64,000 nt of DNA from Ignavibacteriota bacterium (GTDB lineage Bacteria; Bacteroidota; Ignavibacteria; UBA10030; UBA6906). This document shows positions 1 through 64,000 of the stretch, piece after piece (within the stretch, counting starts at the first letter, position 1; every line of letters starts with the position of its first letter). The position numbers were made by a program, and so were the translations under genes. The stretch lies in the NCBI GenBank assembly GCA_963801355.1, contig CAWDEM010000008.1, positions 2,272,001 to 2,336,000 on the forward strand, written 5' to 3'. The notes under the pieces are model-generated. The model was given only the letters and a program-made list of their open reading frames with translations, was not told the origin of the DNA and did no database searches.

Positions 1-261
1 ACGGCCGATCCATCAATTGTGGTGATCGATGAGATCGTCGGCATCTGGATCACGTATCTCTTTCTGCCGAAAACCATACCGGTGATAGTGATTGGATTTC
101 TTGCATTCCGCATGTTCGACATTCTCAAGCCGCAACCGGCCCGGCGCCTGGAGAGTATTCCCCACGGCTGGGGCATTATGCTCGACGACGTCATCGCGGG
201 CATCTATGCAAACATCGCAACACAGATAGTCTGGTACCTCTGGCGAACACTCGGACTATAA
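1..261 (+). CDS. pgpA: Phosphatidylglycerophosphatase A, 5' truncated by the window edge
   Basis: Frame open from base 1: DPSIVVIDE, FRMFDILKP, GWGIMLDDVIAG motifs; adjacent to cinA. Confidence 0.92.
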   Translation, partial: TADPSIVVIDEIVGIWITYLFLPKTIPVIVIGFLAFRMFDILKPQPARRLESIPHGWGIMLDDVIAGIYANIATQIVWYLWRTLGL

Positions 262-1524
262 ATGACTGCAGAAATTCTCACGATTGGCGACGAACTGCTC
301 ATCGGCCAGGTGATCAACACCAATCAGGCCTATATCGCGGAACAGCTGAACCTGATCAACATTCGCGTGGCACGCATGCAGACTGTGGGCGATGAGATAG
401 ACGAAGTGCTGGCGGCATTCCGCTCTGCGTGGGACGCGTACGATGTCGTCATCGTCACAGGGGGGCTCGGACCGACACATGACGATATTACGAAGAAGGC
501 GGTGTGCCGATTTTTCGATACGGACCTCATCAGCAGCGAGACCGTGCGTCGCCACATCCAGGAACTCTGGAAACGCCGGAACATGCGGTGGACCCTGTCG
601 TCTGAAGAGCAGACGATGGTGCCCCGGAAGGCGGCATTGGTCGACAATCCACTTGGCACCGCTGCGGGTTTCGTATTCACAGACGGAACGAAGAGGTTCA
701 TCGTCCTCCCGGGCGTGCCGTATGAAATGAAGGAGATGATGGTCCGGTCGGTGATCCCGATGCTCCTTCCGCTGGTGGGGGGAATGTCGATACGGCACCG
801 CACGGTGAGAACCACCGGCATCGCCGAGAGCATGCTGGCCGAGCGCCTGGGAGATATCGATGCCTTACTGGAAGGAGCGAAGCTGGCCTTCCTGCCGGCA
901 CCCACCGGTGTGCGGCTCCGGATCACTGTGCATGACACTGCCCCCGGAGCGGCCGAGCAGAGGGTGCGGGAAATCGAGGACCGCATCCGCGCACGCGCGG
1001 GGGAGTTCATCTACGGCGTTGACCACGAAGAGCTGGAGGAAGTCCTGGGGAGGATTCTCACTGAACGAAGACTGTCCATTGCCGTGGCCGAATCGTGTAC
1101 CGGCGGAATGATCTTGAACAGGCTGACAAATGTCAGCGGCAGTTCAGCGTACGTCGAACGTGGCGTGGTGTGCTATAGCAACCGTTCGAAGATGGAACTT
1201 CTGGGCGTGCCGGAGCGACTGCTCACGCATCATGGTGCCGTGAGCAAGGAAGTCGCTGTAGCAATGGCCGCCGGCATTCGTCGCATCGCTGGAACAGACA
1301 TCGGCCTCTCCACCACGGGCATCGCCGGACCAACAGGCGGCACTGAGGAAAAGCCGGTGGGATTGGTCTGGATCGGCTATGCAAATGCCGCTGCGGCTTT
1401 TGCGGTCGAACACCGGTTCGGAGGAACGCGCGCCCTGATCAAAGAACGGGCTTCGCAGGCTGCACTCGATCTGGTACGGAAAAGCATCACAACGGGGAAG
1501 GAAAACAGTCGTGACATCGCGTGA
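262..1524 (+). CDS. cinA: Competence/damage-inducible protein CinA (MCF domain plus PncC NMN deamidase)
   Basis: IGDELLIGQVINTN, GGLGPTHDDIT, LPGVPYEM, VAESCTGG, STTGIAGP motifs. Confidence 0.95.
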   Translation: MTAEILTIGDELLIGQVINTNQAYIAEQLNLINIRVARMQTVGDEIDEVLAAFRSAWDAYDVVIVTGGLGPTHDDITKKAVCRFFDTDLISSETVRRHIQELWKRRNMRWTLSSEEQTMVPRKAALVDNPLGTAAGFVFTDGTKRFIVLPGVPYEMKEMMVRSVIPMLLPLVGGMSIRHRTVRTTGIAESMLAERLGDIDALLEGAKLAFLPAPTGVRLRITVHDTAPGAAEQRVREIEDRIRARAGEFIYGVDHEELEEVLGRILTERRLSIAVAESCTGGMILNRLTNVSGSSAYVERGVVCYSNRSKMELLGVPERLLTHHGAVSKEVAVAMAAGIRRIAGTDIGLSTTGIAGPTGGTEEKPVGLVWIGYANAAAAFAVEHRFGGTRALIKERASQAALDLVRKSITTGKENSRDIA

Positions 1525-2743
1525 ACGCATCCTTGCGGCTCTCCACCATCGTCAGCCTGACCGCGTGCCGGTCGATTTCTCCGGTCACCGGTCGTCCGGC
1601 ATCCACGCAATCGCCTATGCCCGTTTGCGCAAGTACCTCGGTCTTCCCGAGCGGCCGATCCGCGTGTACGACATCATCCAGCAAATGGCGGTTGTCGACG
1701 AGGATATCCTGGCCCTTGCCGGCGCGGATACCATCGAACTCGGACGCGCCTTTGCGACAGAGGACCGGTGGTGGCATGACTGGGTTCTCCCTGACGGGAC
1801 TCCCTGCCAGGTTCCTATCTGGGTCACTCCCGAACGGGATGGTGCACGGTGGGTGTTGCGGTCGGCGAGCGGCCGGATCCTTGCACAAATGCCTGACGGC
1901 GCGCTCTATTTTGAACAGACATATTACCCGTTCCTTGATGGGGTCGAGAACTTCGACGCCTTCCCCGAGGTGTTTGCGGAGTCAATGTGGACAGGCATAG
2001 CGTCCCCTCCCGGACCGATCGCCGACGGCCCGGACGGCACACGCGCGTTCATCGAAGGGGCGAAGGGACTGCGTGCAGGTACGGACAGGGCTATCCTTGC
2101 ACTGTTCGGAGGCAATCTCCTGGAGGTCGGTCAGTTCATGTACCGGAATGACAATTTCTTCATGCTCCTTGCCGGCGAACCCGAGCGGGCCCATGATTTC
2201 CTGGAACACGTGGTGGAATACCACCTCCGCAATCTTGAGAGTTTTCTCGGAAAGATCGGTCCGTTCGTCGACATCATCGTCTTCGGCGATGATCTCGGGA
2301 TGCAGACAGGGCCGCAGCTCTCGCCGGCCATGTACAGGGAATTCTTCAAACCCCGGCATGCGCGGATGTGGAAACGCGCGAAGGAACTGGCCCCTGTTAA
2401 GGTCATGCTGCACAGCTGCGGTGGAGTGCGGGAGTTGCTGCCGGATCTCATCGATGCCGGCCTTGACGCCATCAATCCGGTGCAGATTTCCTGCCGGGGA
2501 ATGGAAGCGGCGGGGTTAAAGCGGGACTTCGGAGACCGCATCACCTTCTGGGGAGGCGGTTGTGACACGCGGGAGGTTCTTTCGCGCGGAACGCCGGCAA
2601 TGGTCCGTGCACATGTACACGATCAGATCCGCGCACTGCATCATGAGGGCGGCTTTGTGTTCCAGCAGGTGCACAACATCCTGGCGGATGTCCCGCCCGC
2701 CAATATCGTAGCGATGTTCGAGGCGGTGCGCACAGCACAATAA
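1511..2743 (+). CDS. Uroporphyrinogen decarboxylase / MtaA-CmuA methyltransferase family protein
   Basis: MTSRERILAAL..PDRVP N-terminus, FGDDLG, MLHSCGG, FWGGGCDT, QVHNI; GTG start overlaps the cinA end. Confidence 0.8.
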   Translation: MTSRERILAALHHRQPDRVPVDFSGHRSSGIHAIAYARLRKYLGLPERPIRVYDIIQQMAVVDEDILALAGADTIELGRAFATEDRWWHDWVLPDGTPCQVPIWVTPERDGARWVLRSASGRILAQMPDGALYFEQTYYPFLDGVENFDAFPEVFAESMWTGIASPPGPIADGPDGTRAFIEGAKGLRAGTDRAILALFGGNLLEVGQFMYRNDNFFMLLAGEPERAHDFLEHVVEYHLRNLESFLGKIGPFVDIIVFGDDLGMQTGPQLSPAMYREFFKPRHARMWKRAKELAPVKVMLHSCGGVRELLPDLIDAGLDAINPVQISCRGMEAAGLKRDFGDRITFWGGGCDTREVLSRGTPAMVRAHVHDQIRALHHEGGFVFQQVHNILADVPPANIVAMFEAVRTAQ

Positions 2744-2749
2744 TTTCGC

Positions 2750-2778
2750 TTGACAAAGAGCAGTCGACGGTGTACCTT
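2750..2778 (+). promoter_or_regulatory. Sigma70-type promoter of the glycan locus
   Basis: TTGACA (2750-2755), 17 bp spacer, TACCTT (2773-2778). Confidence 0.75.
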
Positions 2779-2786
2779 GAGGTGAC

Positions 2787-2807
2787 TAAAGTCATCAAAT
2801 GACTTTA
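2787..2807. promoter_or_regulatory. Candidate operator for the adjacent FadR/GntR regulator
   Basis: Perfect inverted repeat TAAAGTCAT-caa-ATGACTTTA just downstream of the -10 box. Confidence 0.7.
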
Positions 2808-2827
2808 CCACTTACCGTGCTTGTCGC

Positions 2828-3550
2828 GTGAACACCCGACTGCAACGCACAGGGCTACCCGATCAGTTGGCAGAACGGCTCCAGCGGCTCATCGCGGAGA
2901 GGCACCTGCAGCCGGGTGCCCGCCTCCCTCCGATGAGCGCACTCGCTGTCCGCTTCCGTGTCGGATACCCCACCCTCCGCGAAGGACTCAAGAAACTCGA
3001 AGCACTCGGCGTCATCTCCATCCACCACGGATCCGGGGTGTACGTTCGTCAACCCGTCACCGGCATTTTTCTGGTTAACCCCATTTCCGCAGCAAGCGAG
3101 CCAACCCGAAAGGTCCTTCTGGATCTCATCGAAGCCCGTGGGGCCGTGGAGATGGGCACTATCGGGCTCGCCGCCGAAAGAATAACTCCCGCACAATCAG
3201 CGCAGTTGGAGCGTCTCCTCGAAGAGGCGCTCCGTAACCTCGAGGACCATCAGGAGCTCAACCGCATTAACATGCAGATTCATCTCTGCATCGCAGCGGC
3301 CTCCGGCAATTCCGTGCTGACACACCTCCTGGAGGTAATTCTGAACATGTTCAAAGAGCAGCAGCGCCTGCTGCTCGACATCCGCGGCTTTCCGCGGAGC
3401 GACTATGAACAGCATGTGCGGCTCGTCGATGCCGTACGGCACCGCCATAAAGCATTGGCCCTCACACGCATGCGCAAACATCTCGACGGATTCCGGCAGG
3501 CCGTCCTTGACTTGGACAGCACTCACACCAATTCCACAGAAAGACGCTAA
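2828..3550 (+). CDS. FadR/GntR family transcriptional regulator (wHTH plus FCD)
   Basis: LQPGARLP...TLREGLKKLEALGVI..HHGSGVYV; FCD-like H..IAAASGN..L and HVRLVDAV. Confidence 0.9.
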   Translation: MNTRLQRTGLPDQLAERLQRLIAERHLQPGARLPPMSALAVRFRVGYPTLREGLKKLEALGVISIHHGSGVYVRQPVTGIFLVNPISAASEPTRKVLLDLIEARGAVEMGTIGLAAERITPAQSAQLERLLEEALRNLEDHQELNRINMQIHLCIAAASGNSVLTHLLEVILNMFKEQQRLLLDIRGFPRSDYEQHVRLVDAVRHRHKALALTRMRKHLDGFRQAVLDLDSTHTNSTERR

Positions 3551-3551
3551 C

Positions 3552-6530
3552 ATGGCGACGGACATTCTGCGACGCGCACTGTTGTGCGGCCTCACGGCAG
3601 TCACGTTCTCCGGTGCGGCGTTCAGCCAGTTCGGCAAAGTGACCGGTATCATCACCGACCGCGCAACCCGCGAACCGCTCATCGGAGCAAATGTCACACT
3701 CTCTGGGACCACGGCCGGCGCTTCCACAAATACCCAGGGCGAATACTTCGTTCTCCGCGTTACCCCCGGAGTGTATATATTGCGCGTATCGCTGCTCGGA
3801 TATCACGAAGCCACGGTGAAGAACGTCAAGGTGAGTATCGACCTCTCCACACACATCAACGTCGCCCTCGATGAACAGAGCGTGGAAATCGGAGAAGAGG
3901 TGGTCATCACCGCGGAACGCCCGGTGATCCAGAAAGACGCCACCTCCAGCACGCTGTATGTCGACGCCGCCACGATATCCGCCCTGCCGGTCTCGGATGC
4001 CCGGGAGGGTATCCTCGTCCAGAGCGGCGTGTTCTTCGACCCGATCCCCGTCATGGGAGGCCTGGGCGGATCCGGCAGAGGCGAAACCCGCTATGCTGTC
4101 CGCGGCGGTACCCAGCAGGAGGTGAAGTGGTTCTACGACGGGGTGCGGACCGGCGCCCTCATCGAGGGCCGCGCCGATCGCGGCGGTTCGTACACCGGGG
4201 TCAACTTGAATGCCGTCCAGGAAATCCAAGTGCTCACGGGCGGCTTCAGCGCGGAATATGGTGACGCCCAGTCAGGTATCGTGAATGTCGTCACCAAAGA
4301 AGGGGGAGGCGGATATTCCGGATCGGTGGAATACATCCACGGCTTCGCCGGACAACACCATTTCGGCCCGTATCTGTACGACCAGACCTCTCAGAAAGAG
4401 TTCCTGGACCACCGCGTGCCCGACGGCTCACTGGACCCTGCATGGTGGACTCCATACCGGCAGCGCCAGATATATGACTACACGAACATTTCCGATCATA
4501 CGGTATATCTCAGCTTTGGCGGACCGATCTATCAAACCACCGGTGGCAAGGGAGCATTTTTTCTCTCAGCAGCCCTCAAGCGAGAAGCGTATGTTTTTCC
4601 CCACCCACGGGATACGCGGAACAATGAAAACGTCATGGGAAATTTTTCGTTCCAGCTCCAGCCGGAAATGAAACTCCGTGTCACCGGCCTCTTGGCCCAC
4701 GAAGCACACGCGACACTCCAGGAGAACGGCGACTTCGTCATGCAGGCAAAATATTACCGGGGCTGGGGATCCCTGCTTGACACCTATACCTACAGCGGCT
4801 CCGCCCAACTCACACACACGCTGTCGCCCTCACTCTTCTATGAGGCCAAACTCAGCGGCTTCCTGTTTGACAGCCGGGAGACTCCCAGCGACTATATCGC
4901 ACTCGGAGAGAGCAAGAACCCCGACTTGTTCGGGTTCCAGCGGTACGACGGCTATCAGAGCGAGCCTTTCGATGCGTACTCCTACATTCTCAACAACCAC
5001 CTGCAGAACGGTGATCTCTCCTTCACCGGCAGCGTCAGCTGGCAGGCAGACCAGGCAAATCTTCTCAAAGGGGGAGTGGAGTTTCATTATAACACGCTGG
5101 CGGAAAAGGAAGTCAGCCGGTGGCCTTCCTTTACCACAGAGCGTGCGCTCTGGCTGAACCGCGGTCTCCACGAGACCTATCATCCCCTGCAGCTTTCGGC
5201 GTATCTTCAGGACAAGATGGAATTCGAGAGCATGATCCTCAGCCTGGGAGTACGATACGACTACTTCAATCCGAATCGTGACTGGTTCTGGGGCAACAAC
5301 CTCTACAATCTCAGCATCGATCCCGAGTATTCGGTCGCACAGGACCCCGACCGGGATCAGATCGATTCTCTCGGACATGTGAAGTACGCGTTTGACAATG
5401 TGCTCAAGAAATCCCGGACCCCCTCCCCCACCTATCACATGGTCAGCCCGCGCCTCGGGGTATCCTTCCCCATCACGGAGAATACCGTCCTGCGCTTCAA
5501 CTACGGCCACTTCTACCAGATGCCGCCTCTGGACTGGTTGTATGAGTTCAATTATTTCCGTCCCATTTACATCGTGAAAAGCATTCAGGCGGAATTGGGC
5601 AATCCCAACCCGCGCCACATCCCTTCTGCCGATGGCGACCCGGAACGCGTAGTGCTCCTGACCAATCAACCCCTGCGTCCGATGAAGACGGTGTCTTTCG
5701 AAGCGGGTATCAAACACAACTTCAACGATATCGTTGTGCTGGATGTCGTGGGATTCTACAAAGACGTGACAGACCAGACGTACTCGCGGCAGGGAATCTT
5801 TGACCGTCGCATTTACGGATACGATCCCTTCAGCCGGACCACCACCACGAACACATTCTATTCCAGCTTGCTGTCAGGGGACTACGGTGACGCGCAAGGA
5901 TTCGAAGTGACCCTCCGGTCCCTCTTCAGCAATGTGGTGATGTTTGACCTGAACTACAGCTTTTCACGATCCCTGCAGGGCCGGGCATCGCCGGCGAGAA
6001 TCAATTATGACTCTCTCGGATTGACAACGTTTGTGTATGATACAGACGTTAACAGAAGGATCCCCGTGGAATCTCATTTCAGCCGCCCGCACATTGTTCG
6101 GGCAAACGTGTTGCTACGGTATCCTCAAGATGCGGGGGAGTCTTTCCTGTCAGATATTCTCCGCGATGCCAGCGCCAGCATTCTGTATCGTTTCACCAGC
6201 GGGCAGACGTTCACGTACCTCGGGCCGAACGACCCGCCCGACACATATGACAACCAGAGGTATCCTGTTTCACATACCGTTGACCTCCGCCTCGATAAAT
6301 CACTCCGGTTGGGGGGAAACCACGAGGTGAGTGTTTCGCTCCGTATCACCAACCTGTTGAACACAAAGAACGTGCGCTCCCTCGGTGACATTTTCTATGA
6401 TCCCAACGCGATAAAGAAATTTGTCGACACCGGCGAGGTCACGACAGTTGACGGTGCAGGGTACGACATCTCCTGGCAGACGTGGTACGAAACACGCCGC
6501 TTCTATTTGAGCGCGCGATACGTGTTCTAA
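3552..6530 (+). CDS. TonB-dependent receptor with N-terminal carboxypeptidase-regulatory-like domain (not SusC-type)
   Basis: Signal peptide MATDILRRALL; GKVTGIITDRATREPLIGANV; plug motif VLTGGFSAEYGDAQSGIVNVVTKEG; C-terminal aromatic strand YLSARYVF. Confidence 0.9.
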   Translation: MATDILRRALLCGLTAVTFSGAAFSQFGKVTGIITDRATREPLIGANVTLSGTTAGASTNTQGEYFVLRVTPGVYILRVSLLGYHEATVKNVKVSIDLSTHINVALDEQSVEIGEEVVITAERPVIQKDATSSTLYVDAATISALPVSDAREGILVQSGVFFDPIPVMGGLGGSGRGETRYAVRGGTQQEVKWFYDGVRTGALIEGRADRGGSYTGVNLNAVQEIQVLTGGFSAEYGDAQSGIVNVVTKEGGGGYSGSVEYIHGFAGQHHFGPYLYDQTSQKEFLDHRVPDGSLDPAWWTPYRQRQIYDYTNISDHTVYLSFGGPIYQTTGGKGAFFLSAALKREAYVFPHPRDTRNNENVMGNFSFQLQPEMKLRVTGLLAHEAHATLQENGDFVMQAKYYRGWGSLLDTYTYSGSAQLTHTLSPSLFYEAKLSGFLFDSRETPSDYIALGESKNPDLFGFQRYDGYQSEPFDAYSYILNNHLQNGDLSFTGSVSWQADQANLLKGGVEFHYNTLAEKEVSRWPSFTTERALWLNRGLHETYHPLQLSAYLQDKMEFESMILSLGVRYDYFNPNRDWFWGNNLYNLSIDPEYSVAQDPDRDQIDSLGHVKYAFDNVLKKSRTPSPTYHMVSPRLGVSFPITENTVLRFNYGHFYQMPPLDWLYEFNYFRPIYIVKSIQAELGNPNPRHIPSADGDPERVVLLTNQPLRPMKTVSFEAGIKHNFNDIVVLDVVGFYKDVTDQTYSRQGIFDRRIYGYDPFSRTTTTNTFYSSLLSGDYGDAQGFEVTLRSLFSNVVMFDLNYSFSRSLQGRASPARINYDSLGLTTFVYDTDVNRRIPVESHFSRPHIVRANVLLRYPQDAGESFLSDILRDASASILYRFTSGQTFTYLGPNDPPDTYDNQRYPVSHTVDLRLDKSLRLGGNHEVSVSLRITNLLNTKNVRSLGDIFYDPNAIKKFVDTGEVTTVDGAGYDISWQTWYETRRFYLSARYVF

Positions 6531-6541
6531 CGGAGACCGGC

Positions 6542-8374
6542 ATGACCTCTCGATTGTACATTGTTCTGATCTGCGCGGTAGCCCTCCTGGCCAGGGAAGG
6601 CATGCACGCGCAAACCCGCACCCCCGAGTTCCGTGTTCACGATCGTGGCGAGCTCTGGGAAACCATGAAAGACAACGGCCTGATCGGTGCACCGAATCCG
6701 ACCAACCGGTTTGAATACTATCCCAGCATGGATTGGCCAGGCGGACCGCACATTCTGGTCAGCAAAGACGAACAACGTTCCTATAATTACCAGGCCGGCA
6801 TGTGGATGGGTGGCAAGAAGGCCGGAGGTCAGCTGTTCTTCACTGAAAACGGCCCATTCACATTCGTTGACAACGGCACATTCTCGGCAATCACCAAAAA
6901 AACCAATTTCTTTGGTTCTCCCGGGTTCAACCCGGAGGAAGCGGAGGAAACCATAACCGCCGAATGGACGACAACAGAAGGCATGCGCGTCAAACGCACA
7001 AGCCGCAGCTGGAGCTCTCCCCCGTACAACAACTTTATACTCATCGAGTATCTGGTGACGAATCTGAACTCCTCCGCTGTCTCCGACCTTTTCCTCGGAT
7101 TCCCCTATCTCCTCCGCCCCAGTTACCAGGATTTTGTAGTACACAACGGTTGGGGAGACGATTTGAACCGTGCCGATGATCTCCCTGGGTTTGATTCCAC
7201 TCTCGCCCTGATGTATGTATATGATGACACGCCGAATTTCAGCATCCCGTCGGATGTCGGCAACTATTGGTCGAAAGCCGACGAACTCCGCACCACCGGC
7301 TTCGCCGGAGTGGCATTGATCTTCGCTGACGCTGCGACGGGCGGACGCGCGCAACCGGCCAACATCCTCTCCGCCCAGTTGTTGGGCAACGAACGGAACC
7401 TGACGCTCAGCAGTGTAACGCCGGCGAAGTTGTACGATGTGCTCACAGGAGCGGACCGGTCTCTTCAGGCTGCCTCAGATCTGCGCCTTTGCCCGTTCAT
7501 GCTGATGTCCTGCGGACCCTATACCGTCGCTCCCAACGGCATAGTCAAAATCGTCCTCGCCCAGGCGGTGAATGGCCTGCCTTTGAGTGATGCTGTTCTC
7601 GGGCTTGCGATGCAGCCTTCGCTCCCGGCAGGACTCGACTTATTGAAGGCAAGCATTTCCCGGGCTCGTGATGTGCAGGCTGGCAACAATCGTCTCCCCG
7701 CATTCCCTCCTCCCTCGCCGGACGCCGAGTATATCGCTTTGCCGACATCCCGGTCAATCTCCCTGACCTGGCCGCCGCTTGAGGATGTCTACGCCAATGC
7801 CGTGAGCGGTGCACGCAATTTCCGCGGCTACAAGGTGTATCGTAGTTCCCGGAGCTTCGTGGGCCCGTTCACGCTCATGCGGACGATTAATGCCCGCAAC
7901 CCGACCGACCGCACACGGTTCTATGACGCTGCCCTGGGCAGGTGGCGCGTGCTCGACCAATCCATCGATCTGGGCGTGACATATTTCTATGCCGTCACGT
8001 CGTTTGACAGTCTGGACAACGAAAGTGGCCTGACGAACAGGAATGAACTGGGGATCGCCGCCACAAGTCCCCCCGCCGCGTCCGCTTCCGATGTCCGTGT
8101 CTTTCCGAATCCGTTCCGCGGTGTCTCCGGCTTCCCCACCCGCGGAGAGGAGAGCTCCATTGTATGGACCAACCTCCCCGGTCTCGCGACAATCCGCATC
8201 TTCACCTCGAGCGGCGAGCTGGTGAAAACCATCAAACAGGAAAGCCTTACCTCCGGACAGGTGGTGTGGGATCAGTTATCCGATGCACGCCAGCGCGTAG
8301 CTCCGGGGATTTTCTTCTGGACGGTGGAGTCTCCCGTCGGAAGCTCCCACGGCACTCTGGTGATCATCAAGTGA
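6542..8374 (+). CDS. Secreted protein with FN3-like domain and variant T9SS-like/FlgD-like C-terminal domain
   Basis: Signal peptide; ISLTW..FRGYKVYRS..YFYAVTSFD; C-terminal VFPNPF..IRIFTSSGELVKTI..VVWD..LVIIK. Confidence 0.7.
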   Translation: MTSRLYIVLICAVALLAREGMHAQTRTPEFRVHDRGELWETMKDNGLIGAPNPTNRFEYYPSMDWPGGPHILVSKDEQRSYNYQAGMWMGGKKAGGQLFFTENGPFTFVDNGTFSAITKKTNFFGSPGFNPEEAEETITAEWTTTEGMRVKRTSRSWSSPPYNNFILIEYLVTNLNSSAVSDLFLGFPYLLRPSYQDFVVHNGWGDDLNRADDLPGFDSTLALMYVYDDTPNFSIPSDVGNYWSKADELRTTGFAGVALIFADAATGGRAQPANILSAQLLGNERNLTLSSVTPAKLYDVLTGADRSLQAASDLRLCPFMLMSCGPYTVAPNGIVKIVLAQAVNGLPLSDAVLGLAMQPSLPAGLDLLKASISRARDVQAGNNRLPAFPPPSPDAEYIALPTSRSISLTWPPLEDVYANAVSGARNFRGYKVYRSSRSFVGPFTLMRTINARNPTDRTRFYDAALGRWRVLDQSIDLGVTYFYAVTSFDSLDNESGLTNRNELGIAATSPPAASASDVRVFPNPFRGVSGFPTRGEESSIVWTNLPGLATIRIFTSSGELVKTIKQESLTSGQVVWDQLSDARQRVAPGIFFWTVESPVGSSHGTLVIIK

Positions 8375-8384
8375 GGCATGCGCC

Positions 8385-9326
8385 ATGACTCGAATATTCG
8401 CTCTGCTCTTTCTCACCCTCGTCGGTCCCGCTGCGCTTGCACAGTTCGACTACGGGTTCGAGTTTTCGAAAGCGGGAACCGCCGGTCTTCAGGCGCTCAA
8501 GATACTGCCGGGGGCGCGCGACGCCGCGCTGGCGGGCGCCATGGTCTCTCTCGCCAACGATGCCACAGCGGTATTCATCAATCCCGGGGGGCTGGCATTC
8601 GTGGATCAATCAGAAGCAGTGGTCTCACATGTTTCCTGGCTTGCCGGCAGCCGCACCGACGCAGCGGTCCTCGCAACTCCCTTCGCGGGTTTCGTGTTTG
8701 CCCTGAGCGCTGTCCGGTTCGGCATCGAGGAGTTCGAGGAAACCACCGTCCGTCAGCCGATGGGCACCGGCCGTATGGTGTCAGCCGGCGATCTGGTGAT
8801 CGGACTGGGGGCAGCCCGCCGGTTCTCTGACAAGCTGACAATCGGGCTCCAGCTCAAATACGTGCGGGAATCCCTCGACCATGACGCCGTGAACAACATC
8901 CTCTTTGACGTCGGGTCCATCTACTACACCGGCTTCCATAATCTCCGCCTCGGTTTTGCGGTGCAGCACTTCGGGCCGGACATGAAGATCATCGACCAGA
9001 AATTCCGCTCCCCCCTGCTCTTCCGCGTGGGTGCCGGTGAGGATGTGACATGGGGGGATGACCATCGTCTGACCACTGCAGTCGATCTCGTGCACCCCAC
9101 TGACAACAACGAGTGGGTCAACTGGGGCGTGGAATACGAGATGTTCAGTACCCTCAGCCTGCGCACAGGATACCGGTTTGATGTGGAGCGAGGCAAATGG
9201 AGCTTCGGTGCGGGCGTCCGGCCACCCGAGGTTGCCGGCATCGCCCTCGGTGTCGACTATGCATATTCGCACTTCGATGCAACATTCGGGGCCATTCACC
9301 AGTTCACGGTTGCCATCGCTTTTTGA
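8385..9326 (+). CDS. PorV/PorQ family outer-membrane barrel
   Basis: AGTAGLQALKILPGARDAALAG, ANDATAVFINPGGLA, VDYAY, terminal Phe; signal peptide. Confidence 0.85.
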   Translation: MTRIFALLFLTLVGPAALAQFDYGFEFSKAGTAGLQALKILPGARDAALAGAMVSLANDATAVFINPGGLAFVDQSEAVVSHVSWLAGSRTDAAVLATPFAGFVFALSAVRFGIEEFEETTVRQPMGTGRMVSAGDLVIGLGAARRFSDKLTIGLQLKYVRESLDHDAVNNILFDVGSIYYTGFHNLRLGFAVQHFGPDMKIIDQKFRSPLLFRVGAGEDVTWGDDHRLTTAVDLVHPTDNNEWVNWGVEYEMFSTLSLRTGYRFDVERGKWSFGAGVRPPEVAGIALGVDYAYSHFDATFGAIHQFTVAIAF

Positions 9327-9338
9327 GACAGAGTGGGA

Positions 9339-12173
9339 ATGAAGATGACGAGCAGGACTATGTGGCTGTTGTGCCTTCTCCTGAGCGGGGTCGGCAGTTC
9401 CGCTCACGCGCAGTTCGATCGTCCATGGCAAATCTATCTCGTGCCGTCTTCACACATTGATGTCGGCTATACGGCCCCCGTCGGGCAGGTCCTGCAAGAC
9501 CATCTGCGCTACCTTGACACTGTCGTGGTCTGGACGGAACGAACGAACGGCAATCTTCCCGGTGAGCAGTTTCGCTGGACTATCGAGATTCCATGGGTGG
9601 TGGAGGCGTATCAGCAACATCGCACTGCCGCGCAGGTCGAACGTCTGATGGCGTGCGTGCGACGCGGTGAGGTTGAGATCGGCGGGATGTACTTCGGCCT
9701 GCAAACCGATTTGTGCGGCAACGAGGAACTCGTGCGTTCGCTCATATTTTCCCAGGAGATGCGCAATACGTACAACATTCCCGTCCGCACGGCATTCATC
9801 AACGACACTCCCGGTTTGACCTGGTCGCTCGCACAGCTCATGCCGAAGGCGGGAATACAATATCTGTCGGTGGCAATGAACTCATTCCTGTCCGACTTCT
9901 ACACAACGACGACGCTGCCCAATCTCTTCCATGTGCAGGCGCAGAACGGTGAGAAGCTCTTGGTGTGGCGTTCCATCGACAAGACGTGGGCGTACCTTGA
10001 GGGGAGCGTGACCTGTGCAGTCTATGCACCCGGGCCGGCGATTATGCAAACGAATCTCACCAAGTTTCTCCAGGCATTGGCGGGCAGCGGCTATCCATAC
10101 AACGAAGTGATGATCAACTGCGCCACCGGTGACAACGGCGCCCCTAATTTCACGATTGTCAACAATGCCAAGGATTGGAACGGTACATTCCCCAACGCAC
10201 GAATCCAGATAAGTACCGCGACAGCATTTTTTGATACTATGGTGGCCCGCCATGCCGCACAGATCCCGGTGTACAGCGGCGATGCGCCAAACTGGTGGTC
10301 ATGGCTTTTTGCCCCGTCCGCAACAGGCGGCAACGTGCTCTCCCGGAACGCCCATATGCTCCTTCCCGCTGCCGAAACCTTCGCTACCTTCGCTGCACAG
10401 AAGGATCCCGCGTTCATGATCACGCCGACAACACTGCGCAACGCCTACATCAACAATCTGACGTTTGAAGATCATAACCTCGGGGCGAACTATGCAGGGG
10501 GCAACGAGCCCTTCTGGGTTCTTAAGATGGGCTGGATCAACGCCGCGGTCGATACCGGCACGGCCGTTCTGGACCGGGCCATCGATGCGATTGGGCGAAG
10601 CATTCCCACGGGGACAACACCAGCGATAGCGGTATTCAATCCTCTTGCATGGGAACGTTCGATACCTGTGACGCTCACCGCATCACAGGTGACCTCCCTT
10701 GGGGTATGTGACATCCAAGAAGAATCGACGGGAGCGATGGTGCCCGCGCAGCTATTGCATGACGGTTCACTCTGCTTTATCGCAGCGCACGTCCCCTCGG
10801 TCGGCTATGCGGTCTATCGTATTGTGCCGAAGACAGAACCTTTCCTCCCGCCGCGTCCGCTTGCGGGATACACGGTAGAAAACGCATCATACCGGGTGGA
10901 TGTGGATCCAGCGACGGGCGGAGTGCTCTCCCTGATCGACAAGGGCACCGGCAGAGAGATTGTCTCCGGTGCAGGTCAGTTCAATCAGTACCGCTACAAC
11001 AACACTTTTTCCCCCTCAGGGATGACGATCCGCGCTTCGGATAGCGGATCCGTCTTGCAGTCCATCACGCTTCAAGGATCAGCACAGGGAACGAGCATGT
11101 TCGCCACGACTGTTGCCCTGTATGAAGCCATTAAGCGTCTGGAAATGCGCAGTGTGTACAACAAACTCATTCCGACCTCAACTGAGACGGTGGATTTCCA
11201 TTTCTCCTTTGCCGTGCCATCGCCGCAGATGAGATACGAAATACCGTTCGGCGACGTCAGGCTGTTCGCTGATGAGCTGAGCGGATTCAGCGTGAAACAC
11301 TACGCCTTCGGCCAGTGGCTGGATGTCGTGTCGGGCACGAACGATTTTGCCGCCGTGCTCGCCGTAAAGAACGCCTCAGTGACAGCTCATCCAAGCGGGA
11401 CATTTGAGGGCAACGTGCGCATCATGGTCTCCTACAACGATGCAGCATCAGCGTACCGCGCCGGTGTGGGACAGGTGCCCATGGACTTTTCGTTGACGAC
11501 CGCGTCAGGTTATTTCGCGGACTCCTCTATGCGCCATGCATATTCGTTCAGTGCGCCGGCACCGGTCCGGATCTTGCCTGCCGGCCAAAAGGGGACGCTG
11601 GGCGGCGGACGTCACTCTTTCCTGAGCGTCACGCCGGCGTGTCTCCTGCTCTCGACGGTAAAACCACCCGTGAGCGGAACCGGCTGCATCGTGCGTCTCT
11701 TCAATCCGCTTGATCACGCGGTCCCCGCAGTCTTGAAGTTCTCCGCTGCGGTACTGTCCGCGCGTGAGACGTCTCTGTTGGAAGTCGACGGTGCCACACT
11801 GGTATTCCGGCACGACTCTGTGTTTGCAGTATGGAACCCGTATGAAGTAAAAACCCTGCGCGTGCAACTTGCAGAGCCGACGTCCGCAGGACAATTCGAG
11901 GATGTCCCAGGCACATTCGATCTCGAACAGAATTATCCAAATCCTTTTAACCCGAGTACGACCATACGATTCTCAATTGTGGATCCACAATTCACCATTG
12001 TGAAGGTGTACGATCTGCTGGGGCGGGAGGTGGCGGTGCTCGTGAATGAACAGGTACCACCAGGACAACATGCTGTTGCATTCGATGCATCGCGACTTGC
12101 CAGCGGCACCTACGTGTGCCGGCTCCAGTCGGGAACGCACATCTCCACCATCAAAATGATGCTCGTCCGGTGA
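9339..12173 (+). CDS. GH38-like glycoside hydrolase with T9SS type A CTD
   Basis: SHIDVGYT, FRWTIE, INDTPG; C-terminal WNPYEVKTLRV then LEQNYPNPFNPSTTIRF..KMMLVR; start could be 9333, 9339 or 9345. Confidence 0.8.
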   Translation: MKMTSRTMWLLCLLLSGVGSSAHAQFDRPWQIYLVPSSHIDVGYTAPVGQVLQDHLRYLDTVVVWTERTNGNLPGEQFRWTIEIPWVVEAYQQHRTAAQVERLMACVRRGEVEIGGMYFGLQTDLCGNEELVRSLIFSQEMRNTYNIPVRTAFINDTPGLTWSLAQLMPKAGIQYLSVAMNSFLSDFYTTTTLPNLFHVQAQNGEKLLVWRSIDKTWAYLEGSVTCAVYAPGPAIMQTNLTKFLQALAGSGYPYNEVMINCATGDNGAPNFTIVNNAKDWNGTFPNARIQISTATAFFDTMVARHAAQIPVYSGDAPNWWSWLFAPSATGGNVLSRNAHMLLPAAETFATFAAQKDPAFMITPTTLRNAYINNLTFEDHNLGANYAGGNEPFWVLKMGWINAAVDTGTAVLDRAIDAIGRSIPTGTTPAIAVFNPLAWERSIPVTLTASQVTSLGVCDIQEESTGAMVPAQLLHDGSLCFIAAHVPSVGYAVYRIVPKTEPFLPPRPLAGYTVENASYRVDVDPATGGVLSLIDKGTGREIVSGAGQFNQYRYNNTFSPSGMTIRASDSGSVLQSITLQGSAQGTSMFATTVALYEAIKRLEMRSVYNKLIPTSTETVDFHFSFAVPSPQMRYEIPFGDVRLFADELSGFSVKHYAFGQWLDVVSGTNDFAAVLAVKNASVTAHPSGTFEGNVRIMVSYNDAASAYRAGVGQVPMDFSLTTASGYFADSSMRHAYSFSAPAPVRILPAGQKGTLGGGRHSFLSVTPACLLLSTVKPPVSGTGCIVRLFNPLDHAVPAVLKFSAAVLSARETSLLEVDGATLVFRHDSVFAVWNPYEVKTLRVQLAEPTSAGQFEDVPGTFDLEQNYPNPFNPSTTIRFSIVDPQFTIVKVYDLLGREVAVLVNEQVPPGQHAVAFDASRLASGTYVCRLQSGTHISTIKMMLVR

Positions 12174-12181
12174 GAACAACT

Positions 12182-13501
12182 ATGACACGGATCGCCGTCG
12201 GTCTCTCTGCCGCGGCGTTCATACTGCTCCTCGTCTGGGATGCGGGAGGAGAACGGCAACGGGACGACGGGCGACTGCACATCCGGTATTGGACTATCAT
12301 CGGGATGAAGGAAATCATTCCGTACTTCGCACGGTCCTTCGGCGATACCCAGGATCGCATTGTCGTTGATACAACCCCTATTCCCTGGCAGGAACATGAG
12401 AAGAAGATACTGACCTCGATCGTGAGCGGCAATCCACCCGACGTTGTCAACCAGATGACTCCGGTTGCCAAGTGGGCGTCGCGGCTGGCGCTGGTGCCGC
12501 TGGATGAGTATATTCGCCGGGATCATTTCGACACCACTATGTTTTTTAAGTCTCTCTGGGAGGAGATGCGCTATCGCGGTCGGATCTACGGCATCCCGGT
12601 CTACTCCGGATCGTATGCCCTCTTTTATAACAGAACGCTCTTCCGTGAGGCGGGCCTCGATCCCGACAAACCCCCGCACACATGGGAGGACGTTTTCGCA
12701 TTGAACAAGCGGTTCGTCAGGAGGGACGCCCGCGGGCATCTGCTCAGGATGGGGTTCATCCCCAACTACGGCAACGTCCAGACCTTCATGTTAATGGCCT
12801 GGCAGCAAGGAGCCTCTTTCGTGAGCCCCGACGGTACGCGGATTCAGGTCGCCGATTCTTCGGTGGTACATGCACTGCAGTGGGTGCAGCGGTTTTACGC
12901 TGAGTATGACCAGCGGGATATCGCAGCGTTCCTCGGCGGACTCGGGTTTGCAGATCAACACGGCTTCATCGCGGGAAAGGTCGCGATGATGATCCTTGAC
13001 AGCAGTTTTCCCGATCAGATTCGCGCTTACAAACCGGGGCTGGACTACGGTGTGGCCATGATCCCGACGTTTCCCGGAGATCCCACGGCGTCCGTTTCCG
13101 GCAGCTGGTGGCTGGGAATTCCTCGGGGGGCAAAACACCCCGAGGAAGCCTGGCAGTTCATCAAACACGCCGTCACCAAAGAATCCCAGCTGCTGGAAAT
13201 TGAAAAGACTGAGGAAAGTCTGTTCCCTGCAAACCGTCTCGCCGCGGAGGATCCCCGGTTCATGAACACGCCGGCCCGGGAGGTGTTCGTGCGTATGATG
13301 GAGTTCTCGCATTCGCCATCAATCGTCCCCCTTGCCCACGATATGTTCTGGCGCGAGATCTCTGGCGCACAGGAACGGGTTATCCACAATCTGCAATCCC
13401 CCGACGAGGCCCTGCGCCAGGCGGAACGGCAGATCCAGGCCATCCTCGACGATGCACGGGATTACGACCTGTATGTGCATACTCATGCGGGAGGAGAGTA
13501 A
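12182..13501 (+). CDS. Sugar ABC transporter substrate-binding protein (CUT1)
   Basis: IVSGNPPDV, YRGRIYGIP, LFYNRTLFREAGLDPDKPPHTWED; N-terminal hydrophobic segment. Confidence 0.9.
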   Translation: MTRIAVGLSAAAFILLLVWDAGGERQRDDGRLHIRYWTIIGMKEIIPYFARSFGDTQDRIVVDTTPIPWQEHEKKILTSIVSGNPPDVVNQMTPVAKWASRLALVPLDEYIRRDHFDTTMFFKSLWEEMRYRGRIYGIPVYSGSYALFYNRTLFREAGLDPDKPPHTWEDVFALNKRFVRRDARGHLLRMGFIPNYGNVQTFMLMAWQQGASFVSPDGTRIQVADSSVVHALQWVQRFYAEYDQRDIAAFLGGLGFADQHGFIAGKVAMMILDSSFPDQIRAYKPGLDYGVAMIPTFPGDPTASVSGSWWLGIPRGAKHPEEAWQFIKHAVTKESQLLEIEKTEESLFPANRLAAEDPRFMNTPAREVFVRMMEFSHSPSIVPLAHDMFWREISGAQERVIHNLQSPDEALRQAERQIQAILDDARDYDLYVHTHAGGE

Positions 13502-14425
13502 ATGAAAGGGATCGACACAACCTGGATGCGCACGCCGCGCCGCAGGCAGGAAGCCTTCCTGGGTATCCTCTTTGCATCGCCGTGGCTTGTCGGATTCCTG
13601 GTGTTCGGCCTCTATCCGATGATTATGTCGCTGTACTTCAGCCTCTGCCGGTATGATGTGCTGCGCATCCCTCAGTTCATCGGACTTGGCAACTATCACA
13701 CACTCCTTGCACGCGATCCGTATTTTTGGACGGCGGTAGAGAACACCCTCTCTTATGCCCTCGTGCGCACACCGCTTTGCGTCGCCGGTTCGCTGTTCCT
13801 CGCCGTGCTGATCAATCGTGCCACGCGCGGTGCGCGGCTCTACCGGACGGTCTTCTTCCTCCCATCCATCGTCTCCGGCGTGGTTGTTTCTGTTCTCTGG
13901 CTCTGGCTCCTGAATCCCCAGTACGGGCTCATCAACTCGGCTCTCCAGTTGGTCGGCATCAACGGGCCGCTCTGGTTGCAGAGCCCCGAGTGGTCCAAGC
14001 CATCCCTTGTCCTTATGAGCCTCTGGTCGATCGGCGGCGGCCGGATGATCGTGTTCCTCGCCGCCCTCCAGACTGTGCCGCAGCATCTGTATGAGGTTGT
14101 CGACCTGGATGGGGGAGGTGCATGGCAGAAGTTCCGGCACGTCACCTTGCCCATGATTTCACCGGTGCTGTTTTTGTGGATTGTACTGGAAGTCATCTTT
14201 TCGTTTCAGGTGTTCACAGAATCCTATGTCATGACCAAAGGCGGACCGCTCAACTCCACGCTGTTCTATAATCTGTATCTGTACTACAAGGCGTTTGATG
14301 ATTTCGACATGGGATACGCCTCCGCACTTGCATGGCTCCTGCTCCTGTTCTCAGTGGTCGTCACTGTGGTGCAGTTCAAAGTCGGAAAACGGTGGGTGTA
14401 CTACGAAGCCGGCCGGGGGTCTTGA
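13502..14425 (+). CDS. Carbohydrate ABC transporter permease (MalF/UgpA-like)
   Basis: ALQTVPQHLYEVVDLDGGGAWQKFRHVTLP (EAA-loop variant), MGYASALAW. Confidence 0.93.
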   Translation: MKGIDTTWMRTPRRRQEAFLGILFASPWLVGFLVFGLYPMIMSLYFSLCRYDVLRIPQFIGLGNYHTLLARDPYFWTAVENTLSYALVRTPLCVAGSLFLAVLINRATRGARLYRTVFFLPSIVSGVVVSVLWLWLLNPQYGLINSALQLVGINGPLWLQSPEWSKPSLVLMSLWSIGGGRMIVFLAALQTVPQHLYEVVDLDGGGAWQKFRHVTLPMISPVLFLWIVLEVIFSFQVFTESYVMTKGGPLNSTLFYNLYLYYKAFDDFDMGYASALAWLLLLFSVVVTVVQFKVGKRWVYYEAGRGS

Positions 14426-14428
14426 GCG

Positions 14429-15265
14429 ATGACGCATCGACACAAAGGATGGAAACAGCTGGGGCTGTACACCGTACTGACGGCGTTCGGCGCCTTGTTC
14501 CTGATTCCCTTTCTGTGGGTGCTTTCGACTTCGCTCAAGGGCAATGAGCAAATCTTTACCATTCCCCCGCAGTGGATTCCGTTGCGGCTCCACTGGGAGA
14601 ACTACACGGAAATTTTCCGGCGCATGCCGGTGCTCCTGTATCTGAAGAACTCTGTGATTGTAACGGTGTTGCAGATGGTCGGCATCGTGGGTTCGAGCTC
14701 TCTGGTCGCGTATGCCTTCGCCATCCTCCGGTGGCCGGGCCGGAATCTCCTGTTTGGCGTCCTTCTTGCGACAATGATGCTTCCGATGCAGGTGACAATG
14801 ATCCCGGTGTTCGTGCTCTTCAAGCAACTCGGTTGGCTGGACACATTCAAGCCACTGGTCGTGCCGGCGTTCCTGGGCGGGGGCGCATTCAACATCTTCT
14901 TGCTGCGCCAGTTCTTCCTGGGCATTCCAGGAGAAATTGCCGACGCTGCCCGCATCGACGGATGCTCGGAATTCCGCATCTACTGGAACATCATGCTGCC
15001 CCTGGCCTCGCCCGCACTGGCAACGGTCGCCATCATGACCTTCATGTTCTCATGGAACGATTTCCTCGGACCGCTCATCTATCTGTCCGAAAAGGACAAG
15101 AGCACGTTGGCACTGGGTTTATCAATGTTCGTCGGACAGCAAACAAGTGAGTGGGCACTGCTGATGGCAGCTTCCATATTGATGATGCTTCCGATGGTGG
15201 CAGTCTTTTTCTTCTTCCAGAAATATATCATCCAGGGCTTCACTATGAGCGGACTCAAAGGATGA
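14429..15265 (+). CDS. Carbohydrate ABC transporter permease (MalG/UgpE-like)
   Basis: LLRQFF..IPGEIADAARIDGCS, WNDFLGPLIYL, FQKYIIQGFTMSGLKG. Confidence 0.93.
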   Translation: MTHRHKGWKQLGLYTVLTAFGALFLIPFLWVLSTSLKGNEQIFTIPPQWIPLRLHWENYTEIFRRMPVLLYLKNSVIVTVLQMVGIVGSSSLVAYAFAILRWPGRNLLFGVLLATMMLPMQVTMIPVFVLFKQLGWLDTFKPLVVPAFLGGGAFNIFLLRQFFLGIPGEIADAARIDGCSEFRIYWNIMLPLASPALATVAIMTFMFSWNDFLGPLIYLSEKDKSTLALGLSMFVGQQTSEWALLMAASILMMLPMVAVFFFFQKYIIQGFTMSGLKG

Positions 15266-18200
15266 ATCGGTACGCAAGGGTTCTCGTGGCCGTCATGGCC
15301 GTCGGGGTCGTCAGCACCGGATATGCGACCGCCCAGCAGACAATGCGGCTGTCGTTGCGGAATGATGGCTCTGTTCCTGCCTGGCTGGTGGCAGGACCAT
15401 TTGAACAGGGAATCGAAGGGTTCGGCCAATGGCGGTCTGTCGATGCGATCGGCGAAGATTCCGTCAGGCCCCGGACAGGAGGTTTCCTCTCCGCACCTCT
15501 GGTGCAGGGCGGCTCCACAACCTGGGCAGTCCAGTCAGTGGACGCACGCGGCTATCTCGATCTGAATAGTTCGGTGGGGTGGTCGATACCCGGCCGGACG
15601 CCCGAGCAGGTCTGGTGGACGAAAGCGGCATATGCGTATGTCAAAATGGAATCCGCGTCGGCGCGGAAATTGCATCTGTTGGTCGGCACGAACTCACAGC
15701 TCGTGGTCTTCATCAATGGTACGACGGTCCATCAGTTTTCCGGTCAACGGGATGCCGTTCCCGATGACGATACGGTGGACCTCCCCATCGCTGCCGGTGT
15801 CAATCATCTGCTCATGAAGATCGGCAATACCCACAAGAATCACCGGTCACCGTTCTTCGGCGGGATCAGCTTCGGGTGGGGAAGCTATTGCCGACTGCTG
15901 ACGCGCGACGGACAGGTTCCTCAGGATATCACCATCACATTCGACGATGTGCCTTCAGGCCCGCTGATGCAGCTCCACTCCACCTTCTTCTTCCGCAAGA
16001 GTGGCAATGCCCTCCAACAACGGCATGACCTTGAGATCTTTTCTCCCGGCGAGGATTCCACCGCCGGAAGCCTTGTCATGGTGGCGAACGGGCAGACCGT
16101 CCGGCATGCGCTTCCCTCCCTGCAGTGGGGGTGGAACCGTGTTCCATTGTGGCACGCGGCCCAAACAGCCAACACGCCTGCAAGCTTCCGTCTGGAAATC
16201 GGCACCAAGGGCATCACTCATTCTGACACCCTTCGCGCGGAACAGCGGTACGAACTCCAGCTGGTGTTCCTGACCCACACCGACATCGGCTACACACATC
16301 CCCAGCCGGTGGTGAAGGAGTTGCACTGTGCCGCACTTGATGAAGTGCTGGCCCTCTGCAGGAAACATCCCGATTTTCGCTGGACGATTGAAACGGTCTG
16401 GCAGCTCGAGCAATATCAACAATCGCGTTCGAAAGCAGCCATACAGGAATTGTACCGCTACATGCGCGAGGGACGTATAGCCCTATCCCCTGTCTCCACC
16501 AATCCATACACCGGCTGGGTGAGTGAGGAGGAGATGATCCGGGCAATGTATCCCGGCCGCGATGTTCAGCAGCTCCTGGGGATCTCGACGCCCGGTGCCG
16601 TGTACAATGACGTGCCGGGTCTTGCATGGATGATGCCTCGTATTCTCTCGGACGCCGGTGTCCGGCTCATCCTGTGTGGACTGAACGAGGTCTACGGCGG
16701 ATATGCACTGCAGCGCGCACTTCCGAAGGCCTTCCTTTGGGAAGGCGGCGATGGCACGCGTCTCGCAGTGTACAGGAATGAGACCTACACGGAAGGGACC
16801 GACTATGGACTGGAGCACGACCCGCCCGTAATTGCCCACCGCATGTGGGAGCGCCTCCTCCGCCTCCGGGCCTCGAGGGAAGACCGTCGGATGGTCCTGC
16901 TCAACTCCGCCTGGTTTGACAACGGTCCGCCCGCCGCCCACCAGTTCGAAGCGGCAAGGAAGTGGAACGCCGAGTATGCCTATCCGCGATTTGTCGTCAC
17001 GACACTGGCGGACGCAGCGAAGGCTTTCATCCGTGACTATGCACATGCTCTTCCGGTGTTGAGGGGAGATTGGACATCGTCATGGGACATGCTCTACCAG
17101 GGAGAACCTGAACGCGTGGCAAGGGAGCGGGCAACACAGCAAAGCCTCATTGCGGCCGAGGCCCTCGATGCCCTCACCACGGTCATCCGACCAGAGGTGG
17201 TGCCGGCCACAAAGGCCGCAGACAACGCCTATGCAGCACTGTTGGAGTACAGCGGCCATGGCAGCGGCTTGGAGGCCGGGTTTGGCACCCCTGGTGAGAA
17301 TGCCCTGACGATGCAGATGCGCGAGCAGTACCTCCGAAATGCCGGCAGCATTACGGCGGAGCTGTACTACCGTGCGCTCACTCGGATCATCCGGGCTGAA
17401 GAAGCGTTCGACGCCGAAGGGATCATCGCGGTGAACCCACTGTCGTGGCAATGCACCGTGCCAGTTGAAATCGAGCTTAAAGACTCCTCAGATCATCAGC
17501 TCGAGCTGACCGACCCTCTGACGGGTCGAATGGTCCCCAGCTTCCGGATGGGCCATCGGCTTTCCTTCGTGGCACCAGATCTTCCTCCGATGGGATTCCG
17601 CAAATTCTTTACCTCATCTGGAAAGCAGGGAACCCCCGCCCCGGATAGCCAGGATCTGAGACTCACTGGTTCATACATCGAAAACAGGGCTTATCGTATC
17701 ACCTTTGATCCACACGGAGGACTGGTCACATCGATTGTTGACAAGCGCAGCGGCATCGAGCTGCTCTCCTCCCGTGGCATGCCGTTCAACGAACCCATGG
17801 TCCAGACGGGTGTTGCGGGACGCGGATATAGACCGGCGAGCGGAGAAAACGGTCAGTGTACCGTTACCGACGAACGCCCGGTCCGACTCGTCCTCTCGAT
17901 TCTGCGTCCCGGTAGAGTTATCGAAAAAACGGAGTATATATTATGGACCGGTGTCGATCGGGTTGACCTCCTCCACACCGTGAACCTGGAGCAACTCCGG
18001 CCCCCAAAGGAGGTCGAAGTGTACGCTGCGGCGTTTCCGTTCGCGTTCGCAGGCTCATCTGTCGCGTTCATGGACCTTCTGGGGGGAGTTGCACGAGTCC
18101 CAGACCAACGTCTCCCGGGAGCACTGAACGATATCTACTCCATCAGGCGGTCTGCCGCGGTGACAGATGGCCGCACGTGCATCGCACTTGCCGCAGTTGA

Positions 18201-18717
18201 CAGCCGGATTCTCTTTTGGAAGAGAGACTCGCTCACCGGGGGTTCTGTCCTCATGGTCAACCTGGTCAACAATTTCCCACTCGAGTGGAACAGAAACGAG
18301 GCGAACGCAGGCCGCCTGCGCCTCCGGTTCGCGTTCAGGAGCATGCCGGGATCCTACGATGCAGATGGAACAGCGCGCTTCGGTTGGGAGGTACAGACTA
18401 ACTTTTTTGCACGGACCACGTTATTGCGAAAAGCACCAGCGCAAATGAGCTATCTTGCGGTTGCAGGCAGAAATGCCTTGCTCACCGGCCTGAAATGCGG
18501 AACTTCATCCGACGACATTGTCCTCCGCATAACAAATGTCAGCCCTGACAGCGCAACGGATGCAACCGTTACTTCACCGTTCCTGTTGCCTGCTGACATA
18601 TCCAGGGCCTCGTTGCTGGAAACAAACAGGAAGCGGTCCGGCAGCTCCGGACCAGGCTTGCGTGTCAGGCTGCAACCGTCCGAAACACAGACTGTCATTC
18701 TGCGAAAAAAGCGTTAA
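15262..18717 (+). CDS. Exported GH38-like glycoside hydrolase with N-terminal accessory domain, no CTD
   Basis: Signal peptide MNRYARVLVAV; WLVAGPF accessory domain; THTDIGYT, FRWTIE, YNDVPG; ATGA overlap with the permease. Confidence 0.75.
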   Translation: MNRYARVLVAVMAVGVVSTGYATAQQTMRLSLRNDGSVPAWLVAGPFEQGIEGFGQWRSVDAIGEDSVRPRTGGFLSAPLVQGGSTTWAVQSVDARGYLDLNSSVGWSIPGRTPEQVWWTKAAYAYVKMESASARKLHLLVGTNSQLVVFINGTTVHQFSGQRDAVPDDDTVDLPIAAGVNHLLMKIGNTHKNHRSPFFGGISFGWGSYCRLLTRDGQVPQDITITFDDVPSGPLMQLHSTFFFRKSGNALQQRHDLEIFSPGEDSTAGSLVMVANGQTVRHALPSLQWGWNRVPLWHAAQTANTPASFRLEIGTKGITHSDTLRAEQRYELQLVFLTHTDIGYTHPQPVVKELHCAALDEVLALCRKHPDFRWTIETVWQLEQYQQSRSKAAIQELYRYMREGRIALSPVSTNPYTGWVSEEEMIRAMYPGRDVQQLLGISTPGAVYNDVPGLAWMMPRILSDAGVRLILCGLNEVYGGYALQRALPKAFLWEGGDGTRLAVYRNETYTEGTDYGLEHDPPVIAHRMWERLLRLRASREDRRMVLLNSAWFDNGPPAAHQFEAARKWNAEYAYPRFVVTTLADAAKAFIRDYAHALPVLRGDWTSSWDMLYQGEPERVARERATQQSLIAAEALDALTTVIRPEVVPATKAADNAYAALLEYSGHGSGLEAGFGTPGENALTMQMREQYLRNAGSITAELYYRALTRIIRAEEAFDAEGIIAVNPLSWQCTVPVEIELKDSSDHQLELTDPLTGRMVPSFRMGHRLSFVAPDLPPMGFRKFFTSSGKQGTPAPDSQDLRLTGSYIENRAYRITFDPHGGLVTSIVDKRSGIELLSSRGMPFNEPMVQTGVAGRGYRPASGENGQCTVTDERPVRLVLSILRPGRVIEKTEYILWTGVDRVDLLHTVNLEQLRPPKEVEVYAAAFPFAFAGSSVAFMDLLGGVARVPDQRLPGALNDIYSIRRSAAVTDGRTCIALAAVDSRILFWKRDSLTGGSVLMVNLVNNFPLEWNRNEANAGRLRLRFAFRSMPGSYDADGTARFGWEVQTNFFARTTLLRKAPAQMSYLAVAGRNALLTGLKCGTSSDDIVLRITNVSPDSATDATVTSPFLLPADISRASLLETNRKRSGSSGPGLRVRLQPSETQTVILRKKR

Positions 18718-18838
18718 CATTCAAGAACACACGACAATCCCGAGAGAGGAGGGCTTGAGTAAGCCATTGCGAACTGGTATGTGACGACCATGGTTCGGTT
18801 TTTCCCCATTCCATCCACTCAACACAAGGAGGCTGTCC

Positions 18839-19681
18839 ATGAACTGGAAAAGGCTTGGTACAACGCTGTCGATACTCCTGCTGCCCCTGCTGCTCACGCG
18901 CTGTCTGATCACGCAGGTGCAGCAGCCGACGGCCGCGACAGCCAATAGCAACATCACGGTTACCGTCACCATCAAGGATGATATTGTGCCGGAGAGCAAT
19001 CCCCATAAGGGCGTTCTCTGCGTGCTGGCACCGACCGACTGGAGTTTCGTGTCCGGTACCTACACGGCTCAACTGGACAATGGCTCGGCACTCGGCAATG
19101 GTACGATCGCCCTGGCCACAAACTGGGCGGATTCCGCGACACAGGTGGTCCCGCCTCCAGCCGGGTACAAGTGGATCGGGCTTCTCTCCAGCACGGGCTA
19201 TACGTATCCCGATACCATCTTTGTGGACGCCGCGGTGGTGTTGAAGGTGGGAGCAAAGAACGGTGTGTACAATCTCGGGTACTTCACTACAAAGAACACG
19301 ACAGATCTCATCACGCACCTCGGTCCGCCGGACTTCTGGGCCGATACGGCGATGAACTTCAAGATTACCGTGACCGGAGGAACGTCTGTCGAGGAGAAAT
19401 CTCTGAACCGGGTCCCGGACTCATATGGACTCTCCCAGAATTTCCCCAATCCATTCAATCCGTCAACCTCCATCCGGTTCGACCTCAAAGAACGTTCGAC
19501 CGTACGCTTGTCGATCTTCGATGTTACCGGTCGTGAGATTGAAACGCTCGTCGATGGAGTGCGGGAAGCCGGGTCGTATGAAGTCTCGTTTTCTCCTGAA
19601 TTCCTGTCCAGCGGCGTGTACCTCTACCGTCTGCGAACGGGAGACTTCATCAAGACGTTGAAGATGGTCTATTCAAAGTAA
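18839..19681 (+). CDS. Lipoprotein-like protein with T9SS type A CTD
   Basis: Strong RBS AAGGAGG; signal ending LLLTRC; LSQNFPNPFNPSTSIRF..KMVYSK. Confidence 0.8.
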   Translation: MNWKRLGTTLSILLLPLLLTRCLITQVQQPTAATANSNITVTVTIKDDIVPESNPHKGVLCVLAPTDWSFVSGTYTAQLDNGSALGNGTIALATNWADSATQVVPPPAGYKWIGLLSSTGYTYPDTIFVDAAVVLKVGAKNGVYNLGYFTTKNTTDLITHLGPPDFWADTAMNFKITVTGGTSVEEKSLNRVPDSYGLSQNFPNPFNPSTSIRFDLKERSTVRLSIFDVTGREIETLVDGVREAGSYEVSFSPEFLSSGVYLYRLRTGDFIKTLKMVYSK

Positions 19682-19698
19682 CCTGTACCGTTGAACTC

Positions 19699-19743
19699 CC
19701 GCGAGGGCTGTGTCGCGTGCGCAGATGCGGCCAGCCCTCGCGG
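19699..19743 (+). other. Strong intergenic stem-loop without a U tract
   Basis: CCGCGAGGGCTG (19699-19710) pairs with CAGCCCTCGCGG (19732-19743), plus a 7 bp inner stem with GU pairs. Confidence 0.7.
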
Positions 19744-19775
19744 TACGAACAACCACTCTTCTCCAAAGGCGACGC

Positions 19776-21833
19776 ATGGTACCCACAGTCCTCGACTGCG
19801 CAAGCGACCCGCTCACCCACAGGTTCGGAGACATGTTCAACCTCCCAGGTCTGACGAACTTCCTCGGCTGCGTTCAAACCGATTTGGATATTACGGGGAT
19901 CAGGAGTCTGAATTTCCCTCCGTATGCGACATCGGACACCCTCACGGGAGCTCTCTACATCGATGGGAGGTTTTTTAAAGCGACGGCGGCTCCAATCACG
20001 TTCGTTTGGTATCCTGATCGCATCGAACGGACCGCCGAGTCAGGAGGATTCCGGTTTCATTCGGTCACCATTCTCGCGGTAGGAGAAATGGCGGTGCTCG
20101 TCCGTCTCGAAATCGAGAACCTTTCAGGGGTCGCACGCTCGCTGACCCTGAAGTATGGTCTTCGAGGAGGAGTCACACGCGTGGATACGGCATGGACCAA
20201 CGCCATCCCCCCATCGGAAGACGATAACCGTGTGGCGCTCGATCCCGCACGAGGAGTCCTGCTGTTTTCCGCAGCCGCAAGCCGGGCGGTATCATGCCAG
20301 GGGATCCTCCCCGCCCCCACAGAAACCACGGCCAGGTCAATGACGCTGCGTCTGGCGCTTGCCCCCGGCGCGAAGTCCGTTGTGACGTATGTCAATGCCA
20401 TCGGTGGTACCGCCGAAGAAGCAGCCGCTCTGTATCAGCGCGTTGCGGCTCATCCGGAACAGATGATTGCCGGGGCACGGGAAAACTGGAATCAGGAGCT
20501 CGCCGCCGTCTTCACACCCGGCAACAACCGGTATTCCGGATCACTTCCCATGCTCGAGACAACCGACAGAGACATCGCCCGCATCTACCATGCAGGCATC
20601 CTTGGCGTCATTTCCTTCAAACGCGACACGCCATTCTCGGTCATCGGCCGGGCGTATGATACCCTCATGCCTAAATGGTGGCAAACGACGACTTTCATAT
20701 GGGACTATAGTCTGAGTGCTCTTGTCCACGCCCTCCTCGACCCCGAAGTGATGCGTAAGTATATCCAGCTCTGGATCAAAAGCGATATTCATACGCATTT
20801 TGGGACGGAGTACCTGACGGGCGGATCCGTCGGGCCCTGGTACTCGGTCAACGATTCTGCCATGGTGAGTCTTGCGCGGGAGTATATCCGGTGGACAGGC
20901 AATCGCTCGTGGTTGACGGAACAGGTGTCCGGGCGACCGGTGTTGGAGTATCTGACTGAGTACGCAACGAACTGGAAGCAGTTCCGCCAGCCAGGCGGGC
21001 TCGCCGATTACGGTGGCTTGTTAAATCTCCTGGAATGCGTGAGCACGTATGTGCATCAGGTGGCAAGCATGAACGCCGCCAACGTATTCAGCCTCCGGAC
21101 CACCGCCGAGTTACAGGAGCTCATGGGCGACAGTTCCCGAGCGCGACTTCTGCGGCAGGAGGCCGGCGAACTGCTCGGCAACATCCTTCGCCTCTACAAT
21201 GCCAAGAGAGGATCCTGGTATGCCCGGTTCCCCGATGGTTCTCTTGTCGATGTCCGTCACTGCTACGATTTTTTCACCGTGATGAATACCATCGGCGACG
21301 ATCTGAGCGTGAGCCAGCGCGAGGAGATGGTCGAATTCTTCCGGCGGGAACTCCAGGAATCGACCTGGATGCGTGCACTTTCCTGCGACGACGATGATGC
21401 GCTGTTCAGCGCCCGCCCCGATCATCAATGGAATGGAGCATATCCTGCATGGCCTCCACAGTCACTGCTGGCACTCTATCGTGCGGGGAAAGCAGACCTG
21501 GCTTTTCAATGGATGAAAGGACTGGCCCGCTCGGCAAACCAGGGACCCTTTGGCCAGGCGCAATTCGTCGATCCCACCGTCCCCGCCGATGGGGGAGGTG
21601 CACGAAAGGCCCCGATCGAGTGTCCCTATATTACCGACTGGACGGTGTCAAGCGGCGGCAGCTGGGTGAGTGCAATCGTTGAAGGGCTTTTTGGTGTTCG
21701 TGCCCCGATGCACGGACACCTTGAGGCTACCCCGGCGTTCAGTTCGTTTGACCCCAAGGCGGAGCTCCACAACCTCCCGTACCAGGGAAGACTGTACAAC
21801 GTATCCCGCGCCGGAGTGCGTTCAACGACGTGA
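19776..21833 (+). CDS. Cytoplasmic putative glycoside hydrolase, probably N-terminal beta domain plus (alpha/alpha)6 barrel; family unassigned
   Basis: About 685 aa, no signal peptide; FIWD, LLECVSTY, WNGAYPAWP, IVEGLFGV patterns resemble six-hairpin glycosidases; locus context. Confidence 0.55.
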   Translation: MVPTVLDCASDPLTHRFGDMFNLPGLTNFLGCVQTDLDITGIRSLNFPPYATSDTLTGALYIDGRFFKATAAPITFVWYPDRIERTAESGGFRFHSVTILAVGEMAVLVRLEIENLSGVARSLTLKYGLRGGVTRVDTAWTNAIPPSEDDNRVALDPARGVLLFSAAASRAVSCQGILPAPTETTARSMTLRLALAPGAKSVVTYVNAIGGTAEEAAALYQRVAAHPEQMIAGARENWNQELAAVFTPGNNRYSGSLPMLETTDRDIARIYHAGILGVISFKRDTPFSVIGRAYDTLMPKWWQTTTFIWDYSLSALVHALLDPEVMRKYIQLWIKSDIHTHFGTEYLTGGSVGPWYSVNDSAMVSLAREYIRWTGNRSWLTEQVSGRPVLEYLTEYATNWKQFRQPGGLADYGGLLNLLECVSTYVHQVASMNAANVFSLRTTAELQELMGDSSRARLLRQEAGELLGNILRLYNAKRGSWYARFPDGSLVDVRHCYDFFTVMNTIGDDLSVSQREEMVEFFRRELQESTWMRALSCDDDDALFSARPDHQWNGAYPAWPPQSLLALYRAGKADLAFQWMKGLARSANQGPFGQAQFVDPTVPADGGGARKAPIECPYITDWTVSSGGSWVSAIVEGLFGVRAPMHGHLEATPAFSSFDPKAELHNLPYQGRLYNVSRAGVRSTT

Positions 21834-24733
21834 TCCCGAAGTCAGGCAGCCTGCAGATTTGTGCACTTCCATTTCTCCGACGCCGCGAAGGCCGCCTCGT
21901 TCAGGCTATTCGTGTCCGCTGCACTGCCCCACAAGGTGTGACTGACTATCGCTGGACGCTTCGCGCCATCCGTGGCACCCTGCAGGAAGAATTTCCCTTA
22001 CAGGGAGAAGAGACGCAGATCGTGTTTCTCCCTGAACCGGAGACTCCCGGTGAAACAACTTTCCTCGCAACGTGGGGGGATACACACGAGTCGCTTCTCC
22101 TGCATATGAGTCCGGTCCGCCGATGGACAGTGCACCTTGTTCTGCATTCGCACACGGATCTTGGATTTACTGCTCCTGTGTCAGATGTCGCACAACTGCA
22201 CAATAACAACACCGATCGTGCAATAGAGCTTTGTCGGGAAACCGCACATCTCCCTGAGGGTCTGCGCTTCAGGTGGACATGCGAAGTGACCTGGCAGGTG
22301 CAGAATTACATACGCGATCGTACACCCGGACAGGTTGCCGCCCTGATGCAACTGGTGCGGGCGGGAGAGATCGGTGTCGGCGCCCTGTACAGCGGAGAAC
22401 TTACCGGACTCCTCGGACACGAGGAGTCCGTCCGGTCACTGGCGTATGCAGGTTTCCTCAGGCACCGGTATGGCATTCCCTGTGATACAGCGATGCTTTG
22501 CGACGTGCCGGGATGCACCGCCGGACTTGTGCAAATTATGGCGAAATCAGGGGTGTCGGGCCTTATCGTCGCCGACAACAACTTCATGGCTCCCTTCCTG
22601 CCGCGCACAAACCTCCCTCGCCCATTTATGTGGAGAGGAAGCGATAACACGGATGTCCTGTGCTGGTTCACCGATCATCCGTTCTACGCGTATGTCGAAG
22701 GAGAGTATTACGGTTTCCTGGAAGACCTGCGCAAAGCGGAACAGATGCTCGGGGACAAACTCCTCGCCCTTGAAGAACAGGGGTACCCGTACGACCGCTT
22801 CCAGATCCAGTATGCCTTCGACAACGCGCCCATCACATCTGTTCCTGCGGAAATCGTGCGCGAGTGGGCCGCGCATTGGGAGTATCCGAAGGTTCTCCTC
22901 TCCACCGCGAGAGAGTTCCTTGCGGCCATGAGACAGGAGCATGAACCTACCCTTCCCCGGCGCTCGGGCGATTGGTCCGATTGGTGGGGGGGAATCGTCA
23001 CTGGCTTCCCGGCCGATGAGGCCCTTGCGCGCGAATATCATGAGCGGGCCCCCGCCATCGAGACGCTCTCAACACACCTTGTGCTCCACGCAAACGGAAT
23101 CCCTCGACCCGATCCACGCGTAGCCCGCGTATACGATGGCCTCCTGGCCTTCGATGAGCACAGCGGCGGAGGTAATCTCTGGCGACCCGGAAACCGCGAA
23201 GAACAGGACCGCGCACTGCGCGAGGGATATGGCTTCCTCCATACAGCGATCGGCGAACTGGAAACGCTTCAACACGAAACGATGGATCTCCTGGCGGCCC
23301 ATGCCGCACAACCCGGAGCGGAAAACCGCGTCGGAATATACAATCCCTCAGGAGTGGCGGTGTCCCGTTACGTGGATATCACCCAAGCCGGAAGAGCACG
23401 CCGGGGGGTTCTTGCACATGATGTGCCGCCGTACGGCTATCGTCTGTTTCCAGCAGAACAACTCGTCACGACGGCGGGTCGCACGGCGAATCCAGTCCGC
23501 GCCCGGGCAGATGCAAACGCCGTGTACCTGGAAAGCCCGGCATGCACCGTGACTATCGACCGGAAAAGCGGCCGATGGATCTCGTACCTGGTCAAGGACG
23601 CCCCCGGCGAGCTCGTCCCGCCTGGAGAGGCACCGAATACTCCTTGTGTGTACGTCGTGCGCCCGGCATGCGAGATAGTGCTGGGCAAATACATTCCGGA
23701 TTTGTATGACGGCACATCGCATCCGGGCAGCTTTGTTCCCTGGCCTGCAGCCTCAGTCCCGGCATTGACGTGGGGTGACGACTTCCAGGGCAGTGCTATG
23801 TGTTCCGTGGAACACCGGATAGAGGGTATCCCCTGGATGATTCAGCAGTATCGCCTCAGCGAGCACCATGCCGGGGTTTCCATCGTCAACACGTTGCTGC
23901 GCACATGCGTCACCCAGCCTGCGCTGCGATCGGCGCTCACGGATTTTCTGCCTGCCAGCGGCGTGATGTACTTCCATTTCCCCTTCGTATTGCTCGAACC
24001 ATATGTCGAATATGAAGCGCCCGGGAAAATTCTTCGGCCCGCCGAGGAGCAATTCCCCGGCTCGTGCCACGACTTCGTGGCTGTCCAACGCTGGTGCGCT
24101 CTCCGGAACCCACGCGGCGGAGTGCTTCTCACTCTTCCCGATACCCCGTTGATCGATATCGGCAGCGTGGGCCTCCTCAGGTTCAAAGCACGTCTCGACA
24201 GCCACCCATCGGCATTGTTCGTCCGCGCAGTGACATTGAAGGATTGGGGCGGGCCGGATGAATCACCGTACACACATACACATGATTTTGTCTTCCGGTT
24301 CGGCGTCTCATTCATCGCCGATGATCCTGCCGGGCAGCCGGACATGACATTCCGAGCTCAGGCGCATCGCCGTGCCGTCCAGGACACAACACCATTGCTG
24401 CAGTTCGTTCCTCGCCCCGGAGAACCGGGCAGCGGACCCGGCGACGTTCACCGGTTTCTTGCCGTCACGCCTGATACTGTTGAAGTGCTGACGATGAAAC
24501 CAGCGGAAGCAGGCAACGGATGGATCATCCGTCTGCGCGAAGCGACAGGGGTTCGAACGGAGGCGCACCTGGTGTTTCCGGGGTTGCGCATCCTTGCTTG
24601 CCGGACGGCAATGATGACCGAAGAACCGGGTCTTCCTGTTCCTTTCACCGACAATGAGGTGACCATACAGTGTGCCCCGTTTGCTATCGTCACACTCTTG
24701 CTGGAACTCGTCCCCCGGATGCACCATGTCTGA
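21830..24733 (+). CDS. Cytoplasmic GH38-like glycoside hydrolase
   Basis: SHTDLGFT, FRWTCE, LCDVPG, FDEH, MKPAEAGNGWIIRLRE, PFAIVTL; no signal peptide. Confidence 0.78.
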   Translation: MIPKSGSLQICALPFLRRREGRLVQAIRVRCTAPQGVTDYRWTLRAIRGTLQEEFPLQGEETQIVFLPEPETPGETTFLATWGDTHESLLLHMSPVRRWTVHLVLHSHTDLGFTAPVSDVAQLHNNNTDRAIELCRETAHLPEGLRFRWTCEVTWQVQNYIRDRTPGQVAALMQLVRAGEIGVGALYSGELTGLLGHEESVRSLAYAGFLRHRYGIPCDTAMLCDVPGCTAGLVQIMAKSGVSGLIVADNNFMAPFLPRTNLPRPFMWRGSDNTDVLCWFTDHPFYAYVEGEYYGFLEDLRKAEQMLGDKLLALEEQGYPYDRFQIQYAFDNAPITSVPAEIVREWAAHWEYPKVLLSTAREFLAAMRQEHEPTLPRRSGDWSDWWGGIVTGFPADEALAREYHERAPAIETLSTHLVLHANGIPRPDPRVARVYDGLLAFDEHSGGGNLWRPGNREEQDRALREGYGFLHTAIGELETLQHETMDLLAAHAAQPGAENRVGIYNPSGVAVSRYVDITQAGRARRGVLAHDVPPYGYRLFPAEQLVTTAGRTANPVRARADANAVYLESPACTVTIDRKSGRWISYLVKDAPGELVPPGEAPNTPCVYVVRPACEIVLGKYIPDLYDGTSHPGSFVPWPAASVPALTWGDDFQGSAMCSVEHRIEGIPWMIQQYRLSEHHAGVSIVNTLLRTCVTQPALRSALTDFLPASGVMYFHFPFVLLEPYVEYEAPGKILRPAEEQFPGSCHDFVAVQRWCALRNPRGGVLLTLPDTPLIDIGSVGLLRFKARLDSHPSALFVRAVTLKDWGGPDESPYTHTHDFVFRFGVSFIADDPAGQPDMTFRAQAHRRAVQDTTPLLQFVPRPGEPGSGPGDVHRFLAVTPDTVEVLTMKPAEAGNGWIIRLREATGVRTEAHLVFPGLRILACRTAMMTEEPGLPVPFTDNEVTIQCAPFAIVTLLLELVPRMHHV

Positions 24734-25910
24734 TCGACATTCTTTCGTAGGCTTCCGCAATGCGGTAGCAGAAATCGCCGCGCCAGAGGCCAAACGCCGG
24801 CTCGTTGACGGGTACCTGAAGGATCTCGAATATCCGGTGTTCGAGGGGGACAGCAGCGTAATCCTTCTGTACCGCGGTCGCGCCGATGCGGTGCATATCG
24901 CGGGCGATATGACACACTGGGTTGAGTCGCTTCCATTCACGCGGATATCCGGGACAGATCTGTTCTGGTTCCGCGGGACGTATGAACCCGATGCACGGCT
25001 GGAGTACGTCCTGCAAGTGTCTGGTGCAGAGGCACCGATCACCGATCCCCTGAACCCGTATGCTGTACACGGATTTGTATTGAATTCCGAGCTCGCCATG
25101 CCTCGATACCGCAGGCATCGGATGTTTGAGCCGTACAAAGACGGCCGGAAAGGTGGTTTCGAATTGTTGCACGAATACACTCTTCCGGCTGGAGTGTTGC
25201 CGTATTCTCATACCATCCACGTATACACGCCTCCAGAGTACACGCAAATGGAGCGTCGATTTCCCTGCGTCTATTTTCAGGATGGCCGGGACTACATCGA
25301 GTACGGCATTGCGCCACTCGTCCTCCACACGCTCATCCAGTCGGGCCGCATCGAACCTCTGATCGGAGTCTTTGTGACACCGCCGAATCTCCATCTCCCT
25401 CAAACGCCGAACAGGACGAACGAATACGGGATGAGTGCGGAGTATGTCGAATTTTTCACGGAGGAACTCCGTGTATGGGTGGATGCGCATTTCCGCACCG
25501 TGTGCGATCGCTCCGCGCGCCTCGTGGTCGGCGATTCATACGGAGGGCTGATATCAATAACAATCGGGTTGCGTCGACCGGACATTTTCGGGATAGCATA
25601 CTCGCAGTCCGGTTATATGTCATTCAAAAAGGATCTGCTCCTCCAGGAAGTGGCCGGCACAGAGCCTGTCCGCGGCCGTTTCTATCTGGATTGCGGAACA
25701 TACGAACAGTGCGTGGGCCGCGGGATTGTTCCCGATGAGGAAGGCGACTTCCTTGCTGCAAATCGTCGTATGGCCCGGCTCATGCAACACAAGCATATCG
25801 ACATGGTGTACCGGGAATACCACGAGGGGCATACATGGGGAAATTGGCGGGGCCATCTACATGACGCGTTGGAACATTTCTTCGGCTCAACGCGTGAAAG
25901 GGGTACATAG
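24726..25910 (+). CDS. Alpha/beta-hydrolase esterase (Fes/CE1-like) with CBM48-like N-terminal domain
   Basis: IAGDMTHW, TDPLNP, VYTPPEY, YFQDG, GDSYGG nucleophile elbow, EGHTW. Confidence 0.85.
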   Translation: MSDRHSFVGFRNAVAEIAAPEAKRRLVDGYLKDLEYPVFEGDSSVILLYRGRADAVHIAGDMTHWVESLPFTRISGTDLFWFRGTYEPDARLEYVLQVSGAEAPITDPLNPYAVHGFVLNSELAMPRYRRHRMFEPYKDGRKGGFELLHEYTLPAGVLPYSHTIHVYTPPEYTQMERRFPCVYFQDGRDYIEYGIAPLVLHTLIQSGRIEPLIGVFVTPPNLHLPQTPNRTNEYGMSAEYVEFFTEELRVWVDAHFRTVCDRSARLVVGDSYGGLISITIGLRRPDIFGIAYSQSGYMSFKKDLLLQEVAGTEPVRGRFYLDCGTYEQCVGRGIVPDEEGDFLAANRRMARLMQHKHIDMVYREYHEGHTWGNWRGHLHDALEHFFGSTRERGT

Positions 25911-25912
25911 CG

Positions 25913-26830
25913 ATGCGCTTTGGCATGGATTTCGGCGGGACAAACATCAAGGCAGGAGTGTTTGATGAGAACGGGCAAACGCTGCTGCTCCGCATGCGAC
26001 CACTGAAGGGGTTCACGGCATCGCCAACACTCCTCCAGGACGTGATCGCCTTTGCAGAAGAGGTCATCGGTGATCGAGATGTCCGTGCCGGGGGCCTGGC
26101 GATCAAGGGAATGGTGGATGTCGAGCACGGCGTGGTACGGGATGACATCGGCGCAGGATCGCTCCTCGCCGGCCTGCCGCTGCGTGAGGAGTTCTCATCG
26201 CGCCTGCAGATTCCCTTCGCCGTGGACAACGACGCCCGGGCCTATGCATGGGGGGAATGGCGATTCGGTGCAGGCAAAGGTGCACGCACCATGGTGTGCA
26301 TGACATTCGGGACCGGACTCGGATGCGCCGTTGTAGCACGTGGTCATCCGTACACCGGAACAGACGCACTCGGGGGGCTTCTGGGAGGACACATCAGCAT
26401 CGATCGCAACGGTCCCGAATGCCCGTGCGGGCATCGGGGCTGCCTGGAACTCTATTGTTCCGCCACTGCGCTCCGTCGCCGTATCGTCGCAGCACATCCG
26501 GAGTGCGGGACGGAATCATCCGACGCACTCGCCTCTTTCTTCAGTGGCATCCGGGCGCAACGGCCCGAGTACCGTTCCACATTTGACGCTATCGTGGAGG
26601 ACTTTGCCGCAGGCATTGTGAATGTCGTGCATGCCTATTCCCCCGATGTGGTGGTCCTCGGCGGCGGCGTTCTGAAAAGCGCCGATCTGCTTCTCCCGGC
26701 GCTCACGATACTCGTGCACAGGCGCGCCTGGACCTTTCCACGGGGCATGGTGAAAGTCTTCGCATCCGCCCTGGGCGACGCGGCGGCCGCTGTGGGTGTG
26801 GCGTTTCATCAACATCTCAACCCATCGTAA
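25913..26830 (+). CDS. ROK family sugar kinase
   Basis: GMDFGGTNIK, VDNDA, TFGTGLG, H..CPCGHRGCLE zinc motif, VVVLGGGV; no HTH. Confidence 0.9.
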   Translation: MRFGMDFGGTNIKAGVFDENGQTLLLRMRPLKGFTASPTLLQDVIAFAEEVIGDRDVRAGGLAIKGMVDVEHGVVRDDIGAGSLLAGLPLREEFSSRLQIPFAVDNDARAYAWGEWRFGAGKGARTMVCMTFGTGLGCAVVARGHPYTGTDALGGLLGGHISIDRNGPECPCGHRGCLELYCSATALRRRIVAAHPECGTESSDALASFFSGIRAQRPEYRSTFDAIVEDFAAGIVNVVHAYSPDVVVLGGGVLKSADLLLPALTILVHRRAWTFPRGMVKVFASALGDAAAAVGVAFHQHLNPS

Positions 26831-26849
26831 AGGAGCCGGTACAAGCACC

Positions 26850-28688
26850 ATGCAGACACCCGATCCATTCCTTGCACCGCTCCCCGATGAGCTGAAAGAT
26901 TTTCCCCGCGGACCTTACAACCGCTTTCCGGTCTTCTCCCCACGCCGAGGGGAAATTGAACGCGGCTTTGCCTCACTTGCACTCCGGATACAACACACCA
27001 TGCGCCGGGGGACTCGTGTTCTCGTCATCGATGGTTTCAACGGCGTCGACTGGAAACAGTTCCGGACATCATTGTCTATCGGACTTGGCGCACTCGGCAT
27101 CTCTGCCGCCTGGCACGCCATGGAAGAGAGCCTGAAGGCGCCGGAAACGATCGGGGAGCACCTCGCACCATTCCTCGGCGGTGATGACCCGCTGTTCGGA
27201 CGCGCCTATCCCTTCGGACCGGACCATCTCTTCGATGCGGAGAAAATCGCCAATCTCCGCACCACGGTGGCGCTGGCACGTTCTGAGGCTTCGCATTCCC
27301 TGACAATCGTCAGCGGGTGCTGTGCCGGCCTCGTGGAACTCTGGGATGAGCTCTGGTATCTGGATATCCCGAAAGACGTGGTTCAAGGGCGGGCGCGTAG
27401 CGGTCTGGTCACGAATCTCGGTGATGATCGGTCCCGGACGTTCGGAGAATTCTATAAACGCTCCTACTTCTGCGACTGGCCGATGCTCAACAGGATGAAG
27501 CGGCGGTTGCTTCCGGATATTGGTGTTTTCGTTGACGTGCAGGATTCTTCCACTCCAACAGCAATGACCGGCGGGGACTTTCGCGCAACGCTTCATGAGC
27601 TCGCCGAGTCTCCCTTCCGTGTCCGACCCTGGTTCTTCCCCGGACCATGGGGCGGCCAGTTCATGAAAGGGCACATGGGCCTCGATGCCACACAGCCAAA
27701 TTATGCCTGGTCATTTGAGCTCATCGTACCGGAGAACGGAATCACCCTGGAAAAGAATGGGAGCCGGCTGGAGTTTTCATTCGATCTCCTGATGTACGCC
27801 GAATATCGGAGGGTACTCGGCGAGGAAGGAGGCAGACAATTCCTGCATGAATGGCCTATTCGTCTCGACTATCTCGATACCATTGATGGTGGCCACCTCT
27901 CAACGCAGTGCCACCCCCGTCTCCGGTATGTTCAGACGCAGTTCGGTGAATCGTTCACTCAGGACGAAACGTACTACATCGTCAATGCACGTTCCGATGC
28001 CCGCGTCTTCATCGGGCTCACCGACGAGTGCGATCCCGCAGCGTTCAAGCATGCGCTGCAAACCTCCGCCCGTGATGGTCAGGAGGTACAGATCGACAGG
28101 TTCGTCCATAGCGAACCCAGCAAACCGCACGACCTCTTTCTCATTCCCAATGGGACCGTGCACTGCAGCGGAAGGGGAAATCTCGTCCTGGAGATAAGCG
28201 CGACGACGTACATCTTTACCTTCAAGATCTACGACTATCTGCGGAAGGACCTGAACGGCGAGCTTCGCCCGATCAATATCGATCGGGCATTTGACAACAT
28301 CCGGTTCGAGCGGCGGCCGGTATGGGTGCGAGAGAACCTCATCGCTCGCCCCCGACTGCTCAGAGAAGGACCCGGTTGGAAGGAGTACCTGCTGATGGAC
28401 AGGCCGGAGTTCTTCTACAATATTCATCGTCTGGAGTTCGAACATGAGTGCTCGTACTCCACGGACGACAGGGGATATGCAGTGAACCTTGTGGAGGGAG
28501 AGCAGATCAGTGTCATCGCCGCAAATGGCAACACGTACACACTCTCCTACCTCGAATCCATGCTCATCCCCGCCGCTGCAGGGCACGTCCGTTTGGTGAA
28601 CAAAGGAGAACGGCCCTGCAAGCTTGTTCTCGTGTACGTGCGCCCGGGTGTCGGCAACACTCTTCCACTGAACTCTCCGGCAACCTGA
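26850..28688 (+). CDS. Class I mannose-6-phosphate isomerase-like cupin with long N-terminal extension
   Basis: GPWGGQ, LDTIDGGHLSTQCHP, QDETYYI, IPNGTVHCSG, LVLEIS. Confidence 0.75.
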   Translation: MQTPDPFLAPLPDELKDFPRGPYNRFPVFSPRRGEIERGFASLALRIQHTMRRGTRVLVIDGFNGVDWKQFRTSLSIGLGALGISAAWHAMEESLKAPETIGEHLAPFLGGDDPLFGRAYPFGPDHLFDAEKIANLRTTVALARSEASHSLTIVSGCCAGLVELWDELWYLDIPKDVVQGRARSGLVTNLGDDRSRTFGEFYKRSYFCDWPMLNRMKRRLLPDIGVFVDVQDSSTPTAMTGGDFRATLHELAESPFRVRPWFFPGPWGGQFMKGHMGLDATQPNYAWSFELIVPENGITLEKNGSRLEFSFDLLMYAEYRRVLGEEGGRQFLHEWPIRLDYLDTIDGGHLSTQCHPRLRYVQTQFGESFTQDETYYIVNARSDARVFIGLTDECDPAAFKHALQTSARDGQEVQIDRFVHSEPSKPHDLFLIPNGTVHCSGRGNLVLEISATTYIFTFKIYDYLRKDLNGELRPINIDRAFDNIRFERRPVWVRENLIARPRLLREGPGWKEYLLMDRPEFFYNIHRLEFEHECSYSTDDRGYAVNLVEGEQISVIAANGNTYTLSYLESMLIPAAAGHVRLVNKGERPCKLVLVYVRPGVGNTLPLNSPAT

Positions 28689-28697
28689 CCAAGCACC

Positions 28698-29759
28698 ATG
28701 TATTGGCTTTGGGATCCTGACCCTGTCGCTTTCGCCATCACCGACTTTGGAGTGAGTTGGTACGGACTTCTCTGGGCACTGGGGTTCCTCTTCGCCCAGC
28801 GGCTTGTGATTCTCATGTACAGGAAGGAAGGGAAGCCGGGCCGCGATCTCGACGCTCTATTGGTCTATCTTATTGTTGGAACCGTTGTGGGAGCGCGTAT
28901 CGGCCACTGCCTCTTCTATGATCCGCTGTACTATGTTCACAATCCCCTTTCGGTCTTCAAGGTCTGGGAAGGAGGTCTCGCCAGTCATGGGGCAGCAGCC
29001 GGCCTTCTGACCGCCCTCTATGTCTTCTCCCGGCGCAAGAAAGACCAGCCATTCCTCTGGTTGGTCGACCGCGTCGCTGTAGCTGCCGCGCTTGTCGGAG
29101 GACTCGTGCGTATAGGGAATTTCATCAACTCGGAGGTTATCGGAACACCGACCCGCTGCTCCTTCGGTGTTGTGTTCGTTGCTCCCATTCATGAAGCAGT
29201 GCTCAGCTCAGATCCCTCCATCGCAGGTGTCGAAATCCGGCGGATCGACACTCTCGTGGAGTCGCCACCGGGGATTGTTCCTTTGAGCATCACCGTTTCC
29301 ACCCGCCCATCTAATCCTTCAGGCGAATGGCGCCTCGGAGTGCTTCAGCGCGTGCGTGCAGCTCTGCTCGCACATCCGTCAGCACGGTTGCACATCCAGC
29401 CAGAAGGACTCTCCGCCCCGTCGCTGCCGGGGCAAAACAACGCCACGGGCATGACCCTATTCGTCGCAGGTATCGCCCGTCATCCGGTCCAATTATATGA
29501 AGGAGCTGTGGGTCTTGTGCTCGCCCTGGTTCTTTTTCTTCTCTGGCGGAAACATCAATCACAGCTTCTGCATGGCTCCCTTTTCGGCTGGTACCTTGTT
29601 GCCATTTTCGCTTCGCGGTTCGTCCTCGAGTACCTCAAAGAATCCGTCACGCCCATCGAGGCTGGATGGCCGTTCAGCATCGGACAACTCCTCAGCATCC
29701 CTTTTGTACTGTCCGGGTTCTGGCTGCTTGTGCATCAGAATTGTCGAAGGCAAACATGA
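28698..29759 (+). CDS. lgt: Prolipoprotein diacylglyceryl transferase
   Basis: WYGLL, VGARIGHCLFY, WEGGLASHG, RIGNFINSEVIG, RHPVQLYE, RFVLEYLK, GQLLSIP. Confidence 0.92.
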   Translation: MYWLWDPDPVAFAITDFGVSWYGLLWALGFLFAQRLVILMYRKEGKPGRDLDALLVYLIVGTVVGARIGHCLFYDPLYYVHNPLSVFKVWEGGLASHGAAAGLLTALYVFSRRKKDQPFLWLVDRVAVAAALVGGLVRIGNFINSEVIGTPTRCSFGVVFVAPIHEAVLSSDPSIAGVEIRRIDTLVESPPGIVPLSITVSTRPSNPSGEWRLGVLQRVRAALLAHPSARLHIQPEGLSAPSLPGQNNATGMTLFVAGIARHPVQLYEGAVGLVLALVLFLLWRKHQSQLLHGSLFGWYLVAIFASRFVLEYLKESVTPIEAGWPFSIGQLLSIPFVLSGFWLLVHQNCRRQT

Positions 29760-30850
29760 CTCACAACGCAGGTCCACACGTGATTGTGGTCGGCACACGC
29801 GATCTCGGCCCCCAGTACACCGACAATCCCCACCGTATGATCGGCCAGGACGGTGCCTTTTCGATACCTTGCGGCCGGCAGACTTTCTGGTACTTCGGCG
29901 ATACTCTCGTGGGCCAACGGACGCCGAACGAAAGCCTCTGGTACCCCGGTGGGAAGGCCGTAGGCCCGGAGGATATGTCAGGCAAGCGTGGGATCGAACG
30001 GATGCTGAACAACACCGGACTTCTTCTCTCCGATGAGGATGGACAGAACGGTTTGGCCCATTATCAATATGTGTGTGATCTCAATGGAAACCTCCGTCCG
30101 CTCATACCACTTGAGAAAGGCGAAGATCCGGACAAACACCGCATCTGGTGCCTCCACGGCATCTGCCTCGCAAACAAAATGGTCCTCTTCTTCATCAAAG
30201 TGGAGATGCTTCCCGAAGGTCCGCTCCCGGTGAATTTCCGCGTCGTCGGTTCAGGAATGGCTGTGGGCGAAACTGGGGTGTGGCTGTTCCAACGCATCTA
30301 TCATGGCAACAGCTGCATCCTCTGGGGTGAACATGATCCTCATTTTGCCGCGGCGGTTCTCCGAACGGACGAGGTCCGGTGGCTGTGCCTCTACGGAGCG
30401 AAGCAAGGACATACCGGCATCCAATCCGCATTCCTTGCCCGGGTGCACCCAGAACAGATCGACCAGCCTTGGACGTACGAGTACCTGTCATCCCCCGTAC
30501 CATTGTGGAGTCCCCGGGTGGCTGACGCCATTCCGGTTTTTCACGACATGCCCAATGAACTGTCGGTCTCCTGGAATGCCCACCTCGGTGCGTACCTTGC
30601 CGTACATTCGCTTTGTCTGTCAGGGGACATTGTTGCCAGGACCGCACCATTCCCCTGGGGACCATGGAGTGCTCCTGCTGTGCTCTGGAGCGTTCGCCCC
30701 GAACGTCAACGCCCGCTTCCCTACCCCCCGCTGATTTATGCGGGGAAAGAGCATCCGTCGCTGAGCCGTGAGAACGGGAGGATCCTCTACATTACCTATG
30801 TCGAGTTCGAGGAGTACTTCCCCCATCTCGTAGAAATCACGCTGGCGTGA
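29756..30850 (+). CDS. DUF4185/DUF5005-like beta-propeller protein (GH183-related candidate)
   Basis: GQDGAFSIP..TFWYFGDT, ARTAPFPWGPWS, YAGKEHP..LYITY; no signal peptide. Confidence 0.65.
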   Translation: MTHNAGPHVIVVGTRDLGPQYTDNPHRMIGQDGAFSIPCGRQTFWYFGDTLVGQRTPNESLWYPGGKAVGPEDMSGKRGIERMLNNTGLLLSDEDGQNGLAHYQYVCDLNGNLRPLIPLEKGEDPDKHRIWCLHGICLANKMVLFFIKVEMLPEGPLPVNFRVVGSGMAVGETGVWLFQRIYHGNSCILWGEHDPHFAAAVLRTDEVRWLCLYGAKQGHTGIQSAFLARVHPEQIDQPWTYEYLSSPVPLWSPRVADAIPVFHDMPNELSVSWNAHLGAYLAVHSLCLSGDIVARTAPFPWGPWSAPAVLWSVRPERQRPLPYPPLIYAGKEHPSLSRENGRILYITYVEFEEYFPHLVEITLA

Positions 30851-30867
30851 ACAAGGGAGCCACCGCC

Positions 30868-31455
30868 ATGCTTCGTCTTTTCATCGCAATCGCAACGCCC
30901 CCGTCTGCTCTCCCCTCCCTCGCGAAAGCCCGGGACATCCTTCGAGAATCCGGAGCTGACGTAAAGTGGGAACCCACAGAAAAACTCCATTGCACAGTCA
31001 AGTTTCTCGGAGACACACGCGAAGAACTGGTTCCATCCATCACGGACCGGTTGTCGCACATTGCCTCTGTAATCCCCCCGTTTCGTGTAAGTTATAGAGG
31101 CGTCGGTTGTTTCCCTGGGCCCCGGGACCCGCGCATTATCTGGGCCGGCATGGAAGATCCCGAAGGCACTCTGAAAGAGCTCTTCAGATCTGCCGACGAG
31201 GCAATGTCCACTCTCGGCTTCGAACGCGAACGCCGTGCCTTTCATCCCCATGTCACCCTGGGACGCGTCAGAGGCACACGCCGAATACGTGAATTGCTTG
31301 CATCAATGGAAACCGTTATCTTGGACAACCCTCCAGTTGCGATTCAAGACATTGAACTGGTCAAGAGCACCCTTGAGCCGGGCGGCTCACGGTATTCATT
31401 GGTGGCGGAGATGAATCTGGGGGAGGGAACTCAAGGTCCGAGGTCCAGGGTTTAG
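30868..31455 (+). CDS. thpR: RNA 2',3'-cyclic phosphodiesterase (LigT/ThpR)
   Basis: MLRLFIAI and two HxT motifs (LHCTVKFLG, PHVTLGR). Confidence 0.93.
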   Translation: MLRLFIAIATPPSALPSLAKARDILRESGADVKWEPTEKLHCTVKFLGDTREELVPSITDRLSHIASVIPPFRVSYRGVGCFPGPRDPRIIWAGMEDPEGTLKELFRSADEAMSTLGFERERRAFHPHVTLGRVRGTRRIRELLASMETVILDNPPVAIQDIELVKSTLEPGGSRYSLVAEMNLGEGTQGPRSRV

Positions 31456-31595
31456 CGGCTGGGGCAGGGCCAGGCGTCTGACCCCGAAATTGGATCACCC
31501 CATGATCCCGGAAACGCCACACGTATGGTTATTTTGGTGCAGCAACCGAAAAAATGGCAATTTCACGCTACTAATGGGAAACACCGGAGACAGTC

Positions 31596-32702
31596 ATGAC
31601 TGACGAGAAAGACGCAAAAGCGCAAGCACTGAAAATCGCAATCGAACAGATCGAAAAGCAGCACGGCAAAGGCTCCGTGATGCGCCTGGGGGAGGGTCCA
31701 ATTGCAGTGGTGGAGGTCATTTCGACGGGATCGATCTCTCTTGATGCCGCCCTCGGCATCGGCGGCATCCCGCGCGGACGCGTTATCGAAGTATTCGGAC
31801 CCGAATCCTCGGGCAAAACCACCCTGTGCCTCCACATGATTGCCGAGGCCCAACGCCGCGGAGGCATCGCTGCGTTCGTGGACGCCGAGCATGCCCTGGA
31901 TCTCAATTATGCCAAGAAGCTGGGCGTCGATACCAATAATCTCCTCCTCTCCCAGCCGGAGTTCGGCGAGCAGGCGCTTGAGATCGTGGAAACACTCGTG
32001 CGCAGCGGCGCACTCGACGTCATCGTCATCGACTCCGTCGCAGCGTTGACGCCGCGCGCGGAAATCGAAGGAGAAATGGGGGACCCGAGCATGGGCGTCC
32101 AGGCACGCCTCATGTCCCAGGCACTGCGCAAACTCACCTCGGCAATCAGCAAGTCCAAGACATCGGTGGTGTTCACAAACCAGCTGCGGATGAAGATCGG
32201 TGTGATGTTCGGCAACCCCGAGACCACCACCGGGGGTAACGCCCTGAAATTCTACGCCTCCGTGCGTCTCGATGTCCGCAGGATCGAGGCTATCAAAGAC
32301 GGCACGAGCATTATCGGGAACAGGACCCGGGTGAAAGTTGTCAAGAACAAAGTCGCCCCGCCCTTCCGCGAGGCACTGTTCGACATCCTGTACAACGAAG
32401 GTATTTCAAAACTCGGTGATCTGATCGATGTGGCCGTCGAGCAGAACATCATCGCAAAGTCCGGTTCCTGGTTCTCCTACAAGGACGAACGCATCGGGCA
32501 AGGGCGTGACATGGTCAAGAAATTCCTGCAGGACAACGACAAGATCCTCCTGGCCGTGGAACGCGAAGCTCGCACAAAACTCGGCCTCCCGGTGCCCGCC
32601 GCCGCACACGGCGCCGCCGGGGGCGCCGAGACGAAGTCACCGAAGGCCGAGGCGCCGGAGACCAAGGTCCCGCCGAAGCCCGAGATACCAAAGAAAAAGT
32701 GA
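31596..32702 (+). CDS. recA: Recombinase A
   Basis: [41 protein letters not shown]. Confidence 0.99.
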
Positions 32703-32720
32703 TCGCTGCCCCATACCGCG

Positions 32721-33383
32721 GTGCGCATCACAAAAATCGAAAACCAGAAGAAAACTCCCGACCGCGTAAGCATATACGCGGACGGGGAGTTTTTGATCGG
32801 CCTCAGCAAGGAGAATCTCCTTCGCGCAGGATTGCGCGTCGGCGACGAAATCTCCCGGGCAGCGGTCGACGATCTGACCTCCAGAGAGACTCTTCTTTCC
32901 GCCAGGAATGCAGCACTGCGCCTGCTCGCCGTCCGTCCGAGGTCCGAGAAAGAAATTGTCGACCGTCTGCGCGAAAAGGAATTTGACGTGCAGACCATCT
33001 CGGCGACGGTCGGAAACCTCCGTGCATCCGGACTGCTCAACGACGCAGGTTTCGCACGTGCATTCATCCGTAATGCCCTCACCCTACGACCCCTCGGCGA
33101 GATGCAGCTCCGCAGAAAACTCCTCCTGCTCGGAGTTTCGAGGACAGTTGCCGATGAAGCTCTCCGGGAGACTCTGAGCGGGGTGGATGTTGTGGAAGTG
33201 GCACGACAGACCGCGATCGCGTACCGGCGGCGCCTGCTGCACACTCCGGGCCCCGAAGATCCACGTAAGACACGGAACAAGATCTCAGCGCATCTCGCCC
33301 GCCGCGGTTACTCGTGGACGACGATCAGCGCGGTCCTATCCTCTCTTCACCTCGCGCACGGAGAAAACCCTGATGATGAATAG
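32721..33383 (+). CDS. recX: Regulatory protein RecX
   Basis: ALRLLAVRPRSEKE, GLLNDAGFA, LARRGY; directly after recA. Confidence 0.9.
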   Translation: MRITKIENQKKTPDRVSIYADGEFLIGLSKENLLRAGLRVGDEISRAAVDDLTSRETLLSARNAALRLLAVRPRSEKEIVDRLREKEFDVQTISATVGNLRASGLLNDAGFARAFIRNALTLRPLGEMQLRRKLLLLGVSRTVADEALRETLSGVDVVEVARQTAIAYRRRLLHTPGPEDPRKTRNKISAHLARRGYSWTTISAVLSSLHLAHGENPDDE

Positions 33384-34044
33384 AGTCGTCTTCGATATCG
33401 AGACTATGGGCTTTCCCTTCGAATCCTTTGACGAGACCCAGCAGGAATATCTGCTGAAATTCGCCAAGAACGAGGAGGAGCGTCTGGAAGCCGTACAGCG
33501 ACTCAGCCTGACGCCGTTCACCGCACAGGTACTCGCCATCGGGATGCTGAACCCCGACACGAAGCAGGGCAAGGTATTTTACCAGGGAGAGGGACTGGAG
33601 CCGGAGCTCCTGGACGAGGGGCTGGTCCAGCTCATTCCCTGCACGGAACCGGAAATTCTCATGCACTTCTGGAAATCCATCATCCACTACAAGCAGTTCG
33701 TCACCTTTAACGGCCGCGGCTTCGATTGCCCGTTCATCATGGCACGCTCGGCGGTTCTCTCGGTGAAGCCGAGCCGGAATCTGATGGGCAACCGGTACGC
33801 GGTGAACGATCACTGTGACCTTCTCGATCAGCTGACGTTTTACGGAGCCATGCGCAAATTCAATCTCGATTTCTATTGCAGGGCGTTTGGCATCAGAAGT
33901 CCGAAGGCGGACGGCGTCACAGGCGCAGATGTCGGAAGGCTGTTCAGCGAACGGAAGTACCGCGAGATCGCCGGGTACTGCCTCGGCGACGTCAAAGCGA
34001 CCGCGGAATTGTACAAGAAGTGGGCGGACTACCTCAGCGTGTAA
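33373..34044 (+). CDS. RNase H-like 3'-5' exonuclease (PolB-related exo domain)
   Basis: VFDIET, VTFNGRGFDCPF, YCLGDV DEDD-type motifs. Confidence 0.82.
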   Translation: MMNRVVFDIETMGFPFESFDETQQEYLLKFAKNEEERLEAVQRLSLTPFTAQVLAIGMLNPDTKQGKVFYQGEGLEPELLDEGLVQLIPCTEPEILMHFWKSIIHYKQFVTFNGRGFDCPFIMARSAVLSVKPSRNLMGNRYAVNDHCDLLDQLTFYGAMRKFNLDFYCRAFGIRSPKADGVTGADVGRLFSERKYREIAGYCLGDVKATAELYKKWADYLSV

Positions 34045-34617
34045 TCAGCCGAGCCTCGGCCAGCGTTTCGAAAGCTCGAAGTAGATCATGCTCGCCGCTC
34101 CCAGCTTCACGAGATCCCACCAGGAAAAAAGAAGAAACCCCGAAACGATCGCGTTACTCATGTCGCGCATCATGAATGCGTACAGATGGAGTGTGCCGGC
34201 AGCAAAGATCACGAGCAGCCCGGCGGCCATGGAGAGGGTGACCACCAGGAGAGAGCCGCGTTCGCGCAGCAGGTATCCGACGAGAGCGGCCGCGACGGGG
34301 AACGCCAGAAGATAGCCCCCGGTGGGTCCGGCAAGCCGCATGAACCCGATGGCCCCACCGGCAAAGACGGGCAGACCGGCAACCCCAGCAGCGAGATAGA
34401 GTACCTGGCTCAGCGCGCCGTTTCGAGAACCCAGAAAGGCCCCCGCGAGCAGAACCATCATTGTCTGCAGCGTAAACGGCACAGGATAGTAGGGAATCTC
34501 CAACCTGGCGGCCAGAGCCGTCGCAGCGGCAAACACCATAGTCCAGAGTGCCTGTGAAAACACCGAAGTTCCGGCGCCTGTAAGAATACGGGTCTGTGCG
34601 TTTGCGGTCGGTGGCAT
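34045..34617 (-). CDS. bioY: Biotin transporter BioY
   Basis: PVPFTLQT, GLPVFAGG, GPTGGYLLAF, DLVK. Confidence 0.92.
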   Translation of the reverse strand: MPPTANAQTRILTGAGTSVFSQALWTMVFAAATALAARLEIPYYPVPFTLQTMMVLLAGAFLGSRNGALSQVLYLAAGVAGLPVFAGGAIGFMRLAGPTGGYLLAFPVAAALVGYLLRERGSLLVVTLSMAAGLLVIFAAGTLHLYAFMMRDMSNAIVSGFLLFSWWDLVKLGAASMIYFELSKRWPRLG

Positions 34618-34650
34618 AGGAGTTTCCTTTGAAGGTAGTGCGTAGCGTTC

Positions 34651-34679
34651 AACATAGCCAAAAACGGAAAAAAAGTCAA
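34651..34679 (-). promoter_or_regulatory. Sigma70 promoter for bioY
   Basis: Minus strand TTGACT, 17 bp, TATGTT. Confidence 0.6.
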
Positions 34680-34706
34680 CAAAGCAAATCATGCCGAACA
34701 AGGAGC

Positions 34707-34735
34707 TTGCATAAATGGACCCGTTTAGCTATCTT
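34707..34735 (+). promoter_or_regulatory. Sigma70 promoter for the prs operon
   Basis: TTGCAT, 17 bp, TATCTT. Confidence 0.6.
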
Positions 34736-34764
34736 TAGAGGCTAATTAGCCAGGATCCTTCCCG

Positions 34765-35703
34765 ATGCCTAGTCTGATGGTGTTCTCAGGCCGCTCCAAC
34801 CCGGCGCTGGCACGACAAATTGCAAAAGCGGTTGGCAAGCCACTCGGCAACATTGAGATCAAGACCTTCAGTGACGGGGAGTTGTGGGTCAAGTTTGGCG
34901 AGAACATCAGGGGATGCGACGTCTACATCGTGCAGTCGACGAATCCTCCTGCGGAAAACCTCATGGAGCTGCTGATCATGATGGATGCAGCCCGCCGGGC
35001 CTCCGCACGGAAGATCACGGCGGTCATCCCGTACTTCGGCTATGCCCGTCAGGACCGCAAAGATCAGCCGCGTGTTTCGATCACCGCAAAGCTGGTCGCG
35101 AACCTTCTGGCAAAGGCAGGAGCCGACCGCGTCATTACGATGGATCTGCACGCCCCGCAGGTTCAGGGATTCTTTGATATTCCGGTGGATCATCTTTACT
35201 CATCGGTGGTTCTCGGACGCTATTTCAAGAAACGCGGGCTGAAAAATCTCGTGGTTGCGTCTCCGGACGTGGGCGGGATCAAGATGGCACGGGCTTATGC
35301 GAAGCGGCTCGAGGCGGAGCTTGTCGTGATCGACAAGAGGCGTCCACGCCAGAATGTCGCCGAAGTCATGAACATCATCGGCGATGTGGAAGGAAAGACC
35401 ATCCTCATCGTGGATGATCTCATCGACACCGCAGGGACGCTGTGCAATGCCGTCGAAGCGTTGCTGGATGCGGGGGCCGTGAAAGTGTGTGCGGCATGCA
35501 CCCACGCCGTCCTTTCAGGCAAGGCGATCGAACGTATTGACGCCAGTCGCCTCACGCAGGTGGTGGTGACCGACACGCTGCCGCTGAAGGTGACGTCGCC
35601 GAAGATCACCGTGGCCTCGGTGTCGCATGTCTTCGCGGAAGCCATCAAGCGTTCGTACGGCCACCGGTCCATCAGTTCGTTATTCGATATTGACAAAGGT
35701 TAA
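34765..35703 (+). CDS. prs: Ribose-phosphate pyrophosphokinase
   Basis: FSDGE, PYFGYARQDRK, MDLHAPQVQGFF, VDDLIDTAGT. Confidence 0.98.
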   Translation: MPSLMVFSGRSNPALARQIAKAVGKPLGNIEIKTFSDGELWVKFGENIRGCDVYIVQSTNPPAENLMELLIMMDAARRASARKITAVIPYFGYARQDRKDQPRVSITAKLVANLLAKAGADRVITMDLHAPQVQGFFDIPVDHLYSSVVLGRYFKKRGLKNLVVASPDVGGIKMARAYAKRLEAELVVIDKRRPRQNVAEVMNIIGDVEGKTILIVDDLIDTAGTLCNAVEALLDAGAVKVCAACTHAVLSGKAIERIDASRLTQVVVTDTLPLKVTSPKITVASVSHVFAEAIKRSYGHRSISSLFDIDKG

Positions 35704-35733
35704 TCGCATTAAGGGGTAAGGAGAACAGAGTCC

Positions 35734-36456
35734 ATGTCCGAAGTCGTGATAAACGCCGAAATCCGGAGCAATACCGGAAAACACGCCAAGCTCACCCGCA
35801 CGAATGGCATGGTGCCGGGTGTGTACTATTCCCGCGGCGAACAGAATATCAATGTGCAGATGGCGGTGCTGACGCTGAACCAGGTCGTGTTCACGTCGGA
35901 AGCCCACATCCTTGACCTGCGCTTCCCGGATGGCACTTCGCACAAGTGCATCCTCAAAGATGTGCAGTTCGATCCGGTGAGCGATCGGCCGGTCCATTTC
36001 GACCTGCTGGGGTTGAAGGAGAACGAAAAGTTGACGATTGAGGTCCCGGTGTCACTCGTGGGCGGCATCCCTCGAGGCGTGCGCGACGGCGGCATGCTCC
36101 AGCACTTCCTCCACAAGGTGCGGGTCAACTGTCTGCCCAAGGACATTCCGGAGAAGATCGAGATCAATGTGGCAGATCTGGGGATCAACTCCTTCGTTCA
36201 CGTGCGCGACCTCAAAGTGCCGAACGTGACGCTCAATGAGGCAGAAGACAATGCAATCGTCGGCGTCATGCCGCCGCACGTCGTGAAGGAAGAGGAAGTT
36301 GCTGCCCCGGTGACAGAAGAAGCGGCGGCGGAACCCGAAGTGGTCGGGAAGGGCAAGAAGCCCGAAGAGGGTGCCGAGGCTGCTGCACCCGCCGACAAGA
36401 AGGGCGAGAAGGCCGAGAAGAAGAGCGAGAAGCCCGACAAGAAGAGCGAGAAATAG
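35734..36456 (+). CDS. rplY: 50S ribosomal protein L25/Ctc
   Basis: VPGVYY, KDVQFDPV..HFDL, GGML; Glu/Lys-rich tail; prs-rplY-pth order. Confidence 0.95.
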   Translation: MSEVVINAEIRSNTGKHAKLTRTNGMVPGVYYSRGEQNINVQMAVLTLNQVVFTSEAHILDLRFPDGTSHKCILKDVQFDPVSDRPVHFDLLGLKENEKLTIEVPVSLVGGIPRGVRDGGMLQHFLHKVRVNCLPKDIPEKIEINVADLGINSFVHVRDLKVPNVTLNEAEDNAIVGVMPPHVVKEEEVAAPVTEEAAAEPEVVGKGKKPEEGAEAAAPADKKGEKAEKKSEKPDKKSEK

Positions 36457-36465
36457 CCTCAGACC

Positions 36466-37053
36466 GTGGCATCAACGCTTGTCGTCGGATTGGGGAATCC
36501 CGGAGCGGAGTACGCGCCTACCAGGCACAACGCGGGCTTCATGGTTGTGGATGAGTTGTGCCGGCGCCTCGGTGTCCGGCTGAGACCGGGCAAAGGTGAC
36601 TTCTGGTACGCTGCCGCCGGAGAAGAAGACGGTGCCATTTTCCTCGTGGAACCCGTCACATATATGAACGGGAGCGGCACGGCGGTACTTGAGGCCGTTC
36701 AGCAGTTTGCGCTCCCGCTGTCGGATGTGGTCGTGGTCGTCGACGATTTTGCTCTGCCGCTGGGCACGTTGCGTATACGCCCGGGTGGCAGCGATGGCGG
36801 CCACAACGGTCTGGCATCGATCATATACAATCTCCAGTCGGACCAGTTTGCCCGGGTGCGGTGCGGTATCCGGAAAGAAAGTATGCCGCCGAAAGAACTT
36901 GCGGCGGATTTTGTGCTCTCGCCTTTCGATCCGGATGAGATGGCCGCTGTGACGTCCATGATCGGGCGCGCGGCGGACGCTGTAGAGGAAATTCACCGCT
37001 CCGGCCTGGAGCACGCGATGGGACTCTTCAACGGAATCCCGTCGGCTCCGTAG
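36466..37053 (+). CDS. pth: Peptidyl-tRNA hydrolase
   Basis: VGLGNPG..Y..TRHNAGF, TYMNGSG, GGHNGL. Confidence 0.96.
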   Translation: MASTLVVGLGNPGAEYAPTRHNAGFMVVDELCRRLGVRLRPGKGDFWYAAAGEEDGAIFLVEPVTYMNGSGTAVLEAVQQFALPLSDVVVVVDDFALPLGTLRIRPGGSDGGHNGLASIIYNLQSDQFARVRCGIRKESMPPKELAADFVLSPFDPDEMAAVTSMIGRAADAVEEIHRSGLEHAMGLFNGIPSAP

Positions 37054-37099
37054 CAGGGCGGACCACCAGCAGTGTTCTTTTTCATACTACCCCTCTACT

Positions 37100-37169
37100 C
37101 TTCTGTTCGCCTCCCGGCGATTACGGAAGGGTCACGGGAATTATCCATAGTCCACAGGGAGGTATATTC
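37100..37169 (+). ncRNA. Candidate rpsF leader (S6:S18-type cis-regulator)
   Basis: CCTCCC (37110-37115) is complementary to the SD GGGAGG (37157-37162); position upstream of rpsF. Confidence 0.3.
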
Positions 37170-37586
37170 ATGTCCAATGCATCGCGGCAGTACGAAACCA
37201 CGTTCATCGTCAACGCATCACTGGATGACGTCCAGGTTGATGGCGTCATCGGCAGGGTGCAGGAGACGATCACCAAGAACGGCGGGACGATTACATCCGT
37301 CAATAAATGGGGGCGGAAGCGCCTTGCCTACTCCATCAACAAGCGCACCAACGGCTTCTACGTGAACGTCGAGTTTGAAGCCCCTGGAACGTTACTCACG
37401 CCGCTCGAGCGCTCGTTCCAGCTTGACGAGATGATCCTCCGGCATTTGACGGTGGTGCTCGACAAGAAGGCCATCGCCGCCCGCGCCGCAGCGCAAGCAG
37501 CCACCGTACCTTCGACCGAAGAAAAGCCGTCAGCGCCCGCGCGCGAGCCGCTATTCACGGAACCGGGCGACGGAAAGAATTCCTAA
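37170..37586 (+). CDS. rpsF: 30S ribosomal protein S6
   Basis: YETTFIV, WGRKRLAYSI..GFY, ILRHL. Confidence 0.97.
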   Translation: MSNASRQYETTFIVNASLDDVQVDGVIGRVQETITKNGGTITSVNKWGRKRLAYSINKRTNGFYVNVEFEAPGTLLTPLERSFQLDEMILRHLTVVLDKKAIAARAAAQAATVPSTEEKPSAPAREPLFTEPGDGKNS

Positions 37587-37616
37587 CGCATTGACGAACC
37601 AGTAAGGAGAATACCA

Positions 37617-37880
37617 GTGTATACGACTCGACGCCCCCGCCGCGACCGGGACAACCAGACGCCGCGCAAGAAGCGGACCTGCAGATTTTGCGATGCAAAA
37701 GAACTGTATATCGACTACAAAGACGAGAAGAAACTCCAGCGCTTCATCGCCGAACAGGGGAAAATCATTCCCAAACGCATCACCGGCACCTGCGCCAAAC
37801 ACCAGCGGCAGCTTGTCCGTGCGGTCAAACGCGCACGCCATCTTGCGCTGTTGCCATTTGTTTCCGACGCCATTCGCTGA
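37617..37880 (+). CDS. rpsR: 30S ribosomal protein S18 (zinc-binding form)
   Basis: [36 protein letters not shown]; GTG start with AAGGAG RBS. Confidence 0.97.
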
Positions 37881-37905
37881 TCCTGAACCCGTATGAGGCA
37901 TTGCC

Positions 37906-38349
37906 ATGAAAATCATTCTTCGTAAAGATCACGACAAACTCGGACAGGTCGGCGCGCTCGTCGATGTGAAAGACGGCTACGCACGCAACTACCTGATTCC
38001 GCGCGGTATTGCGTACCCGGCCTCGGCCGGCAGCACCAGGGCGCTCGAAGAGGAGAAGAAACAAGCCTCCCGCCGCGCCGACAAGCAGCAGAAGTCCAGC
38101 GAGCACCTCGCTGCTGAACTCGACAAGATCTCCCTCACGATCAAAGCACGGGTCGGCGAAGACGAGAAGCTCTTCGGCGCGGTGACAGCACAGATGATCG
38201 CCGATGCCCTGAAAGAACAGGGCTTTGAGATCGACAAACGCATCATCGAACTCGACGAGCCCATCAAAGCGCTCGGGATTTATCCGGTGAACGTTAAGCT
38301 ACACCAGGATGTTATAGGGAAAGTGAAGGTCTGGGTGGTGCGCGAATAA
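37906..38349 (+). CDS. rplI: 50S ribosomal protein L9
   Basis: MKIIL..LGQVG..VKDGYARNYLIP, KLFGAVT, PIKALG. Confidence 0.97.
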   Translation: MKIILRKDHDKLGQVGALVDVKDGYARNYLIPRGIAYPASAGSTRALEEEKKQASRRADKQQKSSEHLAAELDKISLTIKARVGEDEKLFGAVTAQMIADALKEQGFEIDKRIIELDEPIKALGIYPVNVKLHQDVIGKVKVWVVRE

Positions 38350-38429
38350 GCGCACCCTCTATTTCCTCCCCGGCGGCCACAGGGCGTGGATCACGGGCTC
38401 CCTCACTACATTGACTAACACATACCGGC

Positions 38430-40274
38430 ATGGCCAAACCTCTCGAAACACTCGAAGAAGTGACGATTCGTTTTGCCGGAGATTCCGGCGACGGAATGCA
38501 GCTCACGGGAACGCAGTTCACCAATACCGTGGCCGCTCTCGGTGCTGACCTCAGCACCCTTCCCGACTATCCTGCAGAAATCCGCGCTCCCGCAGGCACC
38601 ACTTACGGTGTCAGCGGGTTCCAAATCAAGTTCGGGAGCACGGACATTCTGACTCCCGGGGACACCTGCGACGTGCTCGTCGCCATGAACCCCGCCGCAC
38701 TGGTCACGAACACCAAGATGCTTCGCACCGGCGGCACGATCATTGTCAATGAGGACGCCTTCACGGAGAAGAACCTGAGGCTCGCCAACCTTGCGACGAA
38801 CCCCCTTGAAGACGGCACATTGGCCAAGTTCGAGGTGCACCGCGTCGCCATCAGCAAACTCACCGCATCGGCGCTGGAGGATATGAATTTGTCCACCAAG
38901 GCCGTGGACAAAACCAAGAACTTCTTCGCCCTCGGGCTGATGTACTGGATGTACAACCGCCCCATCGACCAGTCGGTGAAATTCATCCGGGAGAAATTCA
39001 GCGCCAAGGATCCCGAGGTGGCCGAAGCGAACTTGCGGGTGCTGAAGGCCGGCTACAACTTCGGAGACACCACGGAGTTTTTCACCACACGCTATGACGT
39101 CCGCCCGGCACAACTCCCCCCGGGAAGGTACCGCAATATCATGGGCAACGTCGCTACGGCCCTCGGCCTCGTGGCTGCGGCCAAGAAAGCCGGCCTCAAC
39201 CTGTTTCTCGGCAGCTATCCCATTACGCCGGCAAGCGACATCCTCCACGAGCTCTCGCGCCTGAAGGAATTCGACGTGAAGACGTTCCAGGCAGAAGATG
39301 AAATTGCGGCCGTCTGCTCTGCGATCGGCGCATCGTACGCGGGGGCCCTCGCAGCGACAACGACCAGCGGCCCGGGTGTCGCACTCAAAACCGAAGGCCT
39401 GGGACTTGCCGTGATGCTCGAACTTCCGCTCATCCTCATCAACGTCCAGCGCGGCGGTCCAAGCACCGGCCTCCCCACAAAGACGGAACAATCAGATCTC
39501 CTGCAGGCCGTCCTCGGCCGCAACGGTGAAGCACCCCTATGCGTGATCGCGGCATCAACACCGGCCGATTGTTTCCGCGCGGCCTATGAAGCTGCCCGGA
39601 TAGCGGTGAAATTCATGACGCCCGTCATGTGCCTCACGGATGGGTACCTCGGCAACGGCGCAGAACCCTGGCGCGTCCCCAGGGTTGAAGATCTTCCGGC
39701 GATTCCCGTGCACTTTGCCACCGACCCGAACGGGTTCCATCCCTACTCCCGCAACCCGGAAACCCTGGCACGTCCATGGGCGATTCCCGGCACGCCGGGG
39801 CTCGAGCACCGTATCGGCGGACTCGAGAAGGACGAGCTGACCGGCAACATCAGCTATGACCCCGACAATCATGATGCCATGGTGAAGATACGCGCGGAAA
39901 AGATCGAGCGCATCGCCAAAGACATCCCCCCGCAAACGGTCGAAGGGGACGCACACGGCGATCTCCTCGTCATCGGATGGGGAAGCACCTATGGCTCAAT
40001 CAAAACAGCTGTCGCGGCCGCGCGGGAACGGGGTCTCTCGGTGTCGCATGCGCATATTGCCTATCTCAACCCGTTCCCCGGTAACCTCGGCGATATTCTT
40101 CGCAACTTCACACGGTTCCTTGTGCCGGAAATCAACAACGGACAATTGATCCGCCTGTTGCGGGCGAAGTATCTCATTCCCGCGGTCGGATTCAACGCCA
40201 TCAAGGGGCTCCCGCTCCGTGCCGAAGAGATCGAAAACGCGATCAATGACATCCTTGGAGGATCCAATGGCTGA
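38430..40274 (+). CDS. korA: 2-oxoacid:ferredoxin oxidoreductase alpha subunit
   Basis: [36 protein letters not shown]. Confidence 0.93.
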
Positions 40275-41286
40275 GACCGCCCCCGCAAAACTCACGATTA
40301 AAGATTTCCAATCGGACCAGGATGTCCGGTGGTGCCCCGGTTGCGGCGACTATTCCATCCTCGCGCAGATTCAGAGGGTGTTTCCAGAATTTGCCCACCG
40401 GAAAGAAAACTACGTTGCGATCTCGGGCATCGGATGTTCCAGCCGTTTCCCCTATTATATGGACGTGTACGGGCTGCACGGAATTCACGGACGAGCACCC
40501 GCAATCGCTACCGGCGTCAAGTTGGCCAATCCAAAACTCGATGTCTGGGTGGCAACCGGAGACGGCGATGGGCTGAGTATCGGCGGCAACCACATGATTC
40601 ACATGCTCCGCCGGAACATCGATCTCAAAGTCCTCCTTTTCAACAACGAAATCTACGGATTGACAAAAGGGCAGTTCTCCCCCACCTCCCAGCTCGGGCA
40701 GATCACCAAGTCCACTCCGGCAGGCGTCATTGACCAGCCGTTCATCCCCGTTTCCCTCGCGCTGGGCGCAGGTGCATCCTTTGTCGCCCGGACCATGGAT
40801 CGTGATCCCAAGCATTTGCAGGAAATCATACGCCGTGTGGAGAGACACCACGGGTCGGCGTTCGTGGAAATTTACCAGAACTGCGTGGTGTTCAACGACG
40901 GCGCATTCTTTCAGTACACCGAGAAAGAGTCCCGCGACAACAATGTGGTCTACCTCGAACACGGAAAACCGCTCGTGTTCGGCAAGAACCGGGAAAAAGG
41001 CGTGCACCTCAACGGTTTCACGCCGGAAGTCGTCGATATGAGCGATGGAAAACACTCTGTTGCCGATCTCCTCGTCCATAACGAACACGATTCGACTCTG
41101 GCGTTCATTCTCGCAAACATGATTCATGATCCCGGATTGCCGCGCCCCATGGGCGTCTTTCTTGCACAGGAGCGCACGACGTACGAAGATGCAGTGCAGC
41201 AACAGATCGCCAGGGCAAAGGCCAAAAAGGGAGAGGGTAATCTGCAGAAGCTTCTTGACGGTGACGAAACCTGGGAGATCGCCTGA
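40267..41286 (+). CDS. korB: 2-oxoacid:ferredoxin oxidoreductase beta subunit
   Basis: WCPGCGD, SGIGCS, GDGD..IGGNH, YGLTKGQ. Confidence 0.93.
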
Positions 41287-41306
41287 CCGCCCCGGTACAC
41301 TGACCG

Positions 41307-42308
41307 ATGGTACGACGAATCCAGATGAAGACACTCCTCCAGTTCTTTCAGCACCATCTCCGGTTCGTCCTGACCACCCATGTGAATCCGGACGGCGATG
41401 CCATTGGGTGTGAAATGGCGCTCGGCCTCTGGTTACGGTCCCAGGGCAAGACGGTGCACATCATCAATCACGATGCAACGCCCTTCGTCTACCGTTTTCT
41501 CGATCCCGACGGCATCATCCGGGTGTTCGATCCCGCAGCCGACGCGGAAACACTTCGTGATGCCGATGCCATCATTCTCCTCGACACAAACCACGTGAGC
41601 CGTGTACAGTCGATGGAATCCTTCGTCCGGAACAGCCCGGCGGCGAAAATCTGCATCGATCACCACCTGGACCCGGAACCGTTCGCCGATCTCTCGCTCA
41701 TCAACCCCGATGCGACGTCAACCGGGGAGATTCTCTACCATCTGTTCCGTGCGACATCTTCCTACACCATTCCCCCGCACATCGCACAGGCATTGTACGT
41801 CGCCATCCTCACCGACACGGGATCGTTTCGCTATCCCCGTGTCAACGCGGAAACCCATCGCATGGTCGCCCGGCTCATCGAATGCGGCGCCGATCCCGTG
41901 GATCTCTACAACCAGGTGTACAACCGGTGGTCACCGGGACGGCTACGGCTTCTCGGAGAAACGCTCAGCCGTGTCGAAATCGCGTACGGCGGACGGCTGG
42001 TCCACGTCAGCATCACACAGGAAATGCTCCGACGAACCGGTACTCTCGAGGAGGACACCGACAATTTCACTTCATATCTCATGAGCATGGATGGTGTTGT
42101 CGCAGGGATCCTTTTCCTTGAACTGGAACGGGGGTTCAAGATCAGCTTCCGTTCGCACGGCGATGTCGCCATCAACACACTGGCACAGGAGTTCGGCGGC
42201 AACGGGCACATGAATGCAGCCGGAGCGAGGTTCGCTGATGGATCGCTTGCGGACGTCCGCACCGCTGTCGTGGCAGCCGCAGGGAAATATGTAACCCAAA
42301 GGAGTTAG
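41307..42308 (+). CDS. nrnA: DHH family oligoribonuclease/PAP phosphatase
   Basis: THVNPDGDAIG, IDHH, TDTGSF, SFRS, GNGHMNAAG. Confidence 0.88.
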   Translation: MVRRIQMKTLLQFFQHHLRFVLTTHVNPDGDAIGCEMALGLWLRSQGKTVHIINHDATPFVYRFLDPDGIIRVFDPAADAETLRDADAIILLDTNHVSRVQSMESFVRNSPAAKICIDHHLDPEPFADLSLINPDATSTGEILYHLFRATSSYTIPPHIAQALYVAILTDTGSFRYPRVNAETHRMVARLIECGADPVDLYNQVYNRWSPGRLRLLGETLSRVEIAYGGRLVHVSITQEMLRRTGTLEEDTDNFTSYLMSMDGVVAGILFLELERGFKISFRSHGDVAINTLAQEFGGNGHMNAAGARFADGSLADVRTAVVAAAGKYVTQRS

Positions 42309-42314
42309 CCAAAC

Positions 42315-43844
42315 ATGATGCATGTCGCCGTCCGCGCAATTCTCCCCGACAACGTGACGTCGGATCTCCTCGCCATTCCCGCATTCGAAGATAAGGAACT
42401 CTTTCAGACTGCGGCTGAACTTCTGGCCGTGCTCGCCGGTACACGGCCGCCGGAGCTCACCACAAAGGCGTTCTCCGGAAAGAAAGGTCAGACACTCCTC
42501 GTGCATTCCGTGGTGCGGCCCCGGCAAATGTTCTTGCTCGTCGGGCTTGGACGGGGAACGGACCTTGATCGGGAACAGCTGCGCATGCTGGGCGCAGCGA
42601 CGGTGACCTCAGCGCGCTCGGTGCGCGCAAAAGCGATCGCATGCCTTGAACCGGCCTCCGCGGTGTTGGCCCTGGCGACGACGCATGCACCCATCCTCCC
42701 GGAGGACGTCGCCCAGAGCATCGTCGAAGGAGCTCTGCTTGCCGCCTACCGTTATGACAAGTACCGCACGCTAAACCGTCAGGAGCAATTCACGCCTGCA
42801 GGGTTCACGCTCATTGCCTCGTCAAGGAACCGCCTGCGTCAACTGGACAGTGGCGCGGAACGTGCCCGGATCCTCTGCAGATCGGTGTACCTCGCGCGTG
42901 ACCTCGCGAATGCCCCGGGAAACGAGATCACCCCCGAAGCCCTGGCGCGGGCAGCACGCGCCGCGGGACGCAGCAGCGGAGTGACCGTCTCTGTGCTCGA
43001 TGAGCGCAGGATCTCCCGCCTCGGCATGGGGGGACTCATAGGCGTCTCACAGGGGAGTGCGCGCCCGCCCCGATTTATCATCATGGACTACAAGCCCCGC
43101 CGGTCCAGCCGCCGTGTCCCGACCGTTGTTCTTGTGGGCAAGGGCGTGACATTCGATTCAGGCGGCATTTCGATCAAACCATCGGCGAATATGGCCGAGA
43201 TGAAAATGGATATGTCCGGGGCTGCAGCGGTCATCGGTGCCCTGCAGGCGGCTGCCTCGCTTGCGCTGCCCGTACACCTTGTCGGGCTGATTCCGGCGGC
43301 AGAGAACCTGCCGGGCGGACGGGCACTTAAACCCGGAGACATCCTCACGCATCTGAATGGTATGACATCCGAGATCGACAATACTGACGCCGAAGGGCGC
43401 CTGATACTTGCCGATGCTCTGGTCTATGCGGCACGATACTCCCCGGGACTCATCATTGACCTCGCTACGCTCACGGGGGCGATCGTGGTCGCTCTCGGGA
43501 ATTACACCACGGGAATGCTGGGGACTGCGCCGTCCGCCATGCGGCAGCTGGAAGAGGCCGGGCGACGCACGCACGAACGCGTGTGGGAACTCCCGCTGTT
43601 CGAAGACTATGAACGGCTGATCAAGAGCGACGTCGCCGATGTGAAGAATACCGGAGGGCGCTGGGCCGGGGCAATTACGGCCGCCCTCTTCTTGAAGAAA
43701 TTCACCGGAGCTCACCCCTGGGTTCACCTCGATATCGCCGGCACGGCAATCACGGAGGAAGCCGGCGCGTACATCCCGAAAGGAGGATCCGGCGTCGGCA
43801 TCCGATTGCTCGTGGATTTCCTCCGGCACTGGACTGATCATTAA
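42315..43844 (+). CDS. pepA: Leucyl aminopeptidase (M17)
   Basis: VGKGVTFDSGG, MKMDMSGAA, NTDAEGRL, DLATLTG, HLDIAG. Confidence 0.95.
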   Translation: MMHVAVRAILPDNVTSDLLAIPAFEDKELFQTAAELLAVLAGTRPPELTTKAFSGKKGQTLLVHSVVRPRQMFLLVGLGRGTDLDREQLRMLGAATVTSARSVRAKAIACLEPASAVLALATTHAPILPEDVAQSIVEGALLAAYRYDKYRTLNRQEQFTPAGFTLIASSRNRLRQLDSGAERARILCRSVYLARDLANAPGNEITPEALARAARAAGRSSGVTVSVLDERRISRLGMGGLIGVSQGSARPPRFIIMDYKPRRSSRRVPTVVLVGKGVTFDSGGISIKPSANMAEMKMDMSGAAAVIGALQAAASLALPVHLVGLIPAAENLPGGRALKPGDILTHLNGMTSEIDNTDAEGRLILADALVYAARYSPGLIIDLATLTGAIVVALGNYTTGMLGTAPSAMRQLEEAGRRTHERVWELPLFEDYERLIKSDVADVKNTGGRWAGAITAALFLKKFTGAHPWVHLDIAGTAITEEAGAYIPKGGSGVGIRLLVDFLRHWTDH

Positions 43845-43851
43845 GCGGCCT

Positions 43852-45207
43852 ATGAAGCTCACATCATCTGCTCTTTTGCTCCTGCTGGTCTTCGGACCGG
43901 CCGTGAGTCCGGCCCAGCCTCCGCTGCTGCCGGAAATCCAGATCCCGATGCATATCGAATCCGTGGTGCTCCCCGGGCGGGATGCGGAAACGTGGGTCGT
44001 TCAACTCAACTATCGCATCGACCGGGAGTTCTTTGTCCCCGTACGGAATACCGATCCAGCGGTCGAGGGACTGTACCGGCGATCGGGAGAGATCCTCATC
44101 GAGCTCGCCGACTCGGCCGGCCCGTCACACGAAAGACAGATCGACCGCATCGACATGCCGGAAAACACCCCCGTCTCTTCGCCGGAGCAGCCTCACTGGG
44201 TTCAGGGAACCGCATCCTTCACCGTCCCTCCCGGAACATATCGGATATTCTTCGAGGCCGCAGACACGGAATCACGGCGGCGGCAGGTCAAGAAGGACAT
44301 TGTGGCACGCGCACCGCAGAGTAACCCGGACAGCCTCGTGATCACCGGCGTGGCATTTGTCGACCCGGCACGCGGAGTTTCCCCGGACACACTGTTCATG
44401 CAGAATTTCGGCGGTGATTTTCTCTTCGGCGAGAACAGCGCCCTGCTCGTCGGCCTGCACCTCCCCGGAGACACAAGTACGACCGCTCAGGGCCGATGGT
44501 CATTCACCCCGGCGGAACACGGGGGCGCATCGAACTCGAACCTGACAGCGGACAGCCTGCCGGGGATCCGCATCATCCGGCACAGACAACTCCTTCTGTC
44601 CGCATCCACCGGAGAGGTCCGGGGTCTTTGGCGTGCCGACAGCACGACCTCCGCCGCGTTCGCGGTGATCCCGATGAGCACTGCTCTTCTCCCCTTGCGG
44701 GACTACACGCTTCGTCTCGACCTCACGACGGCCCGGGGAAGACAGGCAACGGTGAGCCACCGGTGCCGGGCCGTATGGCCGGAGATGCCCTTCTCGCTGA
44801 AGAATGTCGACGGTGCGCTCGATGCGCTGCGGTTCATCACGACGGAACGTCAGCTGGATTCCCTCAGGCGCGGCTCATTCGAAGAACGGAGGGATGCACT
44901 CGAGACGTTCTGGCGGTCGCGCGACCGGTCTCCCGGAACGGCCCGGAATGAAGTCATGACTGAGTACTACCGCCGCGTGGACTATGCGACAAGGAATTTC
45001 GGAACGCTGCGGATTCCCGACGGATCCCGGAGCGACATGGGAAGAGTCTTTGTCCTGTACGGTCCTGCGACCCGGACCGAGCGTTCGCTGAATCCCGGCG
45101 GGGGGCATCTCGAGACATGGTTCTATGATCGTCTTCGCAAGAAGTTCGTGTTTGTGGATCTGGACAGGACGGGCACTTACACCCTGGCGGCAACCGCCCC
45201 CCTATGA
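43852..45207 (+). CDS. Exported GWxTD-domain protein with degenerate motif
   Basis: FWRSRD..P.T..NE..EYYRRVDYA..F..GSRSDMGRVFVLYGP; signal peptide. Confidence 0.8.
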   Translation: MKLTSSALLLLLVFGPAVSPAQPPLLPEIQIPMHIESVVLPGRDAETWVVQLNYRIDREFFVPVRNTDPAVEGLYRRSGEILIELADSAGPSHERQIDRIDMPENTPVSSPEQPHWVQGTASFTVPPGTYRIFFEAADTESRRRQVKKDIVARAPQSNPDSLVITGVAFVDPARGVSPDTLFMQNFGGDFLFGENSALLVGLHLPGDTSTTAQGRWSFTPAEHGGASNSNLTADSLPGIRIIRHRQLLLSASTGEVRGLWRADSTTSAAFAVIPMSTALLPLRDYTLRLDLTTARGRQATVSHRCRAVWPEMPFSLKNVDGALDALRFITTERQLDSLRRGSFEERRDALETFWRSRDRSPGTARNEVMTEYYRRVDYATRNFGTLRIPDGSRSDMGRVFVLYGPATRTERSLNPGGGHLETWFYDRLRKKFVFVDLDRTGTYTLAATAPL

Positions 45208-46193
45208 AGCCACGGATCGCCATAACGGCAGGAGATTTCAACGGCATCGGTCCGGAGGTGGTCCTCCGGAGCATCCGCACAAGAGCGGTCCGTGATTCCT
45301 GTGTGCCCGTGCTTGTCGGACCGGCAAATGCTTTCCAGTACTATGCGGGCATCAGCGGGATGCGGCTCGCGCTGACGCCGTTCAATGACCGCAATACCTC
45401 ACGCGGCACGCTGTTTGTCGAGAGCTCGGAAGTCCCGGCCCTGCAGATCGTTCCCGGTACGCTCTCACGGGTTGCCGGTGCGGCAGCGGCCTCCGCAATT
45501 GCCACCGCCGTCCGCATGGCGCTGCGGGGAGATGTGGACGCGATGGTGACCGCGCCCGTGTCAAAACAGGCGCTGCATCTTGCAGGAGTTCCTTTCCCGG
45601 GCCATACAGAGATGGTGCAGCAGCTTTCCCGATCGCGCCATGTTGCAATGATGCTGGTCTCCCCCACCCTCCGGGTGGGACTGGTGACAATGCACATTCC
45701 CCTGTCGGATGTTCCGCGCATACTCACACCGGCGCTGATTACTGATCGGATTACGGTGATTCATGCGGCGCTCAGACGGGACTGGGGTATCCCCCGACCT
45801 GCCCTTGCGGTCCTCGCTCTGAACCCCCACGCCGGCGAAGGAGGCGACATCGGCACGGAGGAACAACGCGTCATCCTCCCCGCTCTCGCACGGCTGCGGA
45901 AGAAAGGGTTCCGGCTCGAAGGCCCGTTTCCCGCCGACGGATTCTTCGCACGGTATCAACCGGGAGTCTACGACGGCGTCGTCGCCATGTATCATGACCA
46001 GGGATTGATACCGCTCAAGATGTCCTCCGGCGGACGGGGGGTTAATGTCTCCGTCGGATTGAGGATTATCCGGACCTCTCCCGACCACGGCACCGCATTC
46101 GATCGAGCCGGCCGCGGCACCGCCGATCCCGGCAGCATGGTGGAGGCCATTCTTCTCGCAGTCCGTATCGCGCACAACAGACGCCGCATCTGA
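45204..46193 (+). CDS. pdxA: 4-hydroxythreonine-4-phosphate dehydrogenase
   Basis: GDFNGIGPE, FPGHTE, LNPHAGE, MYHDQGLIPLK, RTSPDHGTAFD. Confidence 0.95.
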   Translation: MKPRIAITAGDFNGIGPEVVLRSIRTRAVRDSCVPVLVGPANAFQYYAGISGMRLALTPFNDRNTSRGTLFVESSEVPALQIVPGTLSRVAGAAAASAIATAVRMALRGDVDAMVTAPVSKQALHLAGVPFPGHTEMVQQLSRSRHVAMMLVSPTLRVGLVTMHIPLSDVPRILTPALITDRITVIHAALRRDWGIPRPALAVLALNPHAGEGGDIGTEEQRVILPALARLRKKGFRLEGPFPADGFFARYQPGVYDGVVAMYHDQGLIPLKMSSGGRGVNVSVGLRIIRTSPDHGTAFDRAGRGTADPGSMVEAILLAVRIAHNRRRI

Positions 46194-46200
46194 GGCACCC

Positions 46201-46869
46201 ATGATCCGCTTCAGTGATGTCAGTTTCTCCTTTGGTCCCTCCACCGTCCTGGATTCGATCTCGTTTGAAATCCAACCCGGGGAGTTCGTGTTTCTTGTGG
46301 GGCAGACGGGGTCCGGCAAGAGCACCATCCTCAAGCTGATCTATATGGAGATCATGCCCACCAGGGGCACGGTCATGGTCGGCAAGTACCTGTCCTCACA
46401 GATACAGCGCAGGGAAACTCCTCTTCTGCGCCGTACTCTCGGCGTTGTGTTCCAGGATTTCCGGCTGCTTGACGACCGGAACGTATTCGACAATGTGGCC
46501 TTCGCCCTCCACGTCACAAGTGTGAGCGGCACCGAAATCAAGAAACGCGTGCTGCGCGCCCTCGCGGAAGTCGGCCTGAGCCATCACAGGAACAGGATGC
46601 CTTCGGAGCTCTCCGGAGGTGAACTGCAACGCGTGGTCATTGCACGTGCGCTCGTCAACAACCCGCACTTTCTCCTCGCCGACGAACCCACCGGCAACCT
46701 GGACCCCACAACCTCGCGCGAGATCCTTCAACTCCTGAAGGATATCAACACGCGGGGTACCGCGGTGATCATGGCGACGCACAACTACGAATTGGTCAGA
46801 AGGGTCAAGGAAAGGATTTTACAGGTCCGCGAAGGAAAAATCTACGAAGTAGAAATGCGGGCAGGCTGA
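46201..46869 (+). CDS. ftsE: Cell division ATP-binding protein FtsE
   Basis: [47 protein letters not shown]. Confidence 0.85.
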
Positions 46870-46871
46870 AT

Positions 46872-47111
46872 CTAGAGGGTCACCGTCTCCACCCGAAGGA
46901 CCTCCGGTACCTCGTTCATTACCATCCGCTCCACCCCGGCACGCAGGGTCATCTGGCTCATCGGACAGATCCTGCAGGTTCCGACCCAGCTGATCTCGAG
47001 CACGCCGTCATCGCGCATCCTCACAAAGTGTACATCCCCGCCGTCTTTCTGCAGGAACGGACGAATCTCGGTCAGCGCGGTGTGAATACGTTCTTCAATC
47101 GTCATGGTCAT
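46872..47111 (-). CDS. NifU-like (Nfu) Fe-S carrier
   Basis: IRPFLQKDGGDV, GTCRICPMS.MTL. Confidence 0.9.
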   Translation of the reverse strand: MTMTIEERIHTALTEIRPFLQKDGGDVHFVRMRDDGVLEISWVGTCRICPMSQMTLRAGVERMVMNEVPEVLRVETVTL

Positions 47112-48199
47112 GTCAGCTGAATATCCACGCGTGTGTCGGCTGTGCGGGCGGCATTACGGATGCTCACCTGCGCCGCCATGTTCCGGGCTATCCGCCTGAT
47201 ACTGTCTCCCGGCCCCCCCGGCTGCCCGTCAAGGACGACCGGCTTGCCCGCATCACCGCTTATGCGAATGCTGGTGAAGATAGGAATCTCACCCAGAAAT
47301 GGTACGCCGAGTTCTTCCGCAGCGCGGCGGCCGCCGCCGTTGTCAAAGATTTCCTCCCTGTGGCCGCAATGCGTACAGACGTAGTAGCTCATATTCTCGA
47401 TCAGACCGAGGACCGGTACATTCACTTTCTCGAACATCACGTACCCCTTCCGGGCATCGGCAAGGGAAATATCCTGCGGCGTCGTCACGATCACCGCCCC
47501 GGTCAACGGAATGGTCTGCACAAGCGTCAACTGAATGTCGCCTGTGCCGGGGGGCAGGTCGAACACCAGGTAATCCAGCTCTCCCCAGTCGACATCCGTC
47601 ATGAACTGCTTGATGGCGCCACTGGCCATCGGACCTCGCCAGATCACCGCCTGCATCGGATCCACAAGAAAGCCGATGGACATGACTTTTACGCCCCAGT
47701 TTTCCATCGGCTGAAGGCGCTGGTTGCGGACGCCCGGGCGGCCCTTGATACCCATCATCAGCGGGATGCTCGGCCCGTAAACATCAGCATCAACGAGGCC
47801 CACGCTGGCACCTTCGCGCGCAAGAGCAACGGCGAGGTTGACGGCGACCGTGGACTTCCCCACCCCCCCCTTGCCGGAAGCGACCGCGATGGTGTTTTTC
47901 ACCCCCGGGAGAACGTCCCCCGGTTGCCGCTCCTTGCGTGCATGTGTCACGCGCGAAGACATCCGCACCGTCACTGCGCCCACCCCCGGGATCGCATCAC
48001 GGATGGCACGTTCCGCGGCGCCCTTGAGCTCATCGCGCACGGGACACGCGGGAGTTGTCAGCTCAATGTCTACCGCAACGTCATTGCCCTCGATGGTCAC
48101 GTCCTTGACGAAACTCAGCGAAACGATATCGCGGTGCAAATCAGGATCACGAACCACTCGCAGCGCATCGAGGACACTTGCCCGGGTGAGTGCAGTCAT
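47108..48199 (-). CDS. apbC: Mrp/NBP35 Fe-S cluster carrier ATPase
   Basis: ASGKGGVGKST, DADVYGPS, WRGPM, DLPPGTGD, ENMSYYVCTHC. Confidence 0.93.
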   Translation of the reverse strand: MTALTRASVLDALRVVRDPDLHRDIVSLSFVKDVTIEGNDVAVDIELTTPACPVRDELKGAAERAIRDAIPGVGAVTVRMSSRVTHARKERQPGDVLPGVKNTIAVASGKGGVGKSTVAVNLAVALAREGASVGLVDADVYGPSIPLMMGIKGRPGVRNQRLQPMENWGVKVMSIGFLVDPMQAVIWRGPMASGAIKQFMTDVDWGELDYLVFDLPPGTGDIQLTLVQTIPLTGAVIVTTPQDISLADARKGYVMFEKVNVPVLGLIENMSYYVCTHCGHREEIFDNGGGRRAAEELGVPFLGEIPIFTSIRISGDAGKPVVLDGQPGGPGDSIRRIARNMAAQVSIRNAARTADTRVDIQLT

Positions 48200-48242
48200 G
48201 CTGATGGGACCTTCCATGTATTGTGCTCTGTATAACATCCCG

Positions 48243-49463
48243 TCATTTGAGAAGGTTCATCTTCTTGCCCACTGTTCGGAAGGCCTCGAGAGCACGGTCG
48301 ATATCCTTCAGGCGCAGGGCCGCCGACACCTGCGCGCGCAGGCGGGCTTCACCTTTGGGAACCACGGGATACCAGAGACCGCGAATGTACACCCCTTCCT
48401 TCAGTAACGCGTTGCTCATTTCCTGGGCGACGGATGCTTCGCCGAGCATGATGGGCACAATCGGATGGTCGCCTTCGAGAATGGTGAATCCCAGCTCCAC
48501 GATCCTCTTCCGAAAATAGGCGGTGTTCCGGTGGAGCCGCTTGACAATTGACTTGTCCTTCATGAGAAGATCGAACGCTGCGGTCGCCCCAAACACGATC
48601 GAGGGAGGGAGAGAGTTCGAGAAGATGTAGGTCCTGGCCTTCTGCCGCATGAAGGAGATCACTTCCCGCTTGCCGCTAATGTATCCCCCGGCGGCGCCGC
48701 CGATCGCTTTTCCCAGGGTTCCTGTCAGCACGTCGATCTTGCCGTGGACACCCTTGGCTTCCGGTGTACCGCGTCCCGACTTTCCGCACACGCCGACTGC
48801 GTGGGAATCGTCGACGAAAAGAATCGCCCCGTAGTGCTGCGCCACTGCGACAAGGCGGTCGAGCGGGGCCAGATCGCCCTCCATGCTGAACACGCCGTCG
48901 GTGGCAATCATACGGAGCCGGTAATCGGTGTGTGCGTCCTCCTCGAGTTGCCGGACGAGGTCATCGACGTCCGCATGCTTGTAAATCTTCTTGTCCGTCG
49001 TCTCGGCCTTGCACAACCGTTGCCCGTCAATAATGCTCGCGTGATTCAAACGATCGGAGTAGATGACATCCTTGTATGTCTCGCATCCCATCTTTTCGTT
49101 GGTCAAAGACGCAAAGAACGCCTCGTTGGCGGCCCAGCAGGAGGAAAACAGAATCGTATCCTCGGTGCCGAGGAACCGCGAAATCTTTTTTTCCAGTGCA
49201 AGGTGAATGTCCTGGGTGCCGCAGATGAACCGTACCGATGCAACGCCGTACCCGTATTCCTTGATGCCTGCAATCGCCGCCCTCCGGACAACAGGGTGAT
49301 TCGACAGCCCGGCATAGTTGTTGGAGGCGAGCATCACCACCTTCTTGCCGTTTACCCGCACAATGCCATCCTGCGCGCCCTGGAGCGCGACTTCATGCTT
49401 GTACGTGTTGGATTCCTCGAGCTGCTTCAGTTCTGCACTTACAAGTTCTAGTACGCGTGACAT
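48243..49463 (-). CDS. kbl: Glycine C-acetyltransferase (2-amino-3-ketobutyrate CoA ligase)
   Basis: SVRFICGTQ, LNHASIIDG, TDGVFSMEG, VDDSHA, TLGKAIGG, ARLRAQVSA. Confidence 0.88.
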   Translation of the reverse strand: MSRVLELVSAELKQLEESNTYKHEVALQGAQDGIVRVNGKKVVMLASNNYAGLSNHPVVRRAAIAGIKEYGYGVASVRFICGTQDIHLALEKKISRFLGTEDTILFSSCWAANEAFFASLTNEKMGCETYKDVIYSDRLNHASIIDGQRLCKAETTDKKIYKHADVDDLVRQLEEDAHTDYRLRMIATDGVFSMEGDLAPLDRLVAVAQHYGAILFVDDSHAVGVCGKSGRGTPEAKGVHGKIDVLTGTLGKAIGGAAGGYISGKREVISFMRQKARTYIFSNSLPPSIVFGATAAFDLLMKDKSIVKRLHRNTAYFRKRIVELGFTILEGDHPIVPIMLGEASVAQEMSNALLKEGVYIRGLWYPVVPKGEARLRAQVSAALRLKDIDRALEAFRTVGKKMNLLK

Positions 49464-49505
49464 CACAGTCTCCTTACGTCAGTGGTCGATTGGCCGGACA
49501 GAAGT

Positions 49506-50882
49506 TCATGCCGCCGGCAGGGCGGACTTCACCAACCGCACCGCAAACGAACCATCCATACCATGGCGGTGCGGGAAGGTGGCGATCCACCCCCCGGGGG
49601 TGACAAGGTCGGGATGCACAAATTGCCCCGCCGGATCAATGTGAAATTCCGGATGATCCTCCAGAAACCCTGCAATCATCTCTTCATTCTCCTCGGGTTC
49701 GATCGTGCAGGTGCTGTACACGAGGACGCCGCCGGGTTTCAACAATCGCCCCGCGTTCTCCAGCATTGCCCGCTGTGTTGCAACCAGCTTCATGATATCC
49801 AGTTGATCGCGTTTCCATTTCATGTCGGGCTTCTTGGCGAGGGTCCCGAGACCCGAGCAGGGTGCATCAAGAAGGATACGGTCGGCCGGGGATTCCTCAA
49901 ACGTGATCGCATCTGCCGCGCGGAGCTGAATGTTGCGCAGCCCGAGGCGCTCGGCCGAGCCCTTGATCATCGCGAGCTTCGCGTCGTATTTGTCCAGTGC
50001 GAAGATCACCCCCTCGTTGTTCATCATCTCCGCGAGGTACGTTGTCTTTCCCCCCGGAGCCGCGCACATGTCAATGACCCGCTCTCCCGGCCGCACATCC
50101 AGCAGCTGGCAGGGCAATCCCGCACTTTCATCCTGAATCGTGAACATCCCGTTGCGGAAGAGGTCCATCTGGCCGATGCGCGACAGGGTCTTCACCCGCA
50201 CAAAATGCGGGAGGTACGCCGAGGATGAAAAGGGAATCTGTTGCCCGGTGAGGTGATTCTTGAATGCGTCCAGATCAATCTTGAGGCGGTTGATGCGCAA
50301 CGCCATGCTCGGACGTTCGTTGTTTGCCATCATCAGCCGTTCGGTTTCTTCACGGCCGTAACGGCGCAACCAGCGCTTCACCATCCAGTGGGGATGGGAA
50401 TAGAACACCGCAAGATACTGTACTTCATCCTCTGCGGGATCGGGATACCGGATGCCTTCGATGTTCCGGATGATGTTCCGGAGAACCGCGTTCACCAAAC
50501 CTGCAGGCTTGTCGCCGCGAATGCGCTTGATGAATTCCACCCCCTCATTCACCGCCGCGGCGTGGGGAATTCGTTCCAGGAAGAGGATCTGATAGAGGGC
50601 AACGCGGAGGGTGTTCTTGACGTTGATCTCGGACTTGGCAAAATTCCCGTGGGAGAATCCGTTCAGCACCCAGTCCAGTCTGTTCTGCCAGCGGAGGACG
50701 CCGTGGACAAGCTCGTTGAGAAGCCCTTTATCCAGATCGGAGAGCTCGCCGGAACGGAGTTCGCCGTCAAGCACCTTGTCGAGGTACGAGTCGGTGCGTT
50801 CGACGCGGTTGAGGACTTTGACTGCCGTTCCGCGGGGCCCGCTGTAGAGGCTCTTCCACTCGGCTGCCGGGACGTCATTCAT
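49506..50882 (-). CDS. rsmB: 16S rRNA m5C967 methyltransferase
   Basis: NusB-like N-terminus; DMCAAPGGKT, LLDAPCSG, VYSTCT. Confidence 0.93.
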   Translation of the reverse strand: MNDVPAAEWKSLYSGPRGTAVKVLNRVERTDSYLDKVLDGELRSGELSDLDKGLLNELVHGVLRWQNRLDWVLNGFSHGNFAKSEINVKNTLRVALYQILFLERIPHAAAVNEGVEFIKRIRGDKPAGLVNAVLRNIIRNIEGIRYPDPAEDEVQYLAVFYSHPHWMVKRWLRRYGREETERLMMANNERPSMALRINRLKIDLDAFKNHLTGQQIPFSSSAYLPHFVRVKTLSRIGQMDLFRNGMFTIQDESAGLPCQLLDVRPGERVIDMCAAPGGKTTYLAEMMNNEGVIFALDKYDAKLAMIKGSAERLGLRNIQLRAADAITFEESPADRILLDAPCSGLGTLAKKPDMKWKRDQLDIMKLVATQRAMLENAGRLLKPGGVLVYSTCTIEPEENEEMIAGFLEDHPEFHIDPAGQFVHPDLVTPGGWIATFPHRHGMDGSFAVRLVKSALPAA

Positions 50883-50896
50883 GTGTGGTATTCAGG

Positions 50897-50932
50897 AAAA
50901 GGAAGGGCGGAGGACACCGGGTGACCTCCGCC
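50897..50932 (-). terminator. Probable intrinsic terminator or hairpin downstream of rpmE
   Basis: GGCGGAGG (50906-50913) / CCTCCGCC (50925-50932) stem, followed on the minus strand by CTTCCTTTT. Confidence 0.5.
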
Positions 50933-50971
50933 GCAGGGATACGGGCAGGGACACTGCTGGGACAGAGAACC

Positions 50972-51193
50972 CTATGCGGTAGTCTGGTCCGCAGTTTTTT
51001 TGCCGTACTTCTTCAGGTAGCGCTCAACGCGGCCGGCCGAGTCGACCAGTTTCTGCCGCCCTGTGAAGAACGGATGACACGCAGAACAGATTTCGAGTTT
51101 GAGATCACCGGCCGTGGATCGCGTCTCGAAGGTATTCCCGCAAACGCATGTCACCACAGCTTTCTTGTAGTCCGGATGGATGCCTTCTTTCAT
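50972..51193 (-). CDS. rpmE: 50S ribosomal protein L31 (zinc-binding form)
   Basis: [32 protein letters not shown]. Confidence 0.97.
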
Positions 51194-51245
51194 CTGAGTC
51201 CCAACCCTGATAATTGCCCGATTGTTGTTGCTTCCAAAGTTATTA

Positions 51246-51274
51246 AAGGTACCGCTTTCAGGGACAAGAAGCAA
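51246..51274 (-). promoter_or_regulatory. Sigma70 promoter for rpmE
   Basis: Minus strand TTGCTT, 17 bp, TACCTT. Confidence 0.5.
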
Positions 51275-51277
51275 TAT

Positions 51278-51306
51278 TTGAAATTCGCCCGGGGAATGCC
51301 TACATT
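51278..51306 (+). promoter_or_regulatory. Sigma70 promoter for porQ
   Basis: TTGAAA, 17 bp, TACATT. Confidence 0.55.
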
Positions 51307-51349
51307 GCAGGCGAATTGTGTAGCGATGGATCACCCGGGGTGAGGAGCG

Positions 51350-52300
51350 ATGAAGCGATTTTCTCTCTGCATTCTTGTGGCCGGAATTGCCGCACTTGCG
51401 ACGGAAACCCTCCAGGCAGCCGGAGCCACGACGGCATTCAGTTTCCTGCGAAACGATGCGAGCGCCAGGACGGCCGCCCTCGCCGGCAGCGTTGTCACCA
51501 TCACCGACGATCCGAACATGGTCTTCTACAATCCGGCGAGTCTCGCCACCATTGAAGGCATGCGCGGTTCAATCGGCTTGTTCAAACATCTCCTGGATAT
51601 CAACGCGGGTGCCGCTTCCTATTCCACCGAAGTCGAAGACATCGGCAGGTTTGGCGTGGGGCTGCTGTACACGAACTACGGCTCGTTCACTGAAACCGAC
51701 GCCGTCGGCAACACCCTCGGAACGTTCGGTGCGAATGACCTTGCGTTGAGCATCGGCTATGCAACCACGCTGGAGGAACAGCTGTACGTCGGCGGTACCG
51801 TCAAATTCATCTACTCCGGCATCGCAGGCTACACGTCCACCGCCGTGGCCGCAGACGTGGGCATTCTGTACCGGATCCCGGACGCGCGCGTGGCGCTCGG
51901 CGCAAGCATCCGCAATCTGGGGGCTCAACTTGCGACATATAATGGCGTCCGCGAACAACTGCCCCTCGATGTGACCGTGGGTGCATCGGTCGTTCCCAAG
52001 GGCCTGCCTCTCCTGCTGAACGTCGGATTCCACAGACTCGCTGACAATGTCCCTTCCCTCGGCGAACGGTTCCGTCATTTCACCGTAGGCGGGGAATTCA
52101 CGCTGAGTCGTGTGCTGCTCCTGCGGGTGGGATTCGACAACGCGAAAAGGAAGGATTTCAAAATTGGTTCGTCCGCCGACCTGGCGGGCTTTTCCGCGGG
52201 GCTGGGCGTCCTGGTCAGCGACTACACCATCGACTACGGTCTGTCATCGCTGGGCAAAGCAGGCAACCTTCACCGCATCTCGGTCAGCACAACATTCTGA
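51350..52300 (+). CDS. porQ: Type IX secretion outer-membrane protein, PorQ-like
   Basis: [43 protein letters not shown], terminal Phe. Confidence 0.75.
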
Positions 52301-52352
52301 CGGTACCCCCACAGGCTCTCTGTGCTGCAGGCTGACGTGCCGCGACAGGGGT

Positions 52353-53090
52353 TCAGCCCTCCAGCAGAACTTTGCCGAAGTAGAATAGCACCATCCCGGC
52401 GAACACCAGCATCGGTATGAGCCTGTTGCGTGAGTGATTGATTTCCGGGATCAGATCACTTGCCCCGACGTAGGTCGCAATCCCCGCAGAAAACGCAAAT
52501 GCACCGCTCACCAGCCGGACGCTTACTCCCCCCAGTGCGAGGCCCGCAATGGCACCGATCAACGTCGCGCCGCCGATGGCGATGCTTGCGGCCAGAGCCG
52601 TTGTCCGCCTGGATTTTGCGGACACCATGACCGACGCAACGGTCAATCCTTCGGGCATCTTGTGCAGCAACACGGCGATGAAGACCATGAGGCCGAGCGT
52701 GAAGTCGAACTGCATCCCCACCGCAATGGTAAACCCGTCAAAGAACGCGTGGATAAAAAGCCCCAGAAAGGTCGAAAAACTCGCCGCGCGTGACACCATC
52801 ACCTCGTGGTGCGTCTCTTCCCCGAAGTGCAAATGGCCCACGACTGTGTGCTCGAAGAAATGGAGCACCGCATACCCCGCGAGCATCAGGAGCGGGGCCT
52901 CGGAGCCACCGCCCTTCAGCGCTTCCGGCACGAGTTCCACAAACACCAGTGACAGCAGGAAACCCGCGCTGAGTGCCAGCAGGTACTCCTGCACCCGTGC
53001 GGGCCACCGCTTCCGCCAGATGACCAGCACACTCCCGGTGACCTCGGCAAGAGCTGCAAGGAGCGCATACCCGAGAATGGGTAGTGTCAT
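52353..53090 (-). CDS. ZIP family metal transporter
   Basis: LALSAGFLL..ELVPEA, HLHFGEETHH, IHAFFDG, LLHKMPEG, DLIPE. Confidence 0.9.
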   Translation of the reverse strand: MTLPILGYALLAALAEVTGSVLVIWRKRWPARVQEYLLALSAGFLLSLVFVELVPEALKGGGSEAPLLMLAGYAVLHFFEHTVVGHLHFGEETHHEVMVSRAASFSTFLGLFIHAFFDGFTIAVGMQFDFTLGLMVFIAVLLHKMPEGLTVASVMVSAKSRRTTALAASIAIGGATLIGAIAGLALGGVSVRLVSGAFAFSAGIATYVGASDLIPEINHSRNRLIPMLVFAGMVLFYFGKVLLEG

Positions 53091-54247
53091 GGCGTCGTGA
53101 CCTCCGCGTACGGAGTCTCCAGGTACTGCTCCGCCTGGGACAACGAATCCTTGAACTCTTTCATGGTGCGGACTTTCCTGTACTGTGCAATGGCGAGTGC
53201 ACGTTTCCCCTGCAGGTCGTAAATCATGCCCATCTTGAGATTGGCCATCACCATGAACCCCGACGGTTCCCTGGCGTCGAGCTCACGGCAGAGTGCATCG
53301 CAGCGGTACCACTCCTCCAGGGCGGAGTCGTATCGCCGGGCATTCATGGCACAGAGGCCGAGGTAGTAGACCGCCTCACGCTCGACCGTCCGTGTATAGC
53401 CCCGCGCCCCCGCCTGTGCGCGGCCGGCAATTTCGCGGAAGGTACCTTCGGCCGCCGTCCAGTTCCCCAACAGCACATAGCAGCGCCCGACGTACTTGTG
53501 AAACACCATGTTACCGGGAAACCGCTCATGGAGAGACCGCGCGATCTCAAGCGCCTTCGGATAGTCGCGTTCATAGCTGTAGTAAATCTGCAAGAGAAAA
53601 TACGACGTTTCAACGGACGCATACCGTGCGCGTGACGCGGCGAGGCGGAGTTGCTCGATCCCCTTCTTCTTGTCCCCGGATGGAATGAACAACAACAACG
53701 GCTTAACGAAAGGATACTCGTTGGGGATCACCTCGGCGTAGTAGTTGTAAATGCCGGTACCGAGGAGAATATCGTAGTTGTGCGGGTCCAGTTCGCTGGC
53801 CTGTTGCACAAGCGGAAGGGCTTTCCGGCCGGCATTGGCCGCGGCCAGCCAATCATCCCGGTGAAACCGCAGCCGCCCCTCGAAGCCGATCGCCCCCCCC
53901 TTGAAGAAGAATGCATCAACGTCGTCCGGATTGCGCTCGAGCATGGAGTCGCACATGCTCACCACCTCCTCCAGATCGCGAAAGAACCGCTCATCGTATT
54001 GACGGTTATCCAGATCGATCATGATGCGCCACCAGGTAATCATCGCGCGGAAGAAATATCCGGAGGGATGTTTCGGTTGGAGGGTAATCAGCGTCGAGAA
54101 TTCCTTCTCGGCCGACTCGAATTCCAGATTGTACACGGCCTGGATGCCGCGCTGCACGGTCGCCTGATACACGGAATCGTCCAGCACCCCTGCGCGCGAA
54201 CCGACGGCACTGCAGAGCACCGCAATGACGAACATCAGCAGTCTCAT
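53087..54247 (-). CDS. Exported TPR-repeat protein
   Basis: Signal peptide; repeated helical TPR-like units such as MGMIYDLQGKRALAIAQYRKV. Confidence 0.7.
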   Translation of the reverse strand: MRLLMFVIAVLCSAVGSRAGVLDDSVYQATVQRGIQAVYNLEFESAEKEFSTLITLQPKHPSGYFFRAMITWWRIMIDLDNRQYDERFFRDLEEVVSMCDSMLERNPDDVDAFFFKGGAIGFEGRLRFHRDDWLAAANAGRKALPLVQQASELDPHNYDILLGTGIYNYYAEVIPNEYPFVKPLLLFIPSGDKKKGIEQLRLAASRARYASVETSYFLLQIYYSYERDYPKALEIARSLHERFPGNMVFHKYVGRCYVLLGNWTAAEGTFREIAGRAQAGARGYTRTVEREAVYYLGLCAMNARRYDSALEEWYRCDALCRELDAREPSGFMVMANLKMGMIYDLQGKRALAIAQYRKVRTMKEFKDSLSQAEQYLETPYAEVTTP

Positions 54248-55164
54248 CCGGTCGCTCCTCCTGAAGGAGGAGCCGGAAGGATGTCTTCAACGGAATCCAG
54301 GGTGATGATCCCCTCCGGAGGCCGCAACAGCGGGGTCTTCAGAATGTACCACGTTGCAGCAACCAGCGCTATCGTGGCCAGGACTCCTCCCTCGGGGCCG
54401 AACTCCCCCCCCGTGAGCCACACGGGGCCCGATTGTTCGCTGAGAAAGAGGCGCCGCTCGGCGAATGCGAAGCCGCTCGTGGGAAAGGCATAGACCGTGG
54501 TCTGTGCAAAGTTCCAGGAAAGGTGAAGACCGAAGGGAAGCCAGAGACTCCGCGTCTTGAGATACGCAAACGAGAGCCATACTCCCGCGAGGAGAACGTT
54601 CGCCGTGCTCAGTATTGTTGCGTGAGGATTGCGGAAATGCGCAAGACCGAACAGCGCTGACATGAGCATCAGTGCCGGCAGAAATGTGATCCACTGCATC
54701 AGGGTCTGGAAAAGGTATCCGCGGAACAACAACTCCTCGAACATCGCCGAGAATGTGAAGTACAGCAGCGAAATCCCCACCGCACCCGAGATTTCCGCAG
54801 CCGTCAATCCGCACCACGACAGGTGGAGGACACCCAGACCGATTTCCACCAGAAAAATCCCCGTCATCATGAGGAAGCCGAGGAGCAGGCCGATGCCGCA
54901 CTCCCGCGGCGCGCGGGGATGCATCCACAATCCGACAGCCGCCAGCGGCTTGTGATTGACAAAACGCGTCACGACCCACGTGACGAGGAAAACGATGCCC
55001 AGCGGCAGGAGGCTCGATGCAACGGGTGTCCCGGCAAATGACGCCGGAAGCGCGTTATAGACGCCGATGCCGGCAATGGTCAGCAGGAGAAGGAACAGGA
55101 ATATTCTCCACCCGGCGCGGACTTCGTTATGCGGATCGCGGAAGACGTTGGTGAACAATGCCAT
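54244..55164 (-). CDS. CPBP (Abi/CAAX) intramembrane metalloprotease
   Basis: EELLFRGY, LFGLAH, LHLSWNF, GGEFGPEGG. Confidence 0.9.
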   Translation of the reverse strand: MALFTNVFRDPHNEVRAGWRIFLFLLLLTIAGIGVYNALPASFAGTPVASSLLPLGIVFLVTWVVTRFVNHKPLAAVGLWMHPRAPRECGIGLLLGFLMMTGIFLVEIGLGVLHLSWCGLTAAEISGAVGISLLYFTFSAMFEELLFRGYLFQTLMQWITFLPALMLMSALFGLAHFRNPHATILSTANVLLAGVWLSFAYLKTRSLWLPFGLHLSWNFAQTTVYAFPTSGFAFAERRLFLSEQSGPVWLTGGEFGPEGGVLATIALVAATWYILKTPLLRPPEGIITLDSVEDILPAPPSGGATG

Positions 55165-55244
55165 GATGACCTACGCGAGCTCCCGGGGCGCACCGCGAGC
55201 CGTCCGGGAGCGGATAGCCGCCGTCAGTGGAGAGCGCACCAGCT

Positions 55245-56573
55245 TCATAGACGCTCCTTGAGGTATGCCAGAAGGCGACCTGCCGCGATCCGTTCCTGCC
55301 GCATGGAGTCCCGTTCACGGACCGTCACACTCTGGTCCTCCAACGTCACGGAGTCGACCGTAATGCAGAACGGCGTGCCGACTTCATCCTGTCGGCGGTA
55401 TCGCCGGCCGACGGCACCGCTGTCGTCAAAGAAGACACGCATATGCGGACGGAGATCGGCTTCGATGGTTCGCGCGATTTCCGGCATGCCGTCACGGTTG
55501 ACAAGCGGAAACACAGCGACTTTCGTAGGAGCAAGCTTGGGATGGAATTTCATCACCGTGCGGAGTTCCATCTTTCCGTCGGCGGTCGGAGCCTCCTCCT
55601 CCGCATACGCATCGACGAGGAATGCCATAAATGACCGGCTGGCCCCCGCCGAAGTCTCTATCACCAGAGGCGTGAACTTCTCCTTTGTCTGTTCGTCGAA
55701 GTATTTCATCGACTTGCCGGAGAATTCCTCATGCCGGGAAAGGTCCCACGCCGCCCGGTTGTGGATGCCTTCAATTTCTCCCCATCCAAACGGGAAGTTG
55801 TATTCGATATCGTACGCATCCCGGGCGTAGTGCGCAAGTTTGTCCGGCTCGTGCTGATGGAACTGCAGCCGTTCAGCCCGCATGCCAAGCCTGCGGAACC
55901 AGTTGAGCCGTTCCTCTTTCCAGTACCCGAACCATTCGATATCAGTGCCGGGCTTGACGAAGAACTGCATTTCCATCTGCTCGAATTCCCGGGTGCGGAA
56001 GAGGAAGTTCTTTGTGTTAATCTCATTCCTGAAGGCCTTGCCGATCTGCGCAATGCCGAAGGGAATTTTCTGCCGGGATGAACTCTGAACATTCAGGAAG
56101 TTGACGAAGATGCCCTGCGCGGTCTCGGGCCGGAGGTAGACAACGGCGCTGGCGTCTTCCACGGGGCCGACGAACGTCTTAAACATCAGGTTGAATTGCC
56201 GTGCTTCGGTGAATTTTCCTTCCGCCTGGCATTTGTGTGCTTTCCGGCCTTTGTAGCCGGGATTCCCGCACATCGCGTCTTCAATCTGATCCGCCCGGAA
56301 TCGCGCCTTGCATTCCTTGCAGTCCACCATGGGATCCGTGAAATTTTCCACATGACCCGAGGCGTTCCAGACGGTGGGGTGCATCAGGATCGCCGCGTCG
56401 ATGCCCTCGATATCCTCCCGGTAGGTCATCGCCTGCCACCACTGCTCCTTCACGTTGCGCAGGAGTTCCACCCCGAGAGGACCATAGTCCCAGCACCCGT
56501 TCAAGCCGCCGTAGATCTCACTTGATTGAAAGACAAACCCGCGTCGCTTGGCCAGCGACACAATTTTTTCCAT
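55245..56573 (-). CDS. glyQS: Glycine--tRNA ligase, homodimeric type
   Basis: KRRGFVFQSSEIYGG, YLRPETAQG, GKAFRNEI, FRTREFEQME, RRYRRQDEVGTP. Confidence 0.97.
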   Translation of the reverse strand: MEKIVSLAKRRGFVFQSSEIYGGLNGCWDYGPLGVELLRNVKEQWWQAMTYREDIEGIDAAILMHPTVWNASGHVENFTDPMVDCKECKARFRADQIEDAMCGNPGYKGRKAHKCQAEGKFTEARQFNLMFKTFVGPVEDASAVVYLRPETAQGIFVNFLNVQSSSRQKIPFGIAQIGKAFRNEINTKNFLFRTREFEQMEMQFFVKPGTDIEWFGYWKEERLNWFRRLGMRAERLQFHQHEPDKLAHYARDAYDIEYNFPFGWGEIEGIHNRAAWDLSRHEEFSGKSMKYFDEQTKEKFTPLVIETSAGASRSFMAFLVDAYAEEEAPTADGKMELRTVMKFHPKLAPTKVAVFPLVNRDGMPEIARTIEADLRPHMRVFFDDSGAVGRRYRRQDEVGTPFCITVDSVTLEDQSVTVRERDSMRQERIAAGRLLAYLKERL

Positions 56574-56583
56574 GATGTCGGTA

Positions 56584-57048
56584 CTAATGGCTCGATCCCT
56601 TTCGTGACTGCTGTATGGACGTACGCATATCGAGAATGACCTGCATGACGGCTGCCCCGTCTTTCATGATCAGCAAAGAGACGTTCTTTTCACGGAGATG
56701 CTCTGTGCCGACGACTACGGCGCCGAGATCAGCAAGGGCGCCCCCGAGAGCGCTGTTGAACTCAACACTGGAGAACTCCGGTGCCACCAGCAACCGCACT
56801 GCGGGGGGGCTGGCGTTTCCCGGCCGTGCCGGGATAAAACGCAGGGCACTGCGTGGAATCCTGAAGGCGGCGGCCACCGCTTCCACCTGTTGTGCAACCG
56901 TTCGCCCTCCGCCTTGAACAGCAGGCTCAGGCGTGCGCTTGACGGAGGAACCGGCATGACCCGTCAGCTGCCCGACGACAACAAGGCCGATCGCACAGAC
57001 GGCCAGCAGTGCGACGATCCAGACCCTGAATCTGCGATACACGTTCAC
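56584..57048 (-). CDS. Hypothetical membrane-anchored protein
   Basis: Fills the gap in a co-directional operon; one N-terminal hydrophobic helix. Confidence 0.6.
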   Translation of the reverse strand: MNVYRRFRVWIVALLAVCAIGLVVVGQLTGHAGSSVKRTPEPAVQGGGRTVAQQVEAVAAAFRIPRSALRFIPARPGNASPPAVRLLVAPEFSSVEFNSALGGALADLGAVVVGTEHLREKNVSLLIMKDGAAVMQVILDMRTSIQQSRKGSSH

Positions 57049-57051
57049 GTG

Positions 57052-57840
57052 TTACGATCCCCGAAATACCGGTGGTCTCTTCTTCAAGAATGCCTGCACT
57101 CCCTCACGAAAATCCCCGGTCGCACAGCACTCTGCGAACTGCGCCGACTCGTGCGCCATTTCCGCTGACGGTGCCTCTGTATTTCCGCCAAAGAAAGCCC
57201 GCAGTAGTGCCTGCACGGCCAGCGGCGCCTTGGCAGCCAGCCCGCGCGCAAGTTCCATAGCGGACGGAAGAAGGTTTGGCGCCGGCAACACGCCTTGCAC
57301 CAGACCGATGCGCAACGCCTCCGCAGCATCAATCTGCCTGCCGGTCAACATGAGCTCAAGCGCCTTTCCCCTTCCTACGAGCTTCGGAAGGCGCTCCGTG
57401 CCGCCGTAGCCGGGGATCGTACCCAGATTCACCTCCGGCATCCCGAACCTCGCGCTCTCCGAGGCCAGGCGCAGGTGGCACGCCAGCGCCAGTTCGCACC
57501 CGCCGCCGAGGGCGTAGCCGTTGACCGCGGCGATCACGGGTTTGCCGATCTGCTCGATAAGGTTCATCAATGCGTGTCCCTGTTGCGAGAACGTCAGGCC
57601 GCGTTCGCGATCCAGCCCGGCCAGTTCTTCCACATCGGTTCCCGCAACAAACGCCTTCCCGCCGGCACCGGTGATCACTATCGCCCGCACAGAGGCATCA
57701 TCGCGCAGCAGCTCCATAAGCCCGAGCAATTCCTGCTTGGCAACGGCATTGAGCGCGTTCATCCGTGCAGGACGATTCACCGTGACACAGACCACGGGTC
57801 CGTCCGGTTCCACACGCAATGTCGTCAGTGCCTCATACAT
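57052..57840 (-). CDS. Enoyl-CoA hydratase/isomerase family protein
   Basis: NRPARMNALN, AFVAGTD, AVNGYALGGGCELA, PEVNLGTIPGYGGT. Confidence 0.92.
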   Translation of the reverse strand: MYEALTTLRVEPDGPVVCVTVNRPARMNALNAVAKQELLGLMELLRDDASVRAIVITGAGGKAFVAGTDVEELAGLDRERGLTFSQQGHALMNLIEQIGKPVIAAVNGYALGGGCELALACHLRLASESARFGMPEVNLGTIPGYGGTERLPKLVGRGKALELMLTGRQIDAAEALRIGLVQGVLPAPNLLPSAMELARGLAAKAPLAVQALLRAFFGGNTEAPSAEMAHESAQFAECCATGDFREGVQAFLKKRPPVFRGS

Positions 57841-57853
57841 GCGCCGCCCGATC

Positions 57854-58918
57854 TCACACGACTTCAACGCGGCTCTGGTCACCAATCAAGAAACGGTGCA
57901 CCAGAGGTTTGCCGGTTGCCTCAACGATCTCCACGTCATTCCCGAGGATGCTGCCTTCGAGCCGGATGCCAATATTGAGAATCTTGCAGTCCCGGAGAAT
58001 GATGCTGTATTCCACTTCGCTCCGCCGCACGATGGTGTTCATGCCGATGGAGGAAAAGGGGCCGACATAGGAATCTTCGATCAGGCAATGCTCACCGATG
58101 ATGGCAGGCCCCCTCACGACGCTGTTTACAATCCTGGCACCGCGCCGCACAATCACCTTCCCGGCGATTACCGAGCGCTCGTCAACCTCGCCCTCGATGC
58201 TCGGCGTGATGTTGTCCAGCACCAGACGGTTCGCCTCCAGCAGATCGGTGGGTTTGCCGGTGTCCTTCCACCACCCGGTGATCTCCGCAAACCCGACCTT
58301 GTACCCTTTGTCGATGAGATACTGGTGCGCATCTGAGATTTCCAGTTCACCCCGTGCACTTGGCGTGATCGCCTTGACAGCCTCGAAGATGTGGTGGTCG
58401 TACAGATAGATGCCCGCCACGGCAAAGGAGCTTTTGGGGTGCTTCGGCTTCTCTTCCACCGAGACAATCCTCCCGTTGGATATTTCCGGCACGCCGAACC
58501 GTTCCGGATCCTTGACCCTGGAGAGCGTCAGGTAGCAGTTGCACCCGCTCTTGAGAAATTCATCGATAAAACGGCGAACGCCGCCCACCACCATGTTGTC
58601 GCCGAGGTAGAAGATAAATTTGTCTTGTGCCACAAAGTCCTCCGCAAGAGCCACAACCTGTGCAAGGCCCCCGGGAGACACCTGCGGGATATAGGTGATG
58701 TGAATACCCCATCGCGATCCGTCGCCGATAGCGTTGGGTACCTCGTCGCTGTCGGCATTGATCACAATAGCGACTTCCTTGATTCCTGCATCTGCGGCCG
58801 CCTCGATGGCATAGTGGAGGATGGGCTTGTTCGCGATGGGAATCAGATGTTTGTTTCGTGTGTGCGTGATCGGACGCAGTCGCGTCCCGCGTCCGCCGCT
58901 CGCGATGAGAGCTTTCAA
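57854..58918 (-). CDS. rmlA: Glucose-1-phosphate thymidylyltransferase, long form
   Basis: GGRGTRLRPITHT, YLGDN, EEKP, SARGELEISDA, WWKDTG, hexapeptide-repeat C-terminus; TTG start. Confidence 0.9.
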   Translation of the reverse strand: MKALIASGGRGTRLRPITHTRNKHLIPIANKPILHYAIEAAADAGIKEVAIVINADSDEVPNAIGDGSRWGIHITYIPQVSPGGLAQVVALAEDFVAQDKFIFYLGDNMVVGGVRRFIDEFLKSGCNCYLTLSRVKDPERFGVPEISNGRIVSVEEKPKHPKSSFAVAGIYLYDHHIFEAVKAITPSARGELEISDAHQYLIDKGYKVGFAEITGWWKDTGKPTDLLEANRLVLDNITPSIEGEVDERSVIAGKVIVRRGARIVNSVVRGPAIIGEHCLIEDSYVGPFSSIGMNTIVRRSEVEYSIILRDCKILNIGIRLEGSILGNDVEIVEATGKPLVHRFLIGDQSRVEVV

Positions 58919-59859
58919 TGGGATTCCTCTGTTCCGAATGGTTGTTTCAGATACGACAGCGACAGCTCCATCAGGTCCTTCACCTGAGCGTTCGTGATCG
59001 TGCCTTTCTCCTTCGCCAGGCGCACGGTCTCAAGGGTCATGCGCGCATAATACGGAATCAGTGCGGGGGCGAACCGCTTCAAGGCCTCAAAGTGCCTGGC
59101 GATTGTCTCCGTTCCTCCGCGTGCCACCGGACCGGTGAGAGCCTTCGCGGGAGATGTTGCCCGGACATTGTGGAGGGTCGCGCGGAGAATAGGCGAAAAT
59201 GTTTCCAGAAAGTCCCTCCGTCCGGGGGCGATTTCGCGGTGAAAGGCGGCCAGGATTCCCAGGAGCGTGGTCAGGTGATTCGATGCCACGACGCACGCGG
59301 CGTGGTAGAACTCCCGCATCTCCGGCGGTACCAGGAGCGTGGTTCCATCCAGCGCGCGCGCCAGCAAGCGGGCCTTCCGGATGCCGGCGGGCAGGCCGTC
59401 CACCCCGTACACAATCCCCCGCGCCGACGGCACGATCTTGCGGGGTGGAAACTCCCGGGGGAAGGTCTGTATTGGATGGAACGAAAATACGGTGGCGCCC
59501 ACATCGCGCAGAGGCGCGAGGGCTTCTGCAGTGAGCATGCCGCTCGCATGGCATACTGCAACACCCCGCCAGGAAAACCCGTTCCGGCGCGCCAACACAC
59601 GCGCGACATCCCTGACCGCTCCATGCGGGGTGGTAATCATGATCACCTGCGTCCCCTGCGGAATGACGTCAGGAGAGGTGGATACCGTGCGACACGACAG
59701 CAGACGGCCGCACCGGCGGGCCGAAGACATGCTGCGCGAGACCACCGCGGTAATGCGGTGACCGTTCTCGACCAGGATCCGGCCCAACACCGACCCTACG
59801 GCACCCGCACCGATGATCGCAATATGGAGGGGCTGCGGACGTTTCATTGCACCGGTCAT
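58915..59859 (-). CDS. Rossmann-like plus DUF2520 protein (PanG-like oxidoreductase)
   Basis: IIGAGAVG, HASG, FHPIQTF, YHAACVVASN, LTGPVARG. Confidence 0.85.
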   Translation of the reverse strand: MTGAMKRPQPLHIAIIGAGAVGSVLGRILVENGHRITAVVSRSMSSARRCGRLLSCRTVSTSPDVIPQGTQVIMITTPHGAVRDVARVLARRNGFSWRGVAVCHASGMLTAEALAPLRDVGATVFSFHPIQTFPREFPPRKIVPSARGIVYGVDGLPAGIRKARLLARALDGTTLLVPPEMREFYHAACVVASNHLTTLLGILAAFHREIAPGRRDFLETFSPILRATLHNVRATSPAKALTGPVARGGTETIARHFEALKRFAPALIPYYARMTLETVRLAKEKGTITNAQVKDLMELSLSYLKQPFGTEESH

Positions 59860-60689
59860 GCGGACATCACCGCCGAACAGTAGCCGACAACGCTGTGGTG
59901 GTCGCCGGTGACCTGGCCGGAATTCGTGTGCGCCAGTATCCGCAGTCGATGCGCACCAAGTGCACGCGCGGCGATCATCACCGCAACTACGGGTCCTCCG
60001 CCACATGCCTCCGCACGGCCTTCCTCTATGTCAGTCATGAGCCGGTCCGGTTCGAATTTTTCCAGATCGGCGAGAACAATGCCATCCCGGCGGTCGGCTT
60101 CCGGCGCGGCATAGAAATGCGAAAGGTCCGTGCTCGCCACAAGAAGACTCCGCTCATTCCGCAAGAGGTCGCCGAGTTCTTCGCCCAGAGTGTAGCAGGT
60201 CTCCCTGGACTGATCCCCCATGACGAGGGGCAGCAAAAGGAAATTGCCCAGGGCCTTCTGCAGAAAGGGTACATGGACTTCCACCGCATGTTCCGCACCA
60301 TGCCCGGCAACGGAAGCCTTCACTACGCCGGACAACGTCAGAAGCCGCTCTCTCAGCGCAGTAGCGATCGAGACCTGTCCGAGAGGAGTTTCATACGCGT
60401 CCCCGGGGTAGATAGAAACCCCCGAGAAGTACTCTCTATGGCTTGGTGAGACGACAACGACCGATGAGAACGAACATCCCTTCACGAGGGAATAGGCGGC
60501 AGCTGCCGTTTGACCGGAATACACGTACCCTGCATGGGGAACAATGAGGGCGATGGGTTTCTCCCGCGAAGCCGTGGACGGCGCCTGTCCCAGCATGGCC
60601 TCGATGTCCCCCGAGAGCTCCGCCGGGGAGCCCGGATAGAACATCCCCGAAACGGCCGCCTTGCGTACGGAATCAGGAAGACGCGTCAT
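59856..60689 (-). CDS. amrB: AmmeMemoRadiSam system protein B (Memo family)
   Basis: AVSGMFYP, PHAGYVYSG, EHAVEVHVPFLQ, ASTDLSHF, ACG, VVGY. Confidence 0.92.
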   Translation of the reverse strand: MTRLPDSVRKAAVSGMFYPGSPAELSGDIEAMLGQAPSTASREKPIALIVPHAGYVYSGQTAAAAYSLVKGCSFSSVVVVSPSHREYFSGVSIYPGDAYETPLGQVSIATALRERLLTLSGVVKASVAGHGAEHAVEVHVPFLQKALGNFLLLPLVMGDQSRETCYTLGEELGDLLRNERSLLVASTDLSHFYAAPEADRRDGIVLADLEKFEPDRLMTDIEEGRAEACGGGPVVAVMIAARALGAHRLRILAHTNSGQVTGDHHSVVGYCSAVMSA

Positions 60690-61269
60690 GGGATTTCTCA
60701 CTCTCTTCGAAGACAACGGCGGAAAAAACGTACAGCTTGGTCATCTCGTCCCGCCACGCTCCAGAGGGAACTCCGGCTTTCCGTGCCACATTGTCCAGAA
60801 ATTCTTCTCTCCCCCAACCATATTCTGTTGCAACCTGGGGTAAAAGCAAGCCCCTGTGCCACCCGTGTTCCAACAGCAGACCGTGCGTGCCGACGACAAT
60901 TTCTTCGATGGACTTGATGCGTTTCATCGGCGAGAGCACCGAAATCTCGATATGCACCCGCCGGAACTCATCCGGTGTGAGCGGCGGAAAGCGGGGATCC
61001 TCAAACGCTGCTTTCTCGGCGACTTCATCGATGACACTGGAGAGGGGGTCCGAGGACTCGATGTAACCGATGCAGCCCCGTAGATTATGGTCGATGCGCA
61101 GTGTGACGAATGCGCCTGCCGGTTCGGCAAGCACGCCGTTGAGCGCCCCCTCGAACGCTGTGGCGCTCCTTGCAGCCGGTACGGCCTCCGGATACCGCTG
61201 GTGCAACGCCCGGGCAACCGAAACCCTGGCAATGTCCAGCGCGGCAAGACGCTCTTCTGCACTCAGCAT
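60673..61269 (-). CDS. amrA: AmmeMemoRadiSam system protein A (AMMECR1 family)
   Basis: GAFVTL..LRGCIG, AAFEDPRF, EISVLSP, GLLLPQVA, KAG. Confidence 0.93.
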   Translation of the reverse strand: MLSAEERLAALDIARVSVARALHQRYPEAVPAARSATAFEGALNGVLAEPAGAFVTLRIDHNLRGCIGYIESSDPLSSVIDEVAEKAAFEDPRFPPLTPDEFRRVHIEISVLSPMKRIKSIEEIVVGTHGLLLEHGWHRGLLLPQVATEYGWGREEFLDNVARKAGVPSGAWRDEMTKLYVFSAVVFEESEKSHDASS

Positions 61270-61407
61270 GGCGAAGTGTTCCTCATAATCATGGAAACGT
61301 AATCAAAACCGTCAAGACTTGCAACCAACCCCGAAATCGTCATATTGCTTCTGTGCGCGGGCTTCAGTAGATTCTCACGAGTTTTTTTCACCAGGGAGCG
61401 AAAAATT

Positions 61408-62814
61408 ATGTCTCTGATGGTAAGTATATCAGGAATCCGCGGGGTCATCGGCGAAACGCTCACCCCCGAAGTTATCACGCGCTATGCCTCAGCGTATGTC
61501 GCTTATTGCCGTCGCAAGACAATCACCCCGCCGGTTATCGTGGTCGGAGGGGACGGGCGCATCACCGGGAAACCCGTGACCGATATCCTCTGCGCGGCAC
61601 TTCGCCTGGCAGGCGCACATGTCGTCAATATCGGCATTTGCCCGACTCCGACGGTGCAGCTGGCGGTGGAACACGAACACGCAGGGGGAGGCATTGCCGT
61701 GACCGCAAGTCACAACCCCATGCAATGGAATGGATTGAAATTCATGGCTGCGTCCGGACTGTTTCTGGATCCCGCCGAAAACGCGGAGTTCTGGAAGCTG
61801 GCGTCGGAAACTCCGCACTATCAGCCATGGGATGCAATCGGCAGCGAAGAGGTCAATACCTCATGGCTCCAACGCCATATCGCCCTCGTACTGGATCTGC
61901 CCCTGCTCCGGACCGACATCATCCGGCGACGGCATTTTCACGTTGTGCTCGACTGCGTCAATGCCGCGGGAGGAATGATCGTGCCTGCGCTCTTGCGTGA
62001 GCTCGGATGTGACGTCGAGGAGATGAACTGTGAAGTGGGAGGGGTCTTCAAACACACGCCCGAACCCATCCCGGAGAACCTCACCGGTCTGGCAGCGAGG
62101 GTCGCCGCGTCACATGCCGACCTGGGCATCGCCGTGGATCCCGATGTTGACCGGCTCGTCCTCATCAATGAACGCGGGGAGCCATACGGCGAGGAGTATA
62201 CAATCGCCACTGCAGTGGATTTTGTCCTGAAACAACAGCAACGCTTCGGTGCTCCGCCGGCGGCCCCGCGTGTCGTCATCAACCTTTCCACCACCCGCGC
62301 GGTCGAAGACATCGCCCGCCGCTACGGAGCGGAGGTCGTGCGGACGCCGGTAGGAGAAATCAACGTCGCCGCAAGGATTCGTGACATCGGCGCGGTCATC
62401 GGTGGCGAAGGGAGCGGCGGAGTAATTCTCCCGGCCGTCCACCTCGGCCGCGACGCCATCGTCGGCATCGGCCTTGTCCTTCAGCACCTCGCGGAGTCTG
62501 GAGGGACGCTCAGCCAGTTGAAGGCATCACTCCCGCAGTACGCAATCGCCAAAGGCAAGCTTGAGCTCCGCGGAGTCGCCCCCGACGAAGTGCTCGCCAC
62601 GATGAAATCGCGGCATGCCTCAAAAGGCAAGATCAACACGGATGACGGGATCCGCATCGATTATCCCGAATACTGGGTCCATTTGCGGAAATCCAACACC
62701 GAACCGATCATCCGGATTATCGCCGAGGCGTCAACCCCGGAACACGCCCGGAACGTCGTGAGCGCATTTCGCGACGAGATCTCGGGACTTATGGGTCCAT
62801 CCCGTACATCCTGA
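61408..62814 (+). CDS. glmM: Phosphoglucosamine mutase / phosphohexomutase
   Basis: SISGIRG, TASHNP, DPDVDR, GGEGSGG, RKSNTEP; substrate assignment tentative. Confidence 0.8.
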   Translation: MSLMVSISGIRGVIGETLTPEVITRYASAYVAYCRRKTITPPVIVVGGDGRITGKPVTDILCAALRLAGAHVVNIGICPTPTVQLAVEHEHAGGGIAVTASHNPMQWNGLKFMAASGLFLDPAENAEFWKLASETPHYQPWDAIGSEEVNTSWLQRHIALVLDLPLLRTDIIRRRHFHVVLDCVNAAGGMIVPALLRELGCDVEEMNCEVGGVFKHTPEPIPENLTGLAARVAASHADLGIAVDPDVDRLVLINERGEPYGEEYTIATAVDFVLKQQQRFGAPPAAPRVVINLSTTRAVEDIARRYGAEVVRTPVGEINVAARIRDIGAVIGGEGSGGVILPAVHLGRDAIVGIGLVLQHLAESGGTLSQLKASLPQYAIAKGKLELRGVAPDEVLATMKSRHASKGKINTDDGIRIDYPEYWVHLRKSNTEPIIRIIAEASTPEHARNVVSAFRDEISGLMGPSRTS

Positions 62815-63938
62815 CGCGTATCGCATCGCACCATGACATCCTTGTCCTCTCCCGCATTCCCGGCGTCGGTCCCGCCCGCCTCCGTTCGCTGGTGGCCCAT
62901 TTCAAAGACACCGCTGCCATTTTTCGGGCTTCCCCGCGAGACCTGATCAGGGCAGAAGGTGTGGATCGCCGCACGGCCCTTTCCATAGTATCATCGTTGC
63001 GTCACGGAGTTCCCCGGGAATCGGCCGCGTATGCCGCCGACCAGCTCCGGCGTCTTGAAAAGGCCGGCGGCAGGATGGTGACACTCTGGGACGCTGAGTA
63101 CCCGGGACTCCTGAAAAGCATCTATGACCCCCCTCCCTTTCTCTTCCTCGTCGGCGCTCTGGACCCCCGTGCTGCCGCCGTAGCCGTTGTCGGCACACGC
63201 AACCCGAGCGCGTACGGCATGCGTGTGGCGGAACGTTTCGCCATGGACCTCGCCTCAAGGGGAATCACCATCGTGAGCGGACTGGCCCGCGGCGTCGATA
63301 CCGTCGCACACGGCTCTGCTCTCAAAGCAGGCGGCCGGACGATCGCCATCATCGGTTCCGGCATCGATATCATCTACCCCACGGAAAATACCGGACTCGC
63401 CCACCGTATCTGCGCCAAAGGCGCACTGGTCTCCGAGTTTGCCATGGGCACCAAGCCAGATGCCATGAATTTCCCCCAGCGCAACCGCATCATTAGTGGT
63501 ATGAGTCTGGGCACCGTCGTCGTCGAGACCGGCGTCGAAGGCGGTGCAATGATCACCGCGAGACTTGCCCTTGATCAGAACCGTGAGGTGTTCGCTGTTC
63601 CCTCTCCCGTCACTCCCGGAGGACGGTCCGGCACCAACCTGTTGATCCGCGAAGGGAATGCCACGCTCATTGAAACCGCCGATGACGTGCTCCGGGAACT
63701 CGCGCCGAGGCTCACGGGCTTCGTCACCGGTCTTCCCGATCCCCCTCCCTCGCCGCTGCCTCCCCTTACCCTGTTCGAGCAGAAGGTCCTCGACATCCTG
63801 ACCGATCATCCACAACACATCGATCTCGTTGCCGGGCGCTCGGGATTCACCACCGCGGAAGCGCTGGTCCACCTGCTTGCTCTCGAATTTAAGGGGGGCG
63901 CGCGGCAGCTTCCCGGGAAGTTCTTTCTGAGGGCCTGA
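62811..63938 (+). CDS. dprA: DNA-processing protein DprA; start uncertain (first canonical in-frame start is GTG at 62892)
   Basis: AVVGTR, IVSGLARGVDT, FPQRNRIISG, GAMITA, REVFAVP; in-frame upstream LSRIPGVGPARLR. Confidence 0.9.
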   Translation: MTRIASHHDILVLSRIPGVGPARLRSLVAHFKDTAAIFRASPRDLIRAEGVDRRTALSIVSSLRHGVPRESAAYAADQLRRLEKAGGRMVTLWDAEYPGLLKSIYDPPPFLFLVGALDPRAAAVAVVGTRNPSAYGMRVAERFAMDLASRGITIVSGLARGVDTVAHGSALKAGGRTIAIIGSGIDIIYPTENTGLAHRICAKGALVSEFAMGTKPDAMNFPQRNRIISGMSLGTVVVETGVEGGAMITARLALDQNREVFAVPSPVTPGGRSGTNLLIREGNATLIETADDVLRELAPRLTGFVTGLPDPPPSPLPPLTLFEQKVLDILTDHPQHIDLVAGRSGFTTAEALVHLLALEFKGGARQLPGKFFLRA

Positions 63939-64000
63939 GTTGTTTTCTTTCTCGCCAAAAATCGCTATACTTATTGTGGTATGATTGTTGTGGGCAATAC

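Follow-up and report, generated by a model that had tools for sequence, protein, structure and literature searches.

The locus examined here lies in a 64,000-nucleotide stretch of DNA from an Ignavibacteriota bacterium (contig CAWDEM010000008.1, positions 2,272,001 to 2,336,000), referred to below as the window. Three genes, all on the + strand, form its core: a TonB-dependent receptor (TBDR, 3552–6530), a signal-peptide protein of 610 aa, here called MID (6542–8374), and an outer-membrane barrel of the PorV/PorQ family (8385–9326). An earlier interpretation made from the letters of this DNA alone (the sequence-only reading) had described these genes as tightly spaced, and their boundaries were found to be identical, with spacers of 11 nt (TBDR–MID) and 10 nt (MID–barrel). 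It had also placed the triad at the head of a glycan operon, which stands with the qualification that, strictly, a gene for a GntR/FCD-family regulator comes before it, its stop codon 1 nt from the TBDR start. The features of the locus are as follows.

2787..2807, no strand: perfect 9+9 inverted repeat, TAAAGTCAT-N3-ATGACTTTA, 21 nt upstream of the GntR start
2828..3550, + strand: GntR/FCD-family transcriptional regulator (Pfam GntR and FCD domains)
3552..6530, + strand: TBDR, 992 aa, with signal peptide, carboxypeptidase-regulatory-like N-terminal domain, plug and barrel (Pfam/NCBIfam)
6542..8374, + strand: MID (parts given below)
8385..9326, + strand: locus-specific PorV/PorQ-family (FadL-like) outer-membrane barrel, 313 aa (NF033709)
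9333..12173, + strand: GH38 alpha-mannosidase-family protein with a canonical type A C-terminal domain (CTD), a T9SS cargo (domain and CTD profile matches)
12116..15265, + strand: parts of a sugar ABC importer (SBP_bac_1, BPD_transp_1), including permease 1 (13502–14425, BPD_transp_1) and permease 2 (14429–15265, BPD_transp_1)
15151..26830, + strand: rest of the mannoside locus, six ORFs (domain profile matches), listed next
15151–18717, + strand: GH38
18839–19681, + strand: DUF4961 protein with a type A CTD
19710–21833, + strand: unassigned ORF of 707 aa
21830–24733, + strand: GH38
24672–25910, + strand: esterase
25913–26830, + strand: ROK sugar kinase

The regulator also gave sub-threshold NCBIfam matches of the NanR/LldR-like kind. 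The core of the inverted repeat, AGTCATNNNATGACT, was found once in the window (mean of 0.12 in shuffled sequences, at least one match in 12 of 100 shuffles), and it is also present just upstream of the GntR homologue in four of 81 loci (L001, L002, L026 and L058). The repeat is a candidate operator of the locus regulator. Downstream of the triad, the gene for the CTD-bearing GH38 begins 6 nt after the barrel, and the true start of the solute-binding protein is probably later than 12116 because its ORF overlaps the GH38 end. The locus is not a canonical PUL with adjacent susC and susD, as no SusD-family match was found in the 46 window proteins (four examined at E ≤ 0.01 and 42 at E ≤ 1e-5).

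Conservation of the triad

Gene order was compared in the best 80 of 98 relatives found in genome contigs. The TBDR gene abuts MID in all 77 related loci with more than 300 nt of upstream sequence, and the barrel gene abuts MID in all 78 with more than 300 nt downstream. The three genes are thus conserved together, far beyond chance, in loci that span several FCB phyla (Ignavibacteria, Melioribacter, Rhodothermales, Balneolaceae, Calditrichia, KSB1, Neomarinimicrobiota and Zhuqueibacterota). The triad is rigid while the neighbouring genes rearrange: of the 80 loci, 29 have the ABC binding-protein gene upstream, 29 have it downstream and 22 lack it (at >300 bits), and only 20 have a GH38 as the next gene after the barrel. 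The approximately 1.4 Mb of related loci plus the window yielded no second triad.

Pairwise distances among the three triad proteins were correlated at 0.86–0.90, against 0.80–0.81 with the binding protein of the locus, and the partial correlations given the binding protein were 0.60–0.72 (51 loci including the window); these values use non-independent pairs and carry no p-value. Block co-transfer of the triad genes would yield the same pattern.

The receptor and the middle protein

The TBDR carries the Pfam domains CarbopepD_reg_2, Plug and TonB_dep_Rec_b-barrel, and belongs to the general TonB-dependent receptors (PF07715, 38.3 bits; PF00593, 75.5 bits; both above cut-off). In line with the sequence-only reading, which had noted the lack of a SusC plug signature, it was rejected as a SusC/RagA protein, since TIGR04056 gave 65.6 bits (cut-off 368.25) over residues 29–268 only, and none of the solved SusC structures matched it at E ≤ 0.001.

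MID was divided into five parts, all on the + strand.

6542..6613, + strand: signal peptide, aa 1–24 (helix 2–21 in the model; putative cleavage site)
6614..7591, + strand: head, aa 25–350 (AF2 models, Foldseek, alignment)
7592..7696, + strand: long helix, aa 351–385 (helix 354–380 in AF2; 330–356 of the N-domain model)
7697..8041, + strand: FN3-like beta-sandwich, aa 386–500 (strands 396–489; Foldseek matches to FN3 tandems)
8042..8374, + strand: divergent type A CTD, aa 501–610 plus stop (motifs VFPNPF, WTNLPG, IRIFT and C-terminal LVIIK)

A Pfam scan of MID returned no family at E ≤ 0.01, hence no SusD family, and no Pfam, NCBIfam or PDB sequence match was found. The AF2 model is beta-rich, with helices only at 2–21 (the signal peptide), 294–302, 348–351, 354–380 and 454–460, and SusD/RagB, with its alpha-helical TPR-like fold, was rejected on this ground as well as for want of a SusD Pfam match. 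The alignment consensus shows no conserved N-terminal cysteine that would mark a lipoprotein, and the type of signal peptidase is presumed; Q24, the putative first mature residue, is invariant in the orthologue alignment and forms an A–Q junction. The earlier claim that no SusD-like lipoprotein follows the TBDR therefore holds, and by sequence and fold MID is neither a SusD homologue nor a known enzyme.

The first approximately 58 residues of the head (the N-segment) are near-invariant among orthologues yet modelled at a pLDDT below 50, and are followed by a beta-super-sandwich in the structure models. Foldseek matched the head to the non-catalytic N-terminal beta-sandwich of GH94, GH116, GH161 and GH65 enzymes (TMq approximately 0.4, E approximately 2e-7, 7–16% identity). 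These fold matches are modest, and are to accessory domains of enzymes and not to classical CBMs; no recognised carbohydrate-binding family was found in the head. In the model the long helix is a possible stalk. The FN3-like domain noted in the sequence-only reading is backed by the AF2 model and the Foldseek matches, with no Pfam fn3 match.

MID orthologues are 53–84% identical and share many invariant polar residues. This level of conservation is unusually high for a binding protein and would also fit an enzyme. MID could thus be a barrel-anchored surface enzyme, such as a new endo-acting glycanase that cuts the substrate before import, instead of a binding or lid protein. Besides the high identity, the invariant polar residues (among them H33, R35, D44, D64, E102, E135, D197, H201, D212, D228 and E248) point this way, as do the nearest folds, which come from glycoside hydrolases and phosphorylases. 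However, the matched parts are the non-catalytic sandwiches, nothing in MID corresponds to the catalytic (alpha/alpha)6 domain, MID has no match in Pfam, NCBIfam or PDB sequences, and in every locus it retains its susD-like position right behind the TBDR. We consider such an enzyme quite unlikely.

The barrel and its predicted docking to the CTD

The barrel belongs to the PorV/PorQ family (NF033709, 171.5 bits, cut-off 90), and its sole solved relative is PorV (6h3i_F, E 8e-9). It was rejected as the PorQ equivalog (NF033711, 59.9 bits, below 220), the PorV equivalog (NF033710, 52.3 bits, below 250) and a PorP/SprF protein (TIGR03519, 16.9 bits, below 90.55). Matches to Pfam PorV (23.8, below 27) and to FadL/Toluene_X were sub-threshold. 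The window also contains a separate porQ, which serves as a comparator outside the module.

51350..52300, + strand: true PorQ of the general T9SS (NF033711, 253.6 bits, cut-off 220)

Both this gene and the family assignment of the barrel agree with the sequence-only reading. A profile of triad barrels scored this PorQ at 82 bits and the 78 full-length triad barrels, that of the window included, above 200 bits.

The CTD of MID scored 17.3 bits against TIGR04183 (cut-off 23, E 0.0035), with no match to PF18962 at E ≤ 10 and nothing against the type B models TIGR04131 and PF13585 at E ≤ 10. Its top matches were the C-terminal regions of PorZ (32.4 bits, E 3.4e-8) and PorU (23.1 bits), whose CTDs are described in passages of a review (PMC10202324) as retained, bound to PorQ and PorV respectively. 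The CTDs of the GH38 at 9333–12173 (43 bits) and of the DUF4961 protein at 18839–19681 (38.9 bits) pass TIGR04183. The suggestion that the MID CTD is unlike these two was borne out by the scores; it is treated here as a divergent type A CTD below the TIGR04183 cut-off, and not as a wholly different type. NCBI names some MID orthologues and paralogues T9SS type A sorting domain proteins. The ordinary type A cargo of the same locus is without a barrel of its own.

A complex of the barrel (residues 20–313) with MID residues 385–610 was modelled with an ipSAE of 0.93 in each of three runs, against 0.02 for the best of three controls; the ipSAE mark applied is reached by 116 of 157 solved complexes and by two of 215 mismatched pairs. 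The runs had at least 98% of contacts in common, with a pLDDT of at least 84 for the partner. Contacts of MID with the barrel were confined to CTD residues 519–610, and the FN3-like domain was outside the predicted interface. This amounts to a high-confidence prediction that the CTD of MID docks on the neighbouring barrel. Because PorV–CTD complexes have already been solved (reported in part of PMC10994853), the score may reflect likeness to these complexes and not binding by this particular pair. The predicted interface on the barrel is enriched in invariant columns (14/53 against 28/241; odds ratio 2.7, p 0.007), and within the CTD alone the enrichment was not significant (15/44 against 11/52, p 0.12).

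A barrel that docks the CTD might be an export accessory only, as SprF is for SprB, needed to bring MID through the T9SS, after which MID would be released or linked to A-LPS and act independently of the TBDR. PorV shuttles cargo transiently, and in the solved complexes the CTD is contacted by PorV loops and SprA together (in the portion of PMC10994853 drawn on here); the complex model is blind to the difference between transient and permanent binding, and some members of the MID family bear the ordinary type A sorting domain name. Against this, a general PorQ is present elsewhere in the window, the ordinary type A cargo of the locus manages without a dedicated barrel, the generic model gives the MID CTD a lower score than do the retained CTDs of PorZ and PorU, and the TBDR is linked to MID as strictly as the barrel is (77/77). 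A role in export only is unlikely, though it carries some weight, and the barrel probably holds MID on the cell surface.

Distant triads and a proposed role in uptake

When MID was searched with phmmer against 1.84 billion representatives, 2566 matches were found at E ≤ 1e-3, 358 at ≤ 1e-10 and 22 at ≤ 1e-30. Among the matches listed, an iterated MID profile aligned from position 60 or earlier to about 609 in 91 of 98 representatives of at least 550 aa. No Pfam family was found in 61 of the 64 members scanned, and conservation across 92 distant paralogues was highest in the CTD (0.47) and lowest in the N-segment (0.26). Judged from these comparisons, MID is a member of a large superfamily almost wholly without Pfam families, in which the CTD is constant and the head variable.

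The sequence-only reading had mentioned similar triads in related FCB lineages, and one was identified by sequence on plasmid pRMAR01 of Rhodothermus marinus DSM 4252, where a TBDR is followed by a 1132-aa member of the MID superfamily (252 bits to the MID profile, E 2.8e-78) and a PorV/PorQ-family barrel (215.9 bits). This barrel shares 30.5% identity with that of the window and scores 135 bits against it, compared with 87 bits for the PorQ of the window. The pRMAR01 triad is non-orthologous to, and independent of, that in the window. Genes for an Amidase_2 protein and a beta-lactamase-like hydrolase come next; the triad adjoins peptidoglycan-type enzymes there, and the module is therefore not glycan-specific. 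A further instance, by product names only, is the R. marinus alginate locus, for which the Fig. 2 legend of PMC9530828 gives the order TonB-dependent receptor, T9SS type A sorting domain protein (2,181 nt) and PorV/PorQ family protein (1,056 nt), with no remark on this order. According to papers on M. roseus and R. marinus, triad-bearing genomes also encode SusC/SusD pairs at other sites. The earlier description of the system as SusD-less, or as replacing SusD, was thus overstated as a lineage trait, and the triad is a parallel architecture rather than one that a lack of SusD made necessary.

These distant loci also bear on whether the barrel serves another T9SS cargo of the locus, the CTD-bearing GH38 next to it, or is a FadL-type channel, with its adjacency to MID incidental. 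The GH38 begins only 6 nt after the barrel in the window, and the barrel has the sub-threshold FadL/Toluene_X matches given above. However, a GH38 is directly after the barrel in 20 of the 80 loci while MID precedes it in 78 of 78, the pRMAR01 barrel is again found after a MID-family gene with no GH38 there, and the CTD–barrel model is strong relative to its controls, making this explanation highly improbable.

The triad resembles SusC/SusD (RagA/RagB) in having a TBDR with an N-terminal carboxypeptidase-regulatory-like domain followed directly by the gene for a partner that is, or in the case of MID is predicted to be, surface-exposed, in sharing its locus with glycoside hydrolases, a regulatory gene and a sugar importer of the inner membrane, and in the large partner family with a variable, putatively ligand-facing part. 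It differs in that the TBDR falls short of the SusC/RagA model, in the beta-rich MID with neither a SusD Pfam match nor a conserved lipobox cysteine, in the predicted route of MID to, and retention at, the surface by the T9SS and a barrel instead of lipidation, and in inner-membrane uptake by an ABC system. The attachment-complex pairs of the T9SS, PorZ–PorQ and PorU–PorV, likewise consist of a PorV/PorQ-family barrel and a partner whose type A-like CTD presumably stays on as the anchor. Unlike them, the triad barrel is neither the PorQ nor the PorV equivalog, in a window that has its own PorQ; the MID–barrel pair lies in a substrate-utilisation operon beside a TBDR and not with T9SS machinery, and MID has no PorZ or PorU body, only the C-terminal 85–95 residues or so being matched.

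Type B cargo and PorP/SprF barrels (SprB–SprF, PG1035–PorP) are encoded by adjacent genes, and the barrel is proposed to anchor the cargo, its CTD uncleaved, at the cell surface (from the parts of PMC10202324 used here). The same adjacency of cargo and barrel genes is conserved in the 78 loci and on pRMAR01, but neither the MID CTD nor the barrel matches the type B or PorP/SprF models and no TBDR belongs to those pairs. BamG–BamH belongs to the BAM complex of Bacteroidota, where the surface loops of a FadL-like barrel hold on to an extracellular protein beside another large barrel (as outlined in part of PMC12578637); this is an analogy only, from the unrelated process of outer-membrane protein assembly and with no T9SS CTD.

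No functional study of the triad was found in the literature. On balance, we lean towards reading it as a three-part outer-membrane uptake module at the head of an alpha-mannoside utilisation locus. The TBDR would be the TonB-energised import channel. MID would be exported by Sec and then by the T9SS via its divergent type A CTD, which would remain uncleaved and docked on the dedicated barrel encoded 10 nt downstream, an arrangement like that of PorZ on PorQ, PorU on PorV and type B cargo on PorP/SprF. Tethered in this way on a stalk of FN3-like domain and helix, MID would place its lineage-specific beta-super-sandwich head beside or over the TBDR, where it would capture a substrate, putatively an alpha-mannoside, and pass it to the receptor. 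It would then fill the role that SusD and other surface lipoproteins have for SusC, by a different route of export and anchoring. The T9SS-secreted GH38 would trim the substrate extracellularly and the other GH38s, the sugar ABC importer and the ROK kinase would complete the pathway, with the GntR/FCD regulator in control. The triad combines two known principles, and it appears to offer an as yet unstudied alternative to nutrient capture by a SusC/SusD pair.

Layout of the locus and its putative operator

The triad examined here consists of genes for a TonB-dependent receptor (TBDR), a signal-peptide protein with a T9SS C-terminal sorting domain (CTD), here called MID, and a PorV/PorQ-family barrel. 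The interval 3552–9326, assigned to the triad when the sequence was read without database searches, coincides exactly with the gene boundaries. The genes in and around the triad are as follows.

Features of the locus
2828–3550, + strand: GntR/FCD regulator gene, with its stop 1 nt 5′ of the TBDR start
3552–6530, + strand: TBDR gene, 992 aa
6542–8374, + strand: MID gene, 610 aa, 11 nt 3′ of the TBDR gene
8385–9326, + strand: barrel gene, 313 aa, 10 nt 3′ of the MID gene
9333–12173, + strand: GH38 with a type A CTD, downstream of the barrel gene
12116–15265: sugar ABC importer (binding protein and two permeases), downstream of the GH38
18839–19681: small DUF4961 protein with a canonical type A CTD
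19710–21833: long ORF inside the mannoside locus, 707 aa
26796–28688: long ORF inside the mannoside locus, 630 aa
Downstream part of the locus: two additional GH38s, an esterase and a ROK kinase

Because of the genes found downstream of the triad (the GH38s, ABC importer and ROK kinase, amongst others), the locus reads as an alpha-mannoside utilisation operon. No ATPase gene was seen beside the binding protein and permeases of the importer (12116–15265). The last 58 nt of the GH38 also belong to the binding-protein ORF, whose true start therefore probably lies farther 3′. As it carries a canonical type A CTD, the DUF4961 protein is probably secreted by the T9SS as an accessory of the mannoside locus. 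The two long ORFs matched no Pfam or NCBIfam family (E≤1e-5); both are candidate glycan-active proteins outside known classes.

A perfect inverted repeat, TAAAGTCAT-N3-ATGACTTTA, was found at 2787–2807, 21 nt 5′ of the GntR/FCD gene. The core of this repeat also lies just upstream of the GntR homologue in four related triad loci, namely L001 (6492–6506), L002 (6403–6417), L026 (6098–6112) and L058 (6055–6069), which comprise two close relatives and two Calditrichia loci. The repeat is likely to be the operator of the locus regulator. In a promoter and terminator scan of 2500–13000 the counts were not above those for shuffled sequence, and Rfam gave no matches over the whole window. Beyond the sugar locus, a DUF4185 protein (29666–30850) follows the lgt gene, and a GWxTD-domain protein (43852–45207) is found farther downstream amid housekeeping genes. 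The segment 36466–38349 contains no ORF of 200 aa or more; shorter ORFs are present and, from their translations read by eye, look like peptidyl-tRNA hydrolase and ribosomal proteins S6, S18 and L9.

The MID protein and its superfamily

MID matched no Pfam family at E≤0.01, and a profile of 33 MID orthologues found no relatives among PDB sequences at E≤1. The AF2 model of the entire protein (pLDDT 75.2, pTM 0.71; for residues 25–385, pLDDT 77.4 and pTM 0.83) has a signal peptide, a beta-rich head (approximately 25–350), a long helix (354–380), an FN3-like sandwich (396–489) and a C-terminal sandwich (519–608). When the head was searched against the ESM Atlas, only clusters of 'hypothetical protein' were recovered. 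In Foldseek the head came closest to a beta-sandwich that forms the non-catalytic N-terminal part of enzymes from GH94, GH116, GH161 and GH65 (TMq ~0.4, E ~2e-7, 7–16% identity), and a counterpart of their catalytic domain is absent from MID. A SusD homologue was ruled out by the lack of a Pfam family and the beta-rich model. Together, the Pfam and PDB searches and the AF2 and Foldseek results indicate that MID is neither a SusD homologue nor a known enzyme, in keeping with the sequence-only reading. A rival explanation, that MID is a barrel-anchored enzyme, has to be set against the same comparison: the nearest folds belong to enzymes, and it is their non-catalytic domain that the head resembles.

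The CTD of MID scored 17.3 bits against TIGR04183 (cut-off 23), and the profiles it matched best were those for the C-termini of PorZ (32.4 bits, E 3.4e-8) and PorU (23.1 bits). There was no match to the type B CTD models, which ruled out a type B assignment, and by these profiles the domain is best treated as a divergent type A CTD. The other two CTDs in the locus are above the cut-off, at 43 and 38.9 bits. The contrast drawn earlier between the MID CTD and these two holds for the lower score and, on this treatment, not for the type.

A phmmer search with MID against 1.84 billion representatives recovered 2566 at E≤1e-3, 358 at E≤1e-10 and 22 at E≤1e-30. Among the 150 representatives listed, 98 have a length of at least 550 aa. 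In the alignment to the iterated profile, 91 of the 98 start at position 60 or earlier and run to approximately 609, and 95 start at 150 or earlier. No Pfam family (E≤1e-4) was found in 61 of the 64 members scanned, drawn from the 150 listed. The exceptions were a sub-threshold CHU_C match, a member with added Ig-like domains, and an FG-GAP and M28 protein that has only the FN3-CTD part in common with MID. The names of the clusters of 10 distant members were only 'hypothetical' or 'T9SS type A / C-terminal target domain', and the superfamily appears uncharacterised. Searching with a profile built from 47 divergent members mainly recovered the orthologues already found and did not broaden the taxonomic picture.

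Over 92 distant members, conservation (mean top-residue share) was highest in the CTD (0.47), followed by the FN3 domain (0.39), and lowest in the first ~58 mature residues (0.26). Among orthologues, the same N-terminal segment has 24 invariant columns, yet it was modelled with a pLDDT below 50. Since the CTD is the most and the N-terminal segment the least conserved part in distant members, while that segment is near-invariant among orthologues, we read the superfamily as a constant anchor with a lineage-specific head. Folding of part of the MID head may require a partner or ligand.

The receptor, the barrel and the modelled complex

The TBDR contains CarbopepD_reg_2, Plug and barrel domains (Pfam). 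Against the SusC/RagA model TIGR04056 it scored 65.6 bits, far below the cut-off of 368.25, with the match confined to the N-terminal 240 residues, and assignment to the SusC class was ruled out on this score. None of the solved SusC structures matched it at E≤0.001. The barrel scored 171.5 bits against the PorV/PorQ family model NF033709 (cut-off 90) and was below the cut-offs for PorQ (59.9, cut-off 220), PorV (52.3, cut-off 250) and PorP/SprF (16.9, cut-off 90.55). It was ruled out as the PorQ or PorV of the organism on these scores and by the presence of a separate, true PorQ (253.6 bits) encoded at 51350–52300.

A complex of barrel residues 20–313 and MID residues 385–610, each with an alignment of 33 sequences, was modelled with a score of 0.93 in each of three runs, and the best of three controls scored 0.02. 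The score mark, which this pair passed, was met by 116 of 157 solved complexes and by 2 of 215 mismatched pairs. At least 98% of the contacts were common to the runs, and the partner pLDDT was at least 84. Only CTD residues 519–610 contact the barrel in the model, and the FN3 domain makes no contact. The model supports binding of the MID CTD to the adjacent barrel; as structures of type A CTDs on PorV loops within the SprA translocon have already been solved (PMC10994853), the pass may mirror the likeness to PorV-CTD pairs. The predicted interface on the barrel is enriched in invariant columns (14/53 versus 28/241; odds ratio 2.7, p 0.007). For the CTD alone, the enrichment of the interface over the rest was not significant (15/44 versus 11/52; p 0.12). 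Two less probable rival explanations concern the barrel: it may be an export accessory only, or it may serve other cargo or act as a channel.

There are precedents for a barrel that holds its cargo. Through retained CTDs, PorZ is bound to PorQ and PorU to PorV, and a PorP/SprF barrel adjacent to its cargo is known for type B CTDs (both from PMC10202324). BamG holding BamH is a looser analogy to a barrel-held MID (PMC12578637).

Conservation of the triad and a possible capture architecture

Among 8000 scored candidates, 293 full-length close relatives of MID were found at E≤0.001. A scan of genome contigs gave 98 relatives; the loci analysed below are the best 80 of them. An orthologue of the TBDR adjoins MID in all 77 loci with more than 300 nt upstream, and a barrel orthologue adjoins it in all 78 with more than 300 nt downstream, so the three genes are conserved together, as the proposal of a triad had implied. 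The surrounding genes vary in position. The ABC binding-protein gene lies upstream in 29 of the 80 loci and downstream in another 29, and the other 22 gave no match to it above 300 bits; a GH38 (>150 bits) is present in 52 of the 80 but directly 3′ of the barrel gene in only 20. Because adjacency to the TBDR and barrel genes is constant while the positions of the ABC and GH38 genes vary, the triad is a rigid block within a rearranging locus.

The record titles of the loci name Ignavibacteria, Melioribacter, Rhodothermales, Rubricoccaceae, Balneolaceae, Calditrichia, KSB1, Neomarinimicrobiota and Zhuqueibacterota, as well as the generic or possibly mis-binned labels Syntrophomonadaceae, Bacteroidales, Chitinophagales and Cytophagia. 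In two MAG contigs triad genes are broken into overlapping ORFs, the TBDR and barrel in L001 (6793–9968 and 11823–12765) and all three genes in L009 (6938–9971, 9992–11810 and 11822–12779); these could be assembly frameshift errors or gene decay. When all ORFs of the 80 loci and the window were scanned with the iterated MID profile and the barrel profile, no second triad was found, and the extra matches were only CTD-level matches to other T9SS cargo and the window PorQ. Across 51 loci including the window, pairwise distances of the triad proteins correlated with one another at r 0.86–0.90 and with those of the locus binding protein at 0.80–0.81; given the binding protein, the partial r among them was 0.60–0.72 for these non-independent pairs. 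This co-variation is weak support, as the same pattern would arise if the genes were transferred as one block.

A tblastn search of a plasmid collection with MID matched one record, pRMAR01 of Rhodothermus marinus DSM 4252, via the CTD. The gene order there is FG-GAP protein, TonB-dependent receptor, 1132-aa hypothetical protein, PorV/PorQ family protein, Amidase_2 protein and serine hydrolase. The 1132-aa protein matched the iterated MID profile with 252 bits (E 2.8e-78) over three segments, among them head, FN3 and CTD, and on this match is a member of the MID superfamily. The pRMAR01 barrel shares 30.5% identity with the window barrel (135 bits, versus 87 bits to the window PorQ) and scored 215.9 bits against NF033709, failing the PorQ and PorV equivalogs. 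The pRMAR01 triad is an independent, non-orthologous one in a non-mannoside context. The FG-GAP protein 5′ of it (401–3133 in the pRMAR01 locus, L081) has a CTD-like end, and 3′ of it (10354–12880) are the Amidase_2 protein, of the peptidoglycan-recognition type, and the hydrolase, which has a class A beta-lactamase fold. This context hints at uptake of a peptidoglycan-type substrate. A plasmid search with the barrel also recovered an unannotated Phocaeicola massiliensis record (24% identity).

Two published R. marinus loci, judged by product names, appear to share the triad order. In the alginate locus (receptor, hypA, hypB) this order draws no further comment in the passages covered (PMC9530828). 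The xylan locus contains a TonB-dependent receptor (Rmar_1070), a hypothetical protein with a Por sorting domain (Rmar_1071) and a hypothetical protein (Rmar_1072), with a SusC/SusD pair alongside at Rmar_1077–1078 (PMC6987092). A SusCDE operon is also reported from the M. roseus genome (PMC3534657). On these two reports the triad coexists with SusC/SusD, and the idea that it replaces SusD in a SusD-less lineage is overstated.

In the mechanism we consider most likely, MID would be exported by Sec and then the T9SS, and its CTD would stay docked on the private PorV/PorQ-type barrel, with the helix and FN3 domain forming a stalk. The head and the TBDR together would capture substrate for import, and the secreted GH38, further GH38s, ABC importer and ROK kinase would complete the pathway under GntR control. 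More broadly, and tentatively, as we put it at somewhat less than an even chance, the MID superfamily and its private barrels may form a second architecture for capture at the outer membrane, widespread in the FCB group, in which T9SS-delivered surface partners of TBDRs are tethered non-covalently to a barrel by a CTD anchor that stays constant, and the head, which varies, sets specificity. The substrates would be mannosides in the window locus, peptidoglycan-type material on pRMAR01 and, elsewhere in R. marinus, alginate and probably xylan, and the architecture would coexist with SusC/SusD.

TBDR uptake loci and T9SS cargo on PorV-like barrels are known kinds of system; their combination appears uncharacterised. 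No paper interpreting or testing the triad was found in CC-licensed PMC and bioRxiv texts. The main text of a 2026 review of bacterial glycoside transporters (PMC13543919) does not mention T9SS, PorV or Rhodothermus, and the Caldithrix genome paper does not mention SusC or SusD. The idea is directly testable in cultured R. marinus, which appears to have the same gene order in its published alginate locus. If it is true, thousands of 'hypothetical' proteins would gain a function and the MID superfamily (2566 representatives at E≤1e-3, with no Pfam family in 61 of the 64 scanned) a role. Prediction of polysaccharide utilisation loci outside Bacteroidia would improve, as SusD-based rules miss such loci. 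The T9SS would then build permanent nutrient-uptake complexes, beyond secreted or A-LPS-linked cargo, and would become linked to polysaccharide utilisation loci, with which it is not usually studied.
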